DNA of 32,000 nucleotides, taken from an uncultured Nitrososphaerota archaeon. Its GTDB lineage: Archaea > Korarchaeota > Korarchaeia > Korarchaeales > Korarchaeaceae. The notes under the pieces were generated by a model, which saw only the letters and a list, made by a program, of their open reading frames with translations, had not been told where the DNA came from and did not search any database. Positions 1-32,000 of the stretch are shown piece by piece (positions within the stretch are counted from its first letter, which is position 1; each line of letters opens with the position of its first letter). Location of the stretch: NCBI GenBank assembly GCA_964480775.1, contig CAYZRF010000002.1, positions 60,001 through 92,000 on the forward strand, given 5' to 3'. The translations under genes were made by a program, and so were the position numbers.

Positions 1-1
1 A

Positions 2-205
2 GAGGCGCATCAAATCTTCAATAAAAGTAAGATATTGATTATAGATACTTCTTGTAAAAGCATTGATGCAATAGCAAGCGAAATAATAGACCTTGTTATT
101 TACAGAAAGTTATCAACAAACAAAAATGCTAAGAAACTCACAGATTGGTCTTTTAGAGCGCCTTGGATTTCAAAAATTCTTTCTTCCGCTTATAGTAGAA
201 CTTAG
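2..205 (+). CDS. C-terminal fragment of a small P-loop kinase-like protein (partial; 5' end lies outside the window)
   Basis: Frame 2 is open from the window edge to the TAG at 203-205. The translation ...EAHQIFNKSKILIIDTSCKSIDAIASEIIDLVIYRKL... resembles the C-terminal end of small archaeal nucleotide kinases. It is absent from the ORF track because it has no start in the window. It would overlap the convergent ATPase gene by 53 nt. Confidence 0.3.
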   Translation, partial: EAHQIFNKSKILIIDTSCKSIDAIASEIIDLVIYRKLSTNKNAKKLTDWSFRAPWISKILSSAYSRT

Positions 206-2006
206 GAGCAAGTGAAAACAAATAAGTCAAATCTTCATCTTCTAGCTCAGGCGGTAGATACTCTGGCTCTATTTTGATTCTTGGAATCTCTGAAGAGTTT
301 CTAAGTACTACGATACATTCACCAGTTCTTAAATGATGGATTTGATGAGCGATTTTTCCAATAGCCTTTACAGATGGTCCAAGCAAGCTGTGGATGAAAG
401 ATACATCCTGAGTAGAGCCCAAAGCGTGAATAATTTTTGTTGACGCATTTCTTATGATGTGCGAAGATAGACATGAAGGAGACTGGGAGATCACTATGAA
501 ACCCTCCCCATACTTTCTTAATTCGGAGATCATTCTATCTCCAATGGTCAGTCCACTAAGGTCTGTTAACATAGGCAGGACTCTATCGGCTTCCTCTAAC
601 ACCGTTATGTGCCTTACTCCACTAGTTCTTCCCTTCTCTTTGTTGTAGTAGTATATTCTTCTTAGTAACGTGAAGACAAACACCTCTCTGACGCCTTGTG
701 TAGCAATGTCTCTTAGTTCTATGCTAATTAAGCCGCTCATAAGATCTTCCATTCTAGGTAAACTCTCCTTACACAGAACTTTTCTGGCCTCTCCTCTAAC
801 CAGGGGATAAATTCTCCTCAGAAGAGCTCTTTTACTTTCCTGTTCGGCTTGGCCGGTGGTTTCAAAAGCAGCAATTTCCTCATACAAATCGATAAGTGTT
901 GGTGATTCTCCCTTTGTCGCCTGATCTCTCAAACGAATAAGTCCTTTCAATAGAAGGTATGTTTGTGGAGGAGTTAGGCCAAAAATGATAGTGAACTGCT
1001 CTGCAATTTCGTCTAACATGGATTCACCGGCATCTTCGAGGCCTTCTAGTACGTTAATCGACAACAAATCACTATCTATTTTAGGAGATATCACTCTGCC
1101 GCCCATTAAAAGAACTATGTCTCTATATTCGTTCTCATAATCAAAAATAAGAACAGGAATTCCAATTTCCCATATTTTTGATACCAGAAACTTTGAAGTC
1201 GTGGTCTTACCAGAACCAGTCCTTCCGAGTATGGCGGTATGATGACATAAGTCCTTTAGGCTTAGTTTAACTACTGAACCGTTAGGTTTTCTACCTAACT
1301 CCACTGACAAAGATTCGACTGGGTTTGTTGGTACACCTTCTTTGAGAATTATTCGAGCCAAAGCTAGCTGAAAACGAAAAAGAAGACCATCTGAGAGAGT
1401 TCTTAAGCGAGAGCCCTTCAAGGCTACAACATCCCAATTATCTCCTAATCGAGCTTTTATCGTGCTCTCCGCTCTGTCCAGCATCGATTTTGCTACTTTT
1501 AATCCTCCTACATCCTTCTCATTTACCCAAAGCAGGATTACTCTACTTTGAAAAACCTCTGCACTTTGATCGTTGTTCGAACACATGGTAAGATCTATCC
1601 AATATTTCTGGGGTTTTTTAGGAGAGCACACCATCATTAGAGAGGAATTAATACCCATATGGGCTAGTATCTCCGCTATTTGAGAGAATTTCGTTTCTAT
1701 ACTATTATCTTCAGAAGAACTAAGCTCTAGAGCCTTTACTAAGACACGATCATTCTTAATGTGAATTAGAATCTTGTCTTGAGTAAACAACACTTCGCTT
1801 AGGTTAGGATTTCTTTCGATTCTACTGCTATGAGATAAATCAGCTCTAAAATATAACACAAGAAGCGGTACGAAAATAACTAAAATCAAAACTCTAACAT
1901 CAACACTCATCAAAATTGGTAAGGCTCTTTTGTAAACTTCATACGCGATCAAAAGAGCTAGAAGACAAAAAGGGAATAAGTTAGATACCTCTTTACTTCC
2001 TAACAT
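153..2006 (-). CDS. Membrane-anchored HerA/FtsK/VirB4-superfamily (DUF87-like) ATPase, CedB-like
   Basis: 617-aa ORF. Two N-terminal hydrophobic helices (LFPFCLLALLIAYEVY, VRVLILVIFVPLLVLYF). Walker A ILGRTGSGKTT followed by IPVLIFDYENEY. Walker B ITVLEEADRV. HerA-type RKYGEGFIVISQSPSCLSSHIIRNASTKIIHAL. Its start overlaps the stop of the upstream TFB-like gene by 14 nt. Confidence 0.75.
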   Translation of the reverse strand: MLGSKEVSNLFPFCLLALLIAYEVYKRALPILMSVDVRVLILVIFVPLLVLYFRADLSHSSRIERNPNLSEVLFTQDKILIHIKNDRVLVKALELSSSEDNSIETKFSQIAEILAHMGINSSLMMVCSPKKPQKYWIDLTMCSNNDQSAEVFQSRVILLWVNEKDVGGLKVAKSMLDRAESTIKARLGDNWDVVALKGSRLRTLSDGLLFRFQLALARIILKEGVPTNPVESLSVELGRKPNGSVVKLSLKDLCHHTAILGRTGSGKTTTSKFLVSKIWEIGIPVLIFDYENEYRDIVLLMGGRVISPKIDSDLLSINVLEGLEDAGESMLDEIAEQFTIIFGLTPPQTYLLLKGLIRLRDQATKGESPTLIDLYEEIAAFETTGQAEQESKRALLRRIYPLVRGEARKVLCKESLPRMEDLMSGLISIELRDIATQGVREVFVFTLLRRIYYYNKEKGRTSGVRHITVLEEADRVLPMLTDLSGLTIGDRMISELRKYGEGFIVISQSPSCLSSHIIRNASTKIIHALGSTQDVSFIHSLLGPSVKAIGKIAHQIHHLRTGECIVVLRNSSEIPRIKIEPEYLPPELEDEDLTYLFSLAPKFYYKRKKEFLKSKAL

Positions 2007-2805
2007 TTGTTGTCATTCCTCTCTGAGTTAATTCTCCTTCAAGCATCATAGTAAGCATCTTGGCTCTCTTCCTTATGACAGTTTTATGGCTATTTATCGC
2101 TCTGGCTACCGCTTCTTGTGTTATATTCCTTAGTCCTAATTGTTTTGCAGCTATGTAAACAGCAGCAGCCGAAATTATCAATGGGCTCTTGCCAAGGAGA
2201 TTGAACCTTGCTAATTCGTTTGAATGAAGTAGTTTGATTATCTTTAAAGCTCTTAGCTGAATTCTGTCAAAATGATTTGGAAGATGAGACCTATAAGAAC
2301 GTCCTTTGCTAAGCAAGCCCCCTTCGTCCAATTTTCTTAGGACATAAGCTATGTAAGCTTCATATCTCCTGTTTCCTCCTTTAATTCCGAGCGTTCTTTC
2401 TATCTCATTCATCTTCCTTATAAGAGTCTGTTCTCCACACGCACATCCTAAAGATTCAAGCAAGGTTTTAACTTCTTTAATTGTTACAACTCGGTTATCG
2501 TTTCTCGAAGCTAAAACCAATGCTGCTGCTGCATAGTACACCTTATTTCTTGCTTTTATTCCGCTCTTCTTCAAGAAATTGCCAAGCATGTAAGAAGCTC
2601 TTTTTTGTATCCTATAAGGAATGTTGATTTCCTCTCCTAGCCTTCTTACTATCCTATAGACATAATCTCTGATTATACCTTGATTATCTATGAATTCATC
2701 GCAACCAAAATTATGAAATGCATGAACACGCCCGCATTGGCTGCAAGCTATATGATCCTCAAACCAAACAAGTTCTCCACCGCAATAAGAGCATATCCAA
2801 TTCAT
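1993..2805 (-). CDS. TFB/TFIIB-family transcription factor paralog (Zn ribbon plus two cyclin repeats; B-reader/B-linker region missing)
   Basis: N-terminal CxxC-x12-CxxC ribbon (CSYCGGELVWFEDHIACSQCG). First cyclin repeat (IPYRIQKRASYML...YYAAAALVLASR). Second repeat with a BRE-recognition-like helix (ITQEAVARAINSHKTVIRKRAKML). Only about 20 aa separate the ribbon from cyclin 1, against roughly 70 in canonical TFB. Total length is 270 aa. Confidence 0.8.
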   Translation of the reverse strand: MNWICSYCGGELVWFEDHIACSQCGRVHAFHNFGCDEFIDNQGIIRDYVYRIVRRLGEEINIPYRIQKRASYMLGNFLKKSGIKARNKVYYAAAALVLASRNDNRVVTIKEVKTLLESLGCACGEQTLIRKMNEIERTLGIKGGNRRYEAYIAYVLRKLDEGGLLSKGRSYRSHLPNHFDRIQLRALKIIKLLHSNELARFNLLGKSPLIISAAAVYIAAKQLGLRNITQEAVARAINSHKTVIRKRAKMLTMMLEGELTQRGMTTNVRK

Positions 2806-2907
2806 TATTTTATCGCATTATCTAAACAAATGCAATTTTTGTACTTATAGGACCTAAAAGGTAGTTTTAATGGACTACAAGTAAGTAGACTCCCATAAGA
2901 AATAGTT

Positions 2908-3267
2908 TTACTGTGTTCCAAATCCTTTTATACATAGGTACACTTCTAAACCTTCAGAAATCTCAGAAAAAGCCTCAGATTTCAGGTTGATTATGGCCAC
3001 CAGCCCTCCAAAAGATAATATTGCCCTTTTATTTTCATTTTGAATGGAAAGCACTTTACCATGTAGAAGAATACCGTTTTCACACTTTGTATTCGTATTC
3101 TCAGTTGTGAAAAGTGAAACTTTCCCCTCCATTCCAACTTTAAATTTTCTAAAACTTTTAGGCAGTTCGATTTTGATGTCAGCTACTTTACCACTCAAGT
3201 AATAACGATGGATAGATTGTGCTTTGTCAAATTCAATATTATTTATCTTCACTTGTAGTTCCATCAC
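2908..3267 (-). CDS. rpoG: RNA polymerase subunit Rpo8 (RpoG, Rpb8 homolog)
   Basis: 119-aa ORF. The C-terminal LLHGKVLSIQNENKRAILSFGGLVAIINL...VYLCIKG matches the Rpb8/RpoG signature (hGkVy...a..SfGGLLm.l) as I remember it. No alignment was run. Confidence 0.6.
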   Translation of the reverse strand: MMELQVKINNIEFDKAQSIHRYYLSGKVADIKIELPKSFRKFKVGMEGKVSLFTTENTNTKCENGILLHGKVLSIQNENKRAILSFGGLVAIINLKSEAFSEISEGLEVYLCIKGFGTQ

Positions 3268-3342
3268 TTACCTGCAAGAGTTCTTGAATTCTTAAACTTT
3301 CCTTAGATGTCATTTCTTAAAAAGGCAAAATAGCCCCTCTTT

Positions 3343-3702
3343 ATGTTTCAAATGAGTTTCTATCATAATTATGATTATTTTACACAGCTACTGTTTGTAC
3401 ATGCTGAACTTAAAAAGAAGATAGCAAAATTTCTTGAAAATAGCAATTACAGTGGAGAAATATCTCAGCTTAAATTAGAGATAAACAAACTAGTAAAATC
3501 ACTTCTCTATTCGCTGTTATGGACCAAAGAATCAACTCTTTGGAAAACTGCTCTGAGAATAGCTAACAATCCTCTTCCAATAAACGAGAAGAATTCATTT
3601 AACGAACTTTACAGAACAATACTGCTTTCTACCATCTGTACTAAGTTAATCTTTTCAGAGATCAGCGCCATAGTGGCTTCGAAGAGAAGGCGAGAAAGTT
3701 AG
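3343..3702 (+). CDS. Hypothetical helical protein
   Basis: 119-aa ORF fills the otherwise roughly 440-nt gap between rpoG and the PRC-barrel gene. No recognisable motif. Convergent with the PRC-barrel gene, leaving only 6 nt between the stops. Confidence 0.4.
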   Translation: MFQMSFYHNYDYFTQLLFVHAELKKKIAKFLENSNYSGEISQLKLEINKLVKSLLYSLLWTKESTLWKTALRIANNPLPINEKNSFNELYRTILLSTICTKLIFSEISAIVASKRRRES

Positions 3703-3708
3703 ATTACT

Positions 3709-3999
3709 TCAAGTTCCTCCTCTTTTTGTGGCTACATATACTTGCAATAGCTTCTCACTAACAACCACCATATCACCGATGCTACTTACTGTATTATAAG
3801 GAAGCAACAAATTTCCTTCCGCATCCTTCATTAGAAGCCTTGTGATTGATTTTTCTGAGCCCTTTATTTCCTCAATTATTATCGATAGCATCTTTCCAGA
3901 TAATTCGTCACATATCAAATCAACAACTTTACCTATTACTGCCCCTTTATCGGTGACAACGGTCTTATGAGCTAGCTTTTCAATCGAGTATTTCGCCAT
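3709..3999 (-). CDS. PRC-barrel domain protein
   Basis: 96 aa. VVTDKGAVIGKVVDLICDELSGKMLSIII...LLPYNTVSSIGDMVVV is typical of stand-alone archaeal PRC barrels. An SD-like GGTGATGA (4004-4011) lies 4 nt upstream of the ATG. Confidence 0.7.
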   Translation of the reverse strand: MAKYSIEKLAHKTVVTDKGAVIGKVVDLICDELSGKMLSIIIEEIKGSEKSITRLLMKDAEGNLLLPYNTVSSIGDMVVVSEKLLQVYVATKRGGT

Positions 4000-4031
4000 T
4001 CATTCATCACCATAATGTACGACTTCATTTA

Positions 4032-4106
4032 TGGTGGGCCGGGAGGGAATCGAACCCTCGACCTCCGCCTCGTAAGGGCGGCGTCATACCACTAGACCAC
4101 CGGCCC
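4032..4106 (-). tRNA. tRNA-Val (anticodon UAC), 3'-CCA encoded
   Basis: Reverse complement: GGGCCGGUGGUCUAGUGGUAUGACGCCGCCCUUACGAGGCGGAGGUCGAGGGUUCGAUUCCCUCCCGGCCCACCA. Cloverleaf has a 7-bp acceptor stem, anticodon stem CCGCC/GGCGG with loop CUUACGA, and T arm GAGGG-UUCGAUU-CCCUC. Confidence 0.93.
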
Positions 4107-4109
4107 AAC

Positions 4110-4198
4110 TGGCGCCGGGGGCGGGATTTGAACCCGCGCGGCCCGAACGGGCCATCGGCTTAGCAGGCCGACCCCCTACCGGACTAGGGCACCCCGGC
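4110..4198 (-). tRNA. tRNA-Ser (anticodon GCU), long variable arm, 3'-CCA encoded
   Basis: Reverse complement: GCCGGGGUGCCCUAGUCCGGUAGGGGGUCGGCCUGCUAAGCCGAUGGCCCGUUCGGGCCGCGCGGGUUCAAAUCCCGCCCCCGGCGCCA. Anticodon stem UCGGC/GCCGA with loop CUGCUAA. Variable arm GGCCC-GUUC-GGGCC. T arm GCGGG-UUCAAAU-CCCGC. Confidence 0.93.
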
Positions 4199-4221
4199 TA
4201 CATTTGGAAGAAGTTCAGTGC

Positions 4222-4229
4222 TAAAAAAA
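4222..4229 (-). promoter_or_regulatory. TTTTTTTA element: candidate TATA box for the tRNA-Ser/tRNA-Val transcript and/or oligo-T terminator of the upstream operon
   Basis: The minus strand reads TAA(cbf5 stop)-TTTTTTTAGC. The tract is centred about 28 nt upstream of the tRNA-Ser 5' end (4198), matching archaeal TATA-to-TSS spacing. Oligo-T tracts are also archaeal terminators. Confidence 0.45.
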
Positions 4230-5002
4230 TTATTCATCCTTTTTCCAAAGAGCAGGATATAAATTCCTATCCATGATTACTCTTATGGGTTCAGCCACAG
4301 TCCCCCTATCCATCTCAATGAGTTCTTCTGAACTCACTAAGCTCCTAGCTAAAGCAACAAGTTCTCCCTTAAGAGTAAAAATTCCAACGGAACAATCTTT
4401 TCTCATCTCCTTAGAGAAGGCGCAGATTCCTGGAGCCTTAACACTTGCACCATGTGCAACTGACGCCACTGCTGTGTCTTTTATGATAACTTTAGGTAGA
4501 AGTTGTGCTACTATCGTCTCAAGGGGGATTATTTCATCCCTAAGATAGGCATCATTACCCGTATTTTCCCATAGGATCACGGCTCTTTCCAATTCTTGAA
4601 GAGTAATACTGCTAGCTTCTGTCAGAGGACCAGCCCTAATACGTCTGAGTTCTCTCATACTTGCCCCGCATCCCAAAAATTCTCCAATATCATGAAATAA
4701 TTTTCTTATGTAAGTGCCAGCCTCTACAGAGACTTTGAGCAGAACATACCTCCCATGCCTTTCAATCAGATTTATTTCGTAAATTCTTCTTGTTCTAAGC
4801 CTTCTCTTTACTGTGGCTTTAATTGGAGGTCTTTGAAAGATCAAACCAGTAAATTCTTTCAGTGCAAGAAGTAATGAATCGTCAGAAACTTCCCCATGCA
4901 GGTAGAGAACACCAACATACTCCTTTCCAGCTTTTGTCAGTAGTTTTGCTATCCTTGTGGCTCTTCCTAATAAAATGGGCAACACTCCGCTTACCTTGGG
5001 AT
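4230..5002 (-). CDS. cbf5: tRNA/rRNA pseudouridine synthase Cbf5, exon 2 (TruB catalytic core plus PUA domain)
   Basis: After splicing it continues (G)AU CCC AAG GUA... = D-PKVSGVLPILLGRATRIAKLL.... The track ORF 4230-4985 carries the rest of the TruB core and the C-terminal PUA-like region. The frame is continuous from 5002. Confidence 0.88.
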
Positions 5003-5031
5003 CTCCCTGAGCCTTCCTTAAGGAAGGCCCA
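5003..5031 (-). other. 29-nt bulge-helix-bulge (hBHBh') pre-mRNA intron inside cbf5
   Basis: Intron RNA is UGGGCCUUCCUUAAGGAAGGCUCAGGGAG. Outer helix UGGGA(5042-5038)/UCCCA(5001-4997). Central 4-bp helix CCCU(5037-5034)/AGGG(5008-5005). 3-nt bulges AGU(5033-5031) and AGA(5004-5002). Inner 9-bp helix with a UUAA loop. Excision restores the frame and the GTLDP motif. Confidence 0.85.
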
Positions 5032-5233
5032 CTAGGGTCCCACTATGCCCTATTTTACCAGAAAACCTCAAAATTTTCCTTATCTTTTGAGTTACCGCAT
5101 GAGAAGTAGGTCCTTGGGGTTTATCTAAGTTTATAACCCCATGGTCAAGGTACAGGTCTATTGGCCTTTTCTCTGGATAGAAGCCATAAGGTCCCGGCTC
5201 ACAATCTTGTTTTACAACAAGTTCCTCCTCCAT
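5032..5233 (-). CDS. cbf5: Pseudouridine synthase Cbf5, exon 1
   Basis: MEEELVVKQD...VINLDKPQGPTSHAVTQKIRKILRFSGKIGHSGTL(D). The last exon nucleotide (G, 5032) is the first base of the Asp codon. An SD-like GGAGAAAGTGAT lies upstream of the ATG. Confidence 0.88.
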
Positions 5234-5248
5234 TCAATCACTTTCTCC

Positions 5249-5518
5249 CTATTCAGCTTTTACAACTTCTTTATAGAGATCTGTTGCTTTTATTGCTTCA
5301 AGAACTTCCTCATCCGTGGCACCTTCTGAAATTTCGACCCTCACAGGAAGTGGAAGGAGGTGCTTTATGTTCACTCTCCTCCTCCGAACCCCGGTCAATT
5401 CCTTTGGTCCTGTAACTTCCACGAAATTCTTGTCAATTATCTTTACAACGACACATTTCTTACCAGCTTCTCTACCAGCTATTTTGATACAGACTCGCCC
5501 AATCTCTATTAGACCCAT
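5249..5518 (-). CDS. rpl14e: Ribosomal protein eL14 (L14e)
   Basis: 89 aa with a KOW-like N-terminus IEIGRVCIKIAGREAGKKCVVVKIID. Conserved position next to cbf5 and L34e. Confidence 0.9.
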   Translation of the reverse strand: MGLIEIGRVCIKIAGREAGKKCVVVKIIDKNFVEVTGPKELTGVRRRRVNIKHLLPLPVRVEISEGATDEEVLEAIKATDLYKEVVKAE

Positions 5519-5541
5519 ATCTCATTCCTCCTATACAGGCT

Positions 5542-5865
5542 TTATGAAACTGACGCCTTCCCTTTTAATAGGCTTTCCCCTTCTTTTAGTGCTCTCTTTA
5601 GAACGATCTTTCGAAGACATGAAGGACAAAGGTTGCCCCCATATGGTCTGTTAGGTCTTTTTTTACTCTTTGGAAGCTTCTTCATGAAAGATCTAGTCCC
5701 CGTTGGCGTTGCATTAAGGGGCTTTTTACATATGGCGCACCTAGCTGGACCCTGACGCTTTGCCTTATAGTGATAAACTACCTTGCCTCCCGGAGTTCTA
5801 ACAGCCACTCTCCTCTTTTTCAGCCTTCTTTTGGTTCCTCTAACATTTAGTTCGATTATTCTCAT
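5542..5865 (-). CDS. rpl34e: Ribosomal protein eL34 (L34e)
   Basis: VAVRTPGGKVVYHYKAKRQGPARCAICKKPL...CPSC, a basic Zn-binding L34e pattern. Confidence 0.9.
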   Translation of the reverse strand: MRIIELNVRGTKRRLKKRRVAVRTPGGKVVYHYKAKRQGPARCAICKKPLNATPTGTRSFMKKLPKSKKRPNRPYGGNLCPSCLRKIVLKRALKEGESLLKGKASVS

Positions 5866-6368
5866 TACTGTTCAACCTCCAGAGTTGTGCCTAATACTTT
5901 CTGAAGTATAAATGAGAATAGGTATGATACTAGCATATAATAACCAAAGTATCCCAGGACATTCGTTGAAAGCGAACTATTCCTCCTAAATATAACCAAA
6001 AAAGGGATTTCAATCGGTAGTTTGACGATCGGAACCTCTCTGTATAAAGGAGACAGCAACTGCCAAATTATTAACAATGGAAGAGTTACGTAAAGCATAG
6101 GCTTCATACTCATGCTAAAGCTTTCAGCCCTAGCTCTGTCTACGTCTGGTTTGAGTTTCTCCATTTTCTTCTTTATTTTCTTGTCTCCAGTGCGAAGGAA
6201 CTCTCTTTGAAGTTCATAGTACTCCTTCTGAATCTGGTTTAGTCTTCTTAACTTTTTGTAATCAATTGTCTTCTTGTTGACTAGTTGAACAAATAGAGTG
6301 ATAAGAAAAGCCAATAATGTCAGAAAAGCGAAAGAACCAGGAGGAAATACAATCCAATCGAGCTTCAA
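5865..6368 (-). CDS. DUF106 membrane protein (archaeal YidC/Oxa1/EMC3-like insertase homolog)
   Basis: 167 aa. TM1, then a basic coiled-coil (KKLRRLNQIQKEYYELQREFLRTGDKKIKKKMEKLK), then two further TM helices. Conserved location immediately downstream of secY. Confidence 0.8.
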   Translation of the reverse strand: MKLDWIVFPPGSFAFLTLLAFLITLFVQLVNKKTIDYKKLRRLNQIQKEYYELQREFLRTGDKKIKKKMEKLKPDVDRARAESFSMSMKPMLYVTLPLLIIWQLLSPLYREVPIVKLPIEIPFLVIFRRNSSLSTNVLGYFGYYMLVSYLFSFILQKVLGTTLEVEQ

Positions 6369-6379
6369 GAGAATCCCTC

Positions 6380-7786
6380 CTATACTCCAAGGAATGCTTT
6401 AAGCCTTGGATATAGCTCTAACATCCTTTCTCTGGCAATGACTTCATAGAACGATATCGTGATCGTTACTCCAAGCAATAACCCGCTACCCGTTCCTATG
6501 GCCCCCGCGAAATTGGCTCCTGCTGCAAGAAGTCCAACTAGAGCCCCTCCAAGTATGGTAACGCTCTCTATGTAGTCTTCAATTACCTTCGCTATCACCT
6601 TTGAACTTGCTCTCCTTCCTGGTAGAACAAGTCCCTGTTCAACAAGTTGCCGCGACACGCTTTCAGGATCCATTCCTGCAGTAATAACCCAAATCTTTGC
6701 AAATATCACGCTAGAACCAACCATTATAGCTAGATAAATAAGAGAACGAAGAGGATCTTGGATTATATCGGTTGGGCCTCGAGGCGTGGCGATATAATAG
6801 GCTAGTCCTCCAACAGGAATTGGTTGTCCTCTGGGATCCAATTCAAAAGTGCCTAGTATGTTCATCAGGGTTTGTTGCCACCCAGTTGCTGTTTCTGAGA
6901 ATCTAGACCATACTATTTTGGCCATGAGATCTATGTCTCCCATAAGAGCAAGAGCGAATATTATTGGAACATTGCTAACATAAAGCAATCTTATCGGGTA
7001 TCTCGTTCTTTGTCCTCTCATTAATGTATGACTAATTGGAACATTGACCCTAATACCATAAGTTATTACTACAACAAGTATTACAATGATAGTAGAAGCG
7101 AGACCGATCAAATCGGGCAAGCCAGACCTATATATAGCCCCCGACTTTTCTATGATTAAGGCCGACAAGACTCCAACAACACGTCCAGTCTCAGGCACTT
7201 TAATGTTTGGAGGGGCAAAAATATTCCAAAAAACGCCAGTAGTCACGCCAGCAAGAATAAAGAGGCTAATACCACTACCAATACCCCACTTACTCACCAA
7301 ATCATCAAGCATCATCAACATCAAACTACCAAGGGAGAGTTGAATGATGACCAGTACATTTCTACTTAGCTGCATAGCACCAAATCTACCACCTATCACA
7401 TAGAAAACACTGTAAGTTATTATGAGCACTATTGAAAGGACCCTTTGAATTGCTTGGAAAAGCCTTCTGTCTTCAGGATCAGTTAGGTCCAAGCCTATGA
7501 TACCACTACCTACTAAGAGTTCTATCACTATACCTGCTGTAACTATCGGTCCAATTCCGAGTTCTATGAGACTTCCGAAAGAACCTGCAAAAATAAGCCT
7601 CAATTCTCTGAGATAATCGTATCTTGTTTCTGGAACACCCCAGAGAGGGATATTTGATAGCAAGTAATATACAACAAGCACTAAACCAGTCCATATTAGC
7701 CTCTCCTTAAGGGAAGGCCGCTGTTTAGGTCTTTCTACGGTTGGTATCCCTTTATTTATGAGAAGAATAATGTTTCTAACACTCAA
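6380..7786 (-). CDS. secY: Preprotein translocase subunit SecY
   Basis: 468-aa polytopic membrane protein with a SecY-type N-terminus (KERLIWTGLVLVVYYLLSNIPLWGV). TTG start preceded by a strong SD GAGGTGGTGAT. Follows uL15 as in all archaea. Confidence 0.95.
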   Translation of the reverse strand: MSVRNIILLINKGIPTVERPKQRPSLKERLIWTGLVLVVYYLLSNIPLWGVPETRYDYLRELRLIFAGSFGSLIELGIGPIVTAGIVIELLVGSGIIGLDLTDPEDRRLFQAIQRVLSIVLIITYSVFYVIGGRFGAMQLSRNVLVIIQLSLGSLMLMMLDDLVSKWGIGSGISLFILAGVTTGVFWNIFAPPNIKVPETGRVVGVLSALIIEKSGAIYRSGLPDLIGLASTIIVILVVVITYGIRVNVPISHTLMRGQRTRYPIRLLYVSNVPIIFALALMGDIDLMAKIVWSRFSETATGWQQTLMNILGTFELDPRGQPIPVGGLAYYIATPRGPTDIIQDPLRSLIYLAIMVGSSVIFAKIWVITAGMDPESVSRQLVEQGLVLPGRRASSKVIAKVIEDYIESVTILGGALVGLLAAGANFAGAIGTGSGLLLGVTITISFYEVIARERMLELYPRLKAFLGV

Positions 7787-7799
7787 CTATATCACCACC

Positions 7800-8252
7800 T
7801 CACTGGGCCAATATGGCCTTTCCCCCAGCCTCCTCAATTTTCTTTATAGCACTTTCTGAGAAAGCTTTACACTTAATTGTTATGGGAGAACTAAGTCTTC
7901 CCATTCCTAAAACTTTGTCATATCCTGCCTTTGTAAGATCAACCTCAATTAGTCCCTCATCTGTCTTACTAGCAAGGTTAAGCCTCAAGAAATGTCCAAT
8001 TTTCTCTTCTATCTGTCTAAGATTTATTGTCTTTTTTGGAACAGCCTTTGGCACTTTAAAGCCTCTTCTACCACGCCCAAAGTAGTCCAAATCCTTCGCA
8101 GCAGTCCATGTCCACTTGTGCTTATGAAGCCCAGCTTTGCCTCTTCCACCCCTTCTTCCTCCTCCTCTGTGCTGTCTAAGCTTTCCATATCCATGAAACC
8201 TGCTTCCACGATATTTCTTAGTTTTCTTCTCTCTCCTTGGAATCGTCTTCAT
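7800..8252 (-). CDS. rpl15: Ribosomal protein uL15
   Basis: KKYRGSRFHGYGKLRQHRGGGRRGGRGKAGLHKHKW glycine/arginine-rich N-terminus, plus conserved operon position. Confidence 0.93.
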   Translation of the reverse strand: MKTIPRREKKTKKYRGSRFHGYGKLRQHRGGGRRGGRGKAGLHKHKWTWTAAKDLDYFGRGRRGFKVPKAVPKKTINLRQIEEKIGHFLRLNLASKTDEGLIEVDLTKAGYDKVLGMGRLSSPITIKCKAFSESAIKKIEEAGGKAILAQ

Positions 8253-8253
8253 A

Positions 8254-8745
8254 TCATATCATCCTCCTCAATAGTTCATTTATATCATTTCCTCGATACC
8301 CAAGCTCTCCCTTATCCTTCCATGCTCTTTTTGTGCTTCGTTTGAATCCTTTTCTCGGCGGCCTGAGTCTGAAGTAGGGCTTTAACCAGCCTATTTTATG
8401 AAATTTAACCTTATCATTAATTATGGCTCTAGCAAGATCTTCTATGCTGTTGAATTCGGTGTTTTCTGATAACCACTCATCTGTAAGCTTTCCACCATTT
8501 TTTAGCTCACCACGTTCTCTAAGAAGAAGAGAGAGGGTATCCAAGTCTATTTCTCCATAAGTTGAGTAATCCTTAATCCTGTTCAACATTCCTAGCTGGG
8601 TTGGTTCTTTAGGAATTATTGTAGCTCTAAATTTTCTTTTTAGATGAAGCATCTCCATTGTCGTTCGAACCTCTGGTCTAGCGTCAATAAGGCCTCTTAT
8701 CCTTATAACAGCCATAACTCTGCCATCGGAGCCCGTTCCTTTCAT
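8254..8745 (-). CDS. rpl30: Ribosomal protein uL30
   Basis: MAVIRIRGLIDARPEVRTTMEMLHLKRKFRATIIP. The true start may be the internal Met at residue 11. Confidence 0.92.
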   Translation of the reverse strand: MKGTGSDGRVMAVIRIRGLIDARPEVRTTMEMLHLKRKFRATIIPKEPTQLGMLNRIKDYSTYGEIDLDTLSLLLRERGELKNGGKLTDEWLSENTEFNSIEDLARAIINDKVKFHKIGWLKPYFRLRPPRKGFKRSTKRAWKDKGELGYRGNDINELLRRMI

Positions 8746-8811
8746 TTATAATTCCTCCAAGACCAAATGATCGATTTCAACACCTCAGATCTTGAACCCA
8801 CTTTTAAGGAT

Positions 8812-9453
8812 TCATATCTCTGATCTAGACACGAACTCTCTTTCCCCAACTGGTAACTGAATTGCCATCAGGTTTCTAAGTGCATTATGGATTGCAAAAG
8901 CATAATTCATTCTATTTCTCGTATTTCCCCTGGAGAAGACCCTTATATCTTTAATTCCTCCAAGAGATAGGATCACCTTAGCAACCTCGTTTGCAACAAG
9001 CCCAGCCCCCCTAGGGGCTGGAATAAGTTTTACTCTAACTGAACCCATCTTTCCAGAAACCGTGGCTGGTATCGAGTGCGGTCTACCACACCCACATTCC
9101 CAAGAACCACAACCCTTTCTAACCCTAATTAGATTGAGCTTAGCCCTTTTTATCGCATCGTTAAAAGCATCCCGAAATTCCTTACCCTTTCCTCTTCCAA
9201 CCCCAATGTAATCAGATCCGTCCCCTATCGCTATTACAAGTCTTAAACTGCTAAGCTCTCCAGCATCAGTTTGCCTCTGTACCCTTCTAACCTCTATGAT
9301 CTCTCGTCTTAACTCTGGTAGCAAAATGTCAACTATTTCAGGTTCTCTAATAACAAGCCCCTTTTTGAAAATTTCATCCAATGACTTTATTTTTCCCTCA
9401 GCAACTAGCTTTCCAAGCCTGGTTCTTGGAACCCATTCTTCTTCTAGACTCAA
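8812..9453 (-). CDS. rps5: Ribosomal protein uS5
   Basis: VQRQTDAGELSSLRLVIAIGDGSDYIGVGRGKGKEF...GSVRVKLIPAPRGAGLVA. Confidence 0.94.
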   Translation of the reverse strand: MSLEEEWVPRTRLGKLVAEGKIKSLDEIFKKGLVIREPEIVDILLPELRREIIEVRRVQRQTDAGELSSLRLVIAIGDGSDYIGVGRGKGKEFRDAFNDAIKRAKLNLIRVRKGCGSWECGCGRPHSIPATVSGKMGSVRVKLIPAPRGAGLVANEVAKVILSLGGIKDIRVFSRGNTRNRMNYAFAIHNALRNLMAIQLPVGEREFVSRSEI

Positions 9454-9470
9454 ATCATGGCACCCCCATT

Positions 9471-10082
9471 CTAAGCATTAAGCTTCCCTACTTCCTCCCC
9501 TATCTTTTCTAAAACTAATTGAAAGACCTTAGGAATCTCTTCGGGATCAACTTCCTTCTTCCGATATTCAGAAAATATTCTATCATAAAATTCTTCTCCT
9601 CTCTCCTTTAAAGCAAGAGCTAGTTCGGCTATATGTTTACCTTCTATCCTTTCCTGCTCAGGTAGGATCTCATCAGAGTGAGGGATCAAAATTCCAGCAT
9701 CTAAGGCTCCTTTAAGTGCGGCATAAAGTCTAGAACCCCTTGTTGAAGGGTATCTTCCTATGTCCAAAATCGCCTCCTTTATGCCAGCCTTTATCGCTCT
9801 TAGAGCAGCCATATAACCTGTAAGATATGCTGCAGGAAGATTTTTACAAGAAAATGACCAACCAAATTTCTCCAATTCTTTAGAATATGCGTAAGCGAGG
9901 ACTTCATCTCCTTCCAACTTAGATTTAACAAATTGAACCGTGACGAACCTGTCACTCCTTCGGACAACCATTCTGATTTTTCCACTTTTTAGAAGAGCAA
10001 GTCTTTTATGATAGTCTGTTTTTCCTTCCCTTCTCCTTCTAAATTTAACTTTGTATCTAGCTGATCTTGCCAACTCACTCAC
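9471..10082 (-). CDS. rpl18: Ribosomal protein uL18
   Basis: YKVKFRRRREGKTDYHKRLALLKSGKIRMVVRRS. GTG start overlaps the eL19 stop. Confidence 0.93.
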   Translation of the reverse strand: MSELARSARYKVKFRRRREGKTDYHKRLALLKSGKIRMVVRRSDRFVTVQFVKSKLEGDEVLAYAYSKELEKFGWSFSCKNLPAAYLTGYMAALRAIKAGIKEAILDIGRYPSTRGSRLYAALKGALDAGILIPHSDEILPEQERIEGKHIAELALALKERGEEFYDRIFSEYRKKEVDPEEIPKVFQLVLEKIGEEVGKLNA

Positions 10083-10512
10083 CTCTCGCGGGTACCACCC
10101 GTCTTCTCACATGAGATTTCAAGTGAGCGACGCTTGAAAACGTAGAAAGTCGGGGATAAAGCTCTCTGTATTCCTTTTTGCTTATTATCCCGCGATCTCT
10201 CATTTCTCTAAGGGTTTTTCTAAGAGCTCTTATCTTTCTCATCCACCTCATCTTCTTACTTAATCTAGCATACTTACTACCCTTATAGCTCCCAGGACCC
10301 CTTCTCTTACCTTTTCGAGCTCTGGCTCTTGCTCTGCTTGTTCCTCTTTTTTGAAGTACTTTAATTGCCCCTTGAGCAATTAATCTATCTATGTCTCTTC
10401 TGGTAACTGCTTCCTCTATATCTTCTATCTTCTCTGGGTCAAATTTAATGCGATCTATCCCCACACCAGCCACCTTGGCTGCTATTTTCTTTTGGTACTT
10501 TAGATCGGTCAT
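10075..10512 (-). CDS. rpl19e: Ribosomal protein eL19 (L19e)
   Basis: LKYQKKIAAKVAGVGIDRIKFDPEKIEDIEEAVTRRDIDRLI. ATGA overlap with eL32. Confidence 0.93.
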   Translation of the reverse strand: MTDLKYQKKIAAKVAGVGIDRIKFDPEKIEDIEEAVTRRDIDRLIAQGAIKVLQKRGTSRARARARKGKRRGPGSYKGSKYARLSKKMRWMRKIRALRKTLREMRDRGIISKKEYRELYPRLSTFSSVAHLKSHVRRRVVPARGE

Positions 10513-10904
10513 GGTTTCTCCCCAACCCCCCCTCTTGTGACTTTAATTCCTAACTCCTTTGCTTTCTCAATCAAAAGGAGCCTTTTTCTCCTTCCAACGG
10601 TTTTACCGATGTATACAATGACTTTTCCCCTTACTTCTTTGGGGATTCTTTCAAGATCAGAAACGCTATGAACTACCTTGGGTATAAGTCCTGTAGGATG
10701 CAAACCCCTAATCTTTTCTGGGTTCTTATAACCTATTGAAGGAACTTTTGGTTGGCCTTTCTTTCTCATCCTTTGCTTATTATCGATGCCGCGCGGTCTT
10801 CTCCAAGAAGTAAGACCATGACCATGCAAGTATCTTCCTACGTTTAAGAACTTGGGTTTTTTCTTCTTTAGCTTTAGAAGATTCTTTGATGAAGCCTTGC
10901 TCAT
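10509..10904 (-). CDS. rpl32e: Ribosomal protein eL32 (L32e)
   Basis: WRRPRGIDNKQRMRKKGQPKVPSIGYKNPEKIRGLHPTG. Confidence 0.93.
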   Translation of the reverse strand: MSKASSKNLLKLKKKKPKFLNVGRYLHGHGLTSWRRPRGIDNKQRMRKKGQPKVPSIGYKNPEKIRGLHPTGLIPKVVHSVSDLERIPKEVRGKVIVYIGKTVGRRKRLLLIEKAKELGIKVTRGGVGEKP

Positions 10905-10906
10905 TT

Positions 10907-11494
10907 TTATCCCTCCTTAAGAACGTATATACCATCCATAAATACTCGCGGATCCTTTCTTCGTATCTTGGTGGCCTGCCTTAAGTTCGCAGCCGTTTGT
11001 CCTACTTCTTCCTTTGAAATTCCTTCAACAATTATTTGATCTTCTTTGACGGTCACCTTAGTCGAGTCCCCTATTATCTTAGCCCTTCTTGGTTTCTTTT
11101 CACCAAGAAAGTTGTGTATGAGAATCGTTCTGTTAGCTTCATCCACTTCTACTCTAATTGGAAAGTGTGCAAATGCAACAATAAGCTTTTTCCTGAACCC
11201 CCGTGTTACTCCTATCATCATATTTTTCAAATGAGACTTCATCGTGTTCAGATAAGATCTCTCAAATTTCCTTGGATTAAATACTCTTAAAACCACCTTG
11301 TGAGTCTTATCATTTACTTCTATATGCAAGAGTCTAGAATTAAATTTCTTTCTCAATTCACCTTTTGGACCCCTAACTACAATTTCTTCCCCTTCTATTG
11401 ATACATTAACTTCTTTTTCTATGTCAACTTCTAATGATAAGGAGAAATCAGCGATTTTGTTCCAAACCTTTGTTGGAATTTCAGTTTTGCTCAT
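10907..11494 (-). CDS. rpl6: Ribosomal protein uL6
   Basis: Two-domain L6 pattern (VSIEGEEIVVRGPKGEL...GVTRGFRKKLIVAFAHFPI), plus operon position. Confidence 0.93.
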   Translation of the reverse strand: MSKTEIPTKVWNKIADFSLSLEVDIEKEVNVSIEGEEIVVRGPKGELRKKFNSRLLHIEVNDKTHKVVLRVFNPRKFERSYLNTMKSHLKNMMIGVTRGFRKKLIVAFAHFPIRVEVDEANRTILIHNFLGEKKPRRAKIIGDSTKVTVKEDQIIVEGISKEEVGQTAANLRQATKIRRKDPRVFMDGIYVLKEG

Positions 11495-11506
11495 TTTGTA
11501 ATCACC

Positions 11507-11899
11507 CTAATAACAGTACGCTATGAGAACCCCGCCCACTCCCAATTTTTTGGCTTCTTTATGAGACATGACCCCCTGGGAAGTCGAAACGATTATAACG
11601 CCTATGTCTCTGGCGGGCAAGAAAAGCTTCTCCCATGGCTCAAAATCATCTTTCTTTACCGAGAATCTGGGCTTTATACTCCCTGCTTTATTAATTTTCC
11701 CTAAAAGCTCGACTTTGTATTTTGCATGCCCTCCTTCGTATACTCTCTCAAATCTTCCAATGTAACCTTCTTTCTGTAAAATACTCAGGACTTTTCCAAT
11801 CAATTTTGAGGCTATGTCGATCGTAACTTCTCTTTTTCCAACTATAGAGGCGTTTGTTATCTTGCTAAGGGCATCTGCTAGAGGATCCATTCTAGTCAT
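11507..11899 (-). CDS. rps8: Ribosomal protein uS8
   Basis: [22 protein letters not shown]...[31 protein letters not shown]. Confidence 0.94.
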
Positions 11900-11911
11900 T
11901 TTACTTTCCCC

Positions 11912-12073
11912 TCACTCATACTTCTTCCATCCCATAAGGGGCGCCACTTCCCTGAAACACTGCCGACACAGGTACAGGTTGTACTTTCTTATGATGCCAT
12001 ATCCCACCCTACCACAGCGTCGACATCGATAAGCCCCCTTGCCTTTCGTTTTCTTTCTGGCCTCCATAGCCAT
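11912..12073 (-). CDS. rps14: Ribosomal protein uS14 (type Z, zinc-binding); too short for the supplied ORF track
   Basis: Hand translation of the minus strand gives [53 protein letters not shown] (53 aa, CxxC...CxxC). SD AGGTGAT lies upstream. It sits exactly between uL5 and uS8. Confidence 0.88.
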
Positions 12074-12074
12074 A

Positions 12075-12650
12075 CTAATCACCTTCCTCTACTATCTCAA
12101 GATTTAGATAATTCTTAGCGAAGACGATTGCCTCCTCTTTCGAGATAAGATGTTTTCTAGGAATATGACTTCTTTTAACTCTTCTCCTTTTTACCCTATA
12201 ACCAGCTCGTTCTAATGCAACATTGACATCCATACCAAATACGCCAATTTCGGCTTTATACTTAATTCCAGGGATATCAATGTGTTCCTTTATACCAAAA
12301 GAAAAGTTACCGAACTCATCAAATGAACTGGCTTTTATTCTCCTCCCCACGCCCTCCACAATTCTATCCAAGATTTCTAAAGCCCTCTTTCCCCTAATAG
12401 TGACAGAAACCGCTATAGGTTCTCCTTTTCTAATTCCAAAATTCCTTATCGTTCGTTTTGCTCTGTGTATGACTGGCTTTTGACTGGAAAGCTCCTCCAA
12501 AATCGAAGATGCCTTTTGTAAAATTTCACCACCACGACCTGGACAAATATGTAATGTTACTGAATGAACTCTTGGCATTAATGTCGGATTTTTCCTCCAT
12601 TTTTGGATAATTTCTTCCTCCATTGATATAGTATGTAGCCCAGAACTCAT
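12075..12650 (-). CDS. rpl5: Ribosomal protein uL5
   Basis: [15 protein letters not shown]...[23 protein letters not shown]...FGMDVNV. Confidence 0.93.
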
Positions 12651-13372
12651 TCTTCTCTCACCCTTATAGCTGGTACGCCTTCTCCAACCACCATTATATT
12701 TCTAGCAAGAACTCTGTACACCCTATCTGGCTGATCTACGTCTTTGGTCTCGATAAGATCACTAACTTTCTCTACTTTACAAATTCTACCCGCGTTCTCT
12801 CCTCTGAGAATGATTCCAACAAAACCCTCTTTAAGTGGGAAATACCGAAGTATCTCCTGACTAGGGACTTCTATCAGAAGAGAATCTCCCACAGAAAGTC
12901 CAGAATATTCACTGTCTCGATCAATAACAAAAGTTCTACCATCATGGGTACCTATCTGAAGTTTTCCTTCTTTAAATGTTACTTTCCTTTTGATTTTAAC
13001 TATTTTCTTATTAGCATCCTCCTTTGGAATTTCAATGGACTTTATGAGGTGCTTAGTGTCAGGAACTAGTCGTAAGTAAAGATCCATTTCTGGGATAGAA
13101 ATTACATCCATCAATCCTACAATGAATTTGTAGTCGTATCTCGGCTTTCCATCAACAAAGACTTTTTTCTGAGATATTATCTTACGGGCCTCTTTTCCAG
13201 TTAAGGCTAAACCTAAAACATCTCTTACCAAGATAAGGAGAGGAATTCCATCTTCTATCCTGTGAGGACCAGGCTTAGGTCTCGCTGCCCACTTTTTTAT
13301 TCTTCTTGGAACTGGCCAGTGTTTAGGGCTGGCCAATCTTTTGAGATGTGCGGTACTACCTTTTCTACCCAT
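12647..13372 (-). CDS. rps4e: Ribosomal protein eS4 (S4e)
   Basis: GSTAHLKRLASPKHWPVPRRIKKWAARPKPGPH.... 4-nt overlap with uL5. Confidence 0.94.
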   Translation of the reverse strand: MGRKGSTAHLKRLASPKHWPVPRRIKKWAARPKPGPHRIEDGIPLLILVRDVLGLALTGKEARKIISQKKVFVDGKPRYDYKFIVGLMDVISIPEMDLYLRLVPDTKHLIKSIEIPKEDANKKIVKIKRKVTFKEGKLQIGTHDGRTFVIDRDSEYSGLSVGDSLLIEVPSQEILRYFPLKEGFVGIILRGENAGRICKVEKVSDLIETKDVDQPDRVYRVLARNIMVVGEGVPAIRVREE

Positions 13373-13741
13373 TTAGCCCCCCCTCCTTTCTAATGCTGCC
13401 TTTCTTTCCTCATCTTTCAAGTCTAATTCTATAATCATAACTTTAGAAGGATGAATGGGTATTGGTACTTCCGTTCCATCAACTTTTCTTCGTCTTAAGC
13501 CCTCTATGTGAATCCTGTATTTCTTTCTGTCTACTTTAATTACCTTGCCTTCATGCATCTTGTAATCTCCTCTTAGTATTACAACCTTGTCTCCAACCTT
13601 GATCGGGAAAGACCTTGTAAGATATTTATCTCTGAGTTCTGGAGACAAGTGAGCTGACATGATCTTGCCTCGATGGTGTTTCGGGGCTCTATATAAGTAC
13701 TTTCTTTGTTTCGATGGTTTAGATGATTTAGGTCTTTTCAT
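13373..13741 (-). CDS. rpl24: Ribosomal protein uL24
   Basis: KOW motif [23 protein letters not shown] prefer the ATG at 13741 ([14 protein letters not shown]..., SD GAGGTG 7 nt upstream) over the TTG at 13762 given in the track. Confidence 0.9.
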
Positions 13742-13754
13742 AAACAACACCTCT

Positions 13755-14183
13755 TCATACAACGGTTGCTGCTAATGCGCCCAGGGCTGGCCAACGTTCT
13801 ATTGCTTCTTTAGCAATCGGACCCTTAACCTCGCTACCTTTAGGAACTCCCTCGTTGTCTACTAGAACTGCAGCGTTGTCCTCAAACTGAATCCATTGTC
13901 CGTTCTTCCTCCTGTAAGCTTTTTTCTGCCTAACAACTACTGCTCTCATTGGTTTGTGCATGAGTTCATTTTTACCCTTTTTTACTACAACTACCACCAT
14001 ATCTCCGACACTTGCAGAAGGCAACCGGCCCTTTCTACCTTTGTATCCCACCGTACCAACTACTTCTAATATTCTAGCGCCAGTATTGTCCGCACATTTG
14101 ATTCTGGCAAGTGTTGGAAGGCCACGAGTTATTTTAGGTTTAACGCCTTGAACCTTGCGTCTCCTTGCAAGCCTTCTAGCCAA
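13755..14183 (-). CDS. rpl14: Ribosomal protein uL14
   Basis: [49 protein letters not shown] start preceded by SD GGAGGGTGA (14187-14195). Confidence 0.94.
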
Positions 14184-14225
14184 GTTTCACCCTCCCTAGT
14201 CTCGCAGGAGATCCAGCCTAACAGG

Positions 14226-14233
14226 TATAAAAA
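14226..14233 (-). promoter_or_regulatory. Candidate TATA box (TTTTTATA) for the uL14-to-cbf5 operon
   Basis: The minus strand reads CAAACTTTTTATACC about 43-50 nt upstream of the uL14 TTG. The predicted transcription start is near 14202, leaving a short leader that contains the SD. It lies in the 63-nt gap after the FAD-oxidoreductase stop. Confidence 0.4.
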
Positions 14234-14246
14234 GTTTGAACATCCT

Positions 14247-15644
14247 TTAACTGAAACTTAGTTTACCCGCAATATCCCTTCCAATTATGACTCCGGAGGC
14301 AGAAGCTTGGAGAAGTCCTCTAGACACTCCAGCAGCATCTCCTCCAGCATAAAGACCCTTTACTTTGAGACTTTCAAGATTACTTCCTAGCTCTAGTTTT
14401 GCTGTGTGAAGCTTTATCTCCACACCATAAAGGAGCGTGTGGTCCGAGTATATTCCAGGCATTAATTCATTTAATGCCCTCAAAGTCTCAATTATATCAG
14501 TAAGATACCTATATGGAAGAACAAAACTAAGATCTCCTGGAACAGCCCCTTCTAAGGTTGGCTTTACTATGCTTCGTTGGATGCGGTTAGGAGTACTCCT
14601 TCTTCCTCTTACAAGGTCTCCTAGCCTTTGTATCAGAGGCTGATTTCCTGCTATGTTGTTGGCTAATCTTGCTATGTCTAAAGCGTATGATATCGTGTTT
14701 TCAAATGGTTCAGTGAACTTTGTAGAAACTAACAGGGCGAAGTTAGTGTTTTCTGTCAACTCATCCCCTTTAGACAATCCATTAACCGTCACGATCCCCC
14801 AATAAGATTCGGTTATGACCTCCCCTCCAGGATTCACACAGAACATCCTAACTTTATCATCAAAAGTCTTTGAGTAGTACACGAGCTTAGGTTCGTACAA
14901 CACATCTGTAAATTCCCTCATTGTCTCTGCCGGCACTTCTACTCTAACGCCTAGATCAATCCTACCCCCTTCAACTCCAAGGGATAGGCGTTTTGCTTCT
15001 TTAACTAACCAATCTGCTCCAACACGTCCAGGAGCTGCGACAACAAATCTAGATCGTATGATTTCGCCCCCTTGAATCCGAACTCCATCTATTTTACCAT
15101 TCCTTGCGATGATGTGCTCTACTTTCTTTCCAAAAAGCATTGTTACTCCGAGATCTTTTAGAACGTGTTTAAAATTGCTAAGCACCTTTCTACTTCCGCT
15201 TAGCCCCATATGTCTAACCTTATAGGGAATAAGTAGAAACCCATGTTTGTAAGCCTTGCGCTTTAATTCGCTTATCTTATTGGAATTTGTGCCCCAAAGC
15301 TTTTTAGGAGCTCCCATCTTGACGTAAAGGCTATCAACATATGAAATTATCTTAATAAGACGCTTCTCTGGGACAAACTCATATAGAGAGCCCCCAACTC
15401 TGTCACTCAGGTTTATCTTACCATCACTAAAAGCCCCTGCGCCACCAAATCCTGACATAATTGAACAAACAGGACATAAGGTACATTTTCCAGTAATCCA
15501 GGCGGGGCATCTCCTTTCCTCCAAATCTGGACCCAAATCAAGGATTATTACGTCCGCATCTGGATGATTCTGCTTTATCTCATAGGCAGCAAATATTCCA
15601 GTAGGACCTGCTCCAATTATTACAACATCATGGGTTTCTGGCAA
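14247..15644 (-). CDS. FAD-dependent oxidoreductase (uncharacterized dehydrogenase family, COG2509-like)
   Basis: Rossmann dinucleotide motif VVIIGAGPTGIFAAYE at the N-terminus. CPVCSIMSGFGGAGAFSDGKINLS and C-terminal LYAGGDAAG motifs are typical of this family. Confidence 0.8.
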   Translation of the reverse strand: MPETHDVVIIGAGPTGIFAAYEIKQNHPDADVIILDLGPDLEERRCPAWITGKCTLCPVCSIMSGFGGAGAFSDGKINLSDRVGGSLYEFVPEKRLIKIISYVDSLYVKMGAPKKLWGTNSNKISELKRKAYKHGFLLIPYKVRHMGLSGSRKVLSNFKHVLKDLGVTMLFGKKVEHIIARNGKIDGVRIQGGEIIRSRFVVAAPGRVGADWLVKEAKRLSLGVEGGRIDLGVRVEVPAETMREFTDVLYEPKLVYYSKTFDDKVRMFCVNPGGEVITESYWGIVTVNGLSKGDELTENTNFALLVSTKFTEPFENTISYALDIARLANNIAGNQPLIQRLGDLVRGRRSTPNRIQRSIVKPTLEGAVPGDLSFVLPYRYLTDIIETLRALNELMPGIYSDHTLLYGVEIKLHTAKLELGSNLESLKVKGLYAGGDAAGVSRGLLQASASGVIIGRDIAGKLSFS

Positions 15645-15756
15645 GACTAAACCCTCTCAGCCTTGCCAGTCGCAAATAAAAGCATTACTGAGAGAAAATT
15701 TTAACTCTACGTAAAATAAAAAATCGTAGCCCGTCCTCTTATTTTTAGATCCAGTT

Positions 15757-16149
15757 ATGAAAAAAGACTCTGAAGAGATCGTAGAAGTAGACGAAAGAAA
15801 GAAGATAAAAGAACTTTTATCGCTCCTCTCAATAAGGAGCAGAGAGAAAGTAATTTGGGTTTTGGAAAACGAAAGAGTCACCAAGTATGTTTTCATACCT
15901 AGTCGTAGGGAGATCTGGGTAGTTAGCGGAGAAGGAGGGGACTACTTGGTATTGGGAGATTATTACTGCGCTTGCTTAGACTTCTACTTGGAATCCTTGG
16001 TCAAGATAAAGAGAGCTTATTGTTACCACATCATTGCTAAAAAAATCGCGGAATTAACAGGTAAATACCATACATACGAAGTTCCCGACTCTGAATTTGA
16101 AAATCTTGTAAACGATTTGTTAAAGCAAGCTCTAGACCTCTCTAAATAG
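15757..16149 (+). CDS. Small SWIM zinc-finger protein
   Basis: CxCxnCxH signature: YYCACLDFYLESLVKIKRAYCYHIIA. 130 aa. Confidence 0.7.
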   Translation: MKKDSEEIVEVDERKKIKELLSLLSIRSREKVIWVLENERVTKYVFIPSRREIWVVSGEGGDYLVLGDYYCACLDFYLESLVKIKRAYCYHIIAKKIAELTGKYHTYEVPDSEFENLVNDLLKQALDLSK

Positions 16150-16304
16150 CTATTTAGTGAAATTTTCTATTTTCTAGCATGATAGCGGTTTTCCAAAAAT
16201 ACAAAATTCAAGTGAATAAACATCATTTGGCAGTAACATTTATCATACTGATCTGAATGCGTAATGGTGAATTCCATTAATTCTATTATAGTGAGGTGTA
16301 GGTA

Positions 16305-17066
16305 TTGAGTCCAAATCAAGAAGATGAGGCTATAGCCGGTTTTCAAAGGCGATTAATTAAGGAGGCTGTTGCTAAGAAAATAGCTGGAGATCTCCTTTTT
16401 TCACCCAACATTGGCCTGTCCATGAGGAAGTGGAGGGAGTATTTTGGGATTAAACAAAGCGACCTAGCTAGATTGTTAGGCGTTTCTGCAAGCGTAGTAT
16501 CAGACTATGAATCTGGGAGAAGGAGAAGCCCAGGATCATTGGTGATCAAGAGATTTATAATTTCTCTAATAGAAGAAGATGAAAAGAGAGGAGGAAAAGT
16601 CTTCAAAACTCTGGCTAAAATGGCGGGAATTCAACCTTTCTTGAATTCTGTTGTGGATATGAGAGAATTTCCAATTCCTGTTGATATAGAGCCGTTCGTC
16701 GAATTAATAGAAGGTACTTGGCTTTACAAACCGCCTAGGGAATTTAGCATTAATGGATACACCATAATCGATAGTTATGCCGCAATCAAAAATCTTAGTG
16801 GTAGTTCAGAGTTTATACTTCTCTTTGGTTCTTCAACAGAAAGAGCATTAATCTTTACAAAGGTATCAGAAGGAAAGAGCCCGTTAGTGGCTTTAAAAGT
16901 GTTTGACTTAAAACCCAACTTGGTAGTATTGCATGGGCTCGGACCCGATGAGGTTCACGATTTAGCCATTAAACTGGCGGAAATCATGGGAATACCTCTG
17001 GTAGTATCGGGCATTCCCGATATAACTGCCCTAGCTCAGAAACTTAGGGAATTCTCACCTCTCTAA
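16305..17066 (+). CDS. XRE-family helix-turn-helix regulator with an uncharacterized C-terminal domain of about 150 aa
   Basis: LSMRKWREYFGIKQSDLARLLGVSASVVSDYESGRRRSP is a classic HTH_3 motif. TTG start with SD GAGGTG 7 nt upstream. Confidence 0.8.
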   Translation: MSPNQEDEAIAGFQRRLIKEAVAKKIAGDLLFSPNIGLSMRKWREYFGIKQSDLARLLGVSASVVSDYESGRRRSPGSLVIKRFIISLIEEDEKRGGKVFKTLAKMAGIQPFLNSVVDMREFPIPVDIEPFVELIEGTWLYKPPREFSINGYTIIDSYAAIKNLSGSSEFILLFGSSTERALIFTKVSEGKSPLVALKVFDLKPNLVVLHGLGPDEVHDLAIKLAEIMGIPLVVSGIPDITALAQKLREFSPL

Positions 17067-17242
17067 ATTCGACAAAAGTCGAGTATATTTTAACCATAAA
17101 TGAAAAATTTAAATAGGATGGGACTCTGGAAGTAGAAATAATCTATCGGGCTTCTATTCCCTCGATTGTACTGATTTTTCGGACTACCGATGTCCACTGA
17201 TGTTTTGTAATAATAGTAGATAAGAGAATCAAAGGTGTTAGA

Positions 17243-17602
17243 ATGAAATTAAACGAAATGGAAAAGTGTAGAATGCTGGAAATAAGCAACAGAGCACTAG
17301 CTAATGGTACAAAAGGAAGGAGTGAAACATTTGTTAAAATATGTTATGAATTATCAGGAAATGAGATCTCTATTGTAGACACCTGCACTACAAAAAGTGA
17401 TGATTTATCTGTTTTGACAGAATGTGCTTCGGTTGATAAGATAGCTTCTAGAATAGTGTTTGCTACTTTGTTGTATTGGTATGGGGCAATAAGCTATTTA
17501 TCCAGCCACTTAACTGGCTGTCATTTCGATTTTGTTGATGTTAATGGGAGTGTTTTTAAATTAGATCCTCAAGCGGCAGGGGCGATTAATTATGAGACCT
17601 AA
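17243..17602 (+). CDS. Hypothetical Cys-containing protein, possibly co-transcribed with the mevalonate genes
   Basis: 119-aa ORF. SD-like AAGGTG lies 6 nt upstream of the ATG. Its stop overlaps the HMG-CoA synthase start by 11 nt. No recognisable motif. The second half is T-rich, unlike neighbouring genes. Confidence 0.35.
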   Translation: MKLNEMEKCRMLEISNRALANGTKGRSETFVKICYELSGNEISIVDTCTTKSDDLSVLTECASVDKIASRIVFATLLYWYGAISYLSSHLTGCHFDFVDVNGSVFKLDPQAAGAINYET

Positions 17603-18677
17603 TAGGTCCGTTGGGATAGTTGGATGGGGAGCTTATGTTCCTAAATATAGGGTAACATCAAAAGAGCTTGCTAGAGCTTGGGGAAAGGATTGGAAGAAAT
17701 ATGCCGCTAGTATACTAGTTGAGGAGAAAAGTGTTCCAGGAATCGACGAAGATACGTTCACAATAGCCTATGAGGCCGCCAAAAACGCCATTAGAAGATC
17801 AAGGGTATCTCCTAATGAAATCAAGGCTGTCTTTGTAGGTACGGAATCCAAACCATATGCTGTAAAGCCAACTGCGACAATGCTTGCAGAGGCGCTCATG
17901 ATAGGAGGAGAAGATAGACTTACTCTTGGTGCAGACTTTGAGTTTGCTTGTAAGGCTGGATCGGAGGCCATGCAGGCTGTTATTGGCCTGGTCGGCTCTA
18001 GAATGATAGATTATGGACTTGCTGTAGGAGCTGACACAGCACAAGGTGCTCCTGGCGATGCACTTGAATACACAGCATCTGCAGGGGGCGCGGCCTTTGT
18101 AATCGGTACAGAAGACAAATCTATTGCTAGAATCGTTGGTACTTGCTCCTATGTAACAGATACTCCAGACTTCTGGAGAAGACAGTTAGCCAAGTACCCT
18201 TCACATACCGCTGGCTTTACAGGGAAGCCAGCCTACTTTACTCACATAATAAATGCATCGAAAAAACTCATGGAAGAAATGGGTACAAATCCGAAGGATT
18301 ATGACTATGCAGTGTTCCATCAGCCCAATGGAAAGTTTCCACTCAAGGTAGCTAAGATGCTAGGATTCACCGAAGAACAAGTTAGACCTGGGCTAATTAC
18401 TCCCTTCATAGGAAATACTTATAGTGCTTCTTCCATGATAGGGCTTGCCGCCGTTTTGGACATAGCTAAGCCTGGAGAGACCATCCTAGTCACTTCCTTT
18501 GGTTCAGGCGCAGGAAGCGATTCCTTCCATATTGAAGTCTCCGATAGAATAGAAGAAGTTAGAAATTGCGTACCGAGAGTATTGGATTTCATTGAAAAGA
18601 AAGTCTACGTTGATTATGCGATCTATTCAAGAAATAGAAGGATGATAGTGATGCCTCCAGGCCTAGGGGACTACTGA
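17592..18677 (+). CDS. Hydroxymethylglutaryl-CoA synthase (archaeal type)
   Basis: VGIVGWGAYVPKYRV N-terminus. Catalytic Glu (GTESKPY), Cys (EFACKAGSEAM) and His (AVFHQPNGKF) are all present. Confidence 0.92.
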   Translation: MRPNRSVGIVGWGAYVPKYRVTSKELARAWGKDWKKYAASILVEEKSVPGIDEDTFTIAYEAAKNAIRRSRVSPNEIKAVFVGTESKPYAVKPTATMLAEALMIGGEDRLTLGADFEFACKAGSEAMQAVIGLVGSRMIDYGLAVGADTAQGAPGDALEYTASAGGAAFVIGTEDKSIARIVGTCSYVTDTPDFWRRQLAKYPSHTAGFTGKPAYFTHIINASKKLMEEMGTNPKDYDYAVFHQPNGKFPLKVAKMLGFTEEQVRPGLITPFIGNTYSASSMIGLAAVLDIAKPGETILVTSFGSGAGSDSFHIEVSDRIEEVRNCVPRVLDFIEKKVYVDYAIYSRNRRMIVMPPGLGDY

Positions 18678-18678
18678 G

Positions 18679-19845
18679 GTGGGTATATTGCAAAGACCAA
18701 TAATCGCTGGTGTCGGCTTTACGAATATAACTGCACATTGGAAGTTGGGTTTAAAGGACCTAGCATCAGAAGCGGCTTTAAAAGCACTTGATGATGCTGG
18801 AAACCCCGAAATAAACGCTATTGTAGTAGGAAACATGCTATCTGGAATCGTAAACGGTCAGCAGAACCTTGGTAGTTTAGTGGCAGAGAGCATAGGGCTA
18901 AGTGGAGTGCCAAGCGTTAAGGTTGAGGCAGCACATGCCTCTGGTGCTGCGGCGGTTATGTGGGCAAGTTTAGCCGTTTTATCTGGTCTTTTTGACTCGG
19001 TTCTTGTGGTAGGGGTAGAGAAAATGACTGATGTAACTGACAGCGAAGATGTTAATTCAGCATTGGCAACTTCTACAGATTACGACTACGAGGTTTTCTT
19101 TGGAGCAACTTTTTCAGCCTTAAATGCGATGATTATGCGTAACTATGCGAAAACACATAATTTGTCTCCAGAAGACTTCGGATACTTACCTATTTTAATG
19201 CATAAGAATGCCAGGGATATTTCTCATGCTCAACTAAGGTTTCCAATAAATATGGATGGATATCTTAGCTCCCCAGTCCTGTCGGATCCTTTAAAATTGT
19301 TTGACTGTGCTCCCGTAGGAGATGGAGCAGCAGCTTTAGTAATAAAGAAGCGTGCCGAGGTCAAAGACTCAAATAAACTTGTTGAAATAATTGGTTTCAG
19401 TTCGGCAACAGATACTGTTGCTATATATAGAAGAGAGGAACTTTCTCGCCTAAGGGCCGCAGAACTTGCAACAAGAAAAGCTTTATCCATGGCAGGAATT
19501 GAATCAAAGCATTTTGACATAGTTCAGATACACGACGATCCTAGTGTAATGGGGTATCTAACTCTTGAGGCCCTAGGAATCGTAGAAAGGGGCAAAGCTC
19601 ACAAATTCATAGCTTCAGGGGATGCTGATAGGTCAGGTGCCCTTCCAGTAAATCCAGAAGGAGGTTTAAAGGCAAGAGGCCACCCCGTAGGTGCTACCGG
19701 CGTTTATCAAATTGCAGAACTAGCTTTACAGCTATCAAATAGAGCTGGACCTTCCCAAATTAGTGATCCAGAAGTGGGCGTGGCAATAAATGTGGGCGGG
19801 ACGGGATCTAACGTCTTTGTTCATATTTTAAGGAGGATTGAGTAG
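18679..19845 (+). CDS. Thiolase-family protein (acetyl-CoA acetyltransferase homolog) with His at the nucleophile position
   Basis: Thiolase fold motifs VEAAHASGAAAV...VLVVGVEKMTD, LFDCAPVGDGAAALVI and GGLKARGHPVGATGV. The start could instead be the TTG at 18688 (SD GAGGTG 6 nt upstream). Confidence 0.88.
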   Translation: MGILQRPIIAGVGFTNITAHWKLGLKDLASEAALKALDDAGNPEINAIVVGNMLSGIVNGQQNLGSLVAESIGLSGVPSVKVEAAHASGAAAVMWASLAVLSGLFDSVLVVGVEKMTDVTDSEDVNSALATSTDYDYEVFFGATFSALNAMIMRNYAKTHNLSPEDFGYLPILMHKNARDISHAQLRFPINMDGYLSSPVLSDPLKLFDCAPVGDGAAALVIKKRAEVKDSNKLVEIIGFSSATDTVAIYRREELSRLRAAELATRKALSMAGIESKHFDIVQIHDDPSVMGYLTLEALGIVERGKAHKFIASGDADRSGALPVNPEGGLKARGHPVGATGVYQIAELALQLSNRAGPSQISDPEVGVAINVGGTGSNVFVHILRRIE

Positions 19846-19846
19846 G

Positions 19847-20254
19847 ATGTGGGCATATAGATTGAATATTCCTAGTCACTGGAGGCTTCTTCCCGAGAGA
19901 TATAGGCTTGTTGGCGGTTATTGTGAAAACTGTGGGTACAAAATGTTTCCAAGACAGAAAATATGCCCTAAATGTGGATCAGATAATATAAAGGCTATTG
20001 AGCTACCAAGAAAAGGCAAAGTTGTCACATATACAATAGTTCAAGCACCACCTCGAGGTTTTGAGTACTATACTCCCTATGTCTTAGCTATAATTGAACT
20101 TGAGGATGGAACAAAGGTCTTTGGTCAGCTAACAGACATAGATCCTTCTGAGATCCGAGAAGGTCTTGAAGTTGAAATGACTATTAGAAAAATAAGAGTT
20201 AGCGGAGAATCTGGAGCCATTGCTTACGCATATAAGTTCCGCCCTCTAGAATGA
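19847..20254 (+). CDS. DUF35 Zn-ribbon/OB-fold protein (partner of thiolase and HMG-CoA synthase)
   Basis: CENCGYKMFPRQKICPKCGS ribbon followed by an OB-fold. I prefer the ATG at 19847 (SD GGAGGA upstream) over the TTG at 19838 given in the track. Confidence 0.88.
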   Translation: MWAYRLNIPSHWRLLPERYRLVGGYCENCGYKMFPRQKICPKCGSDNIKAIELPRKGKVVTYTIVQAPPRGFEYYTPYVLAIIELEDGTKVFGQLTDIDPSEIREGLEVEMTIRKIRVSGESGAIAYAYKFRPLE

Positions 20255-20277
20255 GAAAACAAGACCTCCTTCCAAAC

Positions 20278-20287
20278 TTTTTTCTTT
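20278..20287 (+). terminator. Oligo-T tract (TTTTTTCTTT) after the mevalonate operon; could also act as a TATA-like element for gatD
   Basis: It lies 24 nt downstream of the DUF35 stop and about 27 nt upstream of the gatD ATG. The two roles cannot be separated from sequence alone. Confidence 0.4.
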
Positions 20288-20310
20288 ACAAGTAGTAATG
20301 CGGTAATGAT

Positions 20311-21666
20311 ATGCCATTATCTTACAAAGGTCATGCAAAGGAGCTTCTTCGATCTAAAGGTATCGAAGATTATGACTTAATTCATGTCATTCGTAAAGAT
20401 GGTGTTGAATTAGACGGTATACTAATACCTCGAGCCAAGCTAGAAGACGACAAACATATCGTATTAAAACTCAAGAACGGATATAATGTCGGAATCTCTG
20501 TAGAATCCATCTCAAAAATAGAGCTACTAGGTAAAAGGAGAGATATGATAGAAGGAGAGAGAAAAATTTCCATTAAGCTACCTGCAAAGCAACTACCCAG
20601 AGTACCCCTTATAGTTACTGGAGGAACCATAACATCAAAGGTCGACTATGCGACTGGAGCCGTTAAACCTTATGAAAGACCCGAAGAACTATTAGATTTG
20701 ATTCCAGAGATATCAGAAATAGCAAATCTTTCATATATTCCTCTTATGTCAATTTTTAGTGAGAATATGACCGCTCAACAATGGATAAAAATCGCAAAAG
20801 AAGTCGAAAAGGAAATAAACTCAGGATCAGAGGGAGTTATCATCGCTCACGGAACTGACACAATGCATTTTACCGCGGCAGCATTATCTTTCTTACTAGA
20901 GGGGCTATTCAAACCAGTCATCCTTGTAGGTGCTCAACGCTCGATAGATAGACCATCTACCGATGCAGTCCTAAACTTATTTTCAGCAGTTAAAATGGTC
21001 GTAGACGGTCCCATAGCTGAATCAATGATAGTAATGCATGGAAGCCCTTCCGATGATTATGCTTATGCGATAAGAGGAGTTAGGGCAAGAAAGATGCACA
21101 CTTCAAGAAGAGATGCATTCTTGAGCATTAACGAGCCACCCCTAGCGAAAATAACCCGAAAAAGTATTGAGATAATAAACAAGAGTTACAATAAGAAGCG
21201 CATGAATGGAGAAGTAAAAGCGACAGAAAAAATGCAAGATAGAGTCGCTTTAATATATTCTTGGCCAGGAATCTCCCCCGATTTCCTGGATTTTATTGTA
21301 GAAAAAAGATATGTTGGTCTGATTTTGGCTGGCACCGGACTTGGACATGTTCCAACAGCTCTTATTCCTAAGATAAGAGAGCTAACTAGAGATGGAATTC
21401 CCATCGTAATGACATCGCAGTGCCTTTTTGGGAGGACAAATTTGAATGTTTATGAAACCGGGCGTCTTTTACTTGATGCTGGAGTTATACCTGTAGGAGA
21501 TATGTTGCCCGAAGTAGCTCTAGTCAAACTGATGTATGTGATGGGCAAGACAAGTGACATGGAAGAGATAAGGAAGATGATGGGAGAAAACCTAAGAGGA
21601 GAAATTAGCAAGTTCTTGAGCATAACTGCTTTTCCACCAGGAGATGTTTCCAATGTTCGATTATAA
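20311..21666 (+). CDS. gatD: Glu-tRNA(Gln) amidotransferase subunit D
   Basis: Asparaginase-type motifs VTGGTITSKVDY and IAHGTDTM. Archaeal GatD N-terminal domain. Overlaps gatE. Confidence 0.93.
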   Translation: MPLSYKGHAKELLRSKGIEDYDLIHVIRKDGVELDGILIPRAKLEDDKHIVLKLKNGYNVGISVESISKIELLGKRRDMIEGERKISIKLPAKQLPRVPLIVTGGTITSKVDYATGAVKPYERPEELLDLIPEISEIANLSYIPLMSIFSENMTAQQWIKIAKEVEKEINSGSEGVIIAHGTDTMHFTAAALSFLLEGLFKPVILVGAQRSIDRPSTDAVLNLFSAVKMVVDGPIAESMIVMHGSPSDDYAYAIRGVRARKMHTSRRDAFLSINEPPLAKITRKSIEIINKSYNKKRMNGEVKATEKMQDRVALIYSWPGISPDFLDFIVEKRYVGLILAGTGLGHVPTALIPKIRELTRDGIPIVMTSQCLFGRTNLNVYETGRLLLDAGVIPVGDMLPEVALVKLMYVMGKTSDMEEIRKMMGENLRGEISKFLSITAFPPGDVSNVRL

Positions 21667-23560
21667 GGCCCTTGGTTTAAAGGTAGGAATAGAGATACAT
21701 CAGAGACTAAACACTCACAAACTATTTTGTAACTGTCCATCTCTTCTAAGAGAGGAAGAACCACCTCTCTGGTTCAAACGTAGGCTTCGTGTTTCAAGGA
21801 GCGAGCTAGGGCTAATAGACCCTGCTGCTAAATTTGAGCAGTTAAGAGATAGGGAGTTCTTGTACGGAGTGTATCCAGATACTGTATGCGAAGTAGAGTT
21901 AGACGAGTGTCCTCCTCTTCCACTTAATGAGGAAGCTTTAGCTATCTCTATAGAAGTAGCCCTCATGTTAAGAATGAGTGTAATTGATGAGATTCACGTA
22001 ATGAGGAAGATTGTAATAGATGGAAGCAATACAACCGGTTTCCAGAGAACAGCACTCGTTGCCGTAGGTAATGAGAATAGCTACATTGAGACACCTCATG
22101 GCCCCGTAAGAATAAAGACGCTTTGTTTGGAGGAGGAATCGGCCTTTATAGTTGAGTCTACACCGCTTACAGCCAAGTACAAGCTGGATAGACTTGGGAT
22201 ACCTCTGGTAGAAATAGCCACAGAACCAGACATTTGGCACCCAGAACAAGCTAAAGAAGCTGCTTTAAAGCTTGGAAGGCTACTCAGAGCTACTGGAAAA
22301 GTAATGAGAGGTATAGGAACGATAAGGCAAGATCTTAACATTAGCATTTCCAAAGGAGCAAGGCAAGAAGTGAAAGGGGTGCAAGAACTCAATGCTATAC
22401 CAGAGATCATAAATCGCGAGATCCAAAGACAAGTTTCATTACTAGAAATTATGGAAGAGCTAAAAGCAAGAGGACTAAATGATGAAGCCTTTAACAAGAG
22501 GATAGTAGAAGTGACAGACTTGCTTCAGGAGGTTTCTACGGGCTTCATTAGAAGGGCTTTAAAGAAAGGTGAAAGGGCTTATGGGGTTCTACTTCCTTCT
22601 ATGAAGGGGATCCTAGCGAAGGAAATTCAGCCAGGCAGAAGATTTGGAACTGAGTTGTCAGATTACGCAAAGGTCTTTGGAGGCGTTGGAGGGATTATTC
22701 ACTCAGATGAAGCCCTTTCTTATGGTTTTAGAGAAGAACTTATTGAAAAGATCTTGAAAAAGCTAGGAGGCGAACCAGAGGACGCATTTGTGCTTGTTTT
22801 GTCATCTGAAGAAGTAGCTGAGATTGCACTTAACGCAGTTTTAGAGAGAGCAAGGCTTGCATTGAGAGAAGTACCGGCAGAAACTAGAAAACCGTTACTA
22901 GACAGAAACACATCTTTTTCGAGGCCCCTCCCAGGTTCAGAGAGGATGTATCCAGAGACAGATATTCCTCCCATAAATTCAAAAGAAATTGTGGAAAAAG
23001 TCTCTCAAAGTCTACCAGAATACCCTGAGGACATTATATTTCGTCTCACAGATACTTACGGAATAAGTCAAGAGCTTGCCGAGTCGCTTTTTGACAACTG
23101 GAGATTTAAGCTATTTGAGGAGATCGCTAGCAATTATCCTAAGATATCTCCGAGCTTTATAGCGACCACACTTACCTCAACCATTACGGCCCTAAAAAGA
23201 GAGGGAGTTCCTATAGAGAAGCTAGAAGATCGGACGTTTAAGGAATTATTTGTATATCTAAATGAGGGCAAATTAGCAAAGGAAGCAATTCCAGAGATTT
23301 TAACCGAATTAGCCATGAATAAAGCCTCTTCATTGGAAGAAATAATCTCAGAAAAGCATATGACTTTAGAACAATTGGATGACATTATAGATACTAAAAT
23401 AACTGAACTCAAAAGGGAAATCTCTGAGAGAGGCGAAAGAGCATATGGAATGTTGATGGGTAGGGTCATGGCAGAGGTAAGGGGAAAGATAGATGGAGCT
23501 ATAGTAAGTGAGAGAGTGAAGAAAAAACTCAGCGAATTCCTTCAGAGAAATCAAAAGTAA
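21644..23560 (+). CDS. gatE: Glu-tRNA(Gln) amidotransferase subunit E
   Basis: DYKALGLKVGIEIHQRLNTHKLFCNC and the rest of the GatE/GatB core. The start may be the ATG at 21653. Confidence 0.93.
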   Translation: MFPMFDYKALGLKVGIEIHQRLNTHKLFCNCPSLLREEEPPLWFKRRLRVSRSELGLIDPAAKFEQLRDREFLYGVYPDTVCEVELDECPPLPLNEEALAISIEVALMLRMSVIDEIHVMRKIVIDGSNTTGFQRTALVAVGNENSYIETPHGPVRIKTLCLEEESAFIVESTPLTAKYKLDRLGIPLVEIATEPDIWHPEQAKEAALKLGRLLRATGKVMRGIGTIRQDLNISISKGARQEVKGVQELNAIPEIINREIQRQVSLLEIMEELKARGLNDEAFNKRIVEVTDLLQEVSTGFIRRALKKGERAYGVLLPSMKGILAKEIQPGRRFGTELSDYAKVFGGVGGIIHSDEALSYGFREELIEKILKKLGGEPEDAFVLVLSSEEVAEIALNAVLERARLALREVPAETRKPLLDRNTSFSRPLPGSERMYPETDIPPINSKEIVEKVSQSLPEYPEDIIFRLTDTYGISQELAESLFDNWRFKLFEEIASNYPKISPSFIATTLTSTITALKREGVPIEKLEDRTFKELFVYLNEGKLAKEAIPEILTELAMNKASSLEEIISEKHMTLEQLDDIIDTKITELKREISERGERAYGMLMGRVMAEVRGKIDGAIVSERVKKKLSEFLQRNQK

Positions 23561-26082
23561 TCCATAAGCGAGCTTCTCTTGACTCCAGACATCACTTCTC
23601 TGAAGCTAGTACCCAAGGCTCCTAGCAACTGACCAAATGTTGTTTCCATGATCTCTAAATATTTGTCCAAGTCCAAATCTTCTTTCTTCGCAAACTCTAC
23701 AGGTTTAACTCCGTTTTTGTCTTTGGTTTTAACGAAGGAAATGACAGATCCGGGTTGTATTCTTATACCCTTTCTCCTTTCTAGCATCATGGCGGCCTTC
23801 ACGTGTTGGGGTGTAGTCTTGACGTAGCCATCAGTGGGTTTAGTTAACATGACTTCAAAGGCAACTTCTTGCAGGGAGAACTCTCCTCTTTCAAGTTTAT
23901 TGCACCACCCTCTTATGACAGCAAAAATCTTTTGTTTAGCACGTTCTAGGTCTTTCTCATCTCTAACATCCTTAAGAATAGAGATTACTTCTTCAAACGC
24001 TCTTCTGACAAAAGCAGGAATGTTTCTTTTCTTTCCTAGCAAGCCCTTTATCTCGACGCTACCATCTTCAAAAACTCCAAGATAATTCTTTTTTAGTCCA
24101 GATAAAATGACATATCTATACACTTTATCTAGTTCTAATTCTATTCCTAACTTCTCATTTATTTTCCTACACAGTTCCTCTATCTTCTCTTGCGGAGCAT
24201 TCTCAACAAACAAGCTGTCGGTATCACCGTAAATTACTCTCAACCCTGCTTTCTCGGCCTCTTCTATTGAGGCCATTATAGCTTTCCTACCAATTGCGGT
24301 AATCATTTCTGCTGTGGGTGGAGAGTAAAGCGGAAAGTTTTCGTACCCAAAAACCCCATATGAAGCGTTAAGAAGCACCTTTAACCCTCTTTGAACAGCA
24401 CCATACCAGTCTCTCTCTGCAGGGCTTTTCGTTGGATCCTTTTCTATCTTCTTGTACCACCTTACCCTAAGGTCCCTTATCGTCTTAATCATGTCTGGAA
24501 TTATCCCTAAACCCTTCTTACATACCCAGTGAGGAAGCTCCTCTACTGGTCTATTAGTTCTACACTCTTCGTGTGGGCAGTTTATTGTTTCAAAACTTAT
24601 CCTCCAAGTCCCAATGATACTTGGATACATGCTAGCGAAATCAAGCACCGAAACATTGAAGTGTGGTCCAGGAACTGGTTCTAGTACAATTGCTCCTTTG
24701 TACTTTTTGCCTTCAATTGTTGCCTTAGTAAACGTTTCCTTTCCCCTAATTGCTTGAATCTCTTCTGGATTTGGTATCAACCAGCCCTTTCGTCGATATT
24801 CGTAGAATATCATGTTTGAAATCCATTTTGAGATGCCGTATCTGGATATATCCTCAATTGTTAGTTTTGAAATCCTTGAAAACACAAAAAGAAGTCTAAT
24901 TAGAGAGTCGTTGTCTATTGTTCCGAGTTTTAGGGTTAGATATGCATCTTGAAAGGAATACTCTGCTAATTCATCAGGAGAAAGGTCTGGAATATTGGAT
25001 TTATCGACTGCAATCTTTCTCTCATTCAATAGAGCTTCAGCTATTTCATCAAGGGTAGCTCCGATATAGGCGTTGTTGAAGATATATACCCTGATAGAAG
25101 AGTTTCTAAATAGCTTGTATAGATCTATGTGAATTCCAGTCTCAACCGTGACCTTGTCCCTTTCTTTTTTCATTAGATCAGACTTGATTCCAAGCTCTTT
25201 AGCTCTTTCCGCTAAGTAGGGCAGGTCAAAGTCATCTCCATTAAATGTTAGAATCAAGGGATAGGAGCTAATCACAGCCATGACTCCTTTGATTAACCCT
25301 TCTTCATGCTCATGGACGATTATCTCTGCTCCAAGCTCCGTTTTATCTTTTTTAGGTGGTCTTCCTCTCTTTAGAATGTGAACTTGTTTCAACCCATCGT
25401 TCCCACTAAGAGAGACGGAGATTATTGGCCATTTAGCGTCTTTAGATCTTGCAATCATCTCTCTTGGCGATGCTACCTCAATGTCTAAGGCAAGGATTTT
25501 CAACTTAGGAGCGGGTTGTCTCAACAGGGGTATAAGACGCTTCGCAAATTCTAACTCTTCTTTTCTACCAGAAAGAAGTTTAATTATCCTCTGATCCTCC
25601 ACATCATACTTACATGCTACTTCTATCTCCTCAGGACCTTTTATCAAGTATAGAGTTCCTGGCTCCAAACCATTATCATATATGTAACAATTGTAATACT
25701 TGATGTTCGCTTCCCATACACGATATCCTTCGGATTTAAGGGTCTCTCTAATGTTATTTTGGGAACCACCAATAGCCAAAGGGTCCTTTGCTACTATCTT
25801 AGTTAGTAAGATCTCTTTATCCTCCAACACATTGAATTTACTAATTGTGGTAATTGAGTGAACTCTAGACATCAGGCTCTCTCCAAGAATATCTTTAATT
25901 CTCTCTGGAGGAGCGTCTGTAAGGAGATAGGGTTTATGTCCAGTCCAATCAGTCATAAAAAAGATTTCTTGCTTTTCGGGATCGAAAAACTTCAGTCTGG
26001 CAGCCTTGGAATTTCCTTCGTAGTCCACCGATAGCAAGTACCCTTTTCTGATCATTAAGTCACTATTGTCTAGATCTCCCAT
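23551..26082 (-). CDS. polB: Family-B DNA polymerase
   Basis: Exo I LALDIEV, Exo II FNGDDFDLPYL, Exo III YSFQDAYL. Pol motif A LDFASMYPSII, motif B KVLLNASYGVFGY, motif C VIYGDTDSLFV. All catalytic motifs are intact. Confidence 0.95.
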   Translation of the reverse strand: MGDLDNSDLMIRKGYLLSVDYEGNSKAARLKFFDPEKQEIFFMTDWTGHKPYLLTDAPPERIKDILGESLMSRVHSITTISKFNVLEDKEILLTKIVAKDPLAIGGSQNNIRETLKSEGYRVWEANIKYYNCYIYDNGLEPGTLYLIKGPEEIEVACKYDVEDQRIIKLLSGRKEELEFAKRLIPLLRQPAPKLKILALDIEVASPREMIARSKDAKWPIISVSLSGNDGLKQVHILKRGRPPKKDKTELGAEIIVHEHEEGLIKGVMAVISSYPLILTFNGDDFDLPYLAERAKELGIKSDLMKKERDKVTVETGIHIDLYKLFRNSSIRVYIFNNAYIGATLDEIAEALLNERKIAVDKSNIPDLSPDELAEYSFQDAYLTLKLGTIDNDSLIRLLFVFSRISKLTIEDISRYGISKWISNMIFYEYRRKGWLIPNPEEIQAIRGKETFTKATIEGKKYKGAIVLEPVPGPHFNVSVLDFASMYPSIIGTWRISFETINCPHEECRTNRPVEELPHWVCKKGLGIIPDMIKTIRDLRVRWYKKIEKDPTKSPAERDWYGAVQRGLKVLLNASYGVFGYENFPLYSPPTAEMITAIGRKAIMASIEEAEKAGLRVIYGDTDSLFVENAPQEKIEELCRKINEKLGIELELDKVYRYVILSGLKKNYLGVFEDGSVEIKGLLGKKRNIPAFVRRAFEEVISILKDVRDEKDLERAKQKIFAVIRGWCNKLERGEFSLQEVAFEVMLTKPTDGYVKTTPQHVKAAMMLERRKGIRIQPGSVISFVKTKDKNGVKPVEFAKKEDLDLDKYLEIMETTFGQLLGALGTSFREVMSGVKRSSLMDYF

Positions 26083-26168
26083 CGTGCTTTTTAGGATTCA
26101 CATCGTGAATTCACTAAACTATCTTTTAATATTTGGATTGATTTCTGCAAAGGGATAGGTGTTAGGAT

Positions 26169-27116
26169 ATGGGAAAACCATCGAAACAATTGACTACAGC
26201 GTTTCTTCTGTTTCTAATGCTCCCTCTGATTCAAACTCATTCACAACCACTTATTTCAAGAGAGAGCGTTGTAGATCTAAAGATCCTTAAAGATTGCTCA
26301 ATTGAGTTAAGAGGCGTTTGGAGCAAACCCATTCGACCTTGGGAAATAGCCTCTTATGTCGCTAGAGGAATACCCCTATCCTCAGATCTAGTATATGTAG
26401 GCAACTTATCTATCAAAAGACAAGAAAGTAGCGGCAAACTAAGAGGAAAGCTAACTGCTAGGATTTATCCTAGGCTAAATCCTCGTGAAGTTAGACCAGA
26501 TATCATAAAAGAACTTCAAGCAGAAAACCTTCTTACAAAATCTAAGATAGTTGACCTGTTGGCAGCCATCTATGGCGAAGATATGGTGGTATACTACGGA
26601 ATAGAGACGGAACTAAGGGATATGAACATAACCTCTGCACTTTATGGAAATCTTACAGTCACTTTTTTGATGATAAACGCAACTGTTGAGAGTTCAGCAA
26701 AATTAATTGACTCTCTGAACCTAACGTTCACTGCAAGTAGAATTTCTGAGGATCTCTACGTTATAACATATGCAGTCAATCTATCGACTTCGGCTATCTC
26801 TCTATCAGAGAAAGAAGGGCATCTAGCTCTTGATTTAGAGCCTGTTGTGAACTTTTTCCCTCCCGATACTGTTGCAACAATAAAAGTAAATTTGACTCAT
26901 GACTCCTTAAGTCTCATCAAAACACATCCAGAGGCGACCTTACTGACTTCTCAATATGCTGAGATTCTTTTTATACCCCTGGAAAAAGATACGGTGGTAT
27001 TATACTTAGATAAAGTTAGAGTATCCCCCTTAATATGGGCGTCCTTTATACTCTCAGCATTTATAATAATAATTATATCAACCAAAAGAAGTTTCAAATT
27101 AAAGCATCGTAAATAA
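26169..27116 (+). CDS. Hypothetical secreted, C-terminally anchored, probably N-glycosylated surface protein
   Basis: N-terminal signal-like segment (TTAFLLFLMLPLIQTHS). C-terminal TM plus basic tail (LIWASFILSAFIIIIISTKRSFKLKHRK). Seven N-x-S/T sequons (NLS, NIT, NLT, NAT, NLT, NLS, NLT). Confidence 0.65.
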   Translation: MGKPSKQLTTAFLLFLMLPLIQTHSQPLISRESVVDLKILKDCSIELRGVWSKPIRPWEIASYVARGIPLSSDLVYVGNLSIKRQESSGKLRGKLTARIYPRLNPREVRPDIIKELQAENLLTKSKIVDLLAAIYGEDMVVYYGIETELRDMNITSALYGNLTVTFLMINATVESSAKLIDSLNLTFTASRISEDLYVITYAVNLSTSAISLSEKEGHLALDLEPVVNFFPPDTVATIKVNLTHDSLSLIKTHPEATLLTSQYAEILFIPLEKDTVVLYLDKVRVSPLIWASFILSAFIIIIISTKRSFKLKHRK

Positions 27117-27330
27117 CTTTCATTAAAAATAAATTAACAATAATCTATAAAACCAAATAATGAATAGAAGACTGATTTCGAAACACCGCTTACCTTCCTT
27201 TTTAAACAAATTATGGCTGCTAAAATCTAAATAAAAAGAAGAATTCACGATTTACGCTAGACTCTATTGAAAAGTACTTTGGAACACACAGATCTACTTA
27301 ATGATAAAGATCAGAGAAAAAAGGTTTAAC

Positions 27331-27339
27331 TTTTAAATA
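27331..27339 (+). promoter_or_regulatory. Candidate TATA box (TTTTAAATA) for the uL22-uS17 operon
   Basis: AT-rich 264-nt intergenic region. The element lies about 45 nt upstream of the uL22 GTG. No obvious SD on the predicted leader. Confidence 0.4.
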
Positions 27340-27380
27340 CAATAAGCCAAGAGTTCTCCGACGAACCTACAACTGGGATA

Positions 27381-27854
27381 GTGGGATGTACATTGCCATC
27401 ATTCGGATATTCATATCAAGAACTTAAGGACAATGAAGCACGAGCATCAGGAAGAGACCTTAGAGTCTCTTACAAAGAGATGGTTGAGCTTCTATCTGCT
27501 ATAAGGGGATTAAAGATAGATAAAGCGAAACAATTGCTAGAGGATGTAGCGTCCCTAAGGAGGCCGGTACCTTTTAAGAGATATGTAAAAGGAGTGGGTC
27601 ATAGAAAACAGCTTCAAGGCTGGAAGATAGGTAGATATCCTGTTAAAGCGGCCAAAATTGTTTTGAAGATTCTGAAAAATGTAGAATATAATGCAACAAA
27701 CAAAGGTTTAGATCCAGAACGCTTGTACATAAAACACGCCGCTGCTCACAAAGGACCTAAGCTTAGAAGATTCTTTCCTAGAGCTTTTGGACGGGCTACT
27801 CCAAAGGTAGAACAACTTGTTCATGTAGAAATTGTGGTGGAGGAGAGAGAATGA
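27381..27854 (+). CDS. rpl22: Ribosomal protein uL22
   Basis: ASGRDLRVSYKEMVELLSAIRGLKIDKAKQLLEDV...HVEIVV. GTG start is uncertain; the TTG at 27393 is also possible. Confidence 0.9.
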   Translation: MGCTLPSFGYSYQELKDNEARASGRDLRVSYKEMVELLSAIRGLKIDKAKQLLEDVASLRRPVPFKRYVKGVGHRKQLQGWKIGRYPVKAAKIVLKILKNVEYNATNKGLDPERLYIKHAAAHKGPKLRRFFPRAFGRATPKVEQLVHVEIVVEERE

Positions 27855-28639
27855 GCGAAGGAGCAAAGCCCATATACAAAAGAATAGTCGAGGAAGGATG
27901 GCTTAAAGCAAGACTTCAGGAATTCTTTGAGTCTACACTTAGAACGGCAGGATTTCATAAAGTGGATGTAGTAAAAACACCAATTAGAGAAGTTGTAACA
28001 ATTTATGCTGATCGGCCTGGAATTGCAATTGGAAAAGGGGGAAAGAGGATTAAAGAGATAACAGAATCGATGAGAAGAGAATTTGGGTTCAAAAACCCCT
28101 ATCTCAGAATAGAAAAAGTAGAAGAACCTTTCCTAAGCGCTCAAATAGTCGCTAACTACATAGCAAGAAGGATATTAAAGGGAGAGAGGCACAGAAGAGT
28201 CGCCTTTGCTGCACTTAGAAGGGTTATGATGGCTGGGGCTGAAGGAGTAGAGATTAGGATATCTGGAAAATTTGGAAAAAGAGCGAGAGAAGACAGATTT
28301 AGAGCTGGAGTTATTTATCGTTGCGGTGGCGACTATTTAGAGAATGTAGAGTATGCCGTGAGGAATATACTCTTACCTCAAGGGTCTATGGGAATAAGAG
28401 TTAGGATAGCTAAACCTGGAACAAGGTTACCTGGCAAACCTTCAATTAGGGAAGAGGAAATAGAAAAAATCTTGACAGAAAAATCATTAGAAGAGGAAGA
28501 GGAGAAGGAAGAAATATCTAAAGAAGAATCTGAAGAGACAATTACCGAAGAAAAAGTTAGAGAAGAGGTAGAGGAGGAGGAAGAGAATGCCGAAGATGAA
28601 GGCGGAGGAGTTAAGGAATCTGAGCAGGGAGGAACTTGA
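27851..28639 (+). CDS. rps3: Ribosomal protein uS3 with a long acidic C-terminal tail
   Basis: KH domain (IYADRPGIAIGKGGKRIKEI) and S3 C-domain. ATGA overlap with uL22. A tail of about 60 aa is rich in E/K. Confidence 0.92.
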   Translation: MSEGAKPIYKRIVEEGWLKARLQEFFESTLRTAGFHKVDVVKTPIREVVTIYADRPGIAIGKGGKRIKEITESMRREFGFKNPYLRIEKVEEPFLSAQIVANYIARRILKGERHRRVAFAALRRVMMAGAEGVEIRISGKFGKRAREDRFRAGVIYRCGGDYLENVEYAVRNILLPQGSMGIRVRIAKPGTRLPGKPSIREEEIEKILTEKSLEEEEEKEEISKEESEETITEEKVREEVEEEEENAEDEGGGVKESEQGGT

Positions 28640-28787
28640 AGCAAGGCTTCGAGAGCTAAGAGAACAGCTATTTTCTCTTAATACCAAGTCAGCGCTCGGT
28701 ACTTTGGAAAAAACTCATATGAGAAAGGAAATAAGAAGAGAAGTTGCTAGAATCCTTACAATCATGAGAGAGAGGGGCTTTCTTTGA
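28587..28787 (+). CDS. rpl29: Ribosomal protein uL29
   Basis: MKAEELRNLSREELEARLRELREQLFSL. Start at 28587 or 28596; both lie inside the uS3 reading frame. Confidence 0.9.
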   Translation: MPKMKAEELRNLSREELEARLRELREQLFSLNTKSALGTLEKTHMRKEIRREVARILTIMRERGFL

Positions 28788-28801
28788 GGGGGAAACACAA
28801 A

Positions 28802-29065
28802 ATGAAAAAGTCAGACCTTCCTTATCATGAACTGATAGGTCTTAAGACTAAGGTTATCTTTTCACCAGATCCAACTCAAATAGGAATTTCTGGTAAAATA
28901 ATTGATGAAACAGCAAATCTTCTTATAATAAGAACTGAAAAAGGTGTAAAAAAGATACCAAAAGATGGCAGGGTTTTTGAGTTTATTATTAGAGAAAAGC
29001 AGGTTGTCGAGCTTAATGGAAAGAACATTCTTGGAAGACCTGAAGAAAGGGTGAAGAAATTATGA
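28802..29065 (+). CDS. rnp1: RNase P protein component 1 (Rpp29/Pop4)
   Basis: ELIGLKTKVIFSPDPTQIGISGKIIDETANLLII...ILGRPEERVKK. Canonical position between uL29 and uS17. I prefer the ATG at 28802 (SD GAGGGGG) over the TTG at 28784. Confidence 0.88.
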   Translation: MKKSDLPYHELIGLKTKVIFSPDPTQIGISGKIIDETANLLIIRTEKGVKKIPKDGRVFEFIIREKQVVELNGKNILGRPEERVKKL

Positions 29066-29403
29066 GGAGACTTCCAGATTATTTAATTGAGGATGTAGAA
29101 AAGCCAACTGAAGAATGCAATGATGATAAATGCCCTTGGCATGGAGACATTTCACTTAGAAAGAAAACCCTAATTGGTCGAGTTGTGTCTACAAAAATGA
29201 CTGGCACAATCAGTGTTGAAATATCTTGGCTGAGATATGTTCCAAAATATAAAAGATACGAGAGGAGAAGAAGGAAAATTCACGCACACATCCCGCCTTG
29301 CTTATCAGTTAAGGAAGGAGATCTTGTTAAGATCATAGAAGTAAGAAGATTAGCAAAAACAGTGGCCTTTGTCACGCTAGGCAAGGTGAAAGGAAAGCAA
29401 TAG
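29062..29403 (+). CDS. rps17: Ribosomal protein uS17
   Basis: CNDDKCPWHGDISLRKKTLIGRVVSTKMTGTISVE...KEGDLVKIIEVRRLAKTVAF. Confidence 0.93.
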   Translation: MRRLPDYLIEDVEKPTEECNDDKCPWHGDISLRKKTLIGRVVSTKMTGTISVEISWLRYVPKYKRYERRRRKIHAHIPPCLSVKEGDLVKIIEVRRLAKTVAFVTLGKVKGKQ

Positions 29404-29416
29404 CAAAATACTACTT

Positions 29417-30526
29417 TTACGCTTGCTTTTTCCTCCTTATTCCGTATCTGGATACATCATAAAATGGCATCTTAACTACATTTACCTTGATTTCTCCTTT
29501 ATTCTTGACTAGAAGTTGCGTATTTGCTTCAGATAGTTCGGGGGGAATATATGCCATGGCAATTCCTCTCTCAACGATAGGACTAAATGTCCCACTAGTG
29601 ACATGTCCAACAACTTCATCTTTCCAATACACCAAATCTCCTCTCCTTGGACTTCGTCTTGATTCACTCAATAGACCAACTCTGATGATTTCGACTCCTC
29701 TCTCTTTTTGCGTAACAACAACTTCCTTCCCTATGAAATCATCTTTTTCCATAGAAACGGCAAATTCAAGGCGAGCTTCTACAGGAGTGGTTTTTTCATC
29801 AATGTCATTTCCATAAAGGCACATACCAGCTTCTAGTCTAAGTATATCTCTAGCCCCTAACCCACAGGGCTGAACTCTTTCTTCTTGAACTAAAGTTTCA
29901 AAAGCCTTTTTGGCCTTATTGATATCCCAAAAAACTATTTCATACCCGTCTTCTCCAGTGTAACCGGTTCTAGAAATGGAAGCTCTAGACCCGAAGGCAA
30001 TAACCTTCATTCCCCTGTATCTCTTCAAATCCAAACCTTCTTCGACATGTGGTTCAATTATCTCTTTAGATTTTGGTCCTTGAACTGCTATCATTACAGT
30101 TTGGGAGGTTATATCCTTAATCTTTACATCAAGCTTCCATTTGTCTATGAGATGGAGAAGCCAACCATATATCTTCTCTCTTGTCGATGCGTTGGTAACT
30201 TCTAAGTAAACATCCTCTTCTAGCCTAAGGATGACCTCGTCATCTTTGATTCCGCCATTTTCATTGAGAAAAAGAGTGTACCTAGCTCTGCCGGGATTGA
30301 CGTCCATGTCATTTGTTGTTGCTCGCTGTAAAAGTTTTACAGCATCTTTTCCTTCAATCAAAAACCTTCCCATATGAGATACATCAAATACGCCGCAGCG
30401 ATTTCGTACGGCTAATGTTTCCTTCAGAGGTGAGATATAGTAAAGTGGCAAATGCCAGCCCGCAAATTCTACAAACTTTGCACCCATTTTAGCCTGAATT
30501 TCTTTTAGAGGGGTTTCTAGAGACAT
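29417..30526 (-). CDS. gcvT: Glycine cleavage system aminomethyltransferase (T protein)
   Basis: FAGWHLPLYYISPLKETLAVRNRCGVFDVSHMGRFLIEG...ISRTGYTGEDGYEI. Confidence 0.92.
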   Translation of the reverse strand: MSLETPLKEIQAKMGAKFVEFAGWHLPLYYISPLKETLAVRNRCGVFDVSHMGRFLIEGKDAVKLLQRATTNDMDVNPGRARYTLFLNENGGIKDDEVILRLEEDVYLEVTNASTREKIYGWLLHLIDKWKLDVKIKDITSQTVMIAVQGPKSKEIIEPHVEEGLDLKRYRGMKVIAFGSRASISRTGYTGEDGYEIVFWDINKAKKAFETLVQEERVQPCGLGARDILRLEAGMCLYGNDIDEKTTPVEARLEFAVSMEKDDFIGKEVVVTQKERGVEIIRVGLLSESRRSPRRGDLVYWKDEVVGHVTSGTFSPIVERGIAMAYIPPELSEANTQLLVKNKGEIKVNVVKMPFYDVSRYGIRRKKQA

Positions 30527-30592
30527 CGATGCTGTTGATATGACTTAATGTTAAAATTCTATGCCACCTTTAGGAATTATGTGTGACTGAAT

Positions 30593-31957
30593 ATGAAGGA
30601 AGGAGAACTCATTGAACTGCTATCTGGCATTGTAGGAGCTGAAAATGTCCTTACGGGAGAAATAGAGTTGGCATCTTATTCCTATGATGCTTCTAACATA
30701 AGAGGTTATCCTAGTATTGTTGTAAGACCCTCAAATAGCCAAGAGGTTTCTGAAATCTTAAAGATTGCAAATGAAACGGGAACTCCTGTGACCCCCCGTG
30801 GCTCCGGCACATCCGTAGTGGGAGGTTCCGTTCCAATAAAAGGAGGCATTGTCGTTGATCTACTTAGAATGGACAAGATCATTGAAGTGGATGAGGACAA
30901 CTTACTAGCTACGGTAGAAGCTGGAGTCACTGTATCTGAACTCAATAAAGCAATCGAAAACAAGAGCTTCTATCCGATAGACCCGGAAGTAAGAGGACTT
31001 TCCACTATTGGAGGCATCTTGGCAGAAGATTCGGCCTGTCCACTAACGGCAGAGTACGGTACAGCAAGAGATAATGTCTTTGAGATTGAAGTTGTGTTGC
31101 CTGAGGGTAAAATAGTTCACCTTGGGACTAAAGCCCCTTCAAAACAAAGAGGTTTGATTGACTTAATGATAGGATCAGAGGGCACGCTGGGGATCATAAC
31201 AAAAGCAACCGTAAAACTTTCTGCAAAGCCCGAGGCAAGATATGGTTTCTTCATTAAGATGAGCGATAGCTCTGATGCTATTTCTATAGTGCAAGAGGCA
31301 GAGAAAAAAGGAATAAGAATATCTGCTTTTCAGGCAATTTATAGGGATGCACTCAAAGAAATAGAAGAGGAAATAAGTACTGATTACATAGATTTCGCAG
31401 GGTTAATAGAGCTAAGGGGAGAATCTTTATGGCTTTCTTCTTGGATTCCAAAAATGCGTGAGATAATCTCTGAGTTAGATCCTGTGGAAGTTGAAGAAAT
31501 TGAGGAGGAAGGGATTGAAGAGTATTGGGATAAAGTGTCGGTTGTTTATGAGGTAATGAAGAAAAAAGGATTGACAGGATTCTCCATTAGCTTCACAATT
31601 TATAGGGATAGGATGAGAGATCTTCTTCAAAGGATAGATCAAGCATCAATGAGACTAAACTTACCGTCTATCACGACATTTCATCCAACTCTCGGTTGGA
31701 TAATTGCTACCTTTCTCTTTGGCCCAGAAGATAAAAAGGAGAGCGAGAGAGCCGAAAAGGCCATCGGCTTTGTTGGAGAAGAGGTCTCAAGGTTAGGAGG
31801 CTCCATAGGATTTGGAACAGGGATTGGTGTCTCGATGATTAACCAATACTTCAAATCATCCCCCGAAGCCGTTAGACTTTTTGCTGTACTAAAGAAATCC
31901 TTTGATCCTAAGAATATAATGAATCCTGGAAAGCTAATTCCCTCGAGGGAGATTTGA
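30593..31957 (+). CDS. FAD-linked oxidase (GlcD / D-lactate dehydrogenase family)
   Basis: PCMH-type FAD-binding domain: PSIVVRPSNSQEVSEILKIANETGTPVTPRGSGTSVVGGSVP...GSEGTLGIITKATVKL. C-terminal FDPKNIMNPGKL. Confidence 0.88.
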   Translation: MKEGELIELLSGIVGAENVLTGEIELASYSYDASNIRGYPSIVVRPSNSQEVSEILKIANETGTPVTPRGSGTSVVGGSVPIKGGIVVDLLRMDKIIEVDEDNLLATVEAGVTVSELNKAIENKSFYPIDPEVRGLSTIGGILAEDSACPLTAEYGTARDNVFEIEVVLPEGKIVHLGTKAPSKQRGLIDLMIGSEGTLGIITKATVKLSAKPEARYGFFIKMSDSSDAISIVQEAEKKGIRISAFQAIYRDALKEIEEEISTDYIDFAGLIELRGESLWLSSWIPKMREIISELDPVEVEEIEEEGIEEYWDKVSVVYEVMKKKGLTGFSISFTIYRDRMRDLLQRIDQASMRLNLPSITTFHPTLGWIIATFLFGPEDKKESERAEKAIGFVGEEVSRLGGSIGFGTGIGVSMINQYFKSSPEAVRLFAVLKKSFDPKNIMNPGKLIPSREI

Positions 31958-32000
31958 ATGAGCGTCTTTCCCAAGCCACTACTTAAGAATCTAGATCTCT
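31958..32000 (+). CDS. Start of a downstream gene (partial), possibly the partner subunit of the GlcD-like oxidase
   Basis: The ATG immediately follows the TGA of the preceding gene (TGAATG). MSVFPKPLLKNLDL... is open to the window edge. Too short to identify. Confidence 0.25.
   Translation, partial: MSVFPKPLLKNLDL

Follow-up and report, generated by a model that had tools for sequence, protein, structure and literature searches.

A short TFB paralog overlapping the gene of a CedD-like ATPase in Korarchaeia, a possible counterpart of the crenarchaeal TFB3/CedD pair

What is the role of a TFB-like protein whose gene runs into that of a membrane-anchored ATPase, and how does this pair relate to the Ced DNA-import system of Crenarchaeota, whose genes are activated by, and co-occur with, TFB3 (PMC6101594)? 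The question is raised by one end of a 32-kb korarchaeal window, by which we mean the whole stretch of DNA that was analysed. The relevant features are:

153..2006, minus strand: membrane-anchored CedD-like ATPase of the HerA/VirB4 clade, 617 aa, ATG start (DUF87 and CedD profile)
1993..2006, minus strand: 14-nt overlap between the stop of the TFB-like gene and the start of the ATPase gene (both ORF coordinates)
1993..2805, minus strand: short TFB paralog, 270 aa, ATG start (Zn ribbon, disordered linker of ~26 aa, two cyclin folds, BRE-type helix)
2806..2907, minus strand: intergenic region between rpoG and the TFB-like gene, 102 nt (conserved promoter-like block)
2908..3267, minus strand: probable RNA polymerase subunit RpoG/Rpo8, 119 aa (PF16992, E 5.6e-5, full length, below the cut-off; PMC2234397)
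3343..3702, plus strand: conserved ORF of 119 aa, member of a conserved korarchaeal block (ORF call, korarchaeal loci)
3709..3999, minus strand: PRC-barrel protein, 96 aa, first gene of the conserved block (domain match, korarchaeal loci)

Both genes of the pair lie on the minus strand, and the TAA of the TFB-like gene (1993–1995) is located 14 nt inside the ATPase gene, just as the earlier note on this DNA had placed it. A purine tract, GAGAGGAA, is found ~12 nt upstream of the ATPase ATG. This arrangement is consistent with translational coupling. The overlap measures 4–25 nt in relatives, two of which have a gap of 135–168 nt instead. The block GGTCCTATAA, located ~45–55 nt upstream of the TFB-like ATG, shows no variation among six relatives and may serve the pair as a TATA/BRE promoter. 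The Sulfolobus UV-promoter hexamer A(N)TTTC has no conserved match upstream of the pair when checked by eye, and a scan for sigma-70 promoters and terminators gave nothing above shuffled expectation, sigma-70 models not being appropriate for archaea.

The TFB-like protein matches the Pfam TFIIB repeat (E 1.1e-12) and has the Zn ribbon, the two cyclin repeats in a TFB-like arrangement and the HTH recognition helix of canonical archaeal TFB and TFIIB. The ribbon (Cys5, Cys8, Cys21 and Cys24) aligns with that of TFIIB in the family-profile alignment and is predicted by AF2 to be three-stranded (residues 11–15, 18–21 and 27–29). In the same model (mean pLDDT 81), a low-confidence linker (residues 31–46) precedes two five-helix cyclin repeats, and only 26 residues separate Cys24 from the first cyclin helix. 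Compared to human TFIIB, the family-profile alignment contains a gap of ~59 residues exactly at the junction of ribbon and cyclin 1, the site of the B-reader and B-linker. Relative to canonical TFB and TFIIB, ~19 residues are added between the repeats. The NCBIfam TFIIB model gives 39 bits, compared to a cut-off of 384 bits. Foldseek searches with the model return TFIIB and TFB structures, and the P. woesei TFB core can be superposed with a TM-score of 0.76–0.79 and an rmsd of 3.2–3.3 Å. The position of the BRE-recognition helix is occupied by HKTVIRKRAKML (residues 240–251), which aligns to VTVRNRYKEL and VTIRQSYRL in the family-profile alignment; Arg245 and Arg247 of this helix are invariant across the short-TFB family. 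Thus, the AF2 model, the Foldseek matches and the alignment gap agree on a TFB paralog that has lost the B-reader and B-linker and has kept the ribbon, both cyclin folds and the BRE helix, as had been read from the sequence of this stretch. Within the korarchaeal short-TFB family the cyclin core is invariant; the Zn ribbon has been lost in three lineages, in which the ATPase partner is kept.

The ATPase begins with two helices (residues 5–32 and 37–58), the second strongly and the first weakly hydrophobic, followed by a lineage-specific α/β N-domain (~65–230) and the ATPase domain (233–572). The latter matches DUF87 (E 1.1e-15) and contains Walker A (GRTGSGKT, 261–268), Walker B (VLEEAD, 468–474) and the invariant residues Arg497 and Lys498. 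It has a HerA/VirB4 fold, the P-loop fold of the FtsK-HerA superfamily to which CedB, VirB4 and HerA-NurA also belong, and it superposes on VirB4 of T. pseudethanolicus (TM-score 0.71–0.73) and on HerA of S. solfataricus; a resemblance to the C-domain of DndH/DptH was also observed. A hydrophobic membrane anchor is predicted at the N-terminus of the protein and of all its orthologs. Family profiles, fold and anchor therefore uphold the assignment to a membrane-anchored member of the HerA/VirB4 DNA-translocase clade.

The earlier label of CedB-like, in contrast, has to be replaced. The best curated family is NCBIfam CedD (E 2.4e-44); this match covers profile positions 197–518 only and its 152 bits are far under the equivalog cut-off of 600 bits. 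The CedB profile NF041017 has no match at E<=0.1, and the ortholog in locus L001 reaches 29.5 bits with it, compared to a cut-off of 700 bits. NCBIfam HerA scores 68 bits (E 7e-19; equivalog cut-off 800 bits), the HerA models of PADLOC at most 63 bits (best E 6e-18), and the similarity to VirB4 and TraC profiles is limited to the surroundings of Walker A. The ATPase domain can be aligned with Thermoproteia CedD-like proteins over 300 columns at 29% identity, including a helical insert (hhalign E 1.5e-45). By profile comparison, the ATPase is thus closest to CedD, not CedB.

The pair was found in all korarchaeal loci recovered (the window, L001–L006, L013 and L017–L024), usually overlapping, in keeping with the fixed operon considered in the earlier note, and it is kept where the TFB-like partner is only 23–29% identical. 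The conserved gene order is PRC, orf119 (opposite strand), rpoG, TFB-like gene and ATPase gene. In locus L001 the flanking context differs and the block lacks rpoG, and the pair is still together. In all lineages, it occupies a fixed, single-copy position in the core genome beside ribosomal and tRNA-modification genes. Genes for cedA, cedA1, cedB and ted were found neither in the 32-kb window nor in the examined flanks (10 kb or less); NurA, Mre11 and Rad50 genes are likewise absent nearby, and the ATPase has no HAS-barrel match. Word-indexed protein searches, and a metagenome scan with the TFB-like alignment, found close relatives only, whereas an exhaustive profile search reached the distant short-TFB family, which is narrow (of 1.84 billion representatives, 49 matched at E<=1e-3). 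A second short-TFB paralog, P0102, matches phrog_20431 and is part of a virus-like block.

CedD (Saci_0667/SiRe_1715), described in 2024–25, is a VirD4/VirB4-like protein, the second of the ATPases in the DNA-import system of Crenarchaeota, and is essential for DNA import (PMC11823120; bioRxiv 10.1101/2024.09.27.615246). Like the korarchaeal ATPase, it has a membrane anchor at its N-terminus, then an N-domain and, finally, an ATPase domain of the HerA clade. The korarchaeal protein is ~90 residues longer than CedD (TedD in Thermoproteales), and its N-domain has no detectable similarity to that of CedD and cannot be aligned with it. It also differs in lying outside the reported distribution of CedD and in that its gene directly shares an operon with that of a TFB paralog; no Ced or Ted partner was seen in the window or the examined flanks. 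The CedD-like genes of Desulfurococcales-type genomes are in synteny with the korarchaeal gene, with which they have rpoG and a kinase gene (opposite strand) as common neighbours. The order rpoG, cedD-like gene and kinase gene (opposite strand), which is conserved in Thermoproteia, is identical in Pyrolobus (locus L009, which is among the matches listed in a Walker A pattern search of genome contigs), in Zestosphaera and in a third crenarchaeon. In these crenarchaeal loci, rpoG and cedD are adjacent, with no TFB gene between them.

The TFB-like protein can be compared to TFB3 of Sulfolobales (Saci_0665/SSO0280/SiRe_1717), which likewise has a four-Cys ribbon and is encoded in the cedD/rpoG neighbourhood. 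As TFB3 has neither B-reader nor B-linker, it is not a stand-alone initiation factor, and the same applies to the window protein. TFB3 is shorter (164–200 aa) and no longer has the HTH or the larger part of the cyclin core, its remainder being described as coiled-coil, whereas both folds and the BRE helix are present in the window protein. TFB3 retains the ribbon and loses most of the core; the korarchaeal family does the opposite, with some orthologs being ribbon-less. In Sulfolobales, tfb3 (Saci_0665, SiRe_1717) is two locus tags away from cedD, and the cedD (SiRe_1715) promoter is ChIP-enriched for TFB3 (PMC6101594, PMC6934391, PMC7515695). In Sulfolobus, cedD is among the ced genes that TFB3 activates. 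The Sulfolobales tfb3 is a separate UV-induced gene and not in an operon with cedD, unlike the korarchaeal gene, which overlaps the CedD-like gene. Genes for truncated, Zn-ribbon-containing TFB3-like proteins were also found 2–3 kb from cedD in two Thermoproteia loci (L011 and L016), on the strand opposite to cedD in L016. These proteins and the TFB-like protein have the ribbon motif C-x-YCGG-x-L-x-W in common, and significant alignment is limited to the Zn ribbon (phmmer, hhalign). Since only the ribbon aligned with confidence, orthology to TFB3 is not claimed.

The best explanation, to which we assign a probability of about 0.5, is that the two genes correspond, in Korarchaeia, to the TFB3/CedD portion of the Ced DNA-exchange circuit of Crenarchaeota and have been joined into a single transcription unit. 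The earlier suggestion of a link to the TFB3/Ced circuit of Sulfolobales is plausible. The first gene would encode a non-initiating TFB paralog, whose cyclin core and HTH may sit on TBP/BRE-type promoter DNA and whose Zn ribbon, in the clade of the window, may dock RNA polymerase. Alone, it would be unable to open DNA or to set the start site. Lacking the B-reader and B-linker, it would act as a promoter-specific modulator, either activator or blocker, alongside canonical TFB, and its targets probably include its own conserved promoter. The second gene, translated from the same mRNA, would provide a HerA/VirB4-type ATPase of the CedD family, hexameric and anchored in the membrane, that powers DNA translocation across it. 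The anatomy of both proteins, the family assignment, the gene overlap, the retention of the pair in distant relatives and the synteny with crenarchaeal cedD are observations that favor this reading; orthology to TFB3, a regulatory action, DNA import and any response to DNA damage are inferred for the korarchaeal pair.

Several observations stand against the TFB3/CedD reading. Sequence similarity to TFB3-like proteins does not extend beyond the ribbon; the CedD score is about a quarter of the equivalog cut-off, with an N-domain unlike that of CedD; and the other ced genes and ted are missing from the window and examined flanks. As the ribbon has been lost in three lineages that keep the ATPase, TFB3-like docking of RNA polymerase cannot be the function that is conserved across the family as a whole. 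Furthermore, because the neighbours are housekeeping genes, the adjacency to rpoG and the kinase gene could be a frozen accident.

Alternatively, the TFB-like protein could be a general competitive repressor or an alternative promoter-selectivity factor tied to RpoG and RNA polymerase, with the ATPase a mere syntenic neighbour of unrelated membrane function. A functional tie of the TFIIB-like protein to RpoG and RNA polymerase was proposed by Koonin et al. in 2007, who noted the codirectional rpoG/TFIIB-like pair in a korarchaeote and the same adjacency in Thermoproteales (PMC2234397). In the window, too, the RpoG gene is directly upstream of the TFB-like gene and codirectional with it, as it is in most korarchaeal loci. 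The crenarchaeal rpoG-cedD adjacency without an intervening TFB gene also favors this alternative, since it means that the neighbourhood alone is no proof of function. However, the overlap is with the ATPase gene, whereas the 102-nt spacer with its conserved promoter-like box separates rpoG from the TFB-like gene; the pair stays together in L001, whose block lacks rpoG; and cedD is under the direct control of TFB3 in Sulfolobus (PMC6101594). We consider this alternative unlikely.

The TFB-derived protein may also no longer be a transcription factor, but a partner of the ATPase in stoichiometric amounts: it would serve a membrane DNA translocase as substrate adaptor or gate, its cyclin/HTH core binding DNA or the lineage-specific N-domain of the ATPase. 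Genes that overlap and are translationally coupled typically encode subunits produced in a fixed ratio. The persistence of the pair in the three lineages without the ribbon, the RNA polymerase-docking element, fits such a role, as do the conservation of the cyclin core with its HTH, the restriction of the ATPase N-domain to the korarchaeal lineage, and the narrowness of the short-TFB family. On the other hand, we know of no case in which a TFB core works outside transcription, the residues of the BRE helix and the TFB-like repeat geometry are kept as expected for TBP-DNA binding, and two lineages have a gap in place of the overlap. On balance, this role seems rather improbable. The broader proposal, that a TFB-derived cyclin-core protein was recruited as a dedicated partner of the translocase (a DNA/TBP-binding adaptor or gate) or is an ancestral, full-core TFB3 that autoregulates a DNA-uptake operon, is similarly doubtful; under it, the repeated loss of the Zn ribbon would imply a conserved job that has no need of RNA polymerase.

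A motor of a HerA-type anti-virus defence or mobile-element system, regulated by the TFB-like protein, is very improbable and was rejected as an identity: the matches to PADLOC HerA models, the DndH/DptH-like fold and the virus-like surroundings of P0102 would suit it, but the defence HerA scores are much weaker than that of CedD (63 compared to 152 bits), no effector partner (SIR2, DUF4297, NurA or Dnd) is adjacent, and the fixed core-genome position is unlike that of defence islands.

The earlier note also regarded the arrangement as apparently undescribed. This holds for the direct, overlapping TFB-ATPase operon, of which we found no description; it does not hold for the rpoG/TFIIB-like pair, nor for the location of tfb3 near cedD and of TFB3 at its promoter, all of which are published. 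What the korarchaeal locus adds is a TFB without a B-reader but with a full DNA-binding core, hard-wired to a CedD-type ATPase outside the classical Crenarchaeota. The retention of the pair throughout Korarchaeia suggests that previous descriptions understate both the age and the variety of the TFB3/Ced DNA-exchange link known from Sulfolobus, and that the connection between transcription factor and translocase predates Sulfolobales. The korarchaeal short TFB may represent an intermediate form in the evolution of TFB3, and the TFB3/CedD reading predicts a so far unreported apparatus for DNA uptake or exchange in Korarchaeia. The ribbon-less variants provide a natural experiment for asking which of the TFB domains are important, and both proteins are small enough for direct biochemistry. 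The full-length matches, in a cluster look-up for a canonical korarchaeal TFB, were paralogs from Asgard archaea, Thermofilum and Nitrososphaerota.

The pair and the genes directly upstream of it are arranged as follows.

153-2006, minus: ATPase, 617 codons, ATG start
1993-2805, minus: TFB-like protein, 270 codons, ATG start
2908-3267, minus: probable rpoG/rpo8, upstream of the pair
3343-3702, plus: conserved ORF of unknown function, between the PRC-barrel gene and rpoG
3709-3999, minus: PRC-barrel gene, upstream of the pair

The TFB-like ORF stops 14 nt inside the ATPase ORF, and a purine-rich GAGAGGAA tract lies ~12 nt 5′ of the ATPase ATG. Between rpoG and the TFB-like gene lies a 102-nt spacer with only 78% identity overall among six relatives, but a GGTCCTATAA block 45–55 nt upstream of the TFB-like ATG is invariant in all six; this block is a plausible candidate TATA/BRE element that could provide the pair with its own promoter. 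A scan for intrinsic-terminator-like and bacterial-type signals gave nothing that stood out. The surroundings are core chromosome rather than an island, with cbf5, L34e, an EMC3/TMCO1-like membrane protein, secY and the spc ribosomal-protein cluster upstream beyond the PRC-barrel gene, while the remainder of the window encodes housekeeping functions (mevalonate-pathway enzymes, GatD/E, PolB, ribosomal proteins and glycine-cleavage T protein). For both proteins, the close homologs at NCBI belong to MAGs labelled ‘Candidatus Korarchaeota archaeon’ or Thermoproteota, and a 138-kb NCBI contig encodes an ATPase identical to that of the window. The ORF at 3343-3702 (plus) encodes a 119-aa protein with no family match; it is conserved at this position and orientation in every close relative and shows weak conservation in the korarchaeal locus L001.

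The TFB-like protein contains a Pfam TFIIB repeat (E 1.1e-12) and scores only 39 bits with the NCBIfam TFIIB model, which has a cut-off of 384 bits. Its AlphaFold2 model, based on a 22-sequence family alignment (mean pLDDT 81), consists of a three-stranded ribbon (residues 11–29) with C5, C8, C21 and C24, a low-confidence segment (residues 31–46) and two five-helix bundles (residues 51–139 and 148–263). Foldseek matched the model to TFIIB, TFB and Brf, with a superposition on the P. woesei TFB core at TM 0.76–0.79 (3.2–3.3 Å). When the family profile is aligned with full-length human TFIIB, a gap of ~59 residues opens precisely at the junction of ribbon and cyclin 1, the site of the B-reader and B-linker, and ~19 residues are inserted between the cyclin repeats; in the same alignment, HKTVIRKRAKML corresponds to the BRE-recognition helix (human VTIRQSYRL, P. 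woesei VTVRNRYKEL). Model, structure search and profile alignment thus bear out the earlier note, which described a protein without B-reader/B-linker that keeps the ribbon, both cyclin repeats and a BRE-like helix. Given established knowledge of TFIIB/TFB, including the roles of B-reader and B-linker (summarized in PMC7289017), such a TFB alone should be unable to stabilise the template strand or choose the start site. The invariant positions of the family are in the cyclin core, notably GKSP-x5-A-x2-V-x2-AA-x2-LG-x-R-x3-Q, and include the HTH arginines.

The ATPase has the motifs of the DUF87/HerA central domain (Walker A GRTGSGKT, Walker B VLEEAD), and its family shares the invariant residue set E495/R497/K498/Q508. 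Among 18,950 NCBIfam models, the top match is CedD, the second ATPase of the crenarchaeal Ced DNA-import system (NF053655, E 2.4e-44, 152 bits, residues 233–572), followed by crenarchaeal HerA (7e-19); the CedB model gave no match. The AF2 model (pLDDT 73) comprises N-terminal helices (residues 5–32 and 37–58), an α/β N-domain and a RecA-type domain matching S. solfataricus HerA and the C-domains of DndH/DptH and T. pseudethanolicus VirB4 (TM 0.71–0.73 for the latter two). In a profile-profile comparison of the korarchaeal and Thermoproteia CedD-like proteins, the whole ATPase domain with its helical insert aligns (29% identity, E 1.5e-45, probability 100%) and the N-terminal 200–240 residues have nothing in common; hydrophobic N-terminal segments occur in all ATPase orthologs and in CedD-like proteins. 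Motifs and fold agree with the HerA/VirB4-like ATPase with two N-terminal helices proposed previously, but the proposed likeness to CedB does not hold. With CedD as the best profile match, no CedB match and an unalignable N-terminus, the ATPase is by profile CedD-like, not CedB-like, and a divergent relative rather than an equivalog. Two papers from 2024-25 describe CedD as essential for DNA import (PMC11823120; bioRxiv 10.1101/2024.09.27.615246), and Korarchaeota are mentioned in neither. In the Zestosphaera locus L012 (5660-7032), gene calling gives a 343-aa CedD-like ATPase after a separate, overlapping 114-aa ORF; either a gene of its own may encode the membrane/N-terminal part, or a frameshift may have split the reading frame.

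Every recoverable locus encoding a TFB-like family member, obtained by exact-sequence look-ups and a metagenome scan, was compared, with phmmer re-analysis. The pair, whose conservation the earlier note had proposed to check, is retained in all recovered korarchaeal loci, at TFB-like identities to the window down to 23%. Loci L002–L006 and L017–L020 have the block PRC-orf(−)-rpoG-TFB-like-ATPase-kinase(−), as in the window, with overlaps of 8–20 nt. The pair also overlaps in L013 (29% identity, 4 nt), L022 (26%, 11 nt) and L023 (23%, 25 nt), and is separated by a spacer in L024 (23%, 135 nt) and L001 (41%, 168 nt), the latter having lost rpoG from the block and lying in another context, with Cdc6 and RFC. 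The family is narrow: an exhaustive profile search of 1.84 billion representatives gave only 49 at E≤1e-3 and scarcely detected canonical TFBs.

The TFB-like partners in L013 (6001-6741), L022 (5001-5642) and L023 (5001-5798) contain no Zn ribbon; their frames cannot be extended to one, and an upstream CxxC is absent in every frame. These genes still directly precede and overlap the CedD-like ATPase gene. The essential parts of Sulfolobus TFB3, a truncated TFB, are the ribbon and a short C-terminal region (PMC6101594), whereas the korarchaeal family is the reverse, with an invariant cyclin core. The only exception to pairing is P0102, a second short-TFB paralog (L014, 6001-6777; L015, 689-1465) from the same MAG as one paired copy. 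It is surrounded by a series of small ORFs of unknown function together with DUF5131, RHH and glycosyltransferase genes; given this context and its match to phrog_20431, P0102 is probably a virus- or element-borne gene.

In crenarchaeal loci (Pyrolobus MAG L009, Zestosphaera L012 and crenarchaeon L011), rpoG adjoins the CedD-like gene, followed by a small kinase gene on the opposite strand, and L011 encodes a 200-aa Zn-ribbon-only TFB ~2.5 kb upstream. The CedD of L016 scores 565 bits, near the equivalog cut-off, in the layout cedD-thermosome(−)-164-aa Zn-ribbon TFB(−), with rpoG 3 kb beyond. This layout agrees with the published locus tags of tfb3 (Saci_0665/SSO0280/SiRe_1717; PMC6934391, PMC2246294, PMC7515695) and cedD (Saci_0667/SiRe_1715). 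TFB3 is present on the SiRe_1715 promoter, and truncated TFBs co-occur with Ced across Crenarchaeota (Feng et al., PMC6101594); in the korarchaeote, rpoG and a TFIIB-family gene point the same way, and in Thermoproteales the two diverge (Koonin et al., PMC2234397). Therefore, rpoG, a non-canonical tfb and cedD form one neighborhood across Korarchaeia and Thermoproteia. The TFB-like and TFB3-like proteins resemble each other in sequence only in the ribbon (52% identity across 27 residues), where both have the motif C-x-YCGG-x-L-x-W; we hypothesize that the two may be orthologous. The small putative kinase (NCBIfam PRK03839; AAA_18/AAA_17), convergent to the cedD-like 3′ end and often overlapping it in both Thermoproteia and Korarchaeia (L009, 8837-11527; L011, 5595-8205; L012, 5207-7627; also korarchaeal loci), is a third deeply conserved neighbor.

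The reading with the best support, at a probability of about 0.5, is that the pair is a variant of the TFB3/CedD module fused into one operon in Korarchaeia, in which a putative non-initiating TFB paralog would modulate transcription at TBP/BRE promoters and its partner would be a putative CedD-type membrane DNA translocase. A regulator centered on RpoG/RNAP, with the ATPase merely adjacent, appears unlikely. Slightly less likely still is that the TFB core serves as a putative physical adaptor of the translocase, a reading favored by the ribbon-less lineages and the gene overlap. PADLOC defense HerA models match the ATPase with ≤63 bits, far more weakly than CedD, and a defense or mobile-element system is very improbable. 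The pair is real and non-trivial but no categorical novelty: both proteins come from known families, and a functional link between TFB3 and cedD is experimentally known in Sulfolobales. That link qualifies the earlier claim of an undescribed arrangement; what does appear undescribed is the direct TFB-ATPase operon, deeply conserved in Korarchaeia, as do the architecture of the TFB partner, with a full core but no B-reader, and the repeated loss of the Zn ribbon from this partner.

Two further observations concern the window. The cbf5 gene (4230-5233, minus) consists of two ORFs with a junction at about 4986-5017, which reads on the minus strand GHSGTL, a ~29-nt insert with the perfect hairpin CCTTCC-TTAA-GGAAGG, and DPKVSGVLP; the split is also present in L002, L005 and L006. 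We take this pattern to mark a bulge-helix-bulge mRNA intron like the one known from crenarchaeal cbf5. The ribosomal-protein supercluster is in two parts, L22-S3-(RNase P p29)-S17 (27381-29403, plus) and L14...SecY (5542-14183, minus), and the ~13 kb between them holds polB, gatD/E and genes of the mevalonate pathway. This arrangement implies that S17 and L14 were parted by an inversion or insertion.

Follow-up and report, generated by a model that had tools for sequence, protein, structure and literature searches.

In the window, by which we mean the whole 32-kb stretch of DNA analysed here, cbf5 is encoded on the minus strand as two ORFs in different frames, and the coordinates given for these two same-strand ORFs in a sequence-only reading of this DNA are borne out by the ORF list. 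The ORF at 5018-5233 encodes 71 aa and has the C-terminal end GKIGHSGTLVGLP followed by a stop codon; the ORF at 4230-4985, in the other frame, encodes 251 aa from a GTG start that is followed by LPILLGRATR. The minus strand reads ...CAU AGU GGG ACC CUA G/UGGGCCUUCCUUAAGGAAGGCUCAGGGAG/AU CCC AAG GUA AGC GGA GUG... (slashes here and below mark predicted splice sites), and in the unspliced cbf5 frame a stop is met five codons past GTL. The same reading had claimed that removal of the 29 nt from 5031 to 5003 (TGGGCCTTCCTTAAGGAAGGCTCAGGGAG), which contain an in-frame TAA, joins G to AU and recreates the GTLDP region in a 975-nt CDS. We found this join to be exact to the base, and the product of the deletion, 324 aa plus a stop, is confirmed by translation and by alignment to Pyrococcus Cbf5. 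The spliced translation reads ...GHSGTL-D-PKVSGVLPILLGRATR (junction context GHSGTLDPKVSGVLPILLGRATR), and the codon for the catalytic Asp spans the junction as G/AU, with the G at 5032 and the AU at 5002-5001. Public gene callers split the locus, as had been expected of automatic annotation, into a ~70-aa ORF with the DKCLD domain and an ORF of ~250 aa. The locus comprises the following features.

5032..5233, minus strand: cbf5 exon 1, from the ATG (5233-5231) through 67 codons plus the G (5032) of the catalytic Asp codon; encodes DKCLD and the start of TruB_N
5003..5031, minus strand: predicted bulge-helix-bulge (BHB) intron, 29 nt, UGGGCCUUCCUUAAGGAAGGCUCAGGGAG; not a multiple of three, with an in-frame UAA
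4230..5002, minus strand: cbf5 exon 2, from the AU of the Asp codon (5002-5001) to the TAA stop (4232-4230); encodes the remainder of TruB_N, TruB_C_2 and PUA
4997..5042, minus strand: complete hBHBh' motif at the exon-intron junctions
5038..5042, minus strand: outer helix h, 5' strand UGGGA, in exon 1; pairs with 4997-5001 (97.1% of cells paired in the alignment described below)
4997..5001, minus strand: outer helix h, 3' strand UCCCA, in exon 2
5034..5037, minus strand: central helix H (4 bp), 5' strand CCCU, in exon 1; pairs with 5005-5008 (100% paired)
5005..5008, minus strand: central helix H, 3' strand AGGG, in the intron
5031..5033, minus strand: bulge 1, AG^U; predicted 5' cleavage between 5032 and 5031
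5002..5004, minus strand: bulge 2, AG^A; predicted 3' cleavage between 5003 and 5002
5009..5030, minus strand: inner hairpin h', 9 bp (GGGCCUUCC/GGAAGGCUC) with a UUAA loop, wholly intronic

The spliced product is a full-length Cbf5 that includes the catalytic Asp. It scores 394.5 bits against the NCBIfam Cbf5 equivalog NF003280 (cutoff 242), covering profile positions 12-321 of 323, and 374.7 bits against TIGR00425 (cutoff 238); these above-cutoff scores are those of the spliced product only. The domain set of the spliced protein is complete, with DKCLD, TruB_N, TruB_C_2 and PUA all present. A comparison with Cbf5 orthologs had been proposed in the sequence-only reading, and in it the GTLDP region is restored: the solved Pyrococcus Cbf5 chains (2aus, 3lwo; E about 1e-97) align to the spliced protein without a gap at the junction through GTLDPKVSG, with GHSGTLDPKVSGVLPI in the query against GHGGTLDPKVSGVLPV (aligned stretch GTLDPKVSGVLP).

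Every element of the fold that had been described from the letters alone, namely the two exon-anchored helices UGGGA/UCCCA and CCCU/AGGG, the bulges AGU and AGA, and the 9-bp inner helix with its UUAA loop, was recovered in our analysis. According to the published rule for cbf5 introns, cleavage follows the second nucleotide of each bulge (PMC2738675), and cuts at this position on each side, joining 5032 to 5002, give exactly the in-frame junction that had been predicted. The strict hBHBh' fold of the window has an energy of -27.1 kcal/mol compared with -27.4 for the MFE, and the region has a z-score of -3.2 relative to dinucleotide shuffles. In three of the related loci described below (L001, L007, and L011), the unconstrained MFE is itself the strict hBHBh' fold. 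In the window and in L002, L009, and L010, the MFE register is shifted by one pair, which yields a 2-nt and a 1-nt bulge instead of two 3-nt bulges, and this shifted register is favoured over the strict fold by only 0.3-1.1 kcal/mol in the three cases checked. The helices h and h' measure 5 bp and 9 bp in the window and 4-5 bp and 8-14 bp in its relatives.

We scanned both strands of the 32-kb window for the strict motif (h>=5, H=4, two 3-nt bulges, h'>=8, intron up to about 60 nt) and obtained a single match, at the cbf5 site; 30 dinucleotide shuffles gave a mean of 0.17 matches per window. A looser motif (h>=4, h'>=4) has 62 matches in the window, and the motif by itself is therefore weak evidence. 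Its weight comes instead from its exact placement, at the sole nucleotide that restores both the reading frame and the catalytic motif. One match of the loose scan, at 12496-12373 (h 5, h' 9, 124 nt), was rejected as chance, as it lies within an intact ORF whose frame would be broken by excision. Across the whole window, Rfam at the gathering threshold returned no family covering the cbf5 element. At E<=10 on 4900-5150, the single match was HIV_FS2 (E=4.7) on the opposite strand, which we attribute to chance.

The insertion is shared by related archaea. We retrieved eight further contigs, among them QMVZ01000070.1 and CAZUBM010000005.1, from assemblies of Guaymas Basin and other hydrothermal or sediment origin. 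Each has an insertion at the identical nucleotide, which separates the G of the Asp codon from its AT, and the gene order secY, EMC3-like, L34e, L14e, cbf5 is conserved in all related contigs. Six further distinct intron versions occur among the eight contigs, making seven with that of the window; L006, the ninth locus, is the same sequence as the window from a different assembly. Insertion lengths in this clade are 29 (window), 32, 33, 37, and 38 nt, mostly non-multiples of three, and the 33-nt versions contain in-frame stops. The closest public Cbf5 relatives (74-83% identity) are all annotated at 193-254 aa, which corresponds to exon 2 only, and those of the next tier (57-59% identity) are full length.

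We aligned the seven distinct versions, a small sample, and observed that 97.7% of the cells of the proposed structure are standard pairs. Five pairs of the inner helix (h') are altered on both sides, as is characteristic of compensatory change, and a central-helix pair that is U-A in the window is U-G in relatives. The outer-helix sequence is invariant because both of its strands are coding. None of 500 shuffles reached the observed percentage paired, the observed both-side changes or the observed covariation score, and in a control in which the 3' partners were slid, pairing fell to 30-60%.

The exons also carry a signature of selection. Differences between the window and L001 number 8/4/28 at first, second, and third codon positions in exon 1 and 34/13/103 in exon 2; this mostly third-position divergence indicates that both exons are under purifying selection in the frame defined by splicing. 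The exon codons that form the BHB, GGG ACC CTR G/AT CCC, are nevertheless invariant across the clade with third positions included, and three of them are minor codons in the window's genome (GGG 14%, ACC 18%, and CCC 19% usage). Those codons vary freely in 74 intron-less cbf5 genes, which are loci from a metagenome scan with a Cbf5 profile and comprise relatives at <=50% identity only, and 0 of the 74 read GGG ACC CTN GAY CCN. One of the back-translated patterns used in that scan, GTLDPKV[ST]G, crosses the splice site and thus favours uninterrupted genes, which makes the scan uninformative on intron distribution. In four other intron-less loci, the Leu codon is TTR throughout, which would disrupt pairing in the central helix.

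Protein-coding introns are very rare in archaea, and cbf5 is the textbook case. The cbf5 pre-mRNA intron is said to have been treated by Watanabe et al. in 2002 and Yoshinari et al. in 2006, and the type of element has reportedly been known since 2002. Yokobori et al. 2009 described a cbf5 intron of 16-44 bp in Desulfurococcales and Sulfolobales that disrupts the codon of a catalytic residue, and termed most of the crenarchaeal motifs unconventional (PMC2738675). The same analysis recorded absences in Thermoproteales, Thaumarchaeota (Cenarchaeum, Nitrosopumilus), and Ca. Korarchaeum cryptofilum, and placed the intron gain in the ancestor of Desulfurococcales and Sulfolobales (PMC2738675). Splicing of the crenarchaeal cbf5 intron by EndA has been demonstrated experimentally (PMC2738675; PMC10485636). 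The existence of such introns in Crenarchaeota, which the sequence-only reading had mentioned together with a proposal to compare insertion sites, is borne out by the 2009 paper and by four loci that we extracted, from A. pernix, Saccharolobus islandicus, Ignisphaera aggregans, and Staphylothermus marinus. Site and phase are identical to those of the window in four of the four, with the intron splitting the same Asp codon between its first and second bases, and the extracted lengths for I. aggregans (39 nt) and S. marinus (36 nt) equal the published values.

The likeness to the crenarchaeal intron extends over gene, nucleotide, and phase (ACC CUN G/intron/AY CCN AAR), size class (published 16-44; window 29, relatives 32-38 nt, too short for an ORF), and architecture, with an outer helix between the exons (GGGA/UCCY), a central helix between exon and intron (CCCU/RGGG), and a predicted cut that follows the second bulge nucleotide; the crenarchaeal loci also show the same two-ORF annotation artefact. 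The differences lie in form and in host. The seven distinct copies in the window's clade all form a strict hBHBh'. The motif of the window is stricter than that of most crenarchaeal copies that we compared, several of which are relaxed, with two of four central pairs formed in S. marinus and a broken outer helix in I. aggregans. The first intron base is U or C in the window's clade, where all four crenarchaeal copies have A, and except for the closing G-C and two C-G pairs the inner helices have no sequence in common. As to a possible common descent with the crenarchaeal intron, both the site and the 3' end GGGGAG/AUCC are common to the window and I. aggregans, and these are bases forced by pairing to coding sequence. 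The window's host falls outside Desulfurococcales/Sulfolobales, which is the known distribution of the crenarchaeal intron and not a mechanistic requirement.

Two other systems offer partial parallels. Archaeal tRNA introns (hBHBh', position 37/38) have the same two 3-nt bulges, 4-bp helix, similar length, and predicted enzymes, EndA and RtcB, but the cbf5 substrate is an mRNA without a tRNA body, and its flanking helices are protein-coding sequence, which constrains synonymous codon choice. The tRNA genes in the window, Ser-GCU and Val-UAC, are both without introns. The Haloferax volcanii HVO_1309 mRNA, likened here by description, is also an archaeal mRNA cut at a BHB by EndA, in a host without the (alpha-beta)2 enzyme, and differs in gene and lineage (PMC10485636).

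Two markers and a distance tree indicate that the host is a Korarchaeota-affiliated archaeon outside Desulfurococcales and Sulfolobales. In a Cbf5 NJ tree, which is rough (244 columns, 200 bootstraps), the window's clade is recovered at 100% and groups at 99% bootstrap with intron-less sequences that include Korarchaeota-labelled ones, and the Desulfurococcales plus Sulfolobales clade is separate from it. SecY identity is 67-96% within the window's own clade and 55-63% in the next tier, where the only named matches are 'Candidatus Korarchaeum sp.' and 'uncultured korarchaeote'; SecY matches to Bathyarchaeota, Nitrososphaerota, and other named groups are at <=50%. In the nearest outgroup contig, GCA_054037735.1, the gene order is unchanged and the codons GGT ACC TTA GAT CCC run on without interruption, and the cbf5 intron is absent from this outgroup and from all sampled intervening lineages. 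In a rough identity ranking against the OCR-damaged alignment of the 2009 supplement, K. cryptofilum comes first at 54%, by a small margin, and the Thaumarchaeota references are the least similar TACK sequences, at 42-44%. At NCBI the relatives are labelled 'Thermoproteota archaeon' or 'uncultured Nitrososphaerota archaeon', in conflict with the two markers; because of this low similarity to Thaumarchaeota, we treated the labels as phylum-level placeholders. That the host lies outside the lineages known to carry a cbf5 intron had gone unmentioned in the sequence-only reading.

We considered whether the locus could be explained without splicing. A decaying pseudogene or an assembly artefact, with the 29 nt as a functionless disruptive insertion, would account for the two ORFs in different frames given by gene callers. 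We regard it as extremely improbable because the same interruption is present in nine contigs from different samples and assemblers, purifying selection acts on both halves, whose differences are concentrated at third codon positions, and the insertion keeps a covarying structure. Moreover, the exon codons that pair with the insertion are frozen, and a pseudogene lesion would not stay at one nucleotide over 17-26% protein divergence with the rest of the gene intact. A gene split in two, whose ORFs are translated separately into a two-piece Cbf5 without RNA splicing, has precedents in archaea, and exon 1 is indeed a complete ORF with its own ATG and a recognisable DKCLD domain. However, the catalytic Asp would be found in neither product: ORF 1 ends ...GTLVGLP before its stop, and the first start in the exon 2 frame is the GTG at Val74, downstream of Asp68 and PKVSG. 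The predicted start of ORF 2 also drifts among the relatives (193-254 aa) with no conserved start codon, and such a split would leave the BHB, the covariation, and the frozen exon codons unexplained, all of which make it very unlikely.

A stable hairpin at the discontinuity and an in-frame stop just past the take-off region would likewise suit translational recoding, in which the ribosome would get past the 29 nt by bypassing or frameshifting, with the hairpin as a stimulatory element. Matched take-off and landing codons are absent, however, and the required skip varies among the relatives (29, 32, 33, 37, or 38 nt). The Asp codon, in addition, needs bases from both sides of the gap, which bypassing cannot supply. 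The lax Rfam search gave only the chance-level match on the opposite strand to HIV_FS2, a frameshift-element family, and the same structure is a verified splicing substrate in Crenarchaeota (PMC2738675). The probability that we attach to recoding is vanishingly small.

Based on homology and comparative evidence, we conclude that the 29-nt insertion in cbf5 is very probably a BHB pre-mRNA intron that is spliced out. The observations that carry this conclusion are the sequence itself, a fold that is conserved and covaries among the relatives, a restored frame and motif, and a site identical to the known one. In the mechanism that we propose, cbf5 would be transcribed, probably jointly with the upstream L34e and L14e genes, and the exon segment GGGACCCUAG would pair with the intron AGGG and the downstream exon AUCCCA to form the strict hBHBh' with its 9-bp intron hairpin. 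The tRNA-splicing endonuclease EndA would then cut past the second nucleotide of each 3-nt bulge, and an RtcB-type ligase would join the exons, with the 29-nt intron probably being circularised. Translation of the joined mRNA would yield the 324-aa Cbf5, whose catalytic Asp codon (G/AU) would exist only after splicing. By homology with the characterised crenarchaeal case, cleavage, ligation, and the identities of the enzymes should be as outlined here. EndA and RtcB are not encoded in the window, most of whose larger ORFs were covered.

The form of EndA that tolerates relaxed motifs is the (alpha-beta)2 enzyme, and a strict BHB should be cleavable by all EndA types. The (alpha-beta)2 EndA has been described as conserved across TACK 'with the exception of Korarchaeota' (PMC5829648). 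The uniformly strict motif of the window's clade would fit an EndA of narrow specificity.

The phenomenon is already known and the mechanism is not new. What is new is the host, as a strict-form cbf5 intron lies at the identical nucleotide in a Korarchaeota-like clade whose nearest relatives are without it; in the open-access literature, we found no report of a cbf5 intron in a Korarchaeota-like lineage. It is conceivable, although we hold the idea with considerable reserve, that a single gain in the ancestor of Desulfurococcales and Sulfolobales does not account for the cbf5 intron, and that this lineage splices mRNA with a narrow-specificity EndA. The latter suggestion arises because Korarchaeota reportedly lack the (alpha-beta)2 EndA and the motif is strict. 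The intron may be much older, dating from before the Korarchaeota-like and crenarchaeal lineages diverged, with many later losses. Alternatively, this one nucleotide may have received BHB mini-introns repeatedly or by horizontal transfer, because GGG-ACC-CUN-GAU-CCC would provide half of a BHB in advance.

The presence of the intron in a Korarchaeota-like clade is relevant to the published view that it was gained once, in the ancestor of Desulfurococcales and Sulfolobales. A second, separate clade with an intron at the identical nucleotide reopens the matter of its age and origin, whether ancient with subsequent losses, transferred, or recurrently inserted. At a practical level, annotation pipelines give the essential cbf5 as two fragments in 9/9 contigs examined, by which the completeness and pseudogene statistics of this lineage are distorted. 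The lineage also provides a test case for the proposed dependence on a heterotetrameric EndA. If narrow-specificity EndA does splice mRNA here, this would break the link that has been proposed in archaea between pre-mRNA splicing and a hetero-oligomeric enzyme.

Among related loci carrying the cbf5 intron at the same nucleotide, the intron is 33 nt long in three (L001, L002, and L010), and the reading frame is therefore preserved in these relatives. When L001 and L002 were examined, one or two in-frame stop codons were found within the 33-nt intron. Frame-preserving cbf5 introns have also been noted in some Desulfurococcales (Yokobori et al. 2009, PMC2738675). The inner hairpin of the window's intron (5003-5031) reads GGGCCUUCC..., whereas those of L001 and L007, the closest relatives, with proteins 81-83% identical to the window's, read GACCUCUUA..., such that most positions differ. 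The hairpin thus undergoes fast sequence turnover with retention of its pairing.

We observed another bulge-helix-bulge-like match on the minus strand at 12373-12496, with a 5-bp outer helix, a 9-bp inner helix, and 124 nt separating the cut sites. It falls within an intact 191-aa ORF (12075-12650), the frame of which would be broken by excision; thus, this match is probably due to chance.

The other features discussed here are listed below.

Features of the window (window coordinates)
153-2006, minus strand: 617-aa HerA/FtsK-type ATPase; best NCBIfam match CedD, a DNA-translocating ATPase
1993-2805: divergent TFIIB-like ORF adjoining the ATPase
2908-3267, minus strand: 119-aa ORF, candidate RNA polymerase subunit G; weak Pfam match PF16992
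4032-4106, minus strand: tRNA-Val(UAC), 3 nt from tRNA-Ser(GCU)
4110-4198, minus strand: tRNA-Ser(GCU), starting 31 nt past the cbf5 stop
7800-14183, minus strand: putative ribosomal-protein block, an ORF run ending at secY
27381-29403, plus strand: ribosomal-protein block L22-S3...S17

Both tRNA genes lie downstream of cbf5 on the same strand (4032-4198), neither contains an intron, and the three genes may be co-transcribed. In the nearest outgroup locus, L017, S13-S4-S11 occupy the place of the tRNA pair. The window's ribosomal-protein genes form two blocks on opposite strands, with the identity of the minus-strand block assumed from its location upstream of secY. Between the blocks lie PolB, GatD/GatE, and a trio comprising HMG-CoA synthase, thiolase, and an OB-fold protein.

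Because the ATPase scores 151.9 bits against the CedD model, far under the curated cutoff of 600, it is a relative and not an ortholog. The candidate RNA polymerase subunit G matches PF16992 weakly and below threshold (E=5.6e-5; 23.6 bits, cutoff 27). Subunit G is a characteristic feature of crenarchaeal and korarchaeal RNA polymerase, and the match, if real, would agree with the Korarchaeota-affiliated host lineage inferred from Cbf5 and SecY.

What the first reader, a model, noticed from the sequence alone, without database searches (positions are those of the whole stretch)
18679..19845. Thiolase of the HMGCS-thiolase-DUF35 operon has His (CAT, 18934-18936) where the catalytic nucleophile Cys is expected
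Thiolase-fold enzymes carry the acyl-accepting Cys at the start of a helix in the motif (V/R)VEAACASGxxAL...G.EKM. Here the same segment reads KVEAAHASGAAAVMWASLAVLSGLFDSVLVVGVEKMTD, with His at residue 86. CAT differs from TGT/TGC at two positions, so this is not a single-base error. The only Cys in the whole protein is in LFDCAPVGDG, and the GHPVGATG His motif is retained. The adjacent HMG-CoA synthase keeps its Glu/Cys/His triad. This protein may therefore be a non-canonical or scaffold subunit of the thiolase/HMGCS/DUF35 complex. Alternatively it may use different chemistry, as in thiolase-like, DUF35-associated aldolases that lack the Cys. Or a paralog elsewhere may supply acetoacetyl-CoA.
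Basis: partly seen in the sequence, partly recalled or inferred. Interest (0 to 1): 0.6.

Follow-up and report, generated by a model that had tools for sequence, protein, structure and literature searches.

The report
Catalytically disarmed thiolase beside HMG-CoA synthase
In this korarchaeal genome, the thiolase that normally makes the first intermediate of membrane-lipid synthesis has lost its catalytic cysteine but is still kept intact, and the same loss has happened many times in other archaea and bacteria, so it probably survives as a structural partner of HMG-CoA synthase.

Summary
Codon 18934-18936 is CAT, giving His86. It sits on the nucleophile Cys of EAAC(A/G)SG in alignments to the solved archaeal thiolases 7YVY and 6ESQ/6ET9.

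It is not an error. A second assembly of the reads gives the same sequence. The essential HDxF motif is also altered, from HDAF to HDDP. Together that is five base changes in three catalytic codons.

The six closest relatives (77-84% identity, same locus) all keep Cys, HDAF and GHP. The orthologous thiolase in other Korarchaeia has Gly, or Asn with all three motifs gone. Every one of 120 sampled Methanomassiliicoccales/Thermoplasmata homologues lacks Cys, as does a large Chloroflexi clade.

In these loci the adjacent HMG-CoA synthase keeps its Glu/Cys/His/Asn tetrad. The Cys-less proteins I could test are under strong purifying selection (dN/dS 0.035-0.047; about 0.09 for the window-L007 pair).

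Best reading: a non-catalytic thiolase subunit retained for the HMGCS/thiolase/DUF35 complex, here caught at an early stage. Acetoacetyl-CoA would then come from elsewhere. That source could not be tested, because the rest of the genome is not available.

I found no paper describing this pattern.

The parts
17060..17242 (+). Conserved upstream region of the operon. It holds an inverted repeat TTCGACAAAAGTCGA (about 17069-17083), an A/T box AAAAATTTAAATA (about 17103-17115) and AAGGTG before the ATG at 17243.
   Evidence: Aligns at 76-79% identity with the region upstream of iorA in relatives L005 and L010. That this is the promoter or leader is inferred.
17243..17602 (+). 119-aa ORF that is an in-frame deletion remnant of iorA (N-terminal ~77 aa) joined to the last 21 aa of iorB. 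About 2.15 kb of iorAB is missing compared with relatives.
   Evidence: blastp to IorA residues 1-77 of L005 gives 36% identity, E 3e-7; the last 21 aa match the IorB C-terminus. Intact iorA-iorB lies here in L005/L008, L007, L010 and L087, and the 3' end of iorB is present in L009, whose contig begins there. No Pfam hit.
17592..18677 (+). HMG-CoA synthase, 361 aa, with an intact Glu85/Cys120/His243/Asn275 tetrad.
   Evidence: NCBIfam equivalogs NF003274 (559 bits, cut-off 244) and TIGR00748 (532, cut-off 353). Tetrad confirmed. dN/dS 0.02-0.03.
18679..19845 (+). Thiolase-fold protein, 388 aa (385 aa if it starts at TTG 18688). It is the orthologue of the acetoacetyl-CoA thiolase subunit of the thiolase/HMGCS/DUF35 complex but lacks the nucleophile.
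   Evidence: Pfam PF00108 and PF22691. PDB matches 7YVY and 6ESQ. AF2 model with Foldseek TM 0.95 to 6ET9_C. Syntenic with Cys-bearing orthologues.
18862..18864 (+). CAG, Gln62, where 102 Cys-bearing homologues have near-invariant Glu.
18934..18936 (+). CAT, His86, at the nucleophile Cys column. Relatives have TGT or TGC.
19072..19074 (+). TCT, Ser132, replacing near-invariant Ala. This column also changes in 18 of 31 Cys-less homologues.
19531..19542 (+). HDxF motif reading His285-Asp286-Asp287-Pro288 (CAC GAC GAT CCT). Relatives have HDAF (CAY GAY GCN TTY).
   Evidence: The essential role of the motif's His is taken from PMC12960953.
19681..19683 (+). CAC, His335 of the GHP motif, retained.
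19847..20254 (+). DUF35 protein (zinc ribbon plus OB fold), 135 aa from the ATG (MWAYRL...). CxxC...CxxC is retained.
   Evidence: Pfam PF12172 and PF01796. Alignment with orthologues.

Best explanation
The gene encodes the orthologue of the acetoacetyl-CoA thiolase subunit of the archaeal thiolase/HMG-CoA synthase/DUF35 complex. It has lost the residues needed for the acyl-enzyme (ping-pong) thiolase reaction: Cys86 to His, and HDAF to HDDP.

It is not a pseudogene. It is full length, is predicted to fold like the subunit in 6ET9, sits in the same tightly packed gene cluster, and is still under purifying selection.

The most likely role is structural. It would hold the complex together and provide its side of the CoA-binding chamber shared with HMG-CoA synthase, which remains fully catalytic. 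Acetoacetyl-CoA would then be supplied by another enzyme or pathway encoded elsewhere.

Shown: the substitutions, the orthology, the parallel losses in other lineages, the purifying selection and the intact HMGCS and DUF35.

Inferred: loss of thiolase activity, the scaffold or CoA-site role, and the external source of acetoacetyl-CoA.
For: (1) Column identity: His86 aligns to the nucleophile Cys of 7YVY and 6ESQ. The AF2 model matches 6ET9_C at TM 0.95.

(2) Not an error: an identical sequence comes from an independent Logan assembly. Five nucleotide differences from relatives fall in three catalytic codons: TGY to CAT, GCN to GAT, TTY to CCT.

(3) Excess change at conserved sites: the window protein deviates at 5 of 76 columns that are at least 97% conserved in 102 Cys-bearing homologues (E62Q, C86H, A132S, A287D, F288P). 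Its six closest relatives deviate at 0-1 each (Poisson P about 2e-4).

(4) Parallel evolution at the same locus: other Korarchaeia in HMGCS-thiolase-DUF35-GatD-GatE synteny carry Gly86 with HDYS/HDSS and mostly GNP. The Ca. Korarchaeum group carries Asn86 with (E/G/S)EYS and GDP. The six of these proteins counted (L002, L004, L013-L015) contain no cysteine at all.

(5) Generality: 31 of 85 aligned sequences (the window protein plus those from the fetched loci) lack Cys86. Every such locus with enough upstream flank has an HMGCS with an intact E-C-H-N tetrad upstream, and a DUF35 gene follows the thiolase in all of them. All 120 best Methanomassiliicoccales/Thermoplasmata homologues are Cys-less.

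(6) Same released columns: 86, 132, 145, 149, 287, 288, 335 and 337 vary in Cys-less proteins. About 25 other columns stay invariant, including G13, N52, G89, E114, K115, H175, D215, G216, K331, R333, A339, T340, Q344, E347 and Q351. Four of the window's five deviations fall on released columns.

(7) Purifying selection: Gly-clade thiolase pairs give dN/dS 0.035 and 0.047. Window-L007 gives 0.089, against 0.033-0.048 for Cys-Cys pairs. HMGCS gives 0.02-0.03 throughout.

(8) Literature: mutating the HDxF His abolishes HMG-CoA formation. HMGS alone is inactive and ACAT alone is insoluble, so the complex is obligatory (PMC12960953, citing Vogeli 2018).
Against: No biochemical data exist for any Cys-less member.

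I could not show that the genome has another source of acetoacetyl-CoA. No second thiolase lies in the 32-kb window, and the rest of the MAG is inaccessible.

A dead thiolase removes the thermodynamic rationale (channelling) proposed for the complex.

His285 and His335 are retained, and the new residues His86 and Asp287 are ionisable, so residual or altered chemistry is not excluded.

The window lineage also has longer dN branches than L007 in HMGCS, GatD and DUF35. Part of the apparent acceleration is therefore lineage-wide.

Which conserved residues contact CoA, HMGCS or DUF35 could not be mapped, because no coordinates were available.
Confidence: 0.65

Rival explanations
1. Neo-functionalised active site. 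His86, His285, Asp287 and His335 form a new catalytic or metal-binding constellation that makes acetoacetyl-CoA, or does something else, without an acyl-cysteine intermediate. One route would be acid/base Claisen chemistry. Another would be malonyl-CoA decarboxylation feeding the acetyl-Cys of HMGCS through the fused CoA site.
For: The two new side chains occupy the positions that hold the two catalytic Cys in SCP2-type thiolases: the nucleophile, and the third position of HDCF (6ESQ reads HDCF). Both are ionisable. His285 and His335 are kept. A Cys-less SCP2-thiolase-like protein (TbSLP) has weak malonyl-CoA decarboxylase activity (PMC12329534). Purifying selection persists.
Against: Other Cys-less lineages carry chemically unrelated residues (Gly, Asn, Ser, Glu, Asp) and usually also lose His335, and sometimes His285. 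That looks like decay of a catalytic site, not convergence on a new one. F288P is an unlikely gain. Only one genome has this combination, and no closer relative exists among the 90% clusters.
Confidence: 0.1
2. Ongoing decay. The thiolase gene is functionless and on its way to being lost, as part of local erosion of the locus. The apparent constraint is only a lag.
For: The adjacent iorAB genes have been deleted in this lineage. Thiolase dN/dS is about twice that of Cys-bearing pairs. The protein has 19 lineage-specific substitutions, against 1-14 in its relatives.
Against: dN/dS is 0.089, far below 1, over a divergence of dS about 1. There is no frameshift or stop, and the length is full. The model has pLDDT 95. 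Lineages that lost Cys long ago still keep the gene under dN/dS 0.035-0.047. HMGCS and DUF35, which depend on it in the solved complex, are intact.
Confidence: 0.1
3. Artefact or minor allele. The His codon comes from sequencing or assembly error, or from a rare variant in the population that happened to be binned.
For: The 90% cluster has a single member sequence, on record from NCBI and Logan; only the Logan contig could be retrieved. Both assemblies probably derive from the same read set.
Against: Two assemblers give the identical 3648 bp. The codon differs at two positions. Two neighbouring codons of a second catalytic motif differ at three more positions. The nearest relative is at dS about 1, so there has been ample time for real substitutions.
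Confidence: 0.04
4. Thiolase activity is retained through a different nucleophile, either His86 itself or the single Cys210.
For: C210 lies in the conserved LFDCAPxxDG segment and is invariant in the Cys-less Methanomassiliicoccales clade.
Against: C210 is also present in 33 of 54 Cys86-bearing homologues and is Ser or Ala in the rest, so it is not a compensating residue. The Cys-less Korarchaeia proteins counted have no Cys at all. I know of no thiolase that uses an acyl-histidine (own knowledge).
Confidence: 0.04

Closest known systems
[quoted passage not shown] 2018)
   Same: Same three genes. The thiolase fold matches at TM 0.95 and 38% identity. The HMGCS has the E-C-H-N tetrad and the DUF35 has a Cys4 zinc ribbon. 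The GHP His and the His-Asp of HDxF are present.
   Different: The nucleophile Cys85 equivalent is His. HDCF/HDAF reads HDDP. The thiolase half-reaction, and hence channelling of acetoacetyl-CoA, is predicted to be absent.
Thiolase PFC_04095 of Pyrococcus furiosus (PDB 7YVY)
   Same: Closest solved sequence (E 3e-101, gap-free around the motifs).
   Different: 7YVY has EAACASG and HDAF.
Bacterial HMGS/ACAT/DUF35 complexes with one disabled subunit: PhlABC, MucABC and P. fluorescens PfACAT/HMGS-DUF35 (PMC12960953)
   Same: The conserved tripartite architecture is kept while one of the two thiolase-fold subunits has lost its canonical catalytic residues. The complex is still required.
   Different: In those complexes the HMGS-like subunit is disabled (no E-C-H-N) and the ACAT keeps its Cys. 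Here it is the reverse: HMGCS is intact and the ACAT is disabled.
Cys-less thiolase-like proteins: T. brucei SLP (5AB4-7), S. tokodaii ST0096 (4YZO), and the Ltp2/Sal aldolases (6OK1, 9MYR)
   Same: SCP2-thiolase-type fold without the nucleophile Cys. Some are associated with DUF35.
   Different: They are much more distant (21-29% identity). The aldolases use Tyr in YDxF/YDCY and a hydratase-fused DUF35. None is paired with a canonical HMGCS.
Ketosynthase/chain-length-factor heterodimers of type II polyketide synthases (own knowledge)
   Same: A thiolase-superfamily partner whose active-site Cys is replaced is retained as an obligatory structural or auxiliary subunit.
   Different: Different subfamily. 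There the Cys is replaced by Gln, which has a defined decarboxylase role. The partnership is heterodimeric, not a DUF35-bridged complex.

Membership tests
Archaeal acetoacetyl-CoA thiolase subunit of the thiolase/HMGCS/DUF35 complex | Thiolase fold (PF00108 N-domain plus PF22691 C-domain) | tested here: met
   Pfam E 4.5e-16 and 5e-36. AF2 pLDDT 95.3 and TM 0.95 to 6ET9_C.
Archaeal acetoacetyl-CoA thiolase subunit of the thiolase/HMGCS/DUF35 complex | Nucleophilic Cys in the EAAC(A/G)SG (CxS) motif | tested here: not met
   His86 (CAT 18934-18936) sits at that column.
Archaeal acetoacetyl-CoA thiolase subunit of the thiolase/HMGCS/DUF35 complex | HDxF motif (the His is essential; H284A abolishes HMG-CoA formation, PMC12960953) | tested here: inconclusive
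   His285-Asp286 are kept, but the motif reads HDDP. The Phe is invariant in the Cys-bearing relatives listed and at least 97% conserved among all 102.
Archaeal acetoacetyl-CoA thiolase subunit of the thiolase/HMGCS/DUF35 complex | GHP motif His | tested here: met
   GHPVGATG, His335.
Archaeal acetoacetyl-CoA thiolase subunit of the thiolase/HMGCS/DUF35 complex | Gene order HMGCS-thiolase-DUF35 and orthology with Cys-bearing members | tested here: met
   Same locus (HTH...HMGCS-thiolase-DUF35-GatD-GatE-PolB) as L005, L007-L010 and L087.
Archaeal acetoacetyl-CoA thiolase subunit of the thiolase/HMGCS/DUF35 complex | Curated NCBIfam score cut-offs | tested here: not met
   NF004720 scores 402.8 against a cut-off of 420. 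Equivalog NF053570 scores 331.5 against 600.
Archaeal acetoacetyl-CoA thiolase subunit of the thiolase/HMGCS/DUF35 complex | Acetyl-CoA condensation or acetoacetyl-CoA thiolysis activity | not testable with these tools
   Needs an enzyme assay.
Ltp2/Sal DUF35-associated retro-aldolases | Catalytic Tyr in the YDHF/YDCY motif | tested here: not met
   The equivalent residue is His285.
Ltp2/Sal DUF35-associated retro-aldolases | DUF35 supplied by a MaoC-type hydratase (ChsH2/Shy) in a steroid side-chain context | tested here: not met
   DUF35 is a free-standing 135-aa protein. The neighbours are HMGCS and GatD/E.
PhlC/MucB Friedel-Crafts acyltransferase complexes | ACAT-like subunit keeps the catalytic Cys, and the HMGS-like subunit lacks E-C-H-N | tested here: not met
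   The opposite pattern is seen: no Cys in the ACAT, and an intact tetrad in the HMGCS.
Cys-less operonic thiolase-like proteins (unnamed group seen here in Korarchaeia, Methanomassiliicoccales/Thermoplasmata and Chloroflexi) | Nucleophile absent, HMGCS (E-C-H-N) and DUF35 adjacent, and purifying selection retained | tested here: met
   The window shares four of the recurrently released columns (86, 132, 287, 288). It still keeps F145, N149, H335 and V337, so it is at an early stage.

The most novel reading that the evidence does not exclude
The Cys-less thiolase-like subunits, including this His86 form, are not inert. They enable a cysteine-independent first step of the mevalonate pathway inside the fused CoA chamber. 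One possibility is decarboxylative condensation of malonyl-CoA with the acetyl-cysteine of HMG-CoA synthase. If so, whole archaeal orders would make acetoacetyl-CoA by a route that has not been described.
Probability: 0.08. Interest if true: 0.85.

Novelty: new variant of a known kind. Interest (0 to 1): 0.62.

Why it matters
The thiolase/HMGCS/DUF35 complex is currently presented as the near-universal archaeal solution to the unfavourable first step of isoprenoid lipid synthesis. In that view the thiolase hands acetoacetyl-CoA directly to HMGCS.

If the thiolase subunit is catalytically dead here, that picture is incomplete. The same would apply in Ca. Korarchaeum, in all sampled Methanomassiliicoccales/Thermoplasmata and in many Chloroflexi. 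These organisms must obtain acetoacetyl-CoA another way, and the thiolase fold is kept for a non-catalytic reason.

The window adds a rare early snapshot. Only the nucleophile and the HDxF tail are gone, while close relatives are still intact. That makes reversion experiments (H86C, D287A, P288F) straightforward.

There is also a practical point. These proteins are routinely annotated as acetyl-CoA C-acetyltransferase, which will mislead metabolic reconstructions.

Tried and rejected
- **Sequencing or assembly error.** Rejected on the grounds of two assemblies and five base changes in three codons.
- **Misaligned column.** Rejected: the alignments to 7YVY and 6ESQ are gap-free around the motif, and the fold superposes.
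- **Aldolase (Ltp2/Sal) reading.** Rejected: no Tyr in the YDxF position and the wrong gene context.
- **C210 as a relocated nucleophile.** Rejected as a general explanation.
- **Second thiolase nearby.** None found in the window or within about 8 kb in the related loci, except L034.
- **Finding the rest of the genome.** The GTDB scan does not hold this genome; the best hit is 84%. The look-up of encoding contigs returned only a 3.6-kb Logan contig.
- **L011/L012 thiolase as a stand-alone paralogue.** I tested whether this iorAB-linked Cys-bearing thiolase co-occurs with Gly-type operons. The metagenome scan gave only L091, which is identical to L012. It comes from the same metagenome as a Gly-type contig but has a different G+C content, so the result is inconclusive.
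- **Vogeli et al. 2018.** The paper could not be read because it is not held.
- **Literature.** Five searches found no description of Cys-less operonic thiolases.
- **Relative-rate test on dN.** Only weakly informative, because the window lineage is also faster than L007 in the control genes.
Full report
**Observation.** The ORF at 18679-19845 (+) lies between an HMG-CoA synthase gene (17592-18677) and a DUF35 gene (19847-20254). Bases 18934-18936 are CAT, codon 86. phmmer against all PDB sequences aligns the protein end to end with the Pyrococcus furiosus thiolase 7YVY (E 3e-101). It also aligns with the Methanothermococcus thermolithotrophicus thiolase of the thiolase/HMGCS complex, 6ESQ/6ET9 (E 1e-77). 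In both alignments KVEAAHASG is paired, without gaps, with (K/R)(I/V)EAACASG. An AlphaFold2 model built on 48 homologues has mean pLDDT 95.3, and its best structural match is chain C of 6ET9 (TM 0.95, rmsd 1.5 A).

**Is it real?** A Logan assembly of run SRR15988952 yields a 3648-bp contig that is an exact substring of the window (17371-21018) and encodes the same protein. The close relatives use TGT or TGC, so CAT needs two substitutions. A second catalytic motif is also changed: every Cys-bearing relative reads I-H-D-A-F-S (CAY GAY GCN TTY), whereas the window reads I-H-D-D-P-S (CAC GAC GAT CCT), three more substitutions. The HDxF motif is one of three signature motifs of archaeal ACATs, and mutating its His abolishes HMG-CoA synthesis by the archaeal complex (PMC12960953). 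Across 76 alignment columns that are at least 97% conserved in 102 Cys-bearing homologues, the window protein deviates at five (E62Q, C86H, A132S, A287D, F288P). Its six closest relatives deviate at none or one (Poisson P about 2e-4). Error is not a credible explanation.

**What the relatives show.** The organism is a member of the Korarchaeia. The nearest named hits are 'Candidatus Korarchaeota archaeon' and isolate 'Kor4', and GTDB-derived titles say Thermoproteota. Its genome is not among the GTDB representatives. The nearest loci (L007 84%, L005/L008 81%, L009 79%, L010 77% protein identity) share the gene order HTH regulator, iorA, iorB, HMGCS, thiolase, DUF35, GatD, GatE, PolB, as far as each contig extends (L009 begins within iorB). 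All carry Cys, HDAF and GHP. A more distant korarchaeal locus (L087) has the same order plus HMG-CoA reductase, also with Cys.

Other Korarchaeia in exactly the same HMGCS-thiolase-DUF35-GatD-GatE-PolB position have lost the residue:
- One clade has Gly86 with HDYS or HDSS and mostly GNP.
- The Ca. Korarchaeum group, including a 1.63-Mb contig and NZ13-K, has Asn86, (E/G/S)E in place of HD, and GDP.
- The six such proteins counted (L002, L004, L013-L015) contain no cysteine at all.

**The pattern outside Korarchaeia.** One search aligned 85 thiolase sequences: the window protein plus those from the fetched loci (mostly the 80 GTDB loci). Of these, 31 lack Cys86, carrying Gly, Glu, Ser, Asn, Asp or His. 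They include Thermoplasmata, Methanomassiliicoccales, a Bathyarchaeota MAG, a Njordarchaeota MAG, a Nitrososphaerales MAG whose nearest relatives have Cys, and a large Chloroflexi clade. Every Cys-less locus with enough upstream flank has an HMGCS with Glu/Cys/His/Asn immediately upstream, and a DUF35 gene follows the thiolase in all of them. Many Cys-bearing homologues are not next to HMGCS. One Anaerolineaceae contig (L034) carries HMGCS, a Gly-type thiolase, DUF35 and a Cys-type thiolase in a row. A profile search seeded with the Thermoplasmata/Methanomassiliicoccales sequences returned 120 proteins, all Cys-less (117 Gly, 2 Asn, 1 Ser). Some sit on 2.4-2.6-Mb contigs.

**Are the Cys-less proteins functional?** Pairs within the korarchaeal Gly clade give thiolase dN/dS of 0.035 (L002-L088, dS 1.1) and 0.047 (L013-L014). 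These values match those of the neighbouring HMGCS, DUF35 and GatD genes. In the 31 Cys-less sequences, a small set of columns that is near-invariant in Cys-bearing proteins becomes variable: 86, 132, 145, 149, 287, 288, 335 and 337, and less often 53 and 285. About 25 other conserved columns remain invariant, including G13, N52, G89, E114, K115, H175, D215, G216, K331, R333, A339, T340, Q344, E347 and Q351. This is the signature of a protein that has lost a catalytic site but kept a selected fold and surface.

For the window, thiolase dN/dS against its nearest relative L007 is 0.089. That is about twice the 0.033-0.048 of Cys-Cys pairs but far below neutrality. HMGCS stays at 0.026. Four of the window's five deviations fall on the recurrently released columns, while F145, N149, His285, His335 and V337 are still ancestral. 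The window therefore looks like an early stage of the same trajectory.

One caution applies. The window lineage also has longer dN branches than L007 in the control genes, so only part of the acceleration is specific to the thiolase.

**Mechanism proposed.** In the solved complex, the thiolase and HMGCS clefts form one fused CoA-binding chamber and DUF35 bridges the two enzymes. Expressed alone, HMGS is inactive and ACAT is insoluble (PMC12960953, citing Vogeli et al. 2018, which I could not read directly). I infer that HMGCS depends on the thiolase-fold partner irrespective of the partner's catalysis. This would explain why the gene survives under constraint after the nucleophile is lost. Acetoacetyl-CoA would come from a separate thiolase or another pathway. 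This last step is inference. No second thiolase lies in the window, and I could not reach the rest of the genome.

**Rivals.**
- *New chemistry using His86, His285, Asp287 and His335.* This is not excluded. Positions 86 and 287 are where SCP2-type thiolases place their two catalytic Cys. However, the heterogeneity of replacements in other lineages, together with the frequent loss of His335, argues for decay rather than redesign.
- *Plain pseudogenisation.* This is contradicted by the low dN/dS and the intact reading frame.
- *Ltp2/Sal-type aldolase.* This fails on the Tyr of YDxF and on gene context.
- *C210 as a relocated nucleophile.* This residue is common in Cys86-bearing proteins and absent in the Cys-less Korarchaeia counted.

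**Comparison with what is known.** The closest described analogy is the inverse case in bacteria. In PhlABC, MucABC and a Pseudomonas fluorescens ACAT/HMGS-DUF35 complex, the HMGS-like subunit has lost its tetrad while the ACAT keeps its Cys (PMC12960953). I found no paper describing complexes with an intact HMGCS and a Cys-less thiolase. The searchable library lacks most subscription journals, so this is absence of evidence only. NCBIfam places the window protein just below the 'thiolase domain-containing protein' cut-off (402.8 against 420), and its HMGCS well above the archaeal equivalog cut-offs.

**Verdict.** The finding is real and not an isolated oddity. It is a young member of a widespread, apparently undescribed variant of the archaeal thiolase/HMGCS/DUF35 system in which the thiolase subunit is no longer a thiolase. 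The structural-partner explanation is the best supported, at about 0.65. The missing piece is the source of acetoacetyl-CoA.

Noticed in passing
window 17243-17602 (+), with 17060-17242 upstream: The iorA-iorB genes (2-oxoacid:ferredoxin oxidoreductase type), which directly precede HMGCS in all close relatives, are deleted here (~2.15 kb). What remains is an in-frame 119-aa remnant: a diverged iorA N-terminus plus the last 21 aa of iorB. The upstream region, with an inverted repeat and an A/T box, is conserved.
   Followed up: yes
window 4230-5233 (-), insert at 5004-5032: The cbf5/TruB pseudouridine synthase gene is interrupted, exactly between GHSGTL and DPKVSG (the catalytic Asp motif), by 29 nt forming a perfect hairpin (GCCTTCC-TTAA-GGAAGGC). 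The length is not a multiple of 3. It resembles the bulge-helix-bulge mRNA intron known in crenarchaeal cbf5. Yokobori et al. 2009 (PMC2738675) list no cbf5 intron for Ca. Korarchaeum cryptofilum.
   Followed up: partly
L034 1574-5514: An Anaerolineaceae contig carries HMGCS, a Gly-type (Cys-less) thiolase, DUF35 and a Cys-type thiolase in one row. This directly shows a disabled and an intact copy side by side.
   Followed up: partly
L011 5675-9128 and L012 5657-9128 (L091 is identical to L012): In two Thermoproteota/Korarchaeia-like MAGs a Cys-bearing thiolase (about 60% identical to the window's) directly follows iorA-iorB, with no HMGCS or DUF35 within 8 kb. It may be a stand-alone catalytic thiolase. 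Whether the same genomes also carry a Cys-less operon is unknown.
   Followed up: partly
L035 1759-2892: A Nitrososphaerales MAG has Ser (AGC) at the nucleophile column and GNP, while its nearest relatives (L046, L053) have Cys and GHP. This is another apparently recent, independent loss inside an HMGCS-thiolase-DUF35 operon.
   Followed up: no
L002, L004, L013-L015 (thiolase genes); P0241-P0254: The Gly/Asn-type korarchaeal thiolase-like proteins counted (L002, L004, L013-L015) contain no cysteine at all. In the Ca. Korarchaeum group all three catalytic motifs are gone (Asn86; EE, GE or SE for HD; GDP), yet the proteins stay full length and are 76-84% identical to P0042.
   Followed up: partly
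P0121-P0240; alignment A1 column 210: In the Cys-less Methanomassiliicoccales/Thermoplasmata clade, the Cys equivalent to the window's C210 (FDCAP) is present in 120 of 121 sequences. Its role is unknown.
   Followed up: no
L087 6596-7804: In a more distant korarchaeal lineage, HMG-CoA reductase sits between DUF35 and GatD in the same operon. It is absent from that position in the window and its close relatives.
   Followed up: no
window-clade genes HMGCS, DUF35, GatD: The window lineage has longer non-synonymous branches than its nearest relative L007 in all genes compared. This suggests generally faster protein evolution in this lineage.
   Followed up: partly
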